Source: Blasia pusilla (lineage: Eukaryota). Taken from it: a stretch of DNA of 64,000 nt. A program made the position numbers and the translations under genes. The notes under the pieces were generated by a model. That model was not told where the DNA came from and did not search any database. It was given only the letters and a program-made list of their open reading frames with translations. Positions 1 through 64,000 of this stretch are shown one piece after another; position 1 is the first letter of the stretch, and every line of letters begins with the position of its first letter. Location of the stretch: positions 37,882,001 through 37,946,000 of the forward strand of contig CM114271.1 of NCBI GenBank assembly GCA_050084515.1. Reading direction: 5' to 3'.

Positions 1-658
1 ATGGAGGGAATAAATGAAATATATGGGGGAGTTTGGTAAGAATGGGAAGGGGGCTGGTATTTTGGCAGGAGAGAGTAAGAGAGGAGAGGAAGAGAGAAAG
101 AGAGGAGAGTCTCTCTTAAAAAAAAAAGGGAGAGTCCGCCTCCTCTCTTCTAAAATTTCATTTGTTTCTTTATAAGTTTTTCTCTTTGAAATGCTAAAAA
201 ACTTTAGAAGAGAGTAACAAGTGGACTAGATTGGGTCATAAACTAACCTCGTTTTTCCAGGCTTCAATCCTAAACTAGACACACCAAGACCAAGTAAGCC
301 GTGGTCTGTATATACTACTTACATCACTCTATATGCTAGCCAAGACTTTCACTACTAATAGATGGGATTTATTTTCTCCTAGGACATTCTTGGAGATTGA
401 CAAACACGATAGCAAATTTGGTGAGTTTATTAGAAAAGGGATGGGTTTGAATATTTCCAATTATGACTCAGACTTCTCTGAGGCCACGAATCAGTCGTCT
501 ATGTTGGCTGAGCAATGGGTATATGGAGTGTCTATGATGGTGATGGGTGTTTGGAAAGTTTAGGGTTTAGCGTTTAAACACATCAGTCTGAGGTAAAGAA
601 AGCGATCCTTAAGGCCTACATGGAAGGACTACGAGGAAAATAAAGGCAATCAACCTTT

Positions 659-1323
659 CATCTTGTCGGAATCCGACAGGTTGGTAGACGTCAAGATTCC
701 ATAAAATCTAATGACGAAACAAGTGGAGAGAATGAAATGAAGGTAATGCATCATCCTTCCATGCAACCTGTCGGAATCCGACAGGTTTAGATGCTGATTG
801 CTCCCATTTTACTCTAAGTCCTTCCTTGTAGATCTGTGTCCTCTCTTCATGCAACTTGTCGGACTCTGATAGGTTGCATGATAGATGAAGTTTGAATCTA
901 AGAAGAACAACAGGAATGAAGCCTCCCAACCTGAGGCATGCCAACCTGTGAGAATGCAATAGGTTTCAGAAAATAACGCCTGAGTGAGGAATGGTTTGAA
1001 GGAAATGGGGGAACAAGGCGAGGGTCCACAAGCCAGCCAGAATGCCTGAAAGGATTGTGGTGGCACAAGAAAAGAAAAATTAGTCAAGTAGACAACCTGT
1101 CGAGATCCAACCGGGTGGAGAACGTTAAATTGGGAAAATGCAGCAGCCAATCAATTTGACATGCAACCTGTCTGAATCCGACAGGTTTCCTGAATGGATC
1201 ATAGAGAAAGAGGTTTAAAAAAATATGAGCATCCCGTAAGCAATAAATCCCACAACTTGTCGGAATCCAATAGGTTGCAAGCATGGTCTTTGGTTTGCAA
1301 CCCTGTTTAACTCGACGGGTTGC
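659..1323. repeat. Array of 8 imperfect ~25-bp palindromes (consensus CAACCTGTCGGAATCCGACAGGTTG) with unique spacers
   Basis: Copies start at about 659, 764, 852, 942, 1093, 1164, 1253 and 1298. The consensus is self-complementary around its central base. The spacers look unrelated to each other. Confidence 0.85.
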
Positions 1324-1826
1324 TCAATGAAGACCGTTCAACATAGAGGAATCGCAACCGAGACACACAAGTACCACTACTTAGAAGACACATCAAGAAC
1401 ATTAATATCCTTAAAAAAAATGGAAGTCCTTTATTATATCCTAGGGAAACTCGGAAATTTACATTTGTTCATAGAATCCAACAACTCTAGTCTATGATTT
1501 CCTTAGCCTTGTCATCTCAAATTTACTCCTAACTCTCCTTGGTTCCTGTACAAGAGGAATGTCTTGGGATACTAGTGGCTCATCTGGCCGATTGTAGATG
1601 GGGATTGAGAATGTAGGAGAAGTTGATAGCCTTGCCTCCCCCCCCTAGGTACACCATATCGGTCCCATGTGTGATTTTAAGAGTCCCAACGCCTTCCCCG
1701 TAAAAACATCTTGTATGCTCCGCAAGGTGACATCTATCCACTATCAATATGTACTTCATCACTTGAAACCACCAAATCCCTATTCCAAAACACTTGAATC
1801 AATTGAACCCGATAAATGCAGTGAAC

Positions 1827-2289
1827 TCACTCATCATCTTCTGAGAGCTCCTCCAAAATGATTGCCGGCCTTGCCCTGCCGATTTTTGGAATGACAGGAA
1901 GGGAAGATGGCGTCACTACCAATGGGTCTACTGTTGGTTGGAGTAGTTGCCTTTTGAGGTGAGTTGTAGACTCCCACAAGCCTTTCGTAATCCACCTTTG
2001 CCTCCTTGCAAAGGTCGAAAAGTTCCGTTCTTCCTTCAATGGAGAGAATGTTTCTGCCACTCTACCATGCACCTCTGATACTCGCCCTTGATAAACCAAC
2101 CAAGTCCAAGACCAAATCACATGTCCTCGAGCATAGCTCAATGAGGGTCTGCATCAGGGCAGTTGACTTATCCCTTCCTCCAAGTAAAGGCGTGCCTTCA
2201 ATCATAAAGAGTCCTTGGGGGGAATTGTAAAGGTTATCCAATGTGATCCAATCCAAGCATGGATCAACTGGATCGGATATTTGAAACAC
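1827..2289 (-). pseudogene. Decayed exon resembling the C-terminal SAM-binding half of a beta-class N4-cytosine/N6-adenine DNA methyltransferase
   Basis: Reading through the TAG at 2062-2064 gives GRDKSTALMQTLIELCSRTCDLVLDLVGLSRASIRGAW*SGRNILSIEGRTELFDLCKEA. This follows the spacing of K-x3-L-x3-LI-x3-S-x2-GDxVLDPFxGSGTT-x2-AA-x3-GR-x2-IGxE. An AG acceptor lies at 2291-2290 on the minus strand. An acidic tail (LEELSEDDE*) in a shifted frame ends at 1827. Confidence 0.6.
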
Positions 2290-2385
2290 CTAAAACATGT
2301 GCTCAGGTCTCACAAATCAGTAGACATGGGAGTGCTCCATCTGTCCACAAGGCAAGAGCAAAAAATGGTTAGCTTTAAGGTGGAA

Positions 2386-4292
2386 TTTTAAGTTATCATA
2401 TTTCTCATTTTCAAAATTAAAGTAGAATTTGAAGAAAAATTATTACATACCATTTCTCAATTAAAATTTAAATAAAACTTATTCCTTCTCCCAAAATTCC
2501 ATCCTCCAATTAAATTGAAACAATATGTATTCCTTCTCCATCAACATTCATTTTCCCTTCCCTTGAAGTATGAATTAAGGGACAAAATTGTAAATATTTT
2601 ACTATTTTCCAAAACTTTCTCATTGTTTTGTGTGATTAATCACCCATTCTACCATAAACTAGTTACCTACAGATATTTATACAAATTATTAGAAAAAAAA
2701 TTTGAATTTCTTTACATATAATATTAGGCCTATAATTTTCTATTTCTATGAGGGTGTTATGATAGAAAAAATATTTTTTGTAATTATCATTTGTACTTTA
2801 TATCAATTGAGATAAATTTGGTTTTTAGAAAACCATATTTGATTGTAATGTGGTTATTAGAGAAATATAAAATTATTATAATAAATAAATAATCATTAAT
2901 TATAAATTAATTAATAAATGTGTGTGATTTAAAGTTGAATTCCTCCGAGGATAACTTAGTAGAATGAAATCAAAAAGAGGTCGGGAAAATTCTTCCTGTT
3001 TGTGTAAAAAAATTGGAAAATTACGGAAAATAAAAAAGATTTCCCAACACTGCCGGCTCCATTACCGCGAAAAATACTACCCGAACCATGTTTCTGCCTT
3101 ATGGTCTAGAGACAGGACTTTAGAGAGATGTGTCTTAATGTCCTACCTTTTGTTTGACATCGTGAACCCGATTTGTGCTTATGAAGCAAGGAAACCAAAT
3201 TCATTAGTAAGATACACGGGAAATAAAGAAAAATTTAAGAACCCGCAAAAGGAAAAGGGTATAACCCGTGAAGGGAAAGGACACACAAATTTTTCTTGTT
3301 TCACTTGGGTTGTGAAACCTTTCCTAACCCAATCAAGGAAACACTCTGCTAGAGTAATAATAAGATAGATTATTGTAATAGATAATGATGATTTCGGTCG
3401 GCCAAGACATGAGACCATAAGCTCTCGTGGCCTGGCCGACTGAATGGTGCCCAAAGATGTAGATTTGTAGGCCTCTCGATCGGGAGTGACGCGGGAGTAA
3501 ACGAAACCAACCTATGTCCTGTAGTTTCCAATAACCAGAAGTCTACTTTCCGCACTTGAGTCCGTCTGAGGCCTCGAAGTCACTTCTGACCAGATCGCCC
3601 TCTTGTTTTCTCTTGGGGACGCATATCTTAGTGATAGGGATTGGTTCTTTTTTTTCGAGGGAGCAAGGTCTTCAATTTTCACAAACGTGAAGAGGTTCCC
3701 GACCTCTTTATAGTGGATTCTACTAAGTTATCATGGGTGGTTAAAAATTAAGACCCACACACATTTATACAAATCAAATTTATAATTCAAAATTACTTTA
3801 TTCCATTTTTTTATGTTCTAGACCGTAGGTTTACAATGCAAATATGGTTTTCTAAAAAAAAATTATCTCAATTGAATGGTGTAGAGACATTTAAAAAATA
3901 TTTTCCCCATGATGAGAAACCCTCATAGAAATAGAAAATTATACGGGTTGCTCTAGACTTATGACGTTAGCCGATGAGCAAGCAATTCACGGGTTTTTCT
4001 CAATAGATATTTGAATAAAAAAGAAAAACAAGTTTATCCTAGAGGGGTGATTAATCACACAAAACAATGTATAGAGTTACAAGAAATCTTACTTTATTTA
4101 CAATTGAGCAATTCATACTTCAAGGGAAGGTTGAAAATGAGATGCTTGATGGAGAAAAAACCAATTTAATTGGAGGATGGAATTTTGGGAGAAGGAATAA
4201 GTTTTATTTAAATTTTAATTGAGAAATGGAATGTAATTGCTAGACAAAATCTCACTTTGTTTTGAGCAAATGGGAAATATGATAACTTAAAA
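2386..4292. repeat. Long inverted repeat with arms ~2386-2965 and ~3717-4292
   Basis: Several colinear reverse-complement blocks are visible. Examples are CCATTTCTCAATTAAAATTTAAATAAAACTTATTCCTTCTCCCAAAATTCCATCCTCCAATTAAATTG (~2450-2517) against ~4162-4229, and GATAACTTAGTAGAAT (2950-2965) against ATTCTACTAAGTTATC (3717-3732). Confidence 0.9.
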
Positions 4293-5268
4293 ATGATTTT
4301 TGAAGTTGTAGAGCAAGCGGTCGTTTTCCAAAATAAAAGAATTTCAATTAAAGAGGGAATGATTTCATTAATCATAGTTAACCAATAATTTAGATAGCAT
4401 ATATATATATTTTTTATAATTAGGGACCCATATGCTTAATTGTAACACAAACTAGGCAAAATCTTTCAATTTTGTTGATTAACCATATTAAATGGATAGA
4501 AATAGATAATGGCAAAGGAATGAATAGGGATTTGAGAGGAATATATCTTAATCAATTATTAATTTATTTAATATTATAATGGATGATTATAAAAATAAGT
4601 AACATGGAATAACTATAATCAATAACCAGAAATTTAGAATTTTACTTCAATTTGATGAAAAGAAAAGAAATTTTCATGGAGAAGGGGGATTTCGTTGAAA
4701 GTTTAGGGAAGGATGATTATTTAGGGATTGGGATATTGTTTAAATTTGAATGGAGGATTGTAATTACCAAGAAGAGTGAAATATTATCATTCTTATAAGA
4801 TTTTAAAAGATAGAATTTATTTTTGAAATTAAAAATTAATAACATGATCATTTAAAAATAAATCATATTAATCCACCCGTTATATTTTGGGAAAATAAAA
4901 TGAATTAAAAATGATTCAATTAATTAAAATTTAAAAAAAATTTGATTAATGAAAAAAAATTTTAAGATGAAAAATAATTATTGTTTGAGCTTGTATGGAA
5001 GAATGAGATTATTCAAGGGAGATGGTTATTATTGAAAGATGAAAATTTTCTTACTCTTTTAAAATTTAAAAAAAAAAGAATATTTAAAATTTAAAATTAT
5101 ATCCAATTTCAAAATTTGAACATAGTCCAAAACTCTTATTGAAAATTATTTTAAGGTCCTACTGCCAAGCGACAATTTGAGAACAAGAAAATTTTTGTTT
5201 AATTGAAAAACAATTGAACTTGAATTTTCTGGAATATATATTGTTTCCTCGGATCACGGGGTCTTACT
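3311..5268 (-). mobile_element. Probable solo or partial LTR (AT-rich), antisense orientation
   Basis: The minus strand starts GTAAGACCCCG, resembling the common TGTAAGACCCC LTR start, and ends TTTCACA at 3311. A TATA-like CTATAAAGAG lies on the minus strand near 3704-3713. No TSD is recognisable. Confidence 0.4.
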
Positions 5269-5512
5269 AGTTATTTTGATGGGAAGAGAAAGTATTATTC
5301 ACACTTTTGTAGAAAATTGAACTTATCTAAAATATTAAAAAAAACTCAGTTTCGTAAAGTAAAACGTTTTTGAGCATATGCGTTGTGGACGAGAAGCAAG
5401 AACAAGGACCATAATCGCGACACCGTCTATCGAGTTTGGAGCTCGAGACACATATATATCATCCAACGCTGCCAGGTCAAAACTGATCACCTTCGAGAAT
5501 AACTTATCCTTG

Positions 5513-5865
5513 CGATCCATGACGGAGCTTCGCAAAAAAAACCAGAGCACAAGACTAAAAGCTGTTTGGGCATCTGATGGCCGAATCAATCATCTCAACG
5601 GTACACCCGATTTCACTCGGTTATACTAGCTAGCTCCGGTTACCACAGCACTCAATCTCACGGACTCTCATTCTTCATCTGTAACCGGATCGATCCATGA
5701 CGGAGCTTCGAAAAAAAACAGAGCACTAGACTAAAAACTGTGTGGGCATCTGATGGCCGAATCAATCATCTCAACGGTACACCCGATTTCACTCGGTTAT
5801 ACTAGCTAGCTCCGGTTACCATAGCACTCAATCTCATGGACTCTCATTCTTCATCTGTAACCGGA
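5513..5865 (+). repeat. Tandem duplication with a ~178-bp unit (5513-5689, 5691-5865)
   Basis: Two near-identical copies begin CGATCCATGACGGAGCTTCG and end CATCTGTAACCGGA. Confidence 0.95.
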
Positions 5866-6382
5866 CTCCTTTCGATAATTGATGTTTGATGTCGATAAAT
5901 TTAAATGACGACTTAAGTATTCGGTAGCCAGGGCAACTCGAAAGCATCAAGCACTGTAAACGTACTCTTTCAAATCTTCATGCATAGAAGGGATCAGAAC
6001 ACATGAGCCCTTCAAAATCGTACATCCTGCCGTTCCGAAATGACAGCACAAGGGCATGGCAGATTAGAGCTCGCGCCAGAACTGAGAAAGTGTGTGCTGG
6101 GAACAAATGAGAAAATGGATAGTGGCGTGCACCTCCGTGCAGGCTAACTAAACCCGGTTGAATCAAGCAGCACCTTACCACTAGCACGTATAAAAATGGA
6201 AGGCTCCGATCCAGCTCGACACTGTTATTCTGTTACTACACTTACAACGTCACACCGATAATTGATGCTGGTGGTGACGATCAATCATAAGGAGGGTCTT
6301 GAGCTCGATCTTCAGTGAAACAAGCAAGCAGAATCGATTGGTATTCGATGGGGATTAATACTGTGCATATCGTTGACTTCAT

Positions 6383-7329
6383 CTAGGCGCTGTTCTTGAT
6401 ATATCCTTCGACTGCCTTGAACAAATTTGTGACTGCTCCCTTCGCTTGTTCGACGACGCCAGGAATGGCGTTTTCTGAGCCGCCCTCGTACTCGGTGGTG
6501 ACGTGCACCTTGCACTTGTCATCGCCGACCGCGCTGATGGTCATACTGGTAACCCACTTGGTGAAGCCCACGCCCTCACTGAGATGTCCTCCCTCGATCT
6601 CTTGGGTGGTGATTTTAGCATCACCTTCGAGGTCCAGGCCGATGAGCTTCTCCTTGACGAACGCGCCGGCGGGCGCCACTGGAAAATGTAAACGGAGTTG
6701 GTGTGAGAGACCATCATGAATTTCAGGTGGCCATGGCTACTTGTACTAAGTCGATCACGGATACATCCCACATTTGAACGTTATGTAAAATTTTCCTAAA
6801 GGTTGAGTTTTGAAATTGACTGACTCATTCTATCGACCTGAATGAGTTTAACCGCATGCGTCAAACTGGAGCTAAGCGCAGGGGTTCATACATTCATTGT
6901 TTCCGGTGATATTCACACCAGGAAGGCCAGTAGCAAAGCGCGCCGAATCTTATTATAGCTAGATTTAACTAGAACTGTACATCTGGAATCGGTTCCATCG
7001 ATCTCTTCGAATTCATCAATACGTTCAAGCCAAAGTTGAAGTACGAGCTGCGAAATGGGACCGGTAAAACCGAGCGTACTCACATGCCTTCGGTAATCAA
7101 ATGCAACAATGTAGAGCCAACAAACATCTCACTGGGATACAGCATGTGTGAGCTTACCGAAGTTGATGATTCGCACCGAGCCTACGTGTCCTTCCACACC
7201 CTCGATTTCCTCCATGCTGCTAATGACCTCTGGTAAGAGCTTGGGGAACAGCGTGTTTTGCTCCTTCAAAGCTCCCCACAGGGCGCTCACAGGCACGGCC
7301 AACTCGACAACAGACTCGAAGGAACCCAT
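6383..7329 (-). CDS. Bet v 1/PR-10/MLP-like (SRPBCC) protein, 155 aa; exons 7329-7158 and 6678-6383
   Basis: Exon 1 MGSFESVVELAVPVSALW...EGVEGHVGSVRIINF joins exon 2 APAGAFVKEK...EIEGGHL...LFKAVEGYIKNSA across a phase-1 GT-AG intron (7157-6679). The spliced length is 468 nt, in frame, with no internal stops. The Gly-rich loop, EGG motif and C-terminal helix match the family. Confidence 0.92.
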
Positions 7330-7494
7330 TTCCGGTCGGGTGCTGAATCTCGGCACTGATGCGATGGACTCTGGAGACGACACTCTCGAGATGAAGATGT
7401 AGGTACGGGATGCAAGAGCAAATCGAGTGATGGCGAAATTGTGAGAGAGTACTGGTTAGCGATGAAGCTTGCGAACTGAGATCGCGCGAGCTCC

Positions 7495-7501
7495 TTATAT
7501 A
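7495..7501 (-). promoter_or_regulatory. TATA box of the minus-strand PR-10-like gene
   Basis: TATATAA on the minus strand ~165 bp upstream of the ATG. The flanking sequence CTCTGTTCAGTATATAAG is conserved in the paralog promoter. Confidence 0.75.
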
Positions 7502-8239
7502 CTGAACAGAGCAATGTGAGGCTGCTCTGTGGTTGCTGCCATCCGCCCGTACTCGGGTGCTGAATCATGCCTCCCAGTGGAGGCCGGGATGGCCGAGAAA
7601 GGGTTCCCCACCTCCACGGCCTCCACGGTCAAATGACGACGAAGTCCAAAGTTGCTGTTCTAAAGGTCGTCCCGCTCTGACCCGTCCGACGTAGCAAGCG
7701 TCTTCTCGAACTTCCATTATGGGCGCGGCTCGGATAAATCGGTCACTAGAATAGGCGTTTTCACCGGCCGAAAGACAAGTGAACATTACGCTTTTACGCC
7801 GGTTCCATCCGCTTTTAGCCTCTGTTGACTCGTTTGAGGACAGAGAAAGGACGACCTCACCGGCGTTTAGCATGCAGCCCGCGGTAGGATACGTTAAATT
7901 CGTATAGAATCGCGTTGAGACGGTCGGTCAGTGGAAACTCGTTAGTGTAAATATTGATAATGGACTGCCTTCGAGGGTTGTTCGTGCGTGAGTCATGAAG
8001 CGGATCACGGGAGTCAGATTAAAGCTAATGCAAGTTACAGCGAAGACCTTTCTAGGGACAAGGGGCATGCTAACTCGGACCGATGCGACACGTTGCCCCG
8101 TTGCAAGTCCTCAAGAGCACATGCCTAGCAAGACTTCGTCGGCAGGGCTGGGAAGCATTTCTGGTCGTTTGATCTAGACCAATGCATGGATGGCCTTTTT
8201 CCCGTGCTAGGCACCAGCTGAGGAGCGTCCTCTGTTCAG

Positions 8240-8246
8240 TATATAA
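8240..8246 (+). promoter_or_regulatory. TATA box of the plus-strand PR-10-like gene
   Basis: TATATAA ~145 bp upstream of the ATG at 8390, homologous to the box at 7495-7501. Confidence 0.75.
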
Positions 8247-8389
8247 GAGGCTCGCGCAGTCTCAGTTTGCAGGCATTCATCGCCAACCATTAAAGTCTCG
8301 CAATCAATCGATCTGCTCGTGCATCCAACTTTAGATCTCCGTCTAGATCATTTAGTCCATTCCATCAGGGTCGAGATTCAGCACCGGAA

Positions 8390-9162
8390 ATGGGTTCCTT
8401 CGAGTCTGCTGTGGAGTTGGCCGTGCCTGTGAGCGCCCTGTGGGCGGCTTTGAAGGAGCAAAACACGCTGTTCCCCAAGCTCTTACCAGAGGTCATTAGC
8501 AGCGTTGAGGAAATCGAGGGTGTGGAAGGACACGTCGGCTCCGTCCGACTCATCAAGTTTGGTAAGATCACGAAAGAACATGTCAGGCTCAAGAAGTCTA
8601 TGCACACAGTGTTGATGAGTAAATCACGGTCCGTTTTATTGGTCCCATTTAGCAGTCTGTATATAAAGAGGGGGTTTAAATTACGGTCTTGATCGATGGG
8701 GTTCAGTCAATTGCCAGACTTTTGGATAACGTTCAACGAGAGTGAGATCTCGGATGAATGCGTGATCGATGTTGCAATTAATCGCGATGAACGCCTAGTA
8801 TCAATAGGCATGGCCACCTGAAATTGAATGATCGGTTCTCACACCAACACCGTCCACACTTTCCAGTGGCTCCCGCGGGCGCGTTCGTCAAGGAGAAGCT
8901 CATCGGCCTGGACCTCGAAGGTGATTCTAAAATCACCACTCAAGAGATCGAGGGAGGACATCTCAGCGAGGGCGTGGGCTTCACCAAGTGGGTTACCATC
9001 ATGACCATCAGCGCCGTCGGCGATGACAAGTGCAAGGTGCACGTCACCACCGAGTACGAGGGCGGCTTAGAAAACGCCATTCCTGGCGTCGTCGAACAAG
9101 CGCAGGGAGCAGTCACACATTTGTTCAAGGCAATTGAAGATTATATCAAGAACAGCGCGTAG
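8390..9162 (+). CDS. Bet v 1/PR-10/MLP-like (SRPBCC) protein, 155 aa; exons 8390-8561 and 8867-9162
   Basis: Donor G|GTAAG at 8562 and acceptor TTCCAG| at 8866 give 468 nt in frame. The protein differs from the minus-strand paralog at 12 positions. Confidence 0.92.
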
Positions 9163-9808
9163 ATGAATTCAACGTTGTGCGAGGATTGGACCCAGGGAAT
9201 CAGAATTGATTCCGCTTGCATGTTGCCTTCAATTCTTTTATGGTTGATCGTCATCAATTAGCATTGTAGCTAATTGTAGACGAGAAACAGAATAACACTC
9301 TTGAGCTCGAGGTTTCCGTGTGTGTGCTAGTGGTAGCTAGCCCTGGTTCAACCAAGTTTAGTCGAGTTGGATCTACAATCCTCGGGGGTGCCGTTCGGTG
9401 ATGAGTTCCTGGCAAAGAGTTTTTATTCCAACTAGCTCCGGAGCTATGGCTAGCCTGTGCTGGCATCACGGAACCGCAGGATGTATGATTTTGGAGGGTT
9501 TATGAGTTTTGATCCTTTCTATGAATGAAAATTTGAGAGACTTTACGGCACTTCTTAGTTTATTGTGTTCTCACAGCGGATTCCTATTATCAAGAGTGTC
9601 TTGAAACGCACATATGTAAGAAACTCGCTGAATTCTCGCAACCTGGCAAATGTGCATAAACATTAAGGAGTGATTACTGAATGGATACATCATGGCTAGA
9701 GGCGTCTCCCACGGCCTGAGCGAGTTAAGCTTGTCTTCCGCTTCACGAGCGTACACTGGCTTCGGCAGGTCAGGCAATCTGCAATTATATTACGATGGCA
9801 TACGACAG

Positions 9809-12800
9809 TGTTGGAATGTGTAAACGGCAACAAGCCGCGCTGCACATTAAACAAAAACGCTTCGTAAACGAGTTAGCTCCAATCAAACAGCATGCAAAAC
9901 AGTTTATAAACATGACTTAGGTCATGTATAAAACTCATGGATGTGACAATGAATTCAGCTCAGCAGAATTGCCGGTAGAGAGAATAGGACATCCGAGTGA
10001 GATTGGTACTCATATATAGAGAGAATAGGACAGGCATAACTCTGTACCCTTATGACAGGTACTCATATAAAGTGAAAATGGGATAGAACTCTGGATAGAA
10101 ACATGCAAGTGAAGAGAAGTGTGTACCTTGTTTGTACCTTATTTTTCTTTTTTCACAGGGACAAATATCAAGCTGAAAGAAGAGGAAGAAGACTAGCAAT
10201 CAGAAGTCGATCATATGCAGACAAGGAAGACCAGCAAGATCGAAGCGAGCCTTATCAAGATCAAAGATGACGAGCCTTATCGACAACATATTGAGTGAGA
10301 GCCACAAGCTCGATGATAGCAATTACGGCACTTGGCGATACAGGATGAAGGCCATTCTGATGGCATCTGATCTTTACAATATAGTTGATGGCAGAGAAGA
10401 GAAGACCTCGAATATGGATGCTCGAGCCATGAAAGACTTCGAGAAGAAGAGATCGAAAGGCCCTTGGAATTCTGATGATGTCAACGAGAGATTCTCAAAT
10501 CCCTCATTTGAAACATGCAGAGACCTCCAAGGAAGCTTGGACTACACTTGAAGTGGTTCATGCTAGCACAAGCATGACCAGAAAACTGGCATTGCAGAGT
10601 CGAATTTACTCAATGAAGATGAGATCGACCTCGACTATATATTCACACCTCAGCGTTATGAAAGAGCTAAGAGATGATTTGGCAGAAGTTAAGGTCTTAA
10701 TTGATGATGAAACCATGGGACCACTATGATGAATAGTGTGACCCAAGACTCCTACGGGGACTTCATAAACTCTCTAGCCGTGAGAGAAAAGACGCCTACT
10801 TTTTCTGAACTATGCACACTCCTACTTGACGAAGAAAGGAGACGCAACGACCTTGCTGCCCAAGAAGGACAAAAATCGGGACTTAGCACTCTATTCAGCC
10901 AGAAGAAGGGAACATTCTCTCGTCAATATGAAGAAAGGCGATCACAAGAGTGCAACACATCCGGACCGAAGGCCCAAACCTTCCGCACCACCGAGAAAAA
11001 GTTCAATGGTAAGACCTATAGCACTACCAGCAAGAAGGAGTGCACAATATGCGGTAAGATTGGCCATGACTCCAATCAATGTCAGTACAGGAATGATCCC
11101 CACAATCGATCAATGAGACCACAAGAAAAGCAACGAAGCTTCCTCGTCGAGAATGGGAGAACCAATGGAGCACTCACACCATAAAGTGAAGATGATGCAC
11201 CAGGACTTATCTCGGCATTGGTTATCACAAACCAAGTGGACAAGTGGTTCATTGATAGCGGCGCCAGCAACCACATGATAAAAAATAAAGGTTGGTTCAC
11301 ATCTTACAAACCTTTGATGAATGGACCTGAAGTATCAATGGGAGATGGCTCCATTCACTTTGCGATTGGGGAAGGAGATGTGCAAGTGACATTGCCCTAG
11401 GGTGAAGATTATACAATCAAGGATGTGTGGCATATTCCAGCTTTAACACACAACCTTATCTCCATCGGCCAGATCACCAAAAGAGAGAATATGAAGGTTG
11501 TTTTTGATTCCAAAGGATGGGAGTTCTTACGAGAGGCCGACAATTCTGTCGCTGCCCAAGGGGTAAGGTATGGACGACTATATAAATTTCTTAGCAAGCC
11601 GAGCCCTCAACTATTTGCAAGATCTTCAAACCAACTACAAGTTTGGCATGAAAGACTTGGGCACTTTAACACGAAGGGCCTCAAGTTGTTAAGCAAAGAC
11701 AATATGGTTGGAGGGTTACCTAAATTAAGTGGAGAAATATCCACTTGTGACACTTGCTTACGAGGCAAGCAATCGAGGCAAAATTTTGACAAACATATCC
11801 TCTCAAGGGCTCCAACTCCCCTCCATCTAGTCCACATCGACCTTGGAGGACCAATTCAAACGGCTTCACTATCAGGGGCAAGGTACTACATGCTATTAGT
11901 TGATGACCATTCAAGATTTATGTGGGTTTATTTCCTACAACACAAATCCAATGCATTAGGTATACTCAAGAAATTTCTTACATTGATGAGAACTCAATCT
12001 ACTACAGCAGTGGGATCCTTGCATCTACACCTTGGCGAGCCGCCCTCAAAGGTGAAGGTGATACGAACGGATAGGGGAGGTGAATTCATGGGGAAAGCAT
12101 TTGAGACCTTTTGTTGCGATTATGGCATCCGTTATCAACTTACTACGGCCTACACTCCACAACAAAATGGTATTGTTGAGAGGAGGAATCGAACGGTAGT
12201 TGAGATGGCAAGGTGCATGTTGAAGGGGCGAAATCTCCCCAACTATCTCTAGGCAGAGGCCATAAACACGGCCATCTACATCCTCAACAAGTGCCCAACA
12301 AGGGCTTTGGAGGAGAAAACGCCTGAAGAAGTCTTCACTAGCATCAAACCAAATGTCTCACACCTTCGAATCTTTGGGTGTGGAGCTTATGCACATATAC
12401 CAAAAGAATTGAGCAGAAAATTGATGATAAAAGTGTGAGATGCATATTTATTGGCTATGGCACTAGAGAGAAAGCTTACAAGCTCTTCTCCTTGGAGCAC
12501 CACAAGGTGTTTATGAGCCGTGACGTCATATTTGATAAAGACACTCCCCACTCTGAAGAGCATCAATCAAACGACCGAGAGTGGCCTCAAACCTCCACGA
12601 ACAAGGAGTCAGAAAATGAATCTGACAAGGATACACCATCCTCAGCGCCCACAACTCATGTTGATCCACCACCAACACTTGGTGAAAGAGGTCAAGGATT
12701 GGACGATATGAAGTCCACACTTGCGCTACCACCTCCACGAAGGTCAAGTCGACTACACCAACTTCCTTCCAACTTACGAGAGGATTACATTTTACACATG

Positions 12801-14442
12801 GCTTTCTTTCTAAGTCATACACCATTTCAGCAAGCTCCCATTGAGCCTCAATCATTCCAAGAGGCATGCACTAATCCACATTGGCAACATGTAATGACCG
12901 AGGAGTACAATGCCATAGTTGCCAACCGAACATGGGACCTGGTCCGTCTCCCATTAGGGTGGACTGCTATCCCTACAAAGTGGGTTTATAAGTGTAAGTA
13001 CAACGCTGATGGATCGTTGTCCAGGTACAAGGCAAGGCTAGTAGCAAAAGGCTATCGACAACGCCACCCCTATTGCAGATGGATGTTCAAAATGCCTTCT
13101 TAAATGACACTTTGGAAGAAGAGGTATATCTACAGCAACCTCAAGGCTTTACTGCTCCTGGAAATGAAGACCTTGTTTGCAAGATGCGGAAAGCTCTTTA
13201 TGGCCTTATGCAAGCAAATCGAATCTTGAATCAAACCTATGACTCGACTATGTTAAACAAACTTGGATTTGCAAAGAGTAAACACGACCCGAACCTTTAT
13301 CTCAAGATCTCTACTTACGGGATTGTCATTGTGATCTTATATGTGGATGACTTGATCATTACTGGAGATGATGTACAAGAGATACGTGATCTTAAAGAAG
13401 GACTCTCCTCTTCATTCAAAATGAAAGATCTTGGGAGTTTACACTTCTGCCTAGGACTTGAAGTAAAGCGAGGGCCGAAAATGACCTTCTTGACTCAAGA
13501 AAGGCATATAGCTATCTTGCTTCAAACTTTTGGCCTAGAGGACTGCAAATCAACGCCCACTCCGACGAGTACAGAGAGACTTACTTACAATGATCAAGAG
13601 GAGAAGGTGGACTTAAAAGAGTACCAAAAATTGGTGGGGTCACTTATCTATATCACCAACTCCCGACCAGATATTGCATATGCAGTAAGCTAGAGCCAAC
13701 ATATGGCTGATCCCCGAAAGTCTCACCTTATTGCAGCAAAGAGGGTGGCAAGGTATCTTAAGGGTACAAACACATTTGGGCTTGCCTACGATAGAGGAAT
13801 CCAATAGAGGAATCCAACAAGCTCCGATAATCTTGGGATTCTCAGATGTTGATTATGCAGGTTGCCCAATAACTCGCAAATCAACTCAATAACTCGCAAA
13901 TCAACTTCAGGATATTTCTTCTCCTTTGGAAGTGCGGCTGTGAGCTTCTCATCAAAGAAGCAAGCTCCAATTTCTCTACCGTGGATTGAGAAATGCCACA
14001 ACGGATATGGCTTAGAGGACTATTGGCTGAACTTCGATTTACCCAATCTGATCCTAATGTAATCTTGGGAGATAACATTAGTTCTATTTATTTGTTCAGA
14101 AATCCACTCTTCCATTCATGAACGAAACATATCGAATTGCAGCATCACTTTGTTCGAGAAAAGGTATTGAGTGGGGACATCAATGTTGTGTGGGGACATC
14201 TTCACCAAAAGCCTTCCTACCGCTAAGTTTGAAAGATTTAGATCACTTCTTGGTGTTTTAGATTCGGTGTAAAAACATATGTGTTCAAAGAGGATGTTCC
14301 GTTTAGGGAGGATGTTGGAATGTGTAAACAAAGAGGATTTGAGTCTAACATGAGCTGTTAGACTCAAATCAAAACTCTTCACATGGATGTGACCAATGAA
14401 TTCCGCTCATCAGAATTGCTGAAATAAACTTCAGAAATAACA
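9809..14442 (+). mobile_element. Ty1/copia LTR retrotransposon, near full length, degenerate
   Basis: The LTR start TGTTGGAATGTGTAAAC occurs at 9809 and 14313. A polypurine tract (TTAGGGAGGA) directly precedes 14313. A shared LTR block lies at ~9936-9972 and ~14382-14419. Domain order is gag-PR-INT-RT-RH. The right end is approximate, and no PBS or TSD was recognised. Confidence 0.9.
10267..14270 (+). pseudogene. Copia gag-pol polyprotein with stops, frameshifts and an RT deletion
   Basis: Motifs seen: KLDDSNYGTWRYRMKAIL (gag), CTICGKIGHDSNQC (zinc knuckle), WFIDSGASNHM (protease), WHERLGH and IRTDRGGEF...PQQNGIVERRNR (integrase), KWVYK...YKARLVAKGY and LYVDDL (RT), TRKSTSGYFF (RNase H). Confidence 0.93.
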
Positions 14443-15274
14443 TAATTACGTAGCCGGTTGAATGTACATAAAAAGTTCTCACTTATGGAAACCGAGAAAG
14501 AGTTCGTGAGTGCGGGCAAACACTTTTGTGGAAGGTTGAGACTATCGCCACTAGATGCTTGCGCTTCCCGAAGAAGGAATTAATAGGCGCTCGAAGGGCG
14601 CGTCGTTGAGGAGCTGCTTAATATTAGATAGAAGGCAAGCAGGACCAGCAATTAATCATTGAACAGTCTGCCGTTGCAAGCAAAATAGTGAAAGTAAAGA
14701 CGGCGAAGGAGTAAATTGCAAATGATATGGATGTAGAGGGTAGTTAGCGTACGCGAAGATGTTTTTGTAAGAGGAAAGTTTTTGAAATATCTTACGAAGT
14801 TCTATCACTTTTTAGAGTCAAAACTGTACATGAAATTATAAGGAAATGTGGATTGCTAAGTGGAACCATCCGAGTTTAGGAATAGAAGCCCGCTAGATTA
14901 GGGTTGAGTGTGTTTTTTTTATCTCAAAGACGGTGTGTGACTGAAGTAAAATTGATAGCTCGAAAGACTGATCTAATATGCGAAGGTACACCGCGCGTGA
15001 CATTCCTTACTAAGGTATTCAATTGGAACATTAGACCGAGCTTTCAGTCACCTATGCAGCCCACGCACAGCGCGCATGGTCTTGTAGACGTCACGAGAAT
15101 TTGAACAGCTTCGATAACTGCCAGCTAAGTATGGTCTCTGAGAAGCACACGGGTGCTTGATCACGACATGTACAACCGAAATCGTTGAGTAAATTGGAAA
15201 AATCTCACTTGGTTAGTCCCAAAGGACAGTGTATTAAATGTAGCATATCCTACTTGATTTGAGAGTGCAATCCT

Positions 15275-17090
15275 TGATGTTAGGGAAGGTTTGAAAGCTT
15301 ACAAATGCCTTATCCCTTTCCAATATAGACGTCTATTTTGGGAAGGGGGTTGTCACCCATCTAGTCATTTTGCCAAGAGCTAGTTGTTAGACTCAACCAA
15401 ACCATACGTTACATAGTGTAATGATGCACACTTATGCAATTATGACATTGAAAGAGTCATATGATGTGTTGGTAAAGTACTATGTTATATCCCTTTGGGT
15501 TTATCCTGATTTCTGGGAGAGTAGGTTTCTTATCGACCAAGATGGAAATCAGGTGATGGATGGTTGAGCCATTTATATGTATGCACTAAAATTTCCACAT
15601 CTTTGTAAGCCAACAAGTAGAGTTCTATTGGATAATATAGATGGTCATTGGGTTGTTTTGGTGAAACTTTGTCTTGAGGTGTTAAATAACGTTGAAGATA
15701 GGTCTCTTGCATCATGAGCATCATTTATGAAAATTCCCTTGCTTGCTCTTTGTCGGCAAGTAATATGTTGACAAGTAAAGATCACTTTCGATAATATGTG
15801 CCAAGTTATCGTGGGAGGGGCTACTTTTGGGAGGCTATAAGAGAGGGAGAGATTCCAACTCTCTTATACCCTTTCTCAAGCCATATTTCTCAGTTTGGGC
15901 TTTTGGAGCACATCTCTTGCTTGTGTGTATGTAGGAACTAGGATGCTAGCCTTTGGATTCCCTCATAGAGGCAAGTAGATGTGGCTTGATATGGCAATGT
16001 AGATTTGAAAGTGGAGTTTGCCGTGTGAGTCATTTTTACTGTGATTTTGTTGTGTGATCTTGATGTTTATGCATGAGTTTACTTTTATATGGGTGTGGAT
16101 CTATCTATGTGTCGGGAAGATCGATGTTGTATGGTGTGGATGTGACCAACAATGTGGATTATATAGCAATGTGTATGCGCATGATAATAGTCACGTGTAT
16201 TAACATGTGTTGTTAAACGACATTTCATTGTTAAAGGAGGATAAAGATAAGGTTAGTTAGATTCATTTGGTGGTGGCAATTTAGAGGCTTGGTTTACAAG
16301 ACCCAAATGCCATGTTTTGGGTGATTGTAAAAGTTCTTCGATAGTTGGAGACTAACAAGAGATGTTCTCCAACCTATATTTTGGAGAACGTCCCATTGTT
16401 AGGTGACACTCAAGCTTGATTGATAGTTGTGTGCATTAGGTGCGGTAGTGGATAGGACTGACTTGCAACTTGGAAGCCGGTGATTGGTCCTAGGTTGACA
16501 AAAGTAGAGAGGAGATGAGTATTGCAATTCTTGTGGCCATGGAGTTTCATGGACTATTTTGCATATAGTATGGGAAATTTGGGTATGCTCAAGGGTCTAG
16601 GTATTCGGATCGAGTTGGATATTGAGACGCCTATTTTCCAGCGACCTACAAATATCTTTGCATGGAGCAACCCTTGATATAGAGCAAGAGTCAAGACTTG
16701 GTTGATGTTGGACATTGATCTACCAAAATTATTCTGGCAAAGAAGGATAGGCATGGCTAGTGGATTGATATGTGGATGACGGGGATTACTATCATATCAA
16801 TCGGGATACAAAGGCTGATCACTTGGCATGCTATGCCTACTCTTGAGGAGATCTTTGATGCAATGACGCATACAAAGATCTTCAATTCTTTGGATCTTTG
16901 CGCAAGCTATGATTAATTACCTATCCGAGTTAAGGACATGGAGAAGACAATATTTTGGGAGATAGATCCTTTCAGGAAGGATTGTTTGTACCAATGGTAG
17001 TTCTTACTATTTGGGTTGAAGAATGCCATGTGGGTTTTTGGCAAGTTATGGATAGGATTTTGGTTGGTCTAGATGTTACATTAATGATTT
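15275..17090 (+). mobile_element. Ty3/gypsy retrotransposon remnant (LTR-like region plus RT fragment)
   Basis: About 16827-17027 translates as HAMPTLEEIFDAM...IFNSLDL..SY..LPIR..DMEKTIFW...FGLKNA, a gypsy RT pattern. An LTR-like TATA (CTATAAGAG) lies near 15835. Boundaries are approximate. Confidence 0.7.
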
Positions 17091-17249
17091 CATTATCTTC
17101 AATGTCACCGATGATCGAGAAAGAAGAGTCCATCCAACTAGAGATGCATGACAACCTGGTCATTTAGAAAAATGACACGTGTATGAAGGTAGGTTGCCAA
17201 GAAAATCTACAAGAGGAGGAGGAGGAGGAGGGGTAGGGGGGGATGGATA

Positions 17250-17867
17250 CAAGGCACTCTTGGCCTATTTTCTCTCATTTTCTTTTCTTCGTGCTTTGCC
17301 ATAAATTCCAACCTCTCCTCGTGCGCCTACTTCCTTGAACGTTAATCTTGTTTGTTATGGAAGCGCGCTCAGGAGGTCACGCTCTCAACGCTGATCTGCA
17401 TCCAAACACTCACTTCGGTTAGTCGGGTCTTGGATCAATCAGCGGGATGACTTTTGAGTTCTCGCCTCGAACTCTCTCTTCAAGCTCAACCTTCCTAGTT
17501 TCGCGGTTTCAACACGTGCAAGTCTCGAAAGACTTGGGACAGACTTTCTGGTCGGTTCAAGGCACTCTTGGCCTATTTTTCTCATTTTCTTTTCTTCGTG
17601 CTTTGCCATAAATTCCAACCTCTCTCAAGGCGCCTACTCTCCTTGAACGTTAATCTTGTTTGTTGCGAAGCGTGAGTTCAAAGAGGGTCACGCTCTCAAC
17701 GCTGATCTGCATCCAAACACACACTTCGGTTAGTCGGGTCTTGGATCAATCAGCGGATGACTTTTCGAGTTCTCGTCTCAAACTCTCTTCAAGCTCAACC
17801 TTCCTAGTTTCGCGGTTTCCAACACGGGCAAGTTCAAAGACTTGGGACAGACTTTCTGGTCGGTTCA
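17250..17867 (+). repeat. Tandem duplication with a ~308-bp unit (17250-17557, 17558-17867)
   Basis: Both units begin CAAGGCACTCTTGGCCTATTTT and end with GACTTTCTGGTCGGTT. Confidence 0.95.
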
Positions 17868-19389
17868 GAACTGTTTCGCGCTAGCGGTTCCAACGTCCGA
17901 TGAACATCCAATGAGTTCCTCTCCAAGACTCGCACGAAGTGAATTTGGTTGGAATCCTAGTGTGGCGTACAAAGTCCACTCCTTGGATCAGGTTTGGGTT
18001 TGGGTTTCGCGCCAAACTCCTGTTCCATCCCGTGCCTCTAAAACGCCCGTTTGGCGCCCAAAGTGGGGTTTCGTTTCCCGAGACATCTCAGATAAGGTAC
18101 TCCCCTTACTAGTACTTCTGGGGATCTCCGGGGCCCCCTACATTTAGGAAAGACACCAGGCCCCTCCATTGGCCCTCAACCCGATTGCTCTCTGAATCGT
18201 TTTCGGCCAATATCTCAGCCTGTACTTATGCGTTTGCTGAGATCTTTGGTGCGTTGGAAGCGTCTGGAGATCAGCTTTCCAACGCGCCCTTACTTGTCCC
18301 AAACGCATCTTGGAGCTCAACGTTATGGTCCTAAACACAGTCAGATTCTCCCAAACGCTAGCACCTATATTCCATCTAGGCGCGTCACTAAGTTCAGTCA
18401 TGAAACATGAATGAGATCACCACAAACCCCAAGACAGACTCATCTGCCCGCCCGACGTTAGGCGAGCCCAAATGCTAGTACTTCAACACTTGGTCCCTGA
18501 TCTAGATGCCTTATCTCGAATACAAGCTCTCACCTCAAATACTCATTGTTTGGTCTCCTTGACTTACATCCTAAGCATATGAAAAACTACTCATTGCCTT
18601 GCACAAACCAAACTCAAAATTACAATACAAGCATCGAATCTCCAAATCCATGTCTTCTTTATTGCAACAACTAAACCTTTCTAGTTACAACGGGTTATGC
18701 CCAAGCTTTCGGTCACAAGTTATGTCCATTGCTTCACCATGTACTAACACGTGCCTTTCTTGCATCCATCTGAAGTCACGCAATGCTTTTTGCGCATGTT
18801 CTAGAGGCAATCCAAGTCGCCTCTTTCACATGATAGCCTTTCCACTTGACCAAGTACTGTTTAAAATTTTCAATGAATAGTCTCAACCAAAACTCTGGTT
18901 CAATTAAGAGGTTTGTGTTGTGGCAAAACATATTTTCAGTTATCAAATTCCCCTATTTATGGATAAAAAAAACTTCTTGAAAAGAGTAGAGAGAGGGAGA
19001 CATGAAGGATGGAATGAGATTATGAAGATATACCACAAAATGAACAAGTTTATGTAGGGGAGGATGGAATCCGAACAGACGACCTATTTGATATATTCGT
19101 AGATATGGTCGAACATGCATGTACGTCCCATGGACAAACTTGCGCGTTTTGGTGCAACCTTGAGTTGAGTGGCATATTGGATAAACTCAAAGCAAGGTTG
19201 GTTGCACAAGGTCTATTGTAAGGGTAGCAACCATTCAAAATGTTCTTGCAGTGGGAGGAACAAGACGTTGGCATGTATACTGATACAATATGAAGTTTTT
19301 ATCTCTAAATGGGAGTCTCAAGGAGGAGGCGTATTTATCTCAACCACCAGATTTTGAGACACTCAGATTAGAAGAGAAATTATGTGTGC

Positions 19390-20630
19390 TTCATTGAGCA
19401 TTTTATGGGTTGAAGCCAACCCCTAGGGTATGGTATCAACGAATGAACACATTCTTTAGAGAATGGGTCTCATTAAGAGTCCCTCATAAGGAGATATATA
19501 TGTGTTTTGCAACAAAGATGAGATATATAAGCTGATCCTCTTTTATGTCGATGATATCATCATCACAAGAAACCATAATGAAAAAATAGAGGAAGTGAAG
19601 GAAGAGTTGAAATTTGAGTTTGGAATGTAAGTTGTAGGTCTACTACATAACTTTATTGGTCTTGAGATTTGGCAACAGTTAGATTATATTTTTCTTTCTC
19701 ACCAAAAGTATGCTAGGGAGATCTTGAAGGCACTTAGGATGACCGAGTGTAAGGAAGTGCTCTCGCCATCACGGATTGATTTGAAACTCTCAATGGAGGA
19801 TCTTTCACCATTGGTAGATGAAAAGATGTATAGAAGGCTAGTGGCATGGGAAGTTTAATATTTTTGTGTAACGCAAGACTAGACATTAGTTTCATTGTGG
19901 AAGCTATTGAGTGGGTTCTGAACTAAGCCTCGTGAGAATCGTTGGAGACGGGGGTGCTTTGTGTTGAAGTACATCAAATCATGGTTGCAAGGAAATGGAC
20001 ATGTCTGTCCATGGGACACATATGCCCAATGGGTCCCTCGCCCAGGTTTTTTGCTATCCTAGCGGCGTGCGCCAAGCTCTAAAAAGGCGTGCAAATGCAG
20101 GCTAAGGGTGGGCCGATGCGAGCTAAAATGGGCAACAGAATCTTAGATTGGGAACGGAGAGGCCGTGCGTAGGTTTATATCGTGGGCCATAGGTTTATAT
20201 CAGGTGTTGTATCATGGGTCAATGAGAAGCAACATGTAATGGCTCTTTCTTCTACTCAGTGGGAGTAGAAGACAACTTGTTATGCTTCGTGTGAATCAGT
20301 ATGGTTGAGACACATACTGGAAAATATAAAAGCACCAAAAGGTGCTACTATAATAAGGTGTGATAATCAGAGTTGCATCGACATAGAATATAATTTTTTG
20401 TTTCATGCTCATACAAAGCACATACAGATCAAATATCACTTTTTTGGTATGTTGATCGAGAGAGAGGTGTTTAAGTTAGTCTATTGTTGAACAAAGGATA
20501 ATAGTGCAGATTTCAGATATCTTCATCAAAAGCTTTGAGGAGGGATCAATTTCAAAGACATTTGAAGCCTCTTGACATCTGCCCAAGATAGTAGTCCATT
20601 TAAGAATAGATATTGGGGAGGGGGATATTA
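19390..20630 (+). mobile_element. Ty1/copia remnant (RT C-terminal half, RNase H, PPT)
   Basis: Motifs seen: FYVDDIIIT at 19541, FIGLEIW, YRRLV, ALSST, IRCDNQSCI and HAHTKHIQIKYHF. The polypurine tract GGGGAGGGGGA lies at 20615-20625. Unrelated sequence interrupts it at ~19980-20195. Confidence 0.85.
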
Positions 20631-20774
20631 GAGTCACAACATCTACTTCTCTTGAAAGATTGAAAATAAAAAATAAGAAAACCCTCCCTTCTTTCTCTCC
20701 AACCTTTTAACCGAGTACCACATCCTTTAAGTTTTTGTCGCTGGCATTGAAAATTTTAAACACGTCACCAATTA

Positions 20775-20814
20775 CGGGAAAAGGTTAGAAAGGTACCTTT
20801 CTAACCTTTTCCCG
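20775..20814. repeat. Perfect 40-bp palindrome
   Basis: CGGGAAAAGGTTAGAAAGGT followed directly by ACCTTTCTAACCTTTTCCCG, with no loop. Confidence 0.95.
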
Positions 20815-22752
20815 AAAGTGTGACCTGAACAGAAGTGGAAGTAGAAGGCATGCTTCCACTACTACTAGTAAGGACTGTGACATGAACGGATACGCATTTA
20901 CTAATAATTCGGTTTAATTTTTCAGAGAGTAGTGTTAAAACACGGAGTAGCAGCTAAAAACTACATGCTCTCATTTATAAACTCACTAAACTTTATACAG
21001 AGAAGTAGCCCTTCTTAATTCCCTTCACGGCTAAGAAATCGGGACTTGATTGGCTTTTTAGCCCCGTCTTGTGCTCCGGTGCAAAGTCCCCTTAAACATT
21101 TTTTTAAAAATTTCATAAAACTGGGCTCTAACTCAAATATTACACACAATTTCTGTCCGAACTGGTCAAATAGGAAAGTTTTCAATTCAAATGTTTCAGT
21201 CGAAATCGACTGTCCGATATGTTTTACCAGAACAAGGTATCATAAATACAAATCATAAACATAGTTCAGAAATATTTTCCACAAATAGCGACAAGAAGCA
21301 TCTACGAAAAACATGGCAACCAGAAACTAAGAAACATCTACCAAAGATACGTCTGTTTTAAATGCGTTCAAAGTGGTCACGCTCAGAAACAACTACTGGA
21401 TATATCTTTTGAATCCTGCCGCTTGAAATATTGGGCCAAATATTTTCCTATAAGATAATTTTTTAAGAATAACCTCCAATAATTTGAATTTCCTTTTCAC
21501 TACCGAAATTTCATGTCCTATTATGTTGCCAAAATTTTCCTAATTCGTCAAAAGTACTTATCCGCGTAACGAGTACTTATTCACTTGAGAGGGTAGATCT
21601 CTCCTGAGCTCGCTCACATGCATACCGGGGCCGCAAGTAGATGCAGGTCAAGTTTACGTGATGAAAGGTGTATCCAAGAATCGAGCGCGTACATTTCACC
21701 GCGTAGGAAAAATCCAAAATTTTCTAGTTTTCAACTACTTATCGAGTCACTAGCCAGAGTGATTGAGAATCATCCAGATCTGGAGCTTGATTCGATTGGG
21801 ATTCTACATCGATGGAAAACTTGCATGCAGAATTGTAGAGAGTCGATCCCAGTGTATTGAAGTTATGGTAGATGGGTGAAGTCACACATGTCAATGTATT
21901 CTGAGAAGATCGAAGTACCGTGCTTATGTACCCATTGTGGATCGGTACTTCTAGATTGCTCCATTGATCGATATCCAACGAGCTAATTCTAATGAAGAAC
22001 CAAAGATTGCAGAATTAGCGTGGAGGTAAAAAATGAAGTACAGTTGATAAATTCACGCGGTGCGGATGATTTCAAGATTTCAGGTACTTGATGCACACGT
22101 TCAATATGGCAATTTCCAAAACTTGTGTATTTACATACAAGTACATGTAACAGCTGATCTCGGTGTAATAACTTTCGAAATTTTACATCACCTACGCATT
22201 TAGCTACATTGCTAACCAATTGAAACATCCACACGGGGAAAAACGTTTTACTAATCAGAGCGTTTCATGATCTTCGAGATTGCTCGTTAGATCCAGGGCC
22301 TGGGAGTCGGTATGTATTGAAAGTCACCATATCCGTCTACTTAGTAGAGTTGGATCCAGGAAAACAGTTCAAAAGACGATACTATATAAATACTCATCAG
22401 GGCCAATGCTCTTCTCCACGTTATTTGAGATCTACTCATGATAATTGTAAGCTATGGTCACGTTAGGTTCGAATTCCGAATTCGTTCCCAATTCTGACAT
22501 CTATCTTCCAATCCATGAGCCATAGGAACGGAGTCCGTTAATGAGCGTGCCAAAATATGTGGGCGTGAGTCCTTCGAGAGTTTGATTAAGTTTATTTGTC
22601 GAATTTTTTTGAACAGTTTCAATGACCTTAACCGGTCATCGGACCTACATGTCTAGATCTAACACACGTGAGCCAAAAGATAGAATCTACACTTAGAATC
22701 AGTCTTTCAATCCAAGTTCGACAATCACAGCTTATAGTCTATCCTTTCCGTG

Positions 22753-23316
22753 CAGGCTTGGATGCGGGCTCCATTAGCCCGTATTGCCCGCGGACCGCAC
22801 TCGTGCCCGGGCACACCTAGCAATCCGCTAGTGCGCATTATGCCCGACCCCCAATTTTCCATCGGATCCGCGTCGCAGACAAATTAGGTCGCGTCGTGCC
22901 CTCTGATTCGTCGCTTCGGGCCTAGCCTGCGTACATCCCGGAAGCGGGCTTTGTGGCCCACGACGAAGCGTGTGTGCGGGCCTGCGAGCCCCCCGCCCTA
23001 CCCGCATACGGGCCTGCAATGTCCGCCCCTCAAGCCCTCGAGCCCTTCCCCGCCCGCATGCAGACCCGGGAGCCCCCATGCGGGCCAGCAAGCCCCAGTC
23101 CCCCGCTCGCATATGACCCCCCCCCACCCGCCCGCATACGAGCCCGCGACACCCACCCCCGGGGCCCATGAGCCCTCCCCTGCTCACATTTGGGCCCCCA
23201 AGTCCCCCCTTTGCGGGCCCGCCATAGCCCGCTGTGGCCCGCTGTTCCCACTAACCCCGTGGGGACACGCGGCGGCCTGGGAGTGATTGGGGCCAAGTTC
23301 GAACTTGGCCCCAATC
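22753..23316. repeat. GC-rich segment with repeated TGCGGG/CCCGCA motifs, ending in a perfect 32-bp palindrome; resembles a transposon terminal region
   Basis: The motif occurs in both orientations near 22762, 22974, 23001, 23052, 23078, 23130 and 23211. The palindrome GATTGGGGCCAAGTTC|GAACTTGGCCCCAATC spans 23285-23316. Confidence 0.6.
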
Positions 23317-23977
23317 CCCTCCCCTCCCCTTCCCCTTTTTTTCCTTTGGGGTAAAACCCATCAGGGAAGGGGCCCACAAGGGACCCAAAAATGTACATAT
23401 GGAGGGGGAGTGAAGGAGTTAATTAACTAATTATCACTTATTTTCCCTATCTTTTAGTGATATTTTGGATTAGGCTCCAAATTTTTATGGTGTCTTGATA
23501 GCTAAGGGCTTTCAAGATTACTAAGAACTTTGGAGAAATCCCTTGGGTGCCTTTTGGGAGTACTTGAATTTTATTTGGGACCAACTTGGATATTTGCGCT
23601 TCTTGTTGCATCTGAAATAAACTCCAATTGACTCCACATTAGATGAGTGTTTGTGAGTGTGGAAATCTCTTGTTTCACTAAACTTGTTGGGTAATTTTGA
23701 GATTTCCGATTCATAGACCCGAGTATTTTGTCTTGTTTCATTGGTTCTCCTTAGCACATCGGGGATGTGGAGGTGATCAAGGATCCTTGTCTAAACACGC
23801 CCAAATCTACCTATTCCCTTTGAGAGCCCAACCCTAAACTTCCATCATTCAAACGCTAGTACATTCAGAGCCATTTTTCTAGCATCTCACCTCATTCTAT
23901 TTTTAGTATTTTCTTATCTCAACCCATATATTTCTTTCCCTTATATTTTAAGATATTATCTTCTTCATCCAAGGGAA

Positions 23978-25316
23978 ATGTCTAGTGGGGCTGATCATCG
24001 AGAGCGAGAGAGAACCGAAATGTGTCTAACGTTGGTGCCAAGAGGCAAAGAATAACTCTGAGGAATGATTTCAACATGGCCATAAGAGAGGCATGGTTAG
24101 ACTAGTTTTTCCAACTTTCTTTAGACAAGACACGATCCTACATTTCGAGGGATATGGATGGTTTACATGACTACTCCTTGGAATTGCAGAGATTTTCCCA
24201 TAGAGTGGCAAAGGCATTTGACGGGGAAGTGGATGCCGCGGAGGCTGATAGGTTGACTAAACGTTGTGCCCAACAAGGTGTTAACCTGAAGAGAGCGTAT
24301 GTCGATCTCAAGACGTATAAGGATGAGAAGCAGAATGCTGCAGAGTCTGCTCTCCTAGAAAGATTTTGTATAAAGTTAAGAAGTGCTCAACGTCTTTTCA
24401 AAGGACGTAGTACTTCTCTGGAGTTGACATTGACCGTTCCATGTGCAATAACTTTGATTTTGGATAAGAATGTAGTAATAGGACATGACCCGAGCGATAT
24501 GAGGGGAACCGGTTTACACAACATTGAGTAACGTTGTAAAATAAACGAAACCGATGGCTTTAGGGAAGAAATGTACTATTGCATGAAGGTGTATAAGGAA
24601 CCATCTCTATCAGGATCTAGAAAATCGATGATGCCAGAGGAGTTGTTTGCAAGTATTTTACATAGGGGTGTGGTTCGCATGGTGGGAAGGTTGATCAAGG
24701 ATCCATTGTGTGGACACCATGCGACACCTCGAAAATTGGTTGCAAGCTTGCTATAGCTTGAAGAACGGTGGGGGAAATCTAGGAGAGTTGGAAAAGATGA
24801 GATGCCTCGCAATAGCATCAATGTCGTCAAGCTTATGGTTTCCCTTCTTGGTACCATGGAGATTATCCACAAGCATGGGGATTTTCATACCGACCTCCAT
24901 GCTAGAAATATGTTCATCCATTTTGGATCCAACTCTAGCCCATACATCGGCGTTGAAGATTGGGGGAATGTCATGTGGACTGATGAAGTCTTGGAGTCTC
25001 CTCATAAATGGTGGCAGCATGAAAAAAAAACCATGTTGGGCATATAGCACCGGAGTTGACAACAGGGCCTCAGAATCTCCCTTTTAGCAAGGCCACTGAA
25101 ATCTAAGCCCTACGAATAATTGTGAAGAATTTGAACTATGTGACATACAACCTCTCTATCGGGAATGCCCAAGCGAACGTGAGATTTACTTATTTGGAAA
25201 GGATTTGAAAGTGGGCATTAGCTCCGAATCCCTCTGATCCCAAAAGCTTAGAGTTTCTTATTGCATATATCAGAGCAAATGCAAAAGTATTAGCTGTAGA
25301 CGATGTTCGGGATTAA
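23978..25316 (+). pseudogene. Protein kinase-like pseudogene, apparently intronless
   Basis: Subdomains appear in order: GTGLHNIE*RC (I), YCMKVYK (II), EELFAS (III), HTDLHARN (VIb), EDWG (VII), HIAPEL at ~25041-25058 (VIII), SKATEI*AL (IX) and LAPNPSDP (XI-like). Stops and frameshifts interrupt it. Confidence 0.85.
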
Positions 25317-25532
25317 GGCCAATAACAGTGATAGTATGATTGTAAACCCGTTTGAGGATTGGATATTTTTCATGAGAAATGAAAGACTTGGTTCAAAAAG
25401 ATGAATGTGTTACTATGAAATTTGTAAATGATGAATCTTGATTGATGTGCAGATATATCTTGTGCCATCCTATCACTATTATTGGAAGCATTTCTAAATC
25501 ACCTTTCTTTTTTTATTTCGATAAAAGACAAG

Positions 25533-27127
25533 ATGGAGTTGCCACCTCAAGAAGACTGTAGCCCTCACGCCGACGGAAGAGGGGAAGAACCCCTCGATAC
25601 ACCGACACCTGAGATCCCTCTGAAGGTGAACAAGAAGATGGTCTCGCAATTCATCACGGAAGATGAATTGAAGGCACACTTGGATAGCGCTATTGACCTA
25701 CAAGTTTTAAAAGGAGAGTTCAAGAAGTCGCGTTGAAGTGGCCGGAGTGTGGGATTGGAGAATTTGCAAGGAATATAGAATACAGTGATTGGACGAAGGA
25801 TTGGGCTTTATTCAATGGCGTCCGAAAGTACAAAGACTTCCCCAAGAGGAAGATGAAGTTAGTGAGCAAGGTATTTGTTCAGCTCAAAGTCACAGATTTT
25901 ATGAAGAATATGGAGGTCCTGTATGGCAATGTGGATGAGGGGTCTCCGAGAAGAGATAAGAGACCAAGAGAAGAAGACAGTAGAACCCACGACAACACTT
26001 TAAACGAGCAAGAGTGGAAGCTTCATCACCATGAGCGTTGTCATGCCATTATTAGCAAGGTGGATTGTCAAGGAGCGTTAGAGCCATACTATCTTCTTTG
26101 GATGGTCAAAAAAGAAATCGTCGTGCTGAAGAATATATACAAGATGAGAGTGGAGATAAAGGGCGAGTACAAATGGGGGCGGAGGATAGAAGAGATGGTT
26201 TGAATGACCTCTATGTAGGTCGTAGTACGAGCTTTGATGAGCCCGGGGGAGAGTTCTGATCGCCCTATACATAGCGGTGCTCCTCCCCAAACCTTTCGCG
26301 GGGAGAGTGCTCTTGATAATAGCGAGGTAATATCTCGTCTACCACGTTTGGAGAGTTTAATAACAAATTCCCAATGCAATTTTGATTTGGACGCGGAATT
26401 CAACGTTCTAAAGGGGAAGTATGAACAGCTATCTGAGGAGCACATCCGATTGAAGAAAGAGATGGAGAGGATTTTGATCGAATCTATTGCCACAGATGAC
26501 CTCCATAGAAGGCAAAGAGCTGTAATGGTTGACCACACAGAGCAGTGGAGGAGAGCATACAAGAACATCATGGCAAGATGATAGCAAGAGATGGATGAAT
26601 TGTTGTGATGGAGAGCAAGAGGTAATGTGGAAGAACTCACCCCCGAGACAACCCTACTTGAGGGTCATCTTGTGAAGGAGGTTGATATGATCTTATTTCA
26701 ACCTATCGAGCAGTTGTGGCCTCCGGCACTACGCGTAGCATGGGACAATGTTGTAGATCCAAACGCTATGAAATATGCCTCTATGATATTGGCACCAACG
26801 CCTCTTAATCCAAACACACAAGTGCAAGATCTTCCAGATTGGATGAAGGCAATCGCAGTATGTGAAGGAGGGGCCCTCACGCCAAACAACTGGCCCAAAT
26901 GCATGATCTATTTCCACCCCATTGCTGCAGAAGGTTGCTACGTGAGAGGCACATATAAAGCTTGTTATTGGCATCCATATTGTCTTCAAAAGGCCATGCT
27001 ACTATCTCACAAGTGTCCAACTTGTAGACAAGCGTGGTCAGGAAGACTCTATCACCTTTTTGGCATATTTTTCCACGCTCTTGATGGCAATGTACCACCC
27101 ACTTATCGCAAATTAACCCGAGAGTAA
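25533..27127 (+). pseudogene. Coiled-coil plus RING-type zinc-finger gene, degenerate
   Basis: Consecutive plus-strand ORFs (25482, 25733, 26234, 26627) are broken by frameshifts and stops. They include a heptad-like stretch (EFNVLKGKYEQLSEEHIRLKKEMERI) and CMIY...GTYKACYWHPYCL...KCPTCR, a RING pattern in which two Cys appear as Tyr (TAT, plausibly from TGT). Confidence 0.65.
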
Positions 27128-30100
27128 GAAAATTTCACTTTCAGTTTGGGACCTCGTAGCCCCCATCAAACTAAAACCCCAAAGTGAACATAGACGGGGT
27201 GGTTCAAACAGAAATCCCTCGCCAGCGGAGGATTGATCGGGCAATGGGAGCATGGTTGGTCTGCTTCATTGACATGTACGATCGAGGAGAGCTCATCCAC
27301 GGAACACCCATTAATTAGAGCATCAACATTTCTGCGTTTTCATGCTAGTAATACAACATGATCAATATCACCAAATGACAATAACTCGAGAGCCTTACGG
27401 CTTCAAGTATTTTGAAGGGCCAAGATCCTTGGCTCTTGGGAGACATGGCAAAGTTCATGTCTAGAAAAGGATTCACTTTTGGAATGTGGTATAAGTCCGG
27501 AAAGTAATATGAATATCAAAGAAGAGTTTTAGTGCATAATTGCTTGCAAGCCAAGGAGGGAGGAGTCTTTTGTGGATGTTATATAGCTTATCCATGACTC
27601 TCAAGCAAGGAGGAGTTATTAAAGTGGCCAAGCACAAAGAGAAAAGAACCCTATTATTTTGGCAGGAAGTTCAAAATCATCTAGAAAAGGGCACTAGCAA
27701 CTTTGGGAGTCCCTTAAAATGTTCCCATAAAATCCGAATTTTCACCAAATGCAAAGAGAAAACTCTTGCCTTCTACTTTCTATTTTAATTCTTACTAGCT
27801 TGTGCCTAAACGAACTTTGGACTACTACGGAATTGGAAAATATACTATGGGAAAGGTTATTTACCAAGTTTGAGACGTAAAAAAAGATTGGCTACCATCA
27901 TCGTTGGACTTATTCATCAAAGTTTTGGATATCAATTTCATCTATTTTCCAGTGTTCTTGTTATATTAAACAAAGTAATATCCCCTCGTCAAATTATAAT
28001 ATAGATGTGCGAAGGCCAACCACCCACTTAAAAGAATGGGTGTAAGAGAGAAATACCAGATATTATAAGAAGAAATTAAAAAAAAACTCCCCCTACCTTG
28101 CATCCATCATTCACAAACAATTGCATCCATCATTCAAATGTGAAACTTTAGGAAAATTGACGTGAAAAGTAGGTTTCTTTGTTAAATTAAAAAAAAACCG
28201 GCTACAATGATGAAATTGCCCATTACCTTAATCTTTCTCTCGGAAAAGTACCGGTATGCGTCAAAATCCTTGCCGAGCACTGTTCACAAATGTGGTAGGT
28301 GAGTTTCAAGCTTCGGCGATGGAGTCCGGACCCCCTTCGGTCGAGAAAAAGACTCCGCTTGGCGCCTTTTCCGCCTTGGAAAAAGAGCCACTCATGCCTC
28401 TTCGCAGCACTCAACTACCGCCCCAACAGACACACTGCCTTCATGATGGAATTGACTTATGACTACTAGCCCTTTGGACTAAGTCTCGCTCCTTCCGGTC
28501 TGCGTCCTCAAAGTCGAAAGCTTGCAAGAGATGCCTTTCGAACTTTCTTGCATGTGGGAAGTAGGAAGTATGGCATGAAGAGTGCAACTACTGCATCACA
28601 ATTATTAAAAACGTTGGCGCGTAATTTCGGCAACAAAGCTTGTGGATCGTGAATGCAAGATTCGAGAATTGAGGGAGAATTGTAATGTGAAACTTAGTCT
28701 TGCATTACATGAAAACTCTTAACAACCTTCCAATTTAAACCCTTGGGTTTGAGCTTATTTTACTGGATATGTAGGTCTTCCAATTTAAACCTTCCAAATG
28801 GGTAAACTATTCATTACAAGAGAAAAGGAAAAGCGGCAAGTCCAGTCGAGGCCATGGTAAGAGCCCCAGAATGTGGACACACTCCCACGGAGACATATTT
28901 TCGTTGAAACATAACGGATTTTCCGTGCCAATGAGGTCATTATTTTTAAGCTTAGCCTGCATGGGGGCAGTTGAGATCTCCTTCGATCAGAGTTCAAACC
29001 TTATCCCAAAAGTCCCATCCGTTTTATATGTGTCTGCGATCTATTTCGAAAAGAGATTCAGTGTGGTACTTGGCAGAAATTTTATTTTGAGAAACCAACG
29101 CTCACAGTTCACCAATTTACCACGATCCTCTGGCTCTTGAAAATCAATCTCAGTCGGTGAAAAAGATGGGGCATAGAACTATGCTGGAATCGCAGGACGA
29201 AGAAATCTAAGATGGACGCAAACCTTAAGATCATCCCTTTAGTCGGAAGGAAACCGTGTACGTATGCAGGACTGATTCAAGTCCAAAAGTCAAAGGCTAT
29301 TAATTTCAAAGTTAACGGGCCCGCGTACTCGAAAGTGAACGATTGATCCTGTTTGTTTGTGTCACTGCTTTCCCAGTGCTGCAACATCTGGAGTCCAGGT
29401 TGATAGAAACTAGGTGCACGGAGATCTTAAAAGTTGAATTTCAATACTGGAAAAGGATCCAATCAAAAAAGTTGAGCTGAAATATTCCAAAAGACTTCAA
29501 GATTTCAGGAAAACAGAGTTCAGCTTCACATTAAAGCACAAATTAAGACTCCATAAACAAATTCAAAAGAAGCTGTCGATTTCACTCACAGAAATCAAAA
29601 CAAGAAACTGATAGTCTGTGTTAACTTAATTTGGTTTCCATAATTATTGACAGTCGCACTGACAATAAGGGAAATGAGGGAAAGCAACACAAATATCCCA
29701 TCCCTCGGTGATGCTCTTGGCATTGATACTCACTGTGGCCCATATTCGTGTTTGCAACGACCGATTTGTACGCATGAACAGATCAGTCCCACGTGTCGAC
29801 AGTGAAACGTCTTCAAGCTGAAGGTCGATCAAAACCGGGACATATAGCATGAAGTATAACAAAGTTCCAAAAACAGTTTTTAGAAATTTTCCTTTTAATT
29901 TTATACGGGGAGAGGACTAGGAATCGTGGCACGTTTGAGAGCTTCCAGAAAATTTTCACCACTAAATCTGCTGAAAATATAGGAACGTCGATGACCCTTG
30001 ATCTCACGAAACTGAAAAAAAACTAAGCAACTTCAGGTCATTGTATGCGAGCCTTTGGTACGGGAAATAGGCACGAAGAGGAAAAAGCACCAATGCACAC

Positions 30101-30598
30101 AAAGATTTCTGTGCCTTAAGAAATCCGACTATCCTAGCATAAAGTCGAACAAATCCGAGTTATGACACATTTCATCAACAATCGAGAAGCGAAAAACAGA
30201 GGAAGGATTTCAAAACGCCAAAGTCAGAGCTGCACAGCTTTGGTCAAGATGTGGGAACTCTCTTGCAAACCAAAATCCTTTTTTTTTCAAGGTTCGCAGG
30301 GAATGAACTTTAATTCGCGCTCAAAGTCTCTTGCACTCCGTGTGGTAAATAGTGCTTTCAGAAGGAACTATGGGTAGTTGTGACGTTACAGTAATGTTTG
30401 GTCTTTTATTTTCACTCCTATCGAACTTTTTTTTTTCTTGATTGAAAACTCTGATCCCAAACTTCTTCCTATCGGATTCTTTTTCCAAAGCTCTTCATTG
30501 AACTCTAGAGAATCGCTCTTTGCCAGCTTCCGATGTAAATTGTTAATGGGAAGTGAAGGTACTAGATTGGCGGGTTTGGATCCTAAGGCATAGCACTT

Positions 30599-30604
30599 TA
30601 TAAA
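30599..30604 (+). promoter_or_regulatory. Probable TATA box of the third PR-10-like gene
   Basis: TATAAA ~155 bp upstream of the ATG at 30758, a spacing similar to the two paralogs. Confidence 0.55.
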
Positions 30605-30757
30605 GGAATTCAACTCTACTCATCTTTACATCCCATCCCTCACAGGTTTCTGATCAGACCACGCTCACGAGTTCACATTTGTTCGATCTCCTCCTCTGCT
30701 TCAGTACTCCCTCCTTGGAATTTGTTGTCGCCCGCTCTGCTCTTGCAACCGAAACTC

Positions 30758-31907
30758 ATGGGTTCCTTCGATCATGACGTCGACTTGGAGGTGCCTGTTG
30801 GCAGCGTCTGGGAAGCCTTGAAGGAACAGGATACGCTGGTCCCAAAGATCCTACCGGAGGCAGTCAGCAGCATTGAGCAAGTTGGGGGTCCCGAGGGAAA
30901 TGTTGGCGCCATTCGCCTCATCAAGTTCGGCTCCTGTAAATGAATTTCAACTCTTCTCCACAGAAACTGAACTCTTCATGAATTATTTGGTTATTTCATC
31001 GCTACTCCATCAACTCTGGCACTGTGTGCATTTATGAAACTGTGTGCTGCATCTTCGAGTCAGAGTAAGTGGGCAGACGATAGTGTGAAGGGAGCGGTAG
31101 TTATACTGGTGACTGATGTGCTACCTCTTCATCTTCAGCTTATTCGACTGTAGTGACTAAAATCGATATGGATCTGTGGCGATTTGAAACTGCCCCTCTT
31201 GAAGATGTGTCCAAATCCGGTTTCACCGGCCAATGAAGTTCTCAAGGATTGCATATATTTTTTCTTTACTAATCCATGAAGACTACTTAGAAGTGAATTC
31301 CTCAAGAATACCTTAAGTTCTTGCGATCATTTGTGCTTAATGCCCTATTCAATTTCGATTGGTAGTTAAGGCCCACAAATGTTTTCTCTCATCTGTCGAT
31401 CCAATTACAATTCACCCTCCCCTCGAGCTCTCTGTCTTTACATCGGGAAAGCTATTTAGCATACACCTTAAAGTTGATCTGTGTTCCAATCTTCAATATG
31501 TAGCGGTGTGACGACGTGTGCAGAAGTAGAGTTCTTCGCCAATGGCCGCTCCCGTATCTACATGTTCCTATGCCGAAAACAGAACTTACTTAAATTCTTT
31601 TGTTTTCTGTTTCATTCAAGCGGCTCCCGAGGGCGCCTTTGTGAAGGAGAAGCTCCTGAGCTTCGACATTAAAGAAGGAAAACTTGTCTCCGAAGAAATC
31701 GAAGGAGGACATCTCATGATGGGCTTCACTAAATGGGTGACCAGAGTTTTGATCTCGCCAGTCGGTGATGCCAAGACCAAGGTTAGTTTCTCCATAAACT
31801 ACGAGGGTGGCTCAGCAGACAACACCGATGGAGCTGTTGAGCAAGCCAAGGCAGCCATGACGACATTATTCAAGACATTGGAACAGCATTTGAAAACTAA
31901 AGCTTGA
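30758..31907 (+). CDS. Bet v 1/PR-10/MLP-like (SRPBCC) protein, 154 aa; exons 30758-30935 and 31621-31907
   Basis: MGSFDHDVDLEVPVGSVWEALKEQ...GGPEGNVGAIRLIKFGS joins SAPEGAFVKEK...EIEGGHL..GFTKW...LFKTLEQHLKTKA across a phase-1 GT-AG intron (30936-31620). The spliced length is 465 nt, in frame. Confidence 0.92.
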
Positions 31908-34492
31908 CTGAGTTGATGCGCATTCAACGACCGCTCGAATTTGGTCATTAAGTAGTTATCGGTCCACCTATCGTGGATTGTTAGTCTTCACAGAAGAGTA
32001 ACAATTAGTGAAGATCTCAGTGAAGAACCATTCTCCAGAGTTCGATCTGGCAACGCATTACAGTAGAAGGGCTTTCCATTCTGTATCTGTGGTGTATAAC
32101 TATAGGCCTGAGTTTAAATTCACGAGCGCTTCCAGGGTGGGTTGAATATGCGTGCGGTATATGAGGCAGAGTAAATTATCATCTGGCTAGACAGTTTTTG
32201 CTGCCTTACAAGGTAAGACGCAGAGCTCCTCGATCTAACTCACTGCGGGGAGTTAAAATAACTGACTTTTCTCCTATTGGAGATGACCCTTGAAACTCGA
32301 ATGAAGAACAGGACGATTGCTAGCATAAACTACAGGAATTGTGTAGTGATCGTTTGATGGTCTTGCTAAATAAAGCTCTACGCTCATGCTCGATCAGTTT
32401 TCTCCTCCTACGCTCATTGGATATGCAATCTACGTGCTGTTCAAAGACTTTAGATGGGCGAGCCTGACAGAGTGACAGTGAAGTTACAGTTCTGAAGATA
32501 ATGGATGGATCGGATGATTCGGATGAATGTACTCATTCCGCGGAAACCCACGGCCGAAAGAGCGCAGCTTACCTTTCCTGGTACAAACGATCGATTAAAT
32601 CAATTCAAGCTCTCCGCACGCTCTTCTCTACACCGCAATGGTTTAGAGCAGTATGATAAGCTTTCAGTTGGTAAATTTCAAACTTCGATTCCCAACTTGT
32701 GCATTTTTGTCTGGCTCAATTGTTGCCCAGATCTGGAGTCGCATGAGTTGAATTCTGGTGGGTGAAATGGTGTCGATCTTCTCATATTGCAGGTATAATT
32801 TATTTAAAAGAGATGGGTTTGACCCCTCCTCTGGTGTCGACACGTAGGCTTTTTACAGCCTTCCCGTATTCCGTATTGACACGTGTTGAAGCGATATTAA
32901 GAACTAACGAAAAGAATCATTTCCCATCCTGTTGATGTATCTAGGTGAGGAAATTACTTCAGCATTGGCTCAGGACTCGAGTAATAGCTGATATTACTAA
33001 GTTGAAACCATGCAAATTTCCGACAAAGAAATCCCAAAAGTTTGTGTGACGCGTCTTTCACTTTAAAATCCTCTGTATGCGTTTAGAAGTATGGAATCAA
33101 GGCGTTCTGAACTACCCTTTGCAATCAGCTCGTCTGCAAGTGAAAATAAACTCTTTTTGCAATCCGGCTCATTGCAGTGATTTTGGTCGCTAGTAGGAAG
33201 GCCCCCTTCTTTCTCCTGGGACCGGTTATGACCTCTTGAGGTCTATTTTTTTTTCTCTCTATGCCCCCTCGTTTGTATCGTGATGGGTTCCCATCCTTTT
33301 TTCTACGTATATTTTATTTCCCCTCAGAAAGGGCATCGGGCTCCAGATCCATAGAGTTGAGTGCTTCGATTTTTCTTAAAAATGGGACTTTGCCAAGAGG
33401 ACGGAATCACGGATCGATAGAACGGATTGTGCTACGCAGAAAAATTAATGCAGACTTCAAAATTCATTCCTCTCTCATTTCAGTTTTTGTCTTCTAGGTA
33501 CATGTTAGCCAGACCTAATTAATAACAAAAAATTATATTAAATGTTCCACTGTTGGGATAGGAGGGACATTAAAGATTGCGTGTTTGGATGCGGAGACCC
33601 GGTGGAGATAGAAGTTGCACGACATTTCGGATAATTGCATTGACCTACAAGTTGAAGATAGCAGCGTCTGTACTTTTCCAGAATGATGCAGTAACCTGGA
33701 AATCCATAACTGTTCAATTTTTTTTCTTCTAATCGGCGCCAGAATTCTGAATGAGTCGGAAGTCGGGACTTCATCTATGGTCGAAGGGATGAAAGTAGAA
33801 CTTGTGGATTTTCCCAACATATCCCATTAATGCTGAGGTCAAAGAATGGGATGTCAAAATATTTTACTCATATTGGAACCTCTCTATTTAATCATTAATT
33901 AATTACTAGGGAGTTGCCCCTATAACTGGAATTATTTTTAAGAGAATTTTCTGCCTTTTCCTCTTATCTCCAATCTCTGCCCCATCTCTCTGTTTACTCT
34001 ACCCTTAACTTGTCGCTCTTCTCTCTTAATTTTAACTAACGTGGCAGGAGAGTACTGGGCAGAGGAGGTCAGGTGTCGACAGTAAAGGATTCTCTCTGTT
34101 AATGGTATACATTGTCAAACGAACTGCATTTTCTCCGCTGCACACTGGCGGTGCAAAAGTAAGAGTTACCTCCATTCAACTGAGACCCCGGTCGTAAAAA
34201 AGTTCGCAGTCGTTAGCCGGATTTCGGGATTCTCAGACGGGAGTTTGCGAAACGCTCGGAGATGGGTCACATGGTCAGAAACTATAAATGTCGATCAGTG
34301 ATGAATCTATGACGAAAGGAACTGTCCTTTCTCGTATAGTGACGCGTGAGACTGGAACGAAGTGCACTTGTTTATACAAATATCCACCTGTTTTGCTTCC
34401 TTCTCTGACTCATGGCACCCATAAAGGAAGTCTGGATGCGTGCGAGTCTGCGACAGCTTCGTTTCTGTGTCACGTCTGTCCCACCGGACTTG

Positions 34493-34553
34493 AAAGGACT
34501 GGGAGTGTGGGACTCCCTCTGAGTCCAACTGACTCCCACACTCCCAGCCCTTT
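34493..34553. other. Stem-loop with a 20-bp stem (one mismatch) and a 21-nt loop
   Basis: AAAGGACTGGGAGTGTGGGA (34493-34512) pairs with TCCCACACTCCCAGCCCTTT (34534-34553). Confidence 0.8.
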
Positions 34554-36049
34554 CCGCTAAACTCAGAAAACGCGGACCATGTTTTGGAAGATGCGGTCGT
34601 TGCCGCCCTCGTCTTCCGTCTAACGCGTGGAAGGTATGGAAGACTTCGGGAACCACGTCAGGCTGTGACTCCCCTTAAACGCAGAGAAAACCACAAAGGA
34701 AACCTGAAAACATTTGTTTGCTTTCTCGAGGGCACCCAAATGGAACAGCGCATAGTCGCAGACGGCCTTGATCTGAGTAAGACGACATGTGAGCACCGTC
34801 TTATTCGAGATTTCATTCGCATATTCTTCGCGAGCTCTTGCGTGGACCGACTCCAATGGCCTCATGTCCTTCAGCAATCGTCTAAACTCATAACACATAA
34901 GTTCGATTCCGAATCTAAATGTCTCCAGCACAGAAAAATATGTTTCGCCGTGACGTCGAGTTTCCAACAATGCCTATTGAGTCTCACTCGAGTTTGAGAA
35001 TTAGAACCTCTCAAAAGGCGTTGAAAGGCCATACGTGGCGCCCCTCTTTAGCCATGTTACGATGACACCCCACATATGTTGAACAGGATGACGCGAGAAC
35101 GTGGCGATGTGCCCCGCTGTGAGGGCCACTATCTACGGCGCGTGTACGTCTAATCTGACGGCCATGAATGTTTCTGGAACTCCACTCAAATCCAAATCTC
35201 TACAGGTTATAAAACCTTCTCAGATATTTCAGGATTGTGAAATAGACACCTCACTTTTATGAAAGCCATCAACTTTGACGCAAGGATTTAGAGTAAAGAT
35301 TAATCCGTAGCCTCCAATTCGCAAAAGTGGAAGTACATGGATCTGTAGAAACAACCCCTTCTTAGCTAAGCATAGTAGAAGCAGATGCCTCTACTAGCTT
35401 CACACGAACATACACTGAGAGCTAGTCGACCTAGAAATCACTACCTAGCAATAACCCTAAATTTAGTTGCCCTACTATTGTCTAACATGGACATTTCTAG
35501 TCCTTCTTGTCCATCGTTGCATTTTCAACCATAACAAAAGGCTGGTACATCAACACACGATCGAACCCAATGCTCAACTAGGAGACATATGAGAGCAAGG
35601 TTCTTATCTTTGAAGAGGAATGTTGTTACAAAACTAGTGTGGGAAGGGAAAACGTTAGTGAATTTTTTTTCTTGCGTCACAATAGGAACTCATGTTGATG
35701 ATCTACATTTAATTTTTAATAAGACTGAATTGTATGAACGCAATGTCAAATTGAAGACATGAATTAATATTGGCATGTAAGTAGCAAAAAGAATACCATG
35801 ACAATATTAAGAAGTGGATCAACTGAATTTGTACCATATAAATCTTGGAGATATAAACCTTTAAAGTTAAAATTATTGAGCACTTCTCAATTGTTCAACC
35901 CACTATATTCTCATTCACAAGAGTTTTTCAGAAACAATAGTTATTTGAGTAAAATGCACCATAAAGAGATTTTTGTGTTGTGCTAACTATAAGTTTCCCT
36001 CTAGCTGCTTTAGCTTAGATTTTGTCACTCTTTCTTCACAGCCTTAACC

Positions 36050-39000
36050 AAGAGGTTAAGGCAGGTTAAGGCAACTAAATGAATGATGGCGCAAAGGTAT
36101 GATAAGAATCCATGGTCTCTAAAGTTGGCCTAGGTTATCCAACAACACCACACGTGTTGTAATCATCGCTCGCTATATCTCTAGCCTAGCTGGCATATCT
36201 AGCAACTTCGCCGCAGCAGCATGCCATGACTCAATGGGGGACGTCTCGAGCACCTGATCCGAGGGCAAGTCCACCGCCTCTTCAACTACATGTGAAGGAG
36301 AGGCAGTCACCTCTCCATGCTCACACAACGTGGCGGCTAGTCGGAACACCTCTGTTGGTCCAACTCCCAGCGTCCCCAACTCCATGGCAAAAAATAAATG
36401 GAGCCTAACTCACCCTAGTGGCCACCTCCAATAACGTGGTCGACACTAGCTCCACCCGAGCCGGCATAGGAGTTGCCTCTCCAACTCTTCGTGACGTTGA
36501 TGCACCTGCCTCACCCATGGGCACTACTGATCGTCGAGGCACCATCGACAGTATATGGAGTGCCTCCAACAACATGAACGACTCGGGAACCCTCACCTGC
36601 CGTCCGATCGGTCCCCTCTTGTGGGTCAATCTCAGCCGCAACTCTCAATGGCTTGGTTACTCTTGCAGCATCTCGACTCACCACCGCATTAGCCTCAACC
36701 TGAGCCGCACTACCTATAAATCCCATCCCCACAGAATCCTCACCAGTGTCGTGGTAAGATGTGGAGGCTGCTGTTTTAAGTCTAGCGTTTAGGGTCTAGC
36801 AACTCTTAGCTCTGTGCATGCCCTTAGCTGCATCATCGTCATGGAAGCAATCCTCTGCTCCAATTGATCGATGCGTGTAAGGAGCGCTGCATCGGGTGCA
36901 CATCCTCCATCTCTTGTGACTGGTGATGGAACTCTACGACCACGATCATCCACTACTCAATCTCCACGAACTCTCTCGCCCCCAGGTCCTCTGCCTACCT
37001 CTGGGCATACCTCCCGGAAAAGATCAAAACACCTTTCCCTATTGTGACCATGTTAATGATCACACAGCAATTATGGTGGGGCCATCCTAGGTGGCTCCTG
37101 AGCAATTGGAGCTATTCCTACTCGTGGACCCATCAAATCCCGTGAAAATCTTGTGGTCATCATATGCTCTTCACTCATGTTGAGCTCTACCCGCTCAGAC
37201 AACTCGAAGACCACCTTCAATGTGGGCTTCGCCGTATGAAGCAACATTGCATCCCAAACTCTCCTCCGTAGCTCCTAGTCCAAAACCTCATACCAATATT
37301 GAACTGACTTTGCCTCAGTCATCCCTTATGTGGCAATGATCAGCCTTCGCATGCGCGTGAACGCCTCCCTCAGAATCTCACTCAATCTCCATTGAAAATC
37401 CTATAGACTCTTCATCTTATCGATCCACACGCCTTGGTAGCTCCTCCCCAACTATCGGAAGAACTTCACTATAGGACTGAAACTTGGTGGTTCTCTACCA
37501 CGATAGGTCTCTTCCACCTCAACACTCTCACTGCCATCCACTCCATCTAGTCTCCGGGCTTATAGTGAAAGTCTCTCTGCTCTCACTATTCCATCATACG
37601 CCTCGCAACCACTAGTGGACATGTACCCTAGAGCCCAATACACCCTCCAAGCATCGATCTCTATAGAGTATAAAGATTGGAACCCCATGTAATCATCCAT
37701 TGGCGGACCCTCCAAGTGCTGGAACAAGCCCTTCCATGCCATGAAAGGGTTGAACCATGTCGAGGTCCGTATCTCTTGGAAATCGCACCACGTGTCAAAC
37801 TCCTAGATGATGTCATCTAGATCTCTGGTGCCTACCGCACCTGAGAAAAAATGCATGCCTTGATGACCCATGTCGTCCATCTCTCTCCACGTATCACTGT
37901 ACCCGTCTACAATCTCGACACCAGACCTGCTGTCTAGTGATGATGATCCAGCCCCGGACGGAAGTCAGGGTGGTTACTTGCTCGAAACCCCTCCATACCT
38001 CACACCACTCCGTGTCACTCCACTACCACTTCTCATACTACCCCGTTCTTCTGCACCTTAGAAGAACGTTGTGATGACAACCCTATCTCACCCATTCAAG
38101 CACTCAGACTCACCAAGAGTCTCCCACACTCCTCACTAGCTCACCAATGCTAATCGTAATCGCGTTACCGCACACCCGGCTTCATGCACACTCAACACTC
38201 CGGCTCACCATGAGCCTCCCAACTAACTCATCTAAACTACTGACACTCTCGGGTCATAACCCCTACTCGAGAATCACCATATATCCACAACACGCTACAC
38301 ATACATGGAGACTACACTCATCACCATCCCTACACCCATCTAGCACCACCTACTACCCGATATCTAACACCCTCAATAACATGAGAGAAGTGCGGGAAAA
38401 GGGACTCGAATGGGTAACCTAAACATGCCCACTATCAATCTACACGCCAACACTGTACGTCAATAGTACTCCTCCATGTGGTACGGCAACCTCTGCAACA
38501 CGACACTCTCTTCAAACACACGTCAAACCTCCTGTTAGTAGATATGGACTACCCCTCGGCATTAGCAAGTGTCTCCACCACTAACACTCCATCCCAACTT
38601 TCATCGCAAATTTTTGGTGCAAATATCCCATCTCGCTCTCCGTCACACAATGCCCAAATCCCATCTGCGCTTGCCAATACATCAAGTCTCCAAAACTCTC
38701 TATGAACGGTAAATCAGACTCCCGCCACACATCGTAATGCCTGCTCAGAAATACCAAGTCGCAAAATCTCCCCTACTACGTATCCCAAATTTACCACATC
38801 CGACACTCAACTAGGTAGCATGTCTACCACGTTCACCCTACACACCACGTCCACCATTCCAACCCCGTAACCCCGACTTGCTAGCCGCTCCGCCTCTCCA
38901 GCTCTCCACTTAAACCCCTTCGGCGCCTCCCATATTGTGGCTCCCCTGCACCCCGACGGCGCGGCTACCCTTTGTTCGGAGTCTGGACCTTCCTTCTTAC

Positions 39001-39180
39001 TCCCAACCCCTATGTCCTAGCTTGCGCCCCTTGTGCGCCTCCTACCACCTGCTTCCTTTCCGTTGGGACGGCCTGCGTTCCTATGTGCCTTCCTACGGAC
39101 TTGCCTCCCTCTCCTTTCCCCCGAGATAGTTGCTTAAGAGGCCCCCCGCAAACTTATTACCCCGACATCAGCCCCCTACA
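36050..39180 (-). mobile_element. Highly degenerate LTR retrotransposon remnant (gag-like region), probably Ty3/gypsy
   Basis: The minus strand is purine/G-rich with stop-riddled gag-like frames and a broken zinc-knuckle-like stretch (HGHNRERC) near 37030-37075. A possible LTR start TGTAGGGGG lies at 39180. No RT was seen. Confidence 0.45.
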
Positions 39181-40368
39181 AACTATTGTTACCAAATAGG
39201 CCCCTCCACCCTGCCAGGTCAGCTGCTATGCAGGTAACTCTCAAGTGTTCTTGTATGTTGCTATTGTAGGAGGGTTGTGCACGATATGAGAGCAGACTGC
39301 AGTACAAGCCTCACGACATGGTTGACTAGCGTTTAGGGTTAATCCTAATAGAGCCTTCCTAAACGAGGATCACGACATGTAAATGCAGGGATTTCTTACC
39401 TCGAACATCAAGGTCTCTTCCTCAATATTCTCATTCTACGATGTTCATCTATTGGATATTCTGAAAATGGATGGTACAAAGCGTTCAAAGATGTATTGGA
39501 GACATCGCCCACTGATTTTACCCGATTTTTACACCGACATTTTTTCCCCATGGATGAGAAGGGTATATTTTCCGGCGAAGAGGAGACACACAGGAAGTGG
39601 TCTGCGGCCATTCCACTTAGAGTCTAGAGCCACGTTTGACTTGTGGAAAGCTTCCACATTCGGGAAGGAGCCTAATCTAGTAGGATATAGCTTGGAAGAA
39701 GGTAAGTTCTGTTAATTAGCTTTTGCTCTCTTGACCGGCTGCTATTTTCAAGCACTGATGAAGTAGGAGAGCGTTTCAGAGGATTTTAGCCACCACTGCG
39801 GATATACTAGCTGCTTTTTGTTTCATGTGGATTCATCACTACTAACTTCGATGTGAACATGTTTTGCAGCCCATAGACAGGCTGAACGGATCCGTTTGAA
39901 TGAAGTGTTTGTAAACTTTGATGACTTCTAGTTTGCGCTTGATTGTTGGTGCTCCATTAACTCCAGAGGGAAGAGTTGTGCACGGACAAAGAGATGGTAT
40001 CGACTTTGCACTTGCAGATATGGTGCTACCGTAAGAGGGAAAGGTCCCCCCGAAAGAATGGAGGCGAAGACATGTTGTGGCAAGGCGCCTGAAATAGAAG
40101 ATGATGAGAATATCATCGGTCAGAAAATGATGAGACACCTGCAACGTGATCAAGATGCCCCTTTAGGAGACATAATAGGTCCCATAGAGGCAATGTTTAA
40201 CAATAAACGCGGCCTACTCGAAAGTCAAAAAATTCAGGAAGTGGATTCGACACACGGAAGTAGCGCCCACTATTTGCCTTCAAATGTGAAACCGCCCTTG
40301 GCGGCTACGGCAGATAGCCGCTTGGTGGATAGCCTCTTGGCAACTAATCGTATTATCGACAGGCTAGT

Positions 40369-41787
40369 GTGGAGCAGCCGATTTTGAATGTTTGGGTGGA
40401 AATAGAGAGCATTGAAGACCCTCCAATTTATAAATGCTCAAATGGGATGGGAGCAGCATGGCATCCACAACATTCTAAGAGACCAAATCAGCCCATTTTC
40501 AAGAATACATTCACTGAAATAATGGAACCCTTGAACGACTCCATGCAGAGAAGAAGAAAGCGTGAACAAACATCAACTGAAAAAAGAACACCTGGGATTG
40601 CTCGGAATGGTGTGTGGGGAGATTTTTCGAGGTATATGTGTGTTCCAAATGAAAAGGTGCATACGTCTTGTGAATGGAGAGTAAGATGCCAATGACATAA
40701 GAATTATGGCTGCTATCAAATAACTATATGCAACCTCAAACACACATGCCGAGGACACATTCACTCGTGGAAAGGTCCTACCCATAAAGCAAAGTGGTTG
40801 GCAGTGGTTTAATCACAGTCTGGCAATAGGTGGCTATTCACAGTCTATAATATGTTGGCACCTATTTATAGTCTGCTTTTTGTTGCTTAAGTTTACAATC
40901 TGTTCTTTGTTGGCGCTTCAATGGCTATCTTACACATGATTTCATACCAATGTGCAAGTATGATTTCTGTATGAGAGATGGAAAGGCACCATTTAAAAAA
41001 TATCGGTGAAGTAGCAGGCTATGTTTGAGAAATTGAGCCTGAGAAGTTTGCTCGGTGTGCATTTCCCTTGCCTCGATATGGCAAAGTCACATCGAATCTG
41101 GTGGACGTAATCAAATCTCCAATCAAGCCTATTAGAGAAAGTCCTCCTCTAGGCATTGCGCCTGGCATGAGGAATGATATGATGAAGACTTATGCTAAGA
41201 AGAAGCTTGAAGCTTATCACCCTGAGAAATTCAAAATTGCATTAACAACATATGCCTTACTTCGATATTGGCAGAATGAGAGTACTTGTCAAGCATTCGA
41301 AGTTATTGCCTCAGATGAAGCAAATGCTCTAGTTGTGTCAAGAACCTCTAGGCACGAATTTCATGTTCACTTTAGTCCCAAGTGCCAATGCTCTTGCCTT
41401 GAATTTCAAGACACATGTTGGCCTTGCACTCATGTTATGGCGTGGGATGTATACACCGGAATGGATTCGGAGCAATTGTTTGGCCATAATAGAAAAACAT
41501 GTGAGGTTCTAAAAGCGGACATAGCCCTTGGTAGACCAATATGTACTAGAAGTCGTATGCAAAGAACTTGGCGGTGGCATGCGGCTAATAGTGGTACTAG
41601 TCTGGCGGATATGGCTCTTGTCGAAATGCCGGATAATACTATGGTGCATCTGGAAAATAATGCTCCCGAGGACATTATACAAAGCCTTGGCGTTAGGCAA
41701 GGAAAACCTGGCCGAGAAGTGGGGGTAAGGAGTGATCATAAGACGGGGGAAAAAAGTGCGGTTCAGATGAATGAGAATTCTCTTTGA
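40369..41787 (+). pseudogene. Mutator/MULE transposase remnant
   Basis: Motifs seen: CEWRVRC...HTC...KWLA (MuDR N-terminal zinc/DNA-binding region), FPLPRYGKVTSN, and the SWIM finger CSCLEFQDTCWPCTH. Confidence 0.75.
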
Positions 41788-44700
41788 CTCTTTATGGATA
41801 TTACCACAACCAATGTGCATAAACGCAATTATGAGATCGGAAGTAGTAGTGGTGGTTACATTGGTGAAAGTATCCTTGATGAAATTGGTAGGGGAGAGAA
41901 TTGGGGCTCCCCCCGGAAGAAATGGAAGGGGACAAGAGGGTGGTGCTCAATTCACAAGCGTGCGACAAAAGATTCAGTGGCAAGCAGATAAACGATTCCT
42001 TGACATTTCCAACTGCGAAAGAAGTGTATAGCTTATCCGACAAAGAAAAAGAGGAAGCCATGGAAACGATTCACCCTCCATCAATCCCAAATTTAGACAT
42101 AAATTGGAAGGTAGATACATATGAGAATTGGAATCCATTGGAGGAAGCATTTTACATTACTTTAGCGAAGGAAGCTGCAAAAGAATACATTGTTTAAGAG
42201 GGGCTTCAAATTATAACAGGAAATGAGTGACATTTTTTTCTTCACATTGTGAGGGGCGGATTTATTTCATCGTATTACGGCTACTGAATTGGAATTCAGG
42301 CACTGTATATAGTGTACTTAGTATAGATATTTTCTTGGCGCTTATTTTGACTCTCAACGGCTATTTTAAATGGATCAGCGAAAAACATGTGAATTGATTC
42401 GTTTTCCCGAGTTGTATCTGTATTGGTGCATTGCGTTTGTTTTATATGTATTCTGCTGTAAGCCAAGAACGGCTTTGCCGATCACCACATTTTTTTTCTC
42501 GACCATTTACCTTCTCATTGTCTCAAATGTTGTTTCAACACCTGCAATTATGAAGTGGGATACTGATTCGTAAATAGGAAGTTTTGAACGGCATTTTGGA
42601 CCGTCTTCACAATTATGCAACAATCTTTGAGGTCCGTAAGTTAACGGACCTACCTTTCATTTTGTAGGTCTGCTGCACCTACACTCCTTAAAAGGTCACA
42701 TATTTGCTTGCCTACCAAAATAGGTTTTACATTTCTTCAGTGTCTCACCTATTAGGCTGCCGCATGTCCTTACACGAAGACATCCACGTACTTGCTGCTC
42801 CTAAATAATTGCGCCTATGTGAGTGGGCGTCAAAGGATAATTGCGCCTGTGTGTAGCCGCCATTGCCCATTAGAGAAATATACGCCAAGTGGCAAGATCT
42901 TTAGACTAGTGTGTAGACTTTCGGATAAATACCCGCCAAGTGGCGATTAAATTCTTTGAAGAGCAAAACTTCCTTAACGACTTCGTGAAGCTCATGAGCG
43001 AATTAGGCTTGAGTGTCGTCTAAACATCAAAAATCCTACTGATTTCTCATGGCATTCCAAAATTTTAGCCTAAGTAAGTTCACTTCCAAACATATGCGCA
43101 TAAATATCCGCCCCGGAGGTGTGAAATGGAGATCTCGTGTAAAACCCTTCGGAGAGCAAAGGTTGTTCGTCCTATCTTGGTTGTGTGATGTTGAAGTTAG
43201 ACGTCCAAACATGCCAAGAAAGATATCCAAGACCAAACATGGTTATATCTAATATCTTCGTTGCCACGATTGAAGGTTAGTATCCCGACTAATATTCTCC
43301 GCAATTAGCCGCCGGAGAAAAAAAGCTCCCATCCAACTACGCCACTCTACGGCTCTTGCTTGGTTCTCGCTTTTGTGCAAAGTTTGGCATTTCTCGATTT
43401 GGGATTTTAGAATGTAATCCGTCATCGATGTCTAACTGTGTCTAGACCTGCACATAATTCCCCCCTCCATCTCTCGGGATTCTCACCATTTTATGATACT
43501 GTGAAAATTCATACTGCACTTGGGAACAATTGGAGGAACTCTGAAAACTCTTTGGGCTTATGGTTGCGGCTGGGTATAGCCATAGCTATATCGCCATCAA
43601 CTAATGTGAAACCTAGAGCATCCCAAGACACTCTACATGAAGACTCCCTTGTTTTTTTTTGGGCTTTTGGTCGATAGTATATATATTTTCCATTGCCACT
43701 AAGGCTCTACGTCTCCACTAAGTGAAACAAAAAAGCCTCCCAAGACACTGTATATAGCTCCAGCCTTATAGTGTAGACCAAGACGGCTCTTAGATGTGTG
43801 AAGATCAGGAAAGTTCCAGATCTTCCATTAGCACAACTCAACCATTGGCAAGCTTAGTTTCAACTGTCTTCATTTCCGGATTTTGGGTATTGAGAAGTGG
43901 CAAACAACAAATTAGGGTCATCAAATGAGCTGGACCTACTCAAAAAATTCAAGCAATCTGCGAGGAATCTCTCACCATTATTTGAAGATAAATTAAATTG
44001 TAATCACTACACCAAAGATCCGAGTGGAACAACTTTTTCGGACTTGTCATGACCGACAAAAAGAAGTCATTTAGGAAGATGGATGCGTAAGAGGCACTCA
44101 CTCAGGCGTGCAAGTAGAAGGTTGCTTCCCGAGGGAAGGGGGCAGAAGGGGGAAGTTGAACGGAGGCGGTTTGGGCATGGGAGACCAAGATTATGTGTGT
44201 AGCCGCCATTGTATGGTCACCATCGAAAGAATTTTCGTGACACCATTTCCCCCAAACGTGGTTGATTGTGTTTAGCCTTAAACCTAAAAGGCCTCCATCG
44301 AATGTAAACCCAATATCCTCTCAACACAGTGTTCGCACCCCCTAAACTGCACTATGCGGGGCGGTATATAGCCGCCCGTGTCCATGGCCTCTGTTTCTCC
44401 TGTTTTGTGCAATGGATTGCTCTTTGAAGGTTAGCCGCCATGGTAGTATGTTGCGCCTATCAAGCCACGTGAATGACATGTCCACTTATCTTTCATTCTC
44501 CAAAAATCTCAAGATTACAGTGGAGTTTAGGCTCTGTTTGACAATTGATGAAGGGAGTCCTCAGTCGGTGTTATCATATGAGATAAGAGTTACATACTAG
44601 AAGAAATCCCTGGTTTTATGACTAGGTTATATGACTCATATGAGTCATATTTTAGATACCACGACTAACAATGACTGACGACTATTTTAGACACAAAAGC

Positions 44701-45910
44701 CAAGTCATATTTGTTTGGCAACTAGGCTAACTAGGATGGTCAGCTTAGGTGGAGGTTGGTATATGACTCGAGGGTGTAGTCATGAGGCCATGACTGACAC
44801 GGCACTTAGATGACATGGAATAATGACACATCATCAGTGACGTGGACTATTTAGTGTGATGTGTCACTGATGACATGGACTATTGTTGTGACATGTCAAT
44901 GATGATGTGGACTTGAGTACGACTCATCTAGTCATATGTGTATATTTTTCTAGTTACCACCAACGACTCCTTTAGTCATGATTGGTGTGCAAAAGTTCAA
45001 AATATCCTATCAAAATGCACCAAGTGTGCTCCATTTAGTTATAGTTGGCAACTCTTGTAGTCATTTTATTTTATTGAAATGTTGGTAAGGACTCATGTAG
45101 TCATGTACTATGACTAGAAGAGTAGAGTTACATGACTACTATAGAAGCGGACACAACTGGTTTAGTCACAAAGATATGACTATGTGAGTTGCGGTTATTA
45201 TGTAGTCATTGAAACAGAAGTGCGTGAGTCATACAATTATGACTAGAGAGAACTTGAAGCTTACTACTTCAGTTTTTGAACCGTACTGTGCAAGTTATAT
45301 CGATATGACTAGTGGGAAAATAAATTTTGGATATTTTGGAATGTTTATTATGCCTTTTGAACGGTGCAAGAATTAATGGATTTGAATTATTGAAATCCTC
45401 TTTTCCATTTATATGGTGAATACTTAAGCGTTCACCTTAGCACATAGTATAATTTTGAAAAAGCGCAAATAACAAAACAACATCATATATCCAGAAACAT
45501 ATCAACTGAACTATATGGAAGTAGCGCATGAGCACTATGTTGTTACATTGAGTAGTGGCATCTTGAAGTAATCAAGAAACTACATATATTTTTTCTCTGA
45601 GTTTAGAAAGAGATGTAATAAGAATGTCTTGCTACAAACGAAACATACGTAAGCAATTAACCAAGCAAATAATGAAAACATACTCTTGAAAATAGATTTT
45701 GAGGGATGGAATGTCACCAAAGAGTAGCTTCCATACACCAAATTACAAAATGAATCACTATTACATGGGGTTATAATCCAAATAGATAAAATGAAGATCA
45801 AATATAGTAGGGTTTATGATATCATCTTGAAAGAGCAAGTAAGATCATGTCATCCATGAAAATAAAGTTAGTGCACCTTAGATAGTTGGGTGCCAAAAGA
45901 AAAGACTACT

Positions 45911-48900
45911 CTACTGAATCACCTTTCTCATATGCATCTTTGGCCAGAGCATGCTTGAGCCAATAGCATCACCAAATGTTTCTTGTGCAGGTTCGTCTAT
46001 CAAATTTGGCATCCACAAAGCATGTTCTGATTCGAACACCTCGTTTAGATCAACCCTCACCATGCCTAAGGGGATATCTTTGGCATGGAACTTGTCTCTT
46101 CCACCAAAACTTGATATAACTGCTGACCCAAGCACCATCCTACTCAACTTTGGCTTGGTGAGTAATACGTGATTACCAATTTGTAGCTAAAAAAATACAC
46201 AGGAATTTAGTTAGTATCAATTCAAATTCTTCCCACATGCATTTGCACCATTAATCTGAAAATAAAAAAATGCTATGATATACCTATTTGAAAGACCATC
46301 CCCATTTCGGAAGATGATGCAAAAAGTTCACAAGTCCTAGATGACCATTTGAGTGTCCACAATAAGAAATATCAGTGTCGTCATATAAACCTTGAATAGA
46401 AGATGCCATTATAGATGAGATAATTTACCTTAGTTATTTTCTTAGACGAGCTTGATCTGATTTCACTTTCCTGCTCATTCAAACCATCAAACTCTAGCCT
46501 AGACTTTTGTCTTTTGGCAGGTGATGATTTGGCTTGGCTGTCCATACTCAGGTTTTTTGCATATTATGCACGCCAAAGTCCATTGAACGTTGTAGGAAGA
46601 AATGAGTATTTTTTATGGATAGGTTGAAAACTACGCCAAAGAAAAATTCATTATGCCAAGGATGACATACTTACGAGTGATTCGAGTATCACCATCTGCA
46701 CTTTCTTTGGAACTTCTCCTTTTGTTGTTCCATTCTTGCAATTCTACAAACAACCCAAGTATTGAGAAATGAATTGTAAAACCAGATTTTTCACTTCAAC
46801 AATTAATTATATTAGAAGACCCTACATCTAGTGAAGCTAAAATCACTCCTTACCACCAGATTGTGTTGTTGCCATTGCCTCTTTTTGTATAATGATCTTC
46901 CTCTTCCCTAATTTTCCGGCTTCAGACGTTGGTGTAGGTTCAACAATGACTGTAAGTTACTCAAAACAAAGAAAGTCAGTTCTGAAATACTCATGCTGGA
47001 AAGGAAAAGTAGTTATAACCATTGAAAATCGAGGGCGGAAGAATGAGAATGGGCTACATGATGTGAGTTTCTCATCCCTTGTTGCATATGGTTGAGAATT
47101 GGATGGCGGGAAACTAGAAATCTACTGTGGTGTTGAAGACACATCCTTTGAAGTAAGCTTGGACACCATTTCCATGAGTACACTTAATGCTTTCTTCTAC
47201 CGTTCCATCTCCAACTTCACATCATCCAAATTTTCGCTCCACTTCTTTTCCACTTCTTCCAATTGAATAGTGACTATGGATTCCACACTCTGCATATATA
47301 ATCCAACGATCAATTAGATACAAAAAAACAATGGTTTTGCAACTATACAATCAGATACAACCATGATACTAACTCCATAATTCAACCTGATTAAGGATAT
47401 GATACTAACTCCATGATCCAATCAGATGAAGGTCATAATACTAGCCATGTCAATCCAACGGGTAAGAAAAGAGTTATGCATTTACATTTACCAATGAGCT
47501 CAATTGTGTGAAACCTGGTTGTTTAGGCAACTCATCTCTCTCTATAGATTCTAGCCCCATGCCCAAGGACTCCTTTGAGGTACGTTGTTGCACCTGCACA
47601 TGCTCCTTAAATACATAGATTATGAAATTCATGCATGGGAAAGGGTTCAATGCAAATATGGAAATGAAGCAATAATGGAAGTTTTCTACAATTATGTAAC
47701 TTTAGCAAGAAAACTAGGAAATGCCAAGATGAATTACATCAAGTCCATCTAAACCTGCACGGCTGGAGAAATTTAAAGTCTGGACCTTGGCCCTTACTCG
47801 AGCCATCTTTTCTGCCTTCATTTTGCCCTACTCGGAGAGCCAATAATCTACTAATCGATTCCATGACTCCTCATCGGTATCAGGGTGACATAGGAGTGCG
47901 CGATGAGCCCCATGTAATGTCCAATAGTTCTTGACATTGGATCCCTCAGTTTTCAATAGTTGTGCTATTTTTTTCTTCATGAAATCAAGCAAGAGAGATG
48001 ATGCACTCACATATGTGTACGCCTCAAGGATGTGATTCTGAATAGCAACCATGCTGATAGAATTTTTTTTACTAATCTCAATCCATGATAAGTCCAGGTA
48101 TCTCATCATCCATACCTTCAATTCATTTAGCCAAGGCTCATAACCTCGAACTCTAGGCGACGGAAAACCATTTGGCATGAGCTCACATGTAGGTTTTAAA
48201 ATCTGCTCCTTCCTAATCGAGACATCACGAGTCCACAAATCACGCTTTGTGCGACTCTGCCGTTCTCCTACAAATATATCACCATCCCAATTCTCAGATA
48301 TAAAAAATTTAGGGCCGACAATTATAAACTCACCAAATCATAATTATGTTGAACTATATTAACTATAAGACCAACTTATACTAGTAATAGTTTCACACCT
48401 TTCATAATCCAACCAACCATGTAATTTAGAACAATTGTAATCTCCCATTAAGCCTAGAAAATGTGGACTCATTTTACCATCATATCATTTCTAAAGTTTA
48501 GAAACTTAGGTTCTAGAATACAATTGCCAAATGAATGTGAATGTGGAGACTACCACATTTCCATAAATCAAAGAGACCATTCAAGAATTCAGCAAACACT
48601 CTAACAAGAATCATGAAACTGAGAACCAATATGTCAATTCTCAAAATTCATATGTATTATGAACAATTGAGGAGTATATATCAGCAAATAGCATAAGTGT
48701 GGTGAACTCTACCCTAACTATAACCGATAAACTCTGAGAACTTTGAAAAAAACCACATCATCTATAAAAAATCAGATGACCTAGAAATATGTAAACTATA
48801 AAATCAATTTCTCTAGGCATGAATTCTGTATCATATCATATCTTTTTTAATAACTTCCAAAACATAGACTCAAGAATTGAGTAGCCACGTGAACATAGGT

Positions 48901-50280
48901 CTAGAAAGTACCACATTTTCATCACTCTATTATTGAGGTCATTGCATGCAAGAATACAACAACCTATTCATATAAATTTGCAAACTCGGAACCAAGTGAG
49001 AAGTTACCTGTAGATGCATCTGCTTGCGGGGTCAAATTTTCTGATGGGCTTGGTGTTGCACAAGATTGAGACCTACTACGGTATAATTGGTCGTCCGTAT
49101 TCCCGCTAGCCAATGGAGGTGCCAACAGTGTTGGGGGCGGTCGTTGGGATGGCCCATGTCCCTTGTGTCCACAAAATAAATACAATTAGCTAGTTAGACT
49201 TCCAATTAATTGAATTCTCGTGTGCAAAACAAGAAAGGGGAGAATAGTAAGCCTATTTACCCAAGGGGATGGGATGGTCATGGATGATTAAGCTCCATTG
49301 GTCCATGGTGGCTGAAATTGACTTCCATAACCCATCGGTGATTGCATCATCATAGGTACGCACCACGGCATCTGGCTTTGTGCCCATGGGGGTGGAGGAG
49401 GGGGATATGCTTGCGAAGGCATTATGGGTTGTGATGGAGTTCCGTCCATGGGCTGCACATGTAAGTAAATTTGTTAGTAAACTAAACTAGAAAGCATTTG
49501 ATGAATAAAGATTAGTGAAGTCAAAATGACATCTTTCTACCATTCAGTTTATTACATACCAATCATACATATAGAGATAGTTGAATATTCCTCCATGTCT
49601 ACAATTATATTACCGAATCGTTTGTATCCGTGGAATTTCGTACACTTCCCTATTTGGATGGTTTGACTGGAGGCTCCTTTGCTTGAGGCTATTCAAAACA
49701 GACATCTTATTGTGAGTTAACATAGTATTCATAATTCTGAAATTTGAGGAGAGTAACAAAGCAACAAGATGTGAAGAGAAAGTACCCTCCCATCCTCCAG
49801 CCACAAGTTGTCATCCTCTTCAGCCCCCAAGAAGTCCATCTCAAGGAGTGGATTATAATAGGGGTCTTTGGAATCACTATCTAACCAATGTTTTCGAGTC
49901 TCCTCAGGGATTACACTTTGGTTAGTGGCCTTCTCCTCCAACCGTAAGCTGCGTCTTTGTGGAAGAGAAGGATTCCAAAATGGCAAAGGCTTGCGCTCCT
50001 TCACAACCCTTGGAGCAACAAACCTTCAAAATATGATTATGTCATATTTCCTAATGTACAACCACTATATGAACATGATACACTTGACCAAATAAAGGAA
50101 AAGATAAAGGTTATCCAAGATCATACTTACCAATCATTCAACCCATCAAACAACTCTGCCTCTTTGGCCTTTCTCTCTCTCACTCTGCGATTCCTTTCTT
50201 CTTCGTATGGATTAGGACTTTGTTGAACATTATCTACACCATCCCAAGATGAACTCTAATTGGATTCCATGTTCTCATCA
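45911..50280 (-). pseudogene. Second, multi-exon CACTA ORF (TnpA/ORF2-like), degenerate
   Basis: Minus-strand coding-like fragments lie downstream of TnpD: DEESWNRLVDYW, and a terminal KFHAKDIPLGMVRVDLNEV...LW.P...TFGDAIGSSMLWPK. AT-rich intron-like segments separate them. Confidence 0.6.
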
Positions 50281-50512
50281 ATCATATTAGGTACACCGTT
50301 CCAAGCGCCTCCCTCCCTCTTTAGACGACAAGTTAACAAGAATAACACCTAACTTGATGGCAATTTGAGAGTTCTACTTGTTGCCACGGAGTTTCATCCA
50401 TTATGCCCAACGACACCAGAATTCACTTACATCCTCGTAATAGAAGTCAATTATTTGAATCATACCAAAAAAAACACAATTGTGAGTACCAAAGATACAA
50501 CTATGAATTAAT

Positions 50513-53500
50513 CTAATCTGATTTTGAGTTATTAGAGTCTGAATCAACGTCTTCTATCATATCGCACACATGGATTATTGGCACATGCTGCATATCCACT
50601 CTAGCAGCTTCCATTTCTGCATCACTTAGGACTCTAGCTCCTAAGGTACTTGCATCTGGTAGATTCCCTTGTTCCATGCATGTGACATGGAAAGTGGGCA
50701 AAGCATTACAAGCTCCATCTAGTGACTCTAAGTTATCAAAATAAACTCTCCGAGCTCTAGCTTCCTTCCTCATTACCACTTTCCATCCTCCACCCTCATC
50801 GGCATCTCCATAAAACACTTGTTGCACTTGTGATGGGAAAACAAATGGCTAGTGATCTAATGGCTCGCATGACCTCAAATTGGCCACCAGAAAACCCTCC
50901 TTATCCAATTTCATGGACCCTACTCTCGAGTCCCAATTTTCTTTAACCCACCGCCCTCACATTCATATTATGGGCTGTTCTAAAATCCCATAATCAAGTA
51001 AGAGAATATCAACTAGCACTCCAACATATGAGTATAAACAATTCTGGTTGGAACTTTTTTCATCAACAAATACAACACATATTCCACTATCATAAGTGGA
51101 GAAGGGTGTCGCACCACTTGGCCCTTCTACCCTGTAGTGGTTTCCGTAGGCTTTCATACTCTTGAATGACAATGCCCTACTATTAGGAGGTATAGCTAAC
51201 AATAGTAGGTGAACAGTAGGATCTTTTGAGTTGTCAATTGCATCCTATGTAATGGCAGGGCGAATCCACTTTTCAAAAGGAATATCTCTCGAACATGACT
51301 CATATTTCCTGTTCAATAACAATGTTAATGGTATTAGTACATTCTTTTATATTTAATGTGTCAATACCAAAATAATATACACTTTGAGAGTCTGAAGCGT
51401 AATTAACATAACTATAATCCTGAAAAGCATATATTGGAGAGTTTTACCTTTGCCAATCAACCATGACCTCTATATTATGCAACACATAATGATGTGCTAA
51501 GTTGATCATTTCTCGCGAAAGTTGAACTGGAGTGCTCGCACCTTCTAGCTCCTCACCAGTAGCCCCCTCTTCCTCCCCATCATCCCACACTTGCGTCCGC
51601 ACGTCTTCAAACCTTTTCATATACTCTGTCACCAACCCTAATGCCTCGTCCTTCACATACCCTTCCGCCATACACCCCTCTGGCCTAGCTTTAGACCGTA
51701 CATATTTCTTCATGTACCCCATATATTGCTCCATTGGAAACATCCACCAACATGCTACTAGCCCACACATGTCCAATTCTTCTACAACATGAATCAACAA
51801 ATGTGTCATCACGTGGAAGAAAGATGGAGGGAAATGCATTTCAAAGAGACAAAGGGTTATGGCAGTCTCTTCAAGGAGTTTGTCGAATAAAGCTGGATCA
51901 TACACCTTTGTACACACCATTCTAAAAATGCCGGATAATCTAATAACCACCATTCTCACATGGTCCTTCAGAAGACTACGGATGCAATAAGGAAGGACTT
52001 GCTGAATGAAGACATGGTAATCATGTGATTTCATATTGCCCAATTTTTTATTAACCACATGCTTGGAGAGTTCTCCACATGTGGTTAATAAAATCACATG
52101 TGGAAATCCAGATGGCACCTTCAAGTTCTGAATCCTTGAAAGGAAAGTGTTCAAGTCATGGTGAGATAGACAATAATCGGAAACTGGTTTAAACAAAACT
52201 TGGGGTCTACTAGGATGGGGTTGCAACCACAAATGGGATCGAATCCCACGGGCCTCCAAATCTCTCCTTACTTTCACAGTATCTTTCACTCCAAATAAGG
52301 TCTTGACTAGATTCTCAATGATATTCTTCTCAACGTGCATTACATCTAACATATGACCTATAAGCAAATTCTGATTGTATTTTCAAGGAAGCATGGAGAT
52401 CTCATGACTTGAACACAATAGCTAATATCCACAATCAAATCAAACAAAAGATATCCTCCTATAGCCACTATTTCATAACATAAAGAATAGATAATATAGA
52501 GAGGAAGTAGGATACTGGCCAGTAAGGCAACGAATATAGTAAACTCAACCTTTTCACCCCATTTCTTTTGTAGGGATCAGTAGGGCCGTCTTCTGGACCC
52601 CACTCTGATCATATGTATGTTTTTTATTTTCCCATCCAATAATCTCTCCGGAAAGTAGTCTAGGCACGCGTGGTCTAAGTTCTGCACTCCCGATGAAATG
52701 AGATCCATACCTACGGGTCCTCCATGGATGGCTCATTGGGAGATATCGACGATGACAACCGTATATGGGCTTGCCACAAGACTTTCAAAAATCAGAATCC
52801 ACTCAAAGCCCACATATAGTACATCCTAGTTTTCCACCGTGGCTCTGCCCAGCTAGAGTTCCGTATGCCGGGTAATCATTTATTGTCCATAGTAAGGTAG
52901 CCCTAAACAAGAAGTTCCAACTTCCGCCTACCTTCCGAACGTCATGAAATTGAACCCTTTTCCACATTTCCTAGAACTCTTCTATTAGAGGAAGCAAGTA
53001 TGTGTCTATGTTTTTTCCATTTACACTCTCCTTTCCTGGTATGATCAAAGAGAGTATCACAAAGAAAAAATTTTTTTTCGGAGCTACGGAGGCAAGTTAT
53101 AATTAACAAGAAGCACGGGCCATGTTGACCACAAACTTGACTTGTTTGAAAATGGATTCACTCCGTCCAAGCTAGCCAAACCTGCAATTCCTCTTCTCCT
53201 TGGCAAAGTCTGGATATAAGTTGTCCATGTGGCGCCATGCCTTGCAATCACCTATATGCCTTACTAAGCCATCCTTGCTCTGATTCAAGGGGGCCCAGGT
53301 TAACAATTCAGACAACATCGTGCATCTAAACATACGTCTCATCCGAGGTATGATAGGAAAATGCCTTAGTATCTTACATGGTACCAACGTTCTACCCACT
53401 TTCCGGAACCTTGATTTCCCACATAATGGACAGATCTCAGCTTCAGCCAAATCACCCCGAATAAAACACATCCAGCCGGACACGCATGGATACTGTTGTA

Positions 53501-54150
53501 ACGTAAGCCTAGTTTACCAATGAGTTTTCCTGCTACATAATAACTCGGTGGCGCCAAGTTCCTTGTTGGTAGGACCAACTTACAAAAGAGTTTCAAAACT
53601 TCATCAATAGCAATATTTGGGACGCCATGGTTTACAAAAGCCAAAAGCCAAAAAAGATAGTAACATGACAAAAGCCAAAAAAGATGTTTTTGTTGTAGGG
53701 AACAAAGGTTTGCAAGCTTCAGCAAGCTCCTCATATTCATCTCCGTGATTGAATAGTGGTTCTTTGTTTGACATTCCCGGTTTTGGTAATTCATCAGATG
53801 GGAGAGATATCTCTTCAATTTCATCCTCGTGTATATGGTCGTATTTCTGGAAAATATCATTGAGCATTAAATGAATATCAATGTGCTTATCTATATCTGC
53901 CATGGAAGATCTCTCCCTTCCATCCACATGGAAGGTGGGGGCTGACTCCACCTTGGCTTATTTTTTCAGCAAGATCATGCATAAGCCACTCCTCATCTAA
54001 AGAGTCCCATCCATCCCTAGATTTTGGCACTCGATAAAGCGCCGAGCGTCCATTTTTTCTTAAATCTGCTTCCACCTTGCCGATGGACAATGTAGACCCA
54101 CCCTTACAGTCATTGCACGGACACTGTAATCTTTTACAGCCCACTAGCTC
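50513..54150 (-). pseudogene. CACTA TnpD-type transposase (Transposase_21/DUF4218/DUF4216-like regions), disrupted
   Basis: Motifs seen: CPCNDC, IHACP, LRHFPIIPRMRRMF, WTINDYPAYG, LDVMHVEKN, MKSHDYH, FPPSFFHVMTHL, ARPEGCMAEGY and QQVFY..GWKVV. Multiple stops and frameshifts are present. Confidence 0.92.
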
Positions 54151-55315
54151 GTGTGCTTTCCCGTTGCCACAACTTGGAATTGTATGCCTTTACTCTAACT
54201 GGGTGGTTCAAATCCATTCTAAGGGGATTGGAAGTGAATTCCTGCAAACTGTGAACTGAAACATTCCAAACACATCCAAAACCATGCCATCTTGCCTCAA
54301 TAACAAATTCCATAAACCACGGCTGGACGAGCTATCATCTTAGATGAATGCATATCCACATGAAGTCAAGACAAGTATGATAAGGCACATATACCTAACC
54401 TGAGATCTTGATGGAGATTTCAATCGTCACTAACAATCCTCACCGATGTGGTCCAATGCTTCCAAGGACATTCCTGAATGACAAATGTAACACACCCAAC
54501 TTTAGATAATGACTCAATCCTTTGATATGTACACTTCATCATGGCCATGGTCTAATAAATGTTTCCAGCGAAGATCTAGAGAAATAAACTATAAAGCTAA
54601 TCTGTTGTGAGTGACCATAGTACTTCACCTTACACTCACATCAAATTAACCACTAAAGCAAGTGACTAACTTACGTGAAGGCGCAAGGAAAACAATGAGA
54701 AGAGTGACGTACAAGTAAGTACTTGGTAGGTCAAGGAGTGAATGTCTTGGTTCCCTCTGTGATATTTGAGTCTTCCTTTGCTCTTGTACCTTAAACACAA
54801 CACCAGTTGAGCCAAATTCAACCAATTCCATGGCCTCATGCAACACGTATTACTACTGCACTCCCTTGTTGCACTCTAGATCGATTGGTGATTTAGCATT
54901 CCCCGAAACTACAAGCCATCTTTTTAGTTTCCTAAGAGGAAATCCCGTTACTTCTGCAGTAATTTTTTTCCAAGGCTCATATTCATTTGAAAATGCTACT
55001 AAAAATAGATACCCTCCATATCGCAAAGTAAACATAACTGTAGCAGCCTTTTGACGAAGAAAGAGTTCTACTACATGGAAAGTAAGGAAGCATTCCGCCA
55101 GGGTAAAAAATAAAGTAAATTGCATAATTAATGACATACATTACTATAGAAGAAGTTCCCGAAATGTAAGTCATCCACATTAAGGAATCTACTTGCTCCT
55201 TACCAAGGTCTTCCTTGCCGTATGAAATGGGGTCTGCTGAAACTCACCTGGCTGCCGTCAACATCTGGGACGTTCCTATCTTAGAGTCACGTAACGATTT
55301 TATCCACGCTCCTGC

Positions 55316-55576
<261 letters not shown>

Positions 55577-56039
55577 CATGTAGATTTTGATCAATGATAT
55601 CATTCAAAGGATCATTTCGCATGCTTGCCAGTCCGCGCCTCACAAGAAATTATCATGCCTCATATCTAACAAACTCGTGCACTCTATACCTTTCCTCTCC
55701 TCTACAACTCTTGCTTCAAACTTCCAAAAAACAAGCCGCCGGTGCTCTGTGGATGGCATCCAAAACAAATAGTAGTCCAAGATTGAGACTTCTATACTGT
55801 GAGACGGACACGATGATTGCGGAGGCCGAGGCCGGGGCGGGAGGAGCCAAGCAGAGTGGAGATCCACACTCTCACTCACACACTCACTGTCGGAAATCGC
55901 ACACTAGCTTCAGTACAAAATCGAGCAAACATCAAACATGGGCGATGCCGATGCCGAAGCGGGGATGGGCGCGAGACTAGACGTCATTTGTCCGACCAGG
56001 AAGGAAGGAAGGAAGTAAATTGTAACTCGGGATGTAATT

Positions 56040-58130
56040 GAAAATCGTAACTAGGGGGGCTAACTTGAAGATCTAAACCATTTAAGCTGTGGATGGATTA
56101 AAGGACTTCACTTGTGCCAGGTTCCACCACCATCCAACAATAGTACCAGTCATTCACTCGATGATAACATGAAAATGCCACAATGACTTGAAATAATCTC
56201 ACTCTTGACCCCTGTTTTTCTACCCTCCACACACCACATACAGCCCAAAAATCATGAATTTTTTTTTAGGATGGCACCCTAACCCAAAAATAGAGGGAAA
56301 AAGAAAAAAATTCAAATGACCACTCACACACATAACTAAAACTCGTAACCCTAAAACCGGTCTTCCATTTTTGGTTGGAGCATGGAGAGCTAACTCACAG
56401 ATCTGAACCGTTGACCATGTGGACGGATGTAAGGCCTCCTTGTGTGCTAGGTTTCATCACCATCCAATGGTGAAAGCAAGAGATAACTCCATCATAACAT
56501 GAAAATGCCACAAGGACTTGAAAGAATCCTACTCAACGTCCTTTTACTCCTTCTTGGCTTGTCATTTTGTACCCTACACCCTCTATATGGGGGTCAAAAA
56601 TCATGAAACTTTTTTGAAGGTGGCAACCTTAACCCAAGAATAGAGGAAAAAAGAAAAAACTTCAAATGACCACTCACACACCGAACTAAAAATCGTAAAC
56701 CCTAAAACCGGTCTTCTATTTTAGGTTTGAGCACGGAGGGCTAACTTGTAGATCTGAACCGTTGAATTTGTGGAGGACATTAATGGACAGAATCTGAAAA
56801 ATATTCATCCACATCCAATGGTGGAAAGAAAAGAAACCACTATGTTACCATGAAAATAATGCAACGCCTTGGAACGAAACCACTCAAAGTCCTCGTCCTC
56901 CTTCTTGATCCATCATTTTCTCCCCTCCTCCTTAAATCTTGACTTAAGGAACTTGAGTTCATGGAATTAAAATAAACCCTAAAAAACTAGCCCAATGGGA
57001 GCAACCGTGAAAATTCTCGAGAAATCTTCAATGGTGGAAAGGAATACAGATCACTCAAAGATCCATCATTTCCTCCCCTCCTCCTTAAAAAGTTCTTAAA
57101 ATCTAGAAAATGACCACAGGAATACAGATCAAAAGAAAAAACTTCAAATGACCACTCACACATGGAATTAAAAACCGTAAATCCTAAATCCAATCTTTCA
57201 TTAGTAGTTTGAGCTGGAAGAGCTAACTGGAAGATCTGAACCGTTCAAGATGTGGAGGGCTTTAAGGACTTGGTGTATGCCAGGTTTCATCACCATCCAA
57301 TGGTGGGAGAAAAAGTTAACTTCATGATACAATGAAAATGCCATCAGGACTTGAAACTATCCTACGCAACGCCTTCTTCCTCCTTTTTGGCGTCACTTTT
57401 TGTACCCTCCACCCTCCACATGGAGCCCAAAACTCATGAAACTTTCTCCGTGATGGCAAGCCTAACCTAGAAACAGAGGGAAAAAGAAAAAACTTCAAAT
57501 GAATACTCACACATGGAATTAAAAATTGTAAACCCTAAATCCAATCTTTCATTAGTGGTTTGAGCACGAAGAGCTAACAGGCAGATCTGAACCGTTCAAG
57601 ATGTGGAGGGTTTCATCACCATCCAATGGTGGAAGAAAAAGTTAACTTCATGATACAAGGAAAATGCCATCAGGACTCAAAAAACTACTCAACACCCTCT
57701 TCCTCCTTCTTGGCGTCGCTTTTTGTACCCTCCACCCTCCACATGGGGCCCAAAAATCATGAAACTTTTTCCTAGATGGCAAGCCTAACCCAAAAAAAGA
57801 GGGAAAAATAAAAAAATTCAAATGAACACTCACACATGGAATTAAAAATTGTAAACCCTAAATCCAATCTTTCATTATTGGTTTGATCGCGGAGAGCTAA
57901 CTGGCAGATCTCAACCGTTCAAGATGTGGAGGGATTTAATGCCTTGGCTTGTGTTAACTTTCACTGCCATCCAAAGATGCGATAATTTTCTTAACTCCAT
58001 GATGACATGAAAATGGCGGAGAGACGTGGAACCTTCTCTTCATACGTGAGCCCTCTTTTAGTACGTTTCCGCCTGAACCAAGGGTGCAAGAATGTTCAAT
58101 TTTTTTCCCGAGGGGCAACCCAATCCTAGG
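56040..58130 (+). repeat. Degenerate tandem array of about six ~330-350-bp units inside the CACTA element
   Basis: A CATGAAAATGCCA-like marker recurs at ~56168, 56498, 56849, 57331, 57657 and 58006. Units share AAACCCTAA and GATCTGAACCGTT motifs. Confidence 0.9.
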
Positions 58131-58428
58131 AACGTAGGATATATATATATATATTTATATATCCCAAAAACATTAAAAAACACGTTACCATTGGAGCATG
58201 AGATCACTAAAACACACTAGTCGTTATTTATGACTCTGTATTACTAGGCAAGTAAAAGAAGTACGACTAGTCTTTACTAAAGGGTATTGATAACTACTTT
58301 AGTAATAAGTACATGACTAGGTGAGTTGTGCAACCTTAAATTTTAGGACTAAACCATTTTAGTCATACTTTGAGTCATTCTTTCGGCAAGTCATTTAAAG
58401 CCTAGTCATAAAAACCACATAATTCTTC

Positions 58429-61400
58429 TATCCATATATATAGATAGTTTGCCTTGGTATGGTTGAGCAGAGACGGATGCGAGTGTCATCCATGTCGTCT
58501 CATCCATGAGTTGGAGCATTGCCTATAGGGTCTATATAGGCATTGGCTGGGGGAGGGACGAGAAGAGATAGGCACCCATGGACCCCCAGATTCCTACATA
58601 TATATATAGGAATCTGGGGGAGATATCGAGAGGGTGATATAAATAGAAGTAGTTCATATCTAGCCTTAAGCAACTCTTAAGTTGTGATCCGATAACTATC
58701 GATTCTCTTAATCCTTGCACTTTGACATTTGTTGCTCTCTGTGAGATTCTGAGATAAATTTCTGAAGGTGGATAGTTTAATGGGCGCAAATGCCCAACTT
58801 GACAAGAAAAATTGGAAGTTAGGGACGTCGCGGCAGAGAGCGCACACCTCCGTCTATGTCCGTAATCACAGCTTTTCCGCCAGTGTAGCTAGCTAAGGGC
58901 AAAATCACTTGAAATGACAATGATTAATTTTTGATATTTGCATGAGAATATCTAATCAGTAGGTTGTGTCCGTTATCTTGCTGGATTTTTAGCGAAAGTT
59001 CACTTGAATGAAAATAGATTGCACGGGGAACATGATATTCTAAATCTAGGAAACAAACGCTTCTCCTTCCCACTAACAAGTACATATGACAAAGATTATG
59101 TGCATCTACCAAGCTTAAGAGCTATGAGGTGCACCTAGTGGAGTAGGTCGTATCCCTTCCATAAGTTGAATGTCCAGATGAACCCTCGCAACTCTCATAG
59201 GACCTTTGAACTGCCCCGTTAGAGTAGCTGTGAGAGGTGTACACAGATATGCACCTTTCATCTTAAACAGAATCGCTGCCATGAGTTTCTTCATGCAGCT
59301 CGGCAAATGATCAAAGTGGGCAATATGTAATTAGTTTTCTAGTCGCTTCCATTGGCGTCAAAAAAATTGTTGTAGATGTTGAACGTTTAGCATCTAGAGC
59401 AATTTAATCTTGTGGGGTTGAACATGGTTGTAGGGGGCTTCATGACAGAAGAGTATCCTTTTGAAGAAGTGCATTACTAGTTGAATTTTGCGAGGATAGA
59501 CCCCAATGTTGATAAGGAAACAACATCCCTCATGGGCATATCGGGTTTATGGAACGTTTCTTGGGTTGAGTGTGACAAGGATATGATCGATTAATTACTT
59601 CCTTAGCACATTCAATCCGATTACATATGAGGGAATAATGAGGCGGAAGTATCCCAACAATTTGCAAGAATATGGTTTAGAGTTATCACCGGAACTGATT
59701 GCAAAAGCATTCAAATTTGAGAATATAGGAAGCTATTTGTCCATGGAGAGGCAACATATAGAACAAGAGGAGCCACTGCTTCATTGCAAGTATCTAACAA
59801 AATCGAGAAGACCAGCCATGGGTACAAGCACTTGTATGTTGTGCCCCAATCCCTTAGGGTAATTTTGTGCCAATTGAACCGCTGCTTTCATATGAAAGCA
59901 AATCCATAGTGTGTGCTTGCTAGCATGCTATCCATGGCATGCCAAGCTTGGGAGGGAATGGCGGTTGATTGGGCCACATATGTGTATTGGAAACTAGTGC
60001 TGGATGTGGAGGCGGTTCTACAACCTCCATCAAAGAAGGAGAAATAGAGAGAGAGTGGCATAGGGGTTATGTTGACTATCTTGTTTACTCATGGAGATGA
60101 ACCTCCAGATTGTGTGACTATGGCAGTGGCAAAGCTTGTAGCGGCTTCCCTTTGGATACAGGAGATTAATGATGAGCCGGAGGCTGTTCTAGAAATTCCA
60201 CACACAACGACCTCCAATGAAGAAAATGCCACAAGAAGGCGTAGCATAGCCAAGAGAGTTGTAAATTCAGGTGATGAAGAGAAGATTGCGCGCCCGGCTG
60301 AAAATCAAATTGAAGATGCTAGAGAGAAAGAGAAAGCCGACCTCTCATATATAGCCAAATGATGATGAGCAATCTCCTAGCGATTCTGACTCTGTGGCCC
60401 CTTTGCGCAAAGCAAGGAGAAAAAAAAAAGCTCTCAAACAAGATGGTGGGTTGGAAAATATCCAAAGTGTTACCGTTTGTCCACATACTTTGGTAAAAGT
60501 GGTTTAAAAATCCCCTCATTCCAAGATTCTGCAAGTATAAGTTGCCTACTATGGACTGTAAATAGGTGCCACTATTAACTAAATTATGGATGTTCATGAT
60601 ACTACGCATACCCCCTGAACCACCCCATGCATTGTGGCTATTTGTTTCTAGGCAACTATTTGTCACTCTACGGCTATTTGTCACTCTGTGCCTATTTGTC
60701 ACTATGGTCTGCGGCAAATTGCATAATCTCTACGGCTCTTTGCCTCTATTTTACAAAAAAGTAAAGCTATTTTTGGGGTATGATCCGATATTTAATCATA
60801 CTTATCAATCCTTCAAAATGTGCTTGATAGATTATAAGGTACAAGTTGTTTACATTGCATTTTTTTTTTCAGAGTATTATGTGTTAATGTGGAGGGCAAA
60901 GGTGGAGCATGTAGGCCGCGTCGGGCCAAGTTTGCAATTAGCCACTTGAGAATTCACAAGAGGGAACTTAAAGTGGAAGTGGTGGAGGTAGATGGTATTG
61001 GCGCGAGTTCTCAAAAGGTTGAGAAGGCTTCTCCGCAGCGGGGTCGATTATGAGATGTCACGTAAATAGAGAGGCCGCTTTCAAGGCCTACTTCACTTCT
61101 CAAGGAAAATATGATAGACACACAAGATGCTGCAATACTTGAAGTGCTTGTTCAAGTTAGGAAGGAATTCAATGGTCACGCATGTGGGAATGCGGGTGGT
61201 GAAGATCCAGGATGTGAACATGAACATGTTATACATTTGGAGGGTAGTGAGGAATATGGGGGGGTTGGGAAGGGAAGCAATTTGGCAAAGTCTTCTCCAT
61301 GTGTTCCCCTTTCACCTACAGCCCAGGATAGAATTTAGAGTGGACGCAACCATGAAATTGACAATGTGGAGTGGCCATCACAGGCATTTGAGAGCCTGGG

Positions 61401-62270
61401 CATTAGCAATTGGAATACACAAAGATTGGTAGAGTCACAACTATGGGAATATCCTTATGGATCACAGTGGGGACCCACGGGTGATCCTAAACAAAGTAGA
61501 GGATTGGGTGCGGAGGTACCAGAACAAATAAATGTCACCGAACAAGGTCCAAAGAAAGCAGTATGGGTGCCACATAACGAGCGTCCAACCAGACTGACGG
61601 AGGGATTTTCCACACCATCTAAAGTGACAAAGATCTTGGTAGATCAGGACTGCCAAACCATTGACACTTTTCTTATCACTAGAGGTTCTCACACGAGTGA
61701 GACATAGATGGTGACTAGATTGTGTCAAATAGACATTTTCTTATTGTCGATTCACAGGTGCAGACCGAGCCTTCTAGAGAGCCCTTGTTGGTTAGCTGGG
61801 GTTGTCAATGTGAGGTAGTATAGGTAGTCTATCGCCTTTGCCAAACTAACCTCATTCTTGTAATGATTGAGGCATATGCGTAGATAGAAGGGCGTTATTA
61901 TTGCTATCAAGATAAACATGCTACTCTCAAATGAAGGGCACCTCTTCTAAGCAAAGAGTATTGGTATTTCGATGACCGTGGTGAAGAGAATCCCAGATGT
62001 GAGTGGTGGTTAATCAATCTCCTTGCACCAAAAAACCGTTTGGTCCCAAACGAGAGTACAATAACATCATCAGAGGCGCATGCAAGAGGTGAGGTTACAT
62101 GTGCTCCAATGAGTAGGTCGGTAGTCCCAGCAGGTGACCCAGGTACTACAAAAGGTAACCTTCCATGTGCAAGTAATACTGGCGAGGACCTTGAGAAACT
62201 TGGGAGTGACAAAAAGGTAAGTATCCCTCTTAACCCCTGTGAAGTTTTTCCCCCTCCAATAATTTTTTAA
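58429..62270 (+). mobile_element. Probable LTR (58429-58774) followed by a degenerate retrotransposon internal region
   Basis: The segment is bounded by the inverted 6-mers TATCCA...TGGATA (possibly deaminated TGTCCA...TGGACA) and has an internal TATAAATA. Stop-riddled plus-strand ORF remnants follow (e.g. AVDWATYVYWKL). The right boundary is uncertain. Confidence 0.4.
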
Positions 62271-64000
62271 TTCTCTTGAACTTTCTCCACGTCTTTATTG
62301 TCACCCCGTGATACTATCCAGATTGAGACTTATACCTTCTAGATCATGTGATACTCGTGATCTGGTAGTGTGATGACATTAGTTGGGGTTTTATAAGTAG
62401 CAGGCTGATACTATGATACATGGGGTAAGGACTGTTCTATGGAAACTAATTTTGAATGTGGCGGATATTTAGGGTTTGGCTTTATCATAGGGTGGCTATT
62501 TCCTTTGGAATTGATTCTTGTGGTTGTGGTGTACATGAAGGAAAGGAGGATGTCATGGTAGATAAGGGGTAGGGCCAGATAGTATCGAGACATTGGAGGG
62601 ATCTTATACTTCCCTATTTTGAGAGGTCATATGTGACCTGATCTTAGAGGTGACCTACGAGTGTAGGTCACCCTTCCCTTTATGAGGAGTGGCAACCTTG
62701 GAGAGGTTGACCTTCTCAGCCATACATGGCTGGGAAGGTCAACTTGGACCTTGGGTCATGGGTTAGTTGGTAGTTGGTCTCATGAGGGGACCATATGTGT
62801 AGTTGTTAGGGAGCTAGTATGGGTACCCTACAGGTTGGTAGTGACCTGCTGGGAGGGAGGTGACTTTTGTGTAGAGGTCACCCATGGAGGTGCCTAGGGG
62901 GATAAACCTTGGATGAGTCTCATTGGGAGCTCATCTCCTTTGGATTGAGACCCTTGTTGGGATCTGTGATACAATGCGATGTGCATGTATTGAGCCTAGA
63001 TTCTCTCTTGAAGAGCGGGCTAGGAGTGATCAATAAGGAGATCACACATTTTGGGAATCCTTGTGTATACTTTCTCTTGCTGTCACACCAATGCATATCT
63101 AAATCATGAGTATGGTTTTTTGGATGAAGCACGGTTGATTGCAAATTTCATCAGAGCTTACAGTCCGTATTCAACTTTATATCCTAAGGAGATGCACCCT
63201 GGTTCTGAATAGAAGACAAATTCGGACTCAATTTATGGTGTAGAGCAGGATTGTGGTGCTATGGGGTTTGCAAGAATTGCAAGCTAGTGTATCTTGACCA
63301 TGGCAGAAGAATTGTTGAAATCAAAGTGAGATTTTCACAATTGAGAAATCTATGCAATACGAAAGATGTGACAGGATTTGAAGAGATGGAGGCTTTTCAA
63401 TCCTGGTGGAGTTGCTCAAGAGTGGAGCAATTGAGGATCAGATTGTAGGGATGGAGTTCTTGAGACAATTCTGGTGAGGAAATTAGTGTCAATCCTGACG
63501 TGAGTGTGGGCAAGCCAGCAAGTGCATTGGCAATTTGTTGCTGATTTTGAGTGAAGTGTGCTTGATTCTGGACCAAATCAGATGACTTTTGGGTAGGAGG
63601 AAAATCAAGCAAGAAGCAAATGTAAGGAGGGAACAAAAGTGTTTGATTGTGGAGGATTTTTTGAGATCTCAATTCTTCATTCAAAAATCTGAGTCCAACA
63701 GTGAAAACAAGACCAGAAACGGATCTCATTTGAGAAAGATTGCAAAGGATTCCCTATAGCCGCGTAGATTCCTTCAGATGAGCAAAAAGAATAAGAGAGC
63801 AGCGTTGGAGGTGTTGTGCGAGGCATCACAGCTTAAGTTCTGATAGCCCTTGTTTGGAAAGTTGTAAGGAGTGAGGAGGAGGAGAGCTCTTCATTCAATC
63901 GGAACTGAAGTTTCGATTTCCCTTGTTGGTGAACGTGGTTTAGGCAAGGAAGAGGTTACGTGGTCAACTTTCCCTCAGTCAGAGGTTGAGAAAGTTTGGG

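Follow-up and report, generated by a model that had tools for sequence, protein, structure and literature searches.

A probable relic of a beta-class amino-methyltransferase-like gene in repeated DNA of Blasia pusilla

To our knowledge, amino-methyltransferases of the PF01555 type are almost unknown in eukaryotes, and the studies of Marchantia DN4MT1 and of rotifer N4CMT are each said to have opened a new chapter in eukaryotic DNA modification. The methylase-like (MT) domain of DIRS elements, a further point of comparison, belongs to a different, Dam-like methylase family. Marchantia DN4MT1a and DN4MT1b are described as horizontally acquired, PF01555-type 4mC methyltransferases of a land plant, bearing a TSPPY motif and encoded by two tandem genes (bioRxiv 10.1101/2021.02.12.428880), while N4CMT of bdelloid rotifers is described as a horizontally acquired 4mC methyltransferase of the PF01555 type (PMC8885841). 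A search of the literature on PF01555, N6_N4_Mtase and IPR002941 in plants, transposable elements and eukaryotes, and on land-plant 4mC methyltransferases, returned no description of a plant-repeat family of the kind considered here.

Here we describe a locus in a 64-kb stretch of the Blasia pusilla genome (64,000 nucleotides, hereafter the window), which we consider, with a probability of about 80%, to hold the dead AdoMet-binding part of a beta-class amino-methyltransferase-like gene that has been multiplied within a repeat, homology, death and repetition being taken jointly. Bacterial and phage type II beta-class N6A/N4C methyltransferases, such as the enzyme of Bacteroides phage BT-TP2 and the DpnA-type structures 5hek and 5hfj, have their C-terminal elements in the same order and at the same spacing as the relic; common to both are the strand before the HPTQKP site, the L..LI helix, the D.VLD strand, the position of motif I and the GRN/F..E motif. 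Unlike the bacterial and phage PF01555 enzymes, the relic has no catalytic half, has lost the FxGxG glycines, shows ..DKS in place of HPTQKP and contains an internal stop; it also stands in a eukaryotic, multicopy setting and falls below the Pfam threshold. The relic appears to be of the same enzyme class as DN4MT1 and N4CMT and is likewise found in a eukaryote, a comparison drawn by description only. Whereas those two are described as intact, low-copy, expressed host genes with a TSPPY-type motif and proven activity, the relic is multicopy and degenerate and lacks a catalytic motif. The MT domain of DIRS1-like elements resembles the relic in being DNA-methylase-like and in occurring as many decaying copies, and in DIRS it is carried by a mobile element (PMC3266345). 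In DIRS elements a single pol ORF is reported to encode RT, RNase H and, after them, the MT domain, with a tyrosine recombinase alongside; positions 1-7000, which include the relic, contain neither RT and RNase H nor a recombinase. A DIRS-type origin was considered and rejected, as no RT, RNase H or recombinase occurs in 1-7000 and DIRS elements are reported to be absent from land plants (PMC3266345, PMC9033089).

A preliminary description of this DNA had quoted a minus-strand frame with one internal stop. That frame is present letter for letter at 2289..1834 in the translation of the window. It starts at 2289, right behind ...ttttag (TAG at 2292-2290, followed by GTG...), runs for 75 codons to a TAG at 2064-2062, and continues for 75 more codons to a TGA. 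The lower coordinate that had been given for it, 1827, is part of an overlapping ORF in a different frame (1827..2153), while the relic frame itself ends at 1834. We refer to the read-through translation of 2289..1834, minus strand, with X at the internal stop, as P0001, and to the annotated 224-residue DNA methyltransferase of phage BT-TP2 as P0042. The features of the relic are as follows.

1834..2289, minus strand: methyltransferase-like relic, read-through frame of 151 codons plus the terminal TGA at 1836-1834; the translation matches the quoted string
1972..2241, minus strand: stretch homologous to residues 133-222 of 224 of the phage enzyme (tblastn with P0042; blastp of P0001 against P0042), covering the pre-motif-X strand, the HPTQKP-like site, the helix, motif I and the GRN..E motif
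2014..2265, minus strand: match to the profile of a family of 147-aa plant ORFs, profile positions 35-115 (local hmmsearch, blastp, phmmer)
2080..2106, minus strand: degenerate motif I equivalent DLVGLSRAS (DTFGGSGTT in the phage enzyme), from the alignment with P0042
2062..2064, minus strand: in-frame TAG stop between motif I and the GRN..IE motif, from the translation

Searched alone, P0001 matched no Pfam family at E<=10 and no relevant (methylase) entry of the PDB, and word-indexed protein searches ('longer', 469 candidates; 'near', 14 candidates) returned nothing at E<=0.01. When phage DNA was searched by tblastn (50,697 records, 2.3 Gb), the sole match of P0001 at E<=1 was the BT-TP2 enzyme (E 0.02), itself a PF01555 protein (E 1.2e-30) with a DPPY motif close to the N-terminus. 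Compared directly by blastp, P0001 and P0042 were identical at 29 of 91 positions (32%, E 5e-9), with P0001 aligned onto residues 133-222 of the phage enzyme. The reciprocal search with P0042 against the window (tblastn) gave a single match, at 2241-1972 on the minus strand (E 1.6e-5), the next best having an E value of 0.45. SGRNILSIE and DLVLD of the window align with SGRNFVLME and DLILD of P0042, with the beta-2 acidic residue and the D.VLD strand both present. Plasmid DNA searched with P0001 by tblastn gave 5 records, all at E>=1 and not significant; 2 of these are annotated as site-specific DNA methyltransferase, and 2 unannotated ones are near-identical 6.76-kb plasmids matching one annotated methyltransferase over the same part of P0001. 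Among language-model look-alikes of the unbroken 75-aa window ORF, used as a lead only, the three matches listed all belonged to PF01555 (0.87-0.89).

An exhaustive phmmer search with P0001 against 1.84 billion representative proteins returned 3 at E<=0.001, and no long ORF fusing the domain to another domain. The only non-repeat protein among the 3 was P0003 (E 9e-6), a 147-aa ORF and the sole credible protein relative of P0001 in that library; the two are 39% identical over 83 aa by blastp (E 2e-15). The other two were rejected on inspection of their sequences: P0002 is an artefact produced by 22 repeated stretches of a 25-residue piece in a bacterial repeat protein, and P0004 (E 9.6e-4) is likewise a repeat artefact from a bacterial repeat protein. 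P0003 belongs to a family, with 38 relatives at E<=0.001 out of 48 candidates (65-100% identity). A single source class accounts for all 38 ORFs. Their contigs, no fewer than 36 different ones, measure 13 kb to 1.2 Mb, and the P0003 family is thus itself multicopy in eukaryote-sized assemblies.

P0003 scored 22 bits against PF01555, below the Pfam cut-off of 26.7 bits, and a precomputed PF01555 call was present on only 3 of the 38 members. We aligned 21 family members with P0001; 20 of these 22 sequences matched PF01555 at E<=0.1 (best 4e-6), at profile positions 170-217 of 221, with P0001 among the 2 that failed to match. Against the PDB, the family profile matched the DpnA-type adenine methylases 5hek (E 8e-5) and 5hfj (E 1.2e-4) at residues 169-230 of 240, while CcrM was found at E 0.68, which is not significant. 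Comparison of the family alignment with P0042 by hhalign gave a probability of 90.7% (E 1.3e-6). When the P0003-family profile was run against the six frames of the 64-kb window (hmmsearch), it gave a single match, of 31.3 bits (E 4e-11 for 6 targets). Phage DNA searched by tblastn with another family member, P0005, yielded 104 records at E<=1; the 15 rows listed comprise 12 annotated as DNA methylase or methyltransferase, 2 without annotation and 1 labelled 'unknown'. Language-model look-alikes of P0003, again a lead only, fell into PF01555 clusters in 15 of 30 cases. An AlphaFold2 model of P0003 built on the 22-row alignment was too poor for any inference on the fold (mean pLDDT 43.3, pTM 0.23).

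The family searches, the comparison with the phage enzyme and the language-model look-alikes converge. On these grounds we accept that the relic of the window is, as far as sequence comparison can tell, homologous to the C-terminal AdoMet-binding part of beta-class N6/N4 amino-methyltransferases; this homology is real but remote. The preliminary description had proposed a homology of just this kind, to the C-terminal part of PF01555 enzymes, and the reciprocal phage-enzyme matches, the family searches against Pfam and the PDB and the hhalign comparison support it. The profile comparison with PF01555 that it had suggested gave a divided answer, with no match for P0001 alone and matches at E<=0.1 for 20 of its 21 aligned relatives; homology is supported, while the window copy itself does not reach the Pfam threshold.

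Within the P0003 family, mean pairwise identity was 74-76% over positions 35-122 (the methylase-like core), 69% over the N-terminal stretch (positions 1-34) and 59% over the tail (positions 123-147). Fewer than 130 residues remain in 22 of the 38 ORFs, and in nearly all members the equivalent of motif I reads A-D-L-S-A-S-T-G-A-S or a close variant. From its sequences, the family therefore looks like a set of copies in decay, descended from a sequence with an already altered cofactor loop. Several features common to the window copy and the P0003 family are absent from P0042, among them D-P..L..TL.N, GTP, E-[LM]-C-S-[KR], an A-S after the loop and a similar tail, and for this reason the two look like members of one plant lineage. 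Scans of metagenome contigs with the family alignment (132 pattern matches) and with the unbroken window ORF (598 pattern matches) contained no relative, nor did a scan of IMG/VR (121 pattern matches). The relatives seen are all short ORFs with a degenerate motif I and without a catalytic half, and no member is known to be a working enzyme; the earlier suggestion of a mobile family carrying its own DNA-modifying enzyme is not supported by them.

The fragment in the window corresponds to only the last ~90 residues of an enzyme of 225-240 residues. In the alignment with P0042, V-G-L-S-R stands opposite F-G-G-S-G, with both FxGxG glycines replaced, by L and R; this AdoMet-binding loop reads S-A-S-T-G in most members of the plant ORF family. 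The HPTQKP site is reduced to ..DKS in the window copy. Residues 1-132 of P0042 found no match in the 64-kb window, and blastn and tblastn searches found no other copy of the relic inside it. A Pfam scan of all frames of 1-7000 gave no meaningful family, its sole row being a proline-rich family at E 0.015. Scanning the six frames of the 64 kb for (D/S/N)PP(Y/F/W) gave 8 matches, which we estimate to be about the number expected by chance. Two upstream matches on the minus strand, NPPF at ~4759 and DPPY at ~6298, were considered as the catalytic motif and set aside as chance occurrences without surrounding similarity; the latter lies just beyond the end of a minus-strand Bet v 1 frame, probably in its 3' untranslated region. 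Given the internal stop, the lost FxGxG glycines and the lack of a catalytic half in the window, the window copy is almost certainly dead and non-functional, to judge from its sequence. The preliminary description had regarded the copy as dead, its motif I (DLVGLSRAS) as divergent and its catalytic half as missing, and these observations bear it out on each point.

We used one DNA run and three RNA runs carrying the same species label, aligned to positions 1-10000 at 85% likeness, to examine the setting of the relic. Summed DNA depth was ~312 in bin 1337-1670, which holds a different and very abundant repeat, ~48 in bin 1671-2004, ~36 in bin 2005-2338, 5.4 in bin 2339-2672 and 0.25-2.8 in the bins spanning 2673-4342. 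The units that can be told apart around the relic are these.

1671..2385, no strand assigned: moderately repeated unit holding the relic, delimited by read depth, by unrelated sequence at both borders and by the 448 reads that run off behind 1670
2386..4292, no strand assigned: AT-rich, non-coding 1.9-kb element bounded by inverted repeats, with arms at 2386-2517 and 4162-4292
1487..1670, no strand assigned: 184-bp piece of a much more abundant, different repeat, abutting the downstream (3') side of the relic, delimited by read run-offs

The relic thus sits in a ~0.7-kb piece of a repeat, presumably dispersed, whose copies at >=85% identity number roughly in the tens, an estimate that is rough, being taken at 85% likeness from 2816 aligned reads of which 2551 fit only partly and lacking a certain single-copy baseline. 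The preliminary description had spoken of a repeated family, with which a DNA depth of ~36-48 at the relic against 0.25-2.8 in nearby low-copy bins agrees. Most reads over the unit diverge at their ends. Other copies, as represented by reads, skip 68-86 bases between 1892 and 1995, a shortening that would leave their tails more similar in length to those of the 147-aa family.

Directly upstream, the relic is adjoined by the 2386..4292 element, which interrupts or truncates it; an inverted-repeat structure cutting the relic off at ~2386 had been noticed before, and the two arms confirm it. These arms are 132 nt long and 99% complementary over the inner 76 nt. Three DNA reads join 2385 to 4329 on opposite strands, and the target-site duplication is ambiguous (TA or TTAA). 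The element resembles a foldback element or a large MITE and is low-copy by read depth. On the other side, the borders of the 1487..1670 repeat are marked by 190 reads running off before 1486, 331 before 1487 and 448 behind 1670, each with a consistent consensus end. Transcripts of copies related to this repeat are minus-strand in sense, at an RNA depth of ~5-6, and all carry letters unlike those of the window.

Farther downstream, 0.4-1 kb from the relic, positions 646-1280 hold an array of ~7 copies of a 26-30-bp palindrome with the core CCTGTCGGAATCCGACAGG, spaced by ~88-105 bp or multiples thereof. Allowing <=3 mismatches, the palindrome gave 7 strand-matches at 4 sites where 0.01 were expected, and it is absent from the rest of the window. 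In appearance the array recalls a short satellite or the repeats found subterminally in DNA transposons, and its DNA read depth is low (4-10).

RNA reads over 1671-2338 had their first mate on the plus strand only, which, by calibration on two oppositely oriented Bet v 1 genes, corresponds to minus-strand RNA, in the sense of the relic frame. In the three RNA runs, depth was 0.8-1.3 over 1671-2004 and 0.1-0.5 over 2005-2338. At position 1955, the letter of the window is found in none of 12 RNA reads and in none of 24 DNA reads. Since the RNA reads carry the variants of other copies, family members are transcribed, though not demonstrably the window copy. There is, then, weak sense-strand transcription of members of the repeat family. 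No splice joint was seen at 2289/2290, where an RNA depth of 0.1-0.5 is too low to speak for or against splicing. Among indexed sequencing runs, no RNA run containing the sequence was listed, and the RNA evidence comes from the three runs above.

We favor the reading that 2289-1834 is the decayed C-terminal portion of a PF01555-type gene, in which the catalytic half comes first, extending from the pre-motif-X region through motifs I to III. Its ancestor may have been acquired from a bacterium, a phage or a virus, and the sequence would since have been multiplied passively, as part or cargo of a mobile element. The only other known members of its plant lineage are the multicopy family of ~147-aa ORFs, and even the best-preserved of these relatives presumably no longer methylate DNA, as motif I is degenerate there too. 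Passive multiplication has to be weighed against the view that the gene was proper to an autonomous mobile element, in which case the relic would come from a truncated copy of an unclassified plant transposon or retroelement family that encodes a beta-class amino-methyltransferase-like protein. An own gene would fit the multicopy state of the unit, in which the non-coding flanks 1671-1833 and 2290-2385 are repeated together with the coding part, as well as the low-level sense transcription of family members; the 147-aa relatives, from another assembly, are also multicopy and decaying, 38 ORFs being spread over at least 36 different contigs and 22 of the 38 ORFs falling short of 130 aa. Precedents have been reported in the MT domain of DIRS1-like elements (PMC3266345) and in DNMTs found inside retrotransposons (PMC12344493). 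We nevertheless regard this view as rather unlikely. Every frame of 1-7000 is free of transposase, RT, RNase H, integrase, recombinase and gag; the repeat unit, which is truncated on both sides in the window, showed neither termini nor a target-site duplication; the exhaustive P0001 search gave no long ORF fusing the domain to anything; and motif I is degenerate in every relative seen. The preliminary description had called the gene transposon-borne and had proposed a check for neighboring gag, RT or transposase genes; that check came out negative over all frames of 1-7000, and the absence of element termini likewise weakens the claim.

A different account starts from a host amino-methyltransferase gained by horizontal transfer, whether DN4MT1-like or not; a fragment of it would have been captured or duplicated, and its last exon alone multiplied. 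The presence of a C-terminal part alone is typical of captured exons, and only the C-terminal ~90-100 residues are ever seen, in the window copy and the 147-aa ORF family alike. Pack-MULE, Helitron or CACTA elements could have served as carriers, with segmental duplication as the alternative; CACTA remains do occur elsewhere in the window (DUF4218, Transposase_21), the palindrome array 0.4-1 kb downstream is like subterminal repeats, and a plant host gene of the class is reported from Marchantia (bioRxiv 10.1101/2021.02.12.428880). The library of 1.84 billion proteins, however, contained no intact host parent gene, and the two plant lineages are 39% identical and both multicopy, so that either two independent captures or a single, very old one would be needed. 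Capture, by any of these carriers or by segmental duplication, is possible, with the odds somewhat against it. We consider descent from an endogenous insertion of a large, giant-virus-like DNA virus to be very unlikely. Such viruses carry many PF01555 methylases, and P0005 weakly matches a Mollyvirus methyltransferase; at E 0.7 this match is not significant, and the better matches of P0005 are to enzymes of tailed phages. The IMG/VR scan held no relative and 1-7000 held no other viral gene, even if chloroviruses are reported to be rich in such enzymes (PMC7248222). Least credible of all is the idea that the motif pattern is mimicked by chance in an open frame of repeat DNA. P0001 alone fails against both Pfam and the PDB, and the pattern was first matched by eye, but independent searches converge on PF01555 and on the same C-terminal register, and both the family profile and P0042 give reciprocal single matches in the window.

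Returning to a relic multiplied within a repeat, a broader reading is that it stems from an old, undescribed land-plant lineage of genes that derive from a beta-class amino-methyltransferase and have a remodelled cofactor loop, a lineage that would have been multiplied by a mobile element in at least two groups of plants, that of the Blasia pusilla genome and that of the source of the 147-aa ORF family (39% identical). We put this forward as a speculation that is unlikely to hold as stated. Should it be true, plants would have in this lineage an equivalent of the enigmatic methylase-like domain known from DIRS elements, and its intact members might keep the catalytic half on upstream exons. 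More generally, if such an enzyme gave rise to a multicopy and transcribed family in plant repeat DNA, plants would seem to have received genes of this kind once more from bacteria, phages or viruses; alternatively, it might mean that a mobile element once carried a DNA-modifying or DNA-binding module. The locus in the window is itself debris, and its value is as a pointer to a family worth a genome-wide look.

Other features were seen in the window, whose DNA around the relic is plant repeat DNA. A Ty1/copia polyprotein is split over several frames at 10711-13693 (zinc knuckle, gag-pre-integrase, rve and RVT_2), and remains of a CACTA-type transposase lie on the minus strand at 51444-53513, with DUF4218 (E 3e-31) and fragments of Transposase_21. 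A 155-nt unit is tandemly duplicated at 5535-5865 (96% identical, 176-nt spacing), between an AT-rich tract and a Bet v 1 gene. Positions 6365-9180 form an inverted duplication, with arms of 353 nt and 189 nt that are 93% complementary, holding two Bet v 1/PR-10-type genes in opposite orientation, both of which are expressed in all three RNA runs. Their intron joints are 6678>7158 on the minus strand, seen in runs X14 and X16 only, and 8560>8866 (GT..AG), seen in all three runs. At 6581-6617, ~930-1320 RNA reads per run match only these 37 bases and run off on both sides; they carry fixed differences at 6596, 6599 and 6604, and their probable source is a strongly expressed Bet v 1 paralog at another place in the genome.

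Follow-up and report, generated by a model that had tools for sequence, protein, structure and literature searches.

Non-autonomous Helitrons and Pack-MULEs that carry genes exist in many copies; their coding sequence, which is not that of a transposase, lies on a single strand, and their movement depends on enzymes supplied in trans. Helitrons have neither TIRs nor LTRs nor target duplications. A gene fragment captured by either group normally still contains the introns of the host gene, and its parent in the host is easily recognised. Some selfish elements encode proteins that act on host chromatin-silencing factors, such as VANC of the VANDAL21 Mutator elements and the RING ligase ICP0 of herpesviruses. 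To our knowledge, almost none of the extra ORFs known in plant transposons has an assigned biochemical activity. In plant LTR retrotransposons, additional ORFs (aORFs), for example the TRP28 ORFs of Retand, are described in the available part of the source as lying between pol and the 3′ LTR, mostly in antisense orientation (PMC11963269).

The locus examined here lies in a window of 64,000 nucleotides, the whole stretch of Blasia pusilla DNA that was analysed, and contains two decayed ORFs, one kinase-like (gene A) and the other RING-like (gene B), within a repeated unit (Table 1). A first-pass annotation, made from the letters of the window, had placed two disrupted ORFs on the same strand with a gap of ~215 bp. 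Both ORFs were recovered at the positions it gave, on the plus strand, the gap being a spacer of 216 bp, and each of them holds stops and one frameshift. Unlike the gene fragments captured by Helitrons or Pack-MULEs, the two ORFs have no introns, are close to full length, and are orphans, and the terminal hallmarks of those elements were not found. Any likeness to VANC and ICP0 would be one of concept, namely a selfish element with a host-acting protein, ICP0 being a RING ligase as well. According to the available part of the aORF study, the aORFs resemble the present ORFs in being element-borne and of unknown role, in being retained by most members of a family, frequently with no recognisable homologue, and in occupying a region of ~3–6.5 kb (PMC11963269). 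In contrast to the aORF-bearing elements, the present unit lacks LTRs, gag, and pol, its two ORFs are in sense orientation, and neither a kinase nor a RING domain is listed in that part of the source (PMC11963269).

The extent of the repeat was delimited with the raw whole-genome reads of run X11, for which the depths of both mate columns were summed in 667-nt bins. Depth was 93, 105, 111, 117, and 150 in the five consecutive bins covering 23674–27008, spacer included, and 0–0.6 in the six flanking bins (21006–22339 and 28343–31000). At the edges of the unit, it was 34 at 23007–23673, 65 at 27009–27675, and 13 at 27676–28342, and a copia control at 11001–13668 showed 54–80. Single positions near the two ends (23528 and 27262) were 84 and 147 deep, and two positions within the spacer (25395 and 25420) were 95 and 75 deep. 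Runs X1 and X3, analysed as Logan contigs and derived from a study other than that of X11, gave the same profile, with depths of 1216–3341 over the unit versus 5–8 in the flanks for X1 and of 172–259 versus 0–0.75 for X3; copy-number ratios taken from these values are rough, the baseline being a handful of reads and summed contig depth not being copy number. In a composition scan, GC fell from 66% to 38% at ~23420. The CpG observed/expected ratio was 0.62 in the unit versus a window average of 0.65, so CpG depletion is not distinctive.

These depths show that the leader, both ORFs, the spacer, and the trailer have been copied together as one unit, which contains two genes and little else. Because the spacer was covered as deeply as the genes, the kinase-like and RING-like ORFs are linked across the family, as judged from read depth at a likeness of at least 80% and not from contiguous copies. 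The first-pass annotation had suggested cargo of a mobile element and had proposed that copy number and kinase–RING linkage be tested, and the depth of 93–150 over the genes and spacer versus 0–0.6 in the flanks supports a dispersed multi-copy family with conserved linkage; by the same reads, the locus is neither single copy nor a pair of independent pseudogenes. Its description of the element as large was not supported: the repeated stretch spans only ~3.9–4.4 kb with low-copy DNA on either side. No second copy of the unit was found within the 64-kb window. We assign a probability of roughly 0.72 to the reading that the unit represents a dispersed repeat family that numbers roughly a few hundred copies in a plant genome that is large and rich in transposons. 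"Mobile" refers here solely to copy number and dispersal, since neither a terminal structure nor a mobility gene was found.

Table 1. Features of the repeated unit, in positions of the window
Feature	Position	Strand	Basis and remarks
Repeated unit	23421..27340	+	X11 depth; ends ±100 nt or more, 3′ end could reach ~27860
Non-coding leader, ~0.65 kb	23421..24076	+	Full repeat depth; no ORF matching a Pfam family; GC 0.378, CpG o/e 0.43
Gene A, decayed atypical protein-kinase-like ORF; helical N-terminal part and kinase-like domain	24077..25316	+	Translations, stop depletion, Pfam/PDB/atlas
Catalytic-loop motif HTDLHARN	24886..24909	+	Read from sequence; aligns to HGDIKASN of VRK1
DWG, DFG-equivalent	24958..24966	+	Read from sequence; 17 residues after the catalytic-loop Asn
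A9 run (25022-25030), frame-1 to frame-3 shift in or beside the run, then APE (25047-25055)	25022..25055	+	Frame 3 from 25023 reads ...HVGHIAPE
AT-rich spacer between the two ORFs, 216 bp	25317..25532	+	Bin 25008-25674 is 111 deep; GC 0.31
Gene B, decayed ORF; acidic N-terminus, leucine-zipper-like stretch, C-terminal RING-like domain	25533..27127	+	Translations, stop depletion
Leucine-zipper-like or possible coiled-coil stretch	26396..26467	+	Pfam HALZ, E = 0.021 and 0.11, both below cutoff
RNF4/Arkadia-type RING-like domain; C-terminal tail looks conserved, RLYH versus KRYH in RNF4	26891..27061	+	PDB alignment, atlas
Trailer	27128..27340	+	Depth 100-147 at 27153-27262, then drops within bin 27009-27675 (mean 65)

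Gene A starts at the ATG at 24077 and continues in frame 1 to ~25030, with in-frame stops at 24103 (TAG), 24529 (TAA), and 24754 (TAG). After the frameshift, frame 3 leads through the APE motif and past stops at 25104 and 25206 to the end of the ORF at 25314–25316. The frame-1 part (24106–25044) contained 2 stops in 313 codons versus 19.1 ± 4.1 in dinucleotide shuffles, and none of 1,000 shuffles was as low, whereas the stretch after APE (25047–25316) was not significantly poor in stops (150 of 1,000 shuffles). The HxDxxxxN, DxG, and APE motifs occur in canonical order and spacing, the last of them after the frameshift. It is these motifs (H-x-D-x4-N, D-x-G, and A-P-E) that gene A has in common with the protein kinase superfamily (PF00069; nearest solved chain, VRK1), from which it departs in its loop, HTDLHARN, and in having DWG at the DFG position; the similarity is too low for a subfamily or a phylogeny to be assigned. 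The Pfam family Pkinase (PF00069) scored 16.7 bits (E = 0.005) with a 96-aa piece and 14.5 bits (E = 0.024) with the read-through, about half the curated gathering cutoff of 31.7 bits and so below it. When the kinase piece was searched against the PDB, all 13 matches were kinases aligned on the catalytic loop, the best being VRK1 at E = 0.098; the VRK1 matches (E = 0.098–0.9) are not significant. The atlas match of gene A was 0.94, and every listed match with a family name belonged to the kinase-like clan. Candidates for the N-lobe glycine loop, VAIK lysine, and alpha-C glutamate picked out by eye (GTGLHN..., YYCMKVYK, and PEELFA) lie outside every alignment. Two word-indexed protein searches, one at near lengths and one at longer lengths, returned no homologue of gene A, and we regard it as a putative kinase on the basis of weak, sub-threshold but consistent similarity.

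Gene B opens in frame 3 with the ATG at 25533, moves to frame 2 somewhere in 25697–25736, and ends at 27125–27127, with stops at 26201, 26216, 26579, 26582, and 26606. Its frame-2 part (25697–27124) held 5 stops in 476 codons versus 28.1 ± 4.9 in dinucleotide shuffles, and again no shuffle of 1,000 was as low. The RING-like domain aligned without gaps to the RING of RNF4 over 56–57 residues, with E = 0.036–0.037 for three single-domain chains and 0.39 for a fourth; a tandem-fused RNF4 construct gave E = 5.6e-05 and Arkadia E = 0.06. RNF4, Arkadia, or RNF165 made up 11 of the 13 PDB matches of this domain. Like the RINGs of RNF4, Arkadia (RNF111), and RNF165, it is C-terminal, with the same spacing of ligand positions, a long first loop, and an R-x-Y-H tail. 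In the RNF4 alignment, C or H occupies six of the eight zinc-ligand positions, the first being W and the third K. Unlike RNF4, the protein extends 21 residues beyond the point at which RNF4 ends, and gene B is otherwise without a match. The Pfam family zf-RING_2 reached E = 0.43 and 1.3, below its cutoff of 27.3 bits. In the atlas, the RING-like domain matched at 0.92, and the ten best family-bearing matches were all RINGs. Among 1.84 billion representative proteins, none was a homologue at E ≤ 0.001 in an exhaustive phmmer search with the read-through, and a word-indexed protein search at near lengths gave no match. The RING assignment is tentative, resembling that of the kinase in its weak, sub-threshold but consistent similarity.

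Because the stop depletion of each ORF was matched by none of 1,000 shuffles, both ORFs are real former coding sequence. NCBIfam yielded no family for the cassette, PHROGs gave two matches only (E = 0.18–0.19), which are noise, and neither ORF had a relative among metagenome contigs. PDB searches with the remaining pieces of the ORFs returned nothing meaningful, and single-sequence AF2 models were unusable (pLDDT of 35.1 for gene A and 32.8 for gene B). The family is probably confined to one lineage and missing from current annotation, given that gene B has no homologue in the 1.84 billion proteins and gene A none in its two word-indexed searches.

The unit was also searched for the structures and enzymes of known mobile elements, and the LTRs or TIRs, RT, transposase, and viral hallmarks that the first-pass annotation had proposed to look for were not found in the present copy. 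Between the ends of the unit, there was no direct repeat of LTR type and no inverted match longer than 9 nt; the PBS pattern matched three times in the window versus 4.45 expected, and not at the 5′ end. The unit contained no RT, integrase, or transposase. Over 14–36 kb, ORFs of at least 75 aa (137 of 173 scanned, together with the main plus-strand ORFs of the cassette) matched no RT, transposase, or capsid family in Pfam other than an RVT_2 relic, in agreement with the first-pass annotation that no such gene is adjacent. The relic, of 75 aa, lies at 19631–19855, and remnants of copia, CACTA, and Mutator-like elements are present in the window. No A-run was found at ~27340, the 3′ end inferred from depth, and an A7 run at 27879–27885 was rejected as a poly-A tail, as it sits where depth is already low. 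No convincing target-site duplication was seen: a 10-nt direct match (23525/27812) was discarded, because position 23528 is already at full depth, and TTAATTA (23419/27311) was judged too weak. An Rfam scan of 20–31 kb gave a sub-threshold rox1 match on a palindrome at 20766–20822, which we took to be chance. With no LTRs, PBS, or gag/pol in the unit, it was not classed as an LTR retrotransposon; nor was it classed as a TIR DNA transposon (CACTA, Mutator, hAT, or PIF), there being no TIR, target duplication, or transposase, or as a processed retrocopy or non-LTR retroposon, there being no 3′ poly-A and no flanking target duplication.

The unit may instead be the internal piece of a larger autonomous element that lost its ends and enzyme genes by deletion in this copy; it could correspond, for example, to the additional-ORF region of an LTR retrotransposon or to the part of a CACTA or Mutator element that holds accessory genes. 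A whole unit and a fragment are indistinguishable by read depth, the copia, CACTA, and Mutator-like remnants show that such elements occur in the window, and most plant repeats of such abundance are LTR retrotransposons. Low-copy DNA on both flanks argues against this origin, as does the position of the boundaries: the repeat extends only ~650 nt beyond the start of gene A and ~210 nt beyond the end of gene B, so that two deletions close around the genes would be required, and no piece of an RT, integrase, or transposase adjoins the unit. The available part of the aORF study reports that plant LTR elements carry additional ORFs in regions between pol and the 3′ LTR that average 4.6 kb (PMC11963269). 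Against such an origin, a term search of the main text of a review on additional ORFs in plant LTR elements found none of the terms kinase, RING, ubiquitin, zinc finger, conserved domains, and coiled (PMC7264820). We consider a larger parent element possible, if doubtful.

A non-autonomous Helitron carrying both ORFs, copied by rolling circle with a RepHel protein made elsewhere, appears unlikely. It would account for the negative end searches, as Helitrons have no TIRs, LTRs, or target duplications, and for two ORFs sharing a strand, with sense transcription of both. Moreover, Helitron-type ends can be placed at 23433–23435 (A|TC) and 27345–27349 (CTAG|T), giving a 3915-bp unit that agrees with the depth boundaries; however, these motifs are short and the depth-inferred ends imprecise, and we roughly estimate a chance of 0.06–0.1 that both would occur so near the ends. 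The 3′ hairpin that defines Helitrons is absent, the best fold reaching −3.4 kcal/mol (z = +1.05), with 179 of 200 shuffles folding at least as well, and no helicase or Rep family (RepHel) was found in the window. Captured genes also usually keep their introns and clear host paralogues, whereas gene B has no homologue.

An endogenous viral element, in which the kinase and RING ligase genes of a DNA virus multiplied later in the genome, is highly improbable. Nucleocytoviricota contribute many of the RING clusters that lie closest in the atlas, and the best PDB match of gene A is the vaccinia-related kinase VRK1, both of which are leads only; the VRK1 matches are not significant. There is no capsid, polymerase, packaging, or integrase gene nearby, neither ORF has a relative in 2.9 million viral contigs, and several hundred diverged copies dominated by transitions resemble the behaviour of a transposon. 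The idea of an endogenised virus-like element, raised in the first-pass annotation, was not supported, there being neither a viral hallmark gene nor a relative in the viral contigs, and nor was its link to a methyltransferase-like exon at 1827–2289, whose four ORFs gave no Pfam family at E ≤ 1. Its suggestion that the products could act on host silencing or defence likewise found no support. It is scarcely credible that segmental duplication, and not transposition, multiplied an ordinary pair of host genes or members of a large host gene family. In favour of this reading, plant kinase and RING families are large and the cassette lies within a cluster of Bet v 1-like gene copies (7132–7455, 8294–8689, and 30758–30930). 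Against it, the non-coding leader and spacer have the depth of the ORFs, which neither the flanks nor the Bet v 1-like exon at 30758–30930 reach; moreover, no homologue was detectable for gene B among the 1.84 billion representatives or for gene A in the two word-indexed searches, so both ORFs fall outside the known conserved host families.

The stretch is best explained as a cargo module of a mobile family, present here as a dead copy of a dispersed repeat. In its unit of ~3.9–4.4 kb, a leader is followed by an intronless kinase-like ORF, then by the spacer and a second intronless ORF with an RNF4-type RING at its end, and finally by a short trailer. In an intact member, the product of gene A would be a divergent enzyme of the protein-kinase fold with catalytic-loop, DxG, and APE motifs, and that of gene B would probably be a dimeric RING E3 ligase; both would serve the element as accessory proteins rather than as copying machinery. 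Because the unit has no replication or integration enzyme, it would have been moved in trans or would be a remnant of something larger. If the dispersed-repeat explanation is right, a compact non-autonomous element, for which Helitron-like is the best-fitting class among those tested, and an internal remnant of a larger element each take a similar, minor part of the likelihood, and a class not yet recognised takes the rest.

A bolder and distinctly improbable version is that the family represents an undescribed kind of plant mobile element, the only genes of which would be an atypical kinase and a RING E3 of the RNF4-like, SUMO-targeted-ligase type. By analogy with ICP0 or the VANDAL anti-silencing proteins, these would be kept by selection for modifying and degrading host factors, such as SUMO-dependent silencing proteins, and the element would be copied in trans. 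Word searches of the open-access literature, covering titles and the starts of abstracts, found no plant repeat with a kinase and RING pair. If intact members do encode a kinase and a RING ligase, the few hundred copies would make up a transposon family with its own protein-modifying enzymes, and the manipulation of host regulation by plant transposons could be tested through two assayable activities. If the ORFs are the decayed cargo of an ordinary element, it is simply one more unclassified repeat.

In the present copy, stops and frameshifts inactivate both genes, and residues that are not ligands occupy two of the zinc-ligand positions in the RING. Of the 20 majority differences listed within 23421–27340 when this copy is compared with the family, nine are A/T here and G/C in the family, three are the reverse, and eight are transversions, which makes the G-to-A and C-to-T changes suspected in the first-pass annotation plausible. 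Across the whole 20 kb compared in X11, transitions accounted for 1478 of 2222 difference places. Inside the ORFs, 6 of the 10 listed majority differences were synonymous, a small and tool-selected sample that hints at past purifying selection. In RNA run X14, first-mate-on-minus depth across 23.0–27.0 kb was 0.5–2.05 versus 0–0.43 on plus, and this polarity is that of the plus-strand copia control, indicating sense transcription. The RNA reads bear the letters of the family and not those of the present copy (four of four reads at 23528 and three of three at 24881), and the sense RNA comes from other members of the family.

Gene A, a decayed kinase-like ORF, and gene B, a decayed ORF with a RING-like end, were both present on the plus strand, as described in the first-pass annotation. 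The copy number of this two-gene cassette was tested with four public read runs over positions 11001–31000 at ≥80% likeness. In the whole-genome raw-read run X11 (~1.97 billion letters read; depths are both mate columns added), the depth was 93–150 over the cassette versus 0–0.58 in the flanks. The spacer was as deep as the genes (bin, 111; 95 at position 25395 and 75 at 25420), indicating that both genes are repeated as one with the leader and the spacer. The proposed multicopy, linked cassette, decaying like a transposon, was borne out. The contig-based runs X1 and X3, from a different study pair, showed the same profile shape (1216–3341 vs 5–8 and 172–259 vs 0–0.75, respectively). Two rough ratios, with a baseline of very few reads and with contig depth not equating to copy number, place the family at roughly a few hundred copy-equivalents. 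The depth was already 84 at 23528 and still 147 at 27262, which, together with the bin means, suggests that the repeated unit ends near 23420 and 27340; its 5' end coincides with a switch in GC content from 66% to 38%. Across the whole 20 kb, the aligned reads were mostly diverged (17200 of 28273 were <90% alike), and transitions accounted for 1478 of the 2222 variable places.

Read depth in X11 and neighboring features (window coordinates)
Feature	Position	Strand	X11 depth or remark
Flank bins	21006–22339		0.56, 0.58
Edge bin	23007–23673		34
Five unit bins	23674–27008		93, 105, 111, 117, 150
Bin	27009–27675		65
Bin	27676–28342		13
Flank bins	28343–31000		0, 0.46, 0, 0
Copia control	11001–13668		54–80
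Bet v 1-family exon copy	7132–7455	-	
Bet v 1-family exon copy	8294–8689	+	
Bet v 1-family exon copy	30758–30930	+	DNA 72% identical to both other copies
Ty1/copia element	10433–13690	+	
RVT_2 relic	19631–19855		
Decayed CACTA element	47831–54189	-	Transposase_21 and DUF4218 (E = 2.9e-31)
CACTA transposase pieces	51447–53513	-	

Genes A and B are genuine former coding regions. Gene A (+) starts with an ATG at 24077 in frame 1, with in-frame stops at 24103, 24529, and 24754, and shifts frame in or beside an A9 run (25022–25030), after which frame 3 continues through the APE motif, with two further stops, to 25316. Stops occupied 2 of 313 codons versus 19.1 ± 4.1 in shuffles (0 of 1000 as low), and stop depletion was not significant in the last 90 codons (150 of 1000 shuffles). 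After an AT-rich spacer of 216 bp, gene B extends from an ATG at 25533 to 27127, with a frame shift within 25697–25736 and five internal stops in 476 codons (28.1 ± 4.9 in shuffles; 0 of 1000 as low).

Gene A matched Pfam Pkinase at 16.7 and 14.5 bits, below the cutoff of 31.7, and its motifs HTDLHARN, DWG, and APE had canonical order and spacing. When its 96-amino-acid core was compared with PDB (E ≤ 10), all 13 matches were protein kinases, with the alignments falling on the catalytic loop and VRK1 scoring best (E = 0.098), and in a language-model atlas the core lay among kinase-like clan clusters (0.94). From these comparisons, gene A likely has a kinase fold, of a subfamily that cannot be named. 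The final 172-amino-acid ORF of gene B aligned without gaps to the RING of RNF4 over 56–57 residues. Three single-domain chains gave E values of 0.036–0.037 and a fourth gave 0.39, whereas a tandem-fused construct, in which the domain is counted twice, gave 5.6e-05. Arkadia matched at E = 0.06, and 11 of the 13 PDB matches were RNF4, Arkadia, or RNF165. Among the eight zinc-ligand positions, the first was W, the third K, and the other six C or H, and Pfam zf-RING_2 was not significant (E = 0.43 and 1.3). In the atlas (0.92), RING appeared in all ten best family-bearing matches, as it does for a third of shuffled proteins. The hint of a leucine zipper was weak (HALZ, E = 0.021), and searches of the remaining pieces of gene B gave no match. 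Single-sequence AlphaFold models of both genes were unusable (pLDDT 35.1 and 32.8).

For both ORFs, no relative was identified in word-indexed protein searches or in scans of viral and metagenome contigs, and an exhaustive phmmer search of 1.84 billion representatives with gene B gave 0 matches at E ≤ 0.001. Gene-carrying Helitrons and Pack-MULEs may be close counterparts of the cassette. The closest described systems are the additional ORFs found in LTR retrotransposons of plants (PMC11963269, PMC7264820); the main text of PMC7264820 contains the words kinase, RING, and ubiquitin 0 times each. Word searches limited to the main text of open-access articles yielded no account of a plant repeat that pairs a kinase with a RING gene.

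The cassette is probably the cargo module of a mobile family (probability about 0.72), and may be a compact trans-mobilised unit or the remnant of a larger element. Within or adjoining the unit, no RT, integrase, transposase, Rep/helicase, or viral hallmark was identified. The unit ends shared no repeat in either direct or inverted orientation, and there was no primer-binding site, no convincing target duplication, and no poly-A at the point where the depth fell. The sole positive hint of class was the Helitron-like A|TC at 23433–23435 and CTAG|T at 27345–27349, near the inferred ends; the 3' hairpin that defines Helitrons was missing (-3.4 kcal/mol; 179 of 200 shuffles folded at least as well). 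The earlier interpretation as cargo of a large or virus-like element gained no support on either count; for the virus-like one, no viral hallmark was identified in or beside the unit and no relative in viral contigs. Its link to a "methyltransferase-like exon" at 1827–2289 likewise gained no support, with 0 Pfam families at E ≤ 1 in four ORFs of ≥75 amino acids. A role of the cassette against host silencing is speculation.

In the RNA run X14, the first mate lay nearly all on the minus strand over 23.0–27.0 kb (0.5–2.05 vs 0–0.43), matching the polarity of the plus-strand copia control and indicating that cassette-family transcripts are in sense. The RNA reads carried the family letter, which differs from the window copy (4 of 4 at 23528 and 3 of 3 at 24881), indicating that other family members are transcribed. 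Nearly all family reads differed from the window copy at at least 10 places within the ORFs. Among the differences listed, 6 of 10 were synonymous (25610, 25691, 25709 (in frame 3), 25795, 26408, and 26911) and 4 of 10 were not (24881, 26039, 26773, and 27093). At 24881, the family has V versus D in the window copy, and V makes the stretch that precedes the catalytic loop more similar to ordinary kinases. This small, tool-chosen sample of differences gives a hint of past selection on the ORFs.

The window is plant-like nuclear DNA with many transposon remnants, and the similarity of the third Bet v 1 exon copy to the other two indicates that the cassette was inserted within a Bet v 1-like gene cluster. 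Adjoining the 5' end of the repeat upstream is a 671-bp block (22750–23420; 66% GC) with short CCCGC-type repeats, a perfect 32-nt palindrome (23285–23316), and low read depth (3.2 in bin 22340–23006; no X1 contig), which may be part of the element (e.g., a promoter), a separate insertion, or under-sequenced DNA. Shortly downstream of the cassette lies a small separate repeat (28150–28250; ~41 deep at 28221), expressed more strongly than the cassette and with the family letter in 12 of 12 RNA reads. The repeat at 16337–19004, of far higher copy number than the cassette (X11 depth 350–1000) and with RNA reads, contains a 308-nt tandem duplication (17269–17867). Read ends at 17630–17633 run on into GCTCTGATACCAC-type sequence, which appears complementary to a tRNA-Met primer-binding site; this repeat probably represents a minus-strand LTR retrotransposon. 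A loopless 26-nt inverted repeat (20769–20820; 92% complementary) matched Rfam rox1 at 31.1 bits, below the 58-bit cutoff, most likely by chance. The 252-amino-acid ORF at 41029–41784(+) weakly matched the SWIM zinc finger (E = 0.3) and is possibly a Mutator-like remnant, and 55170–55600 is a long GA/GAGA-type microsatellite, one frame of which reads (ER)n.
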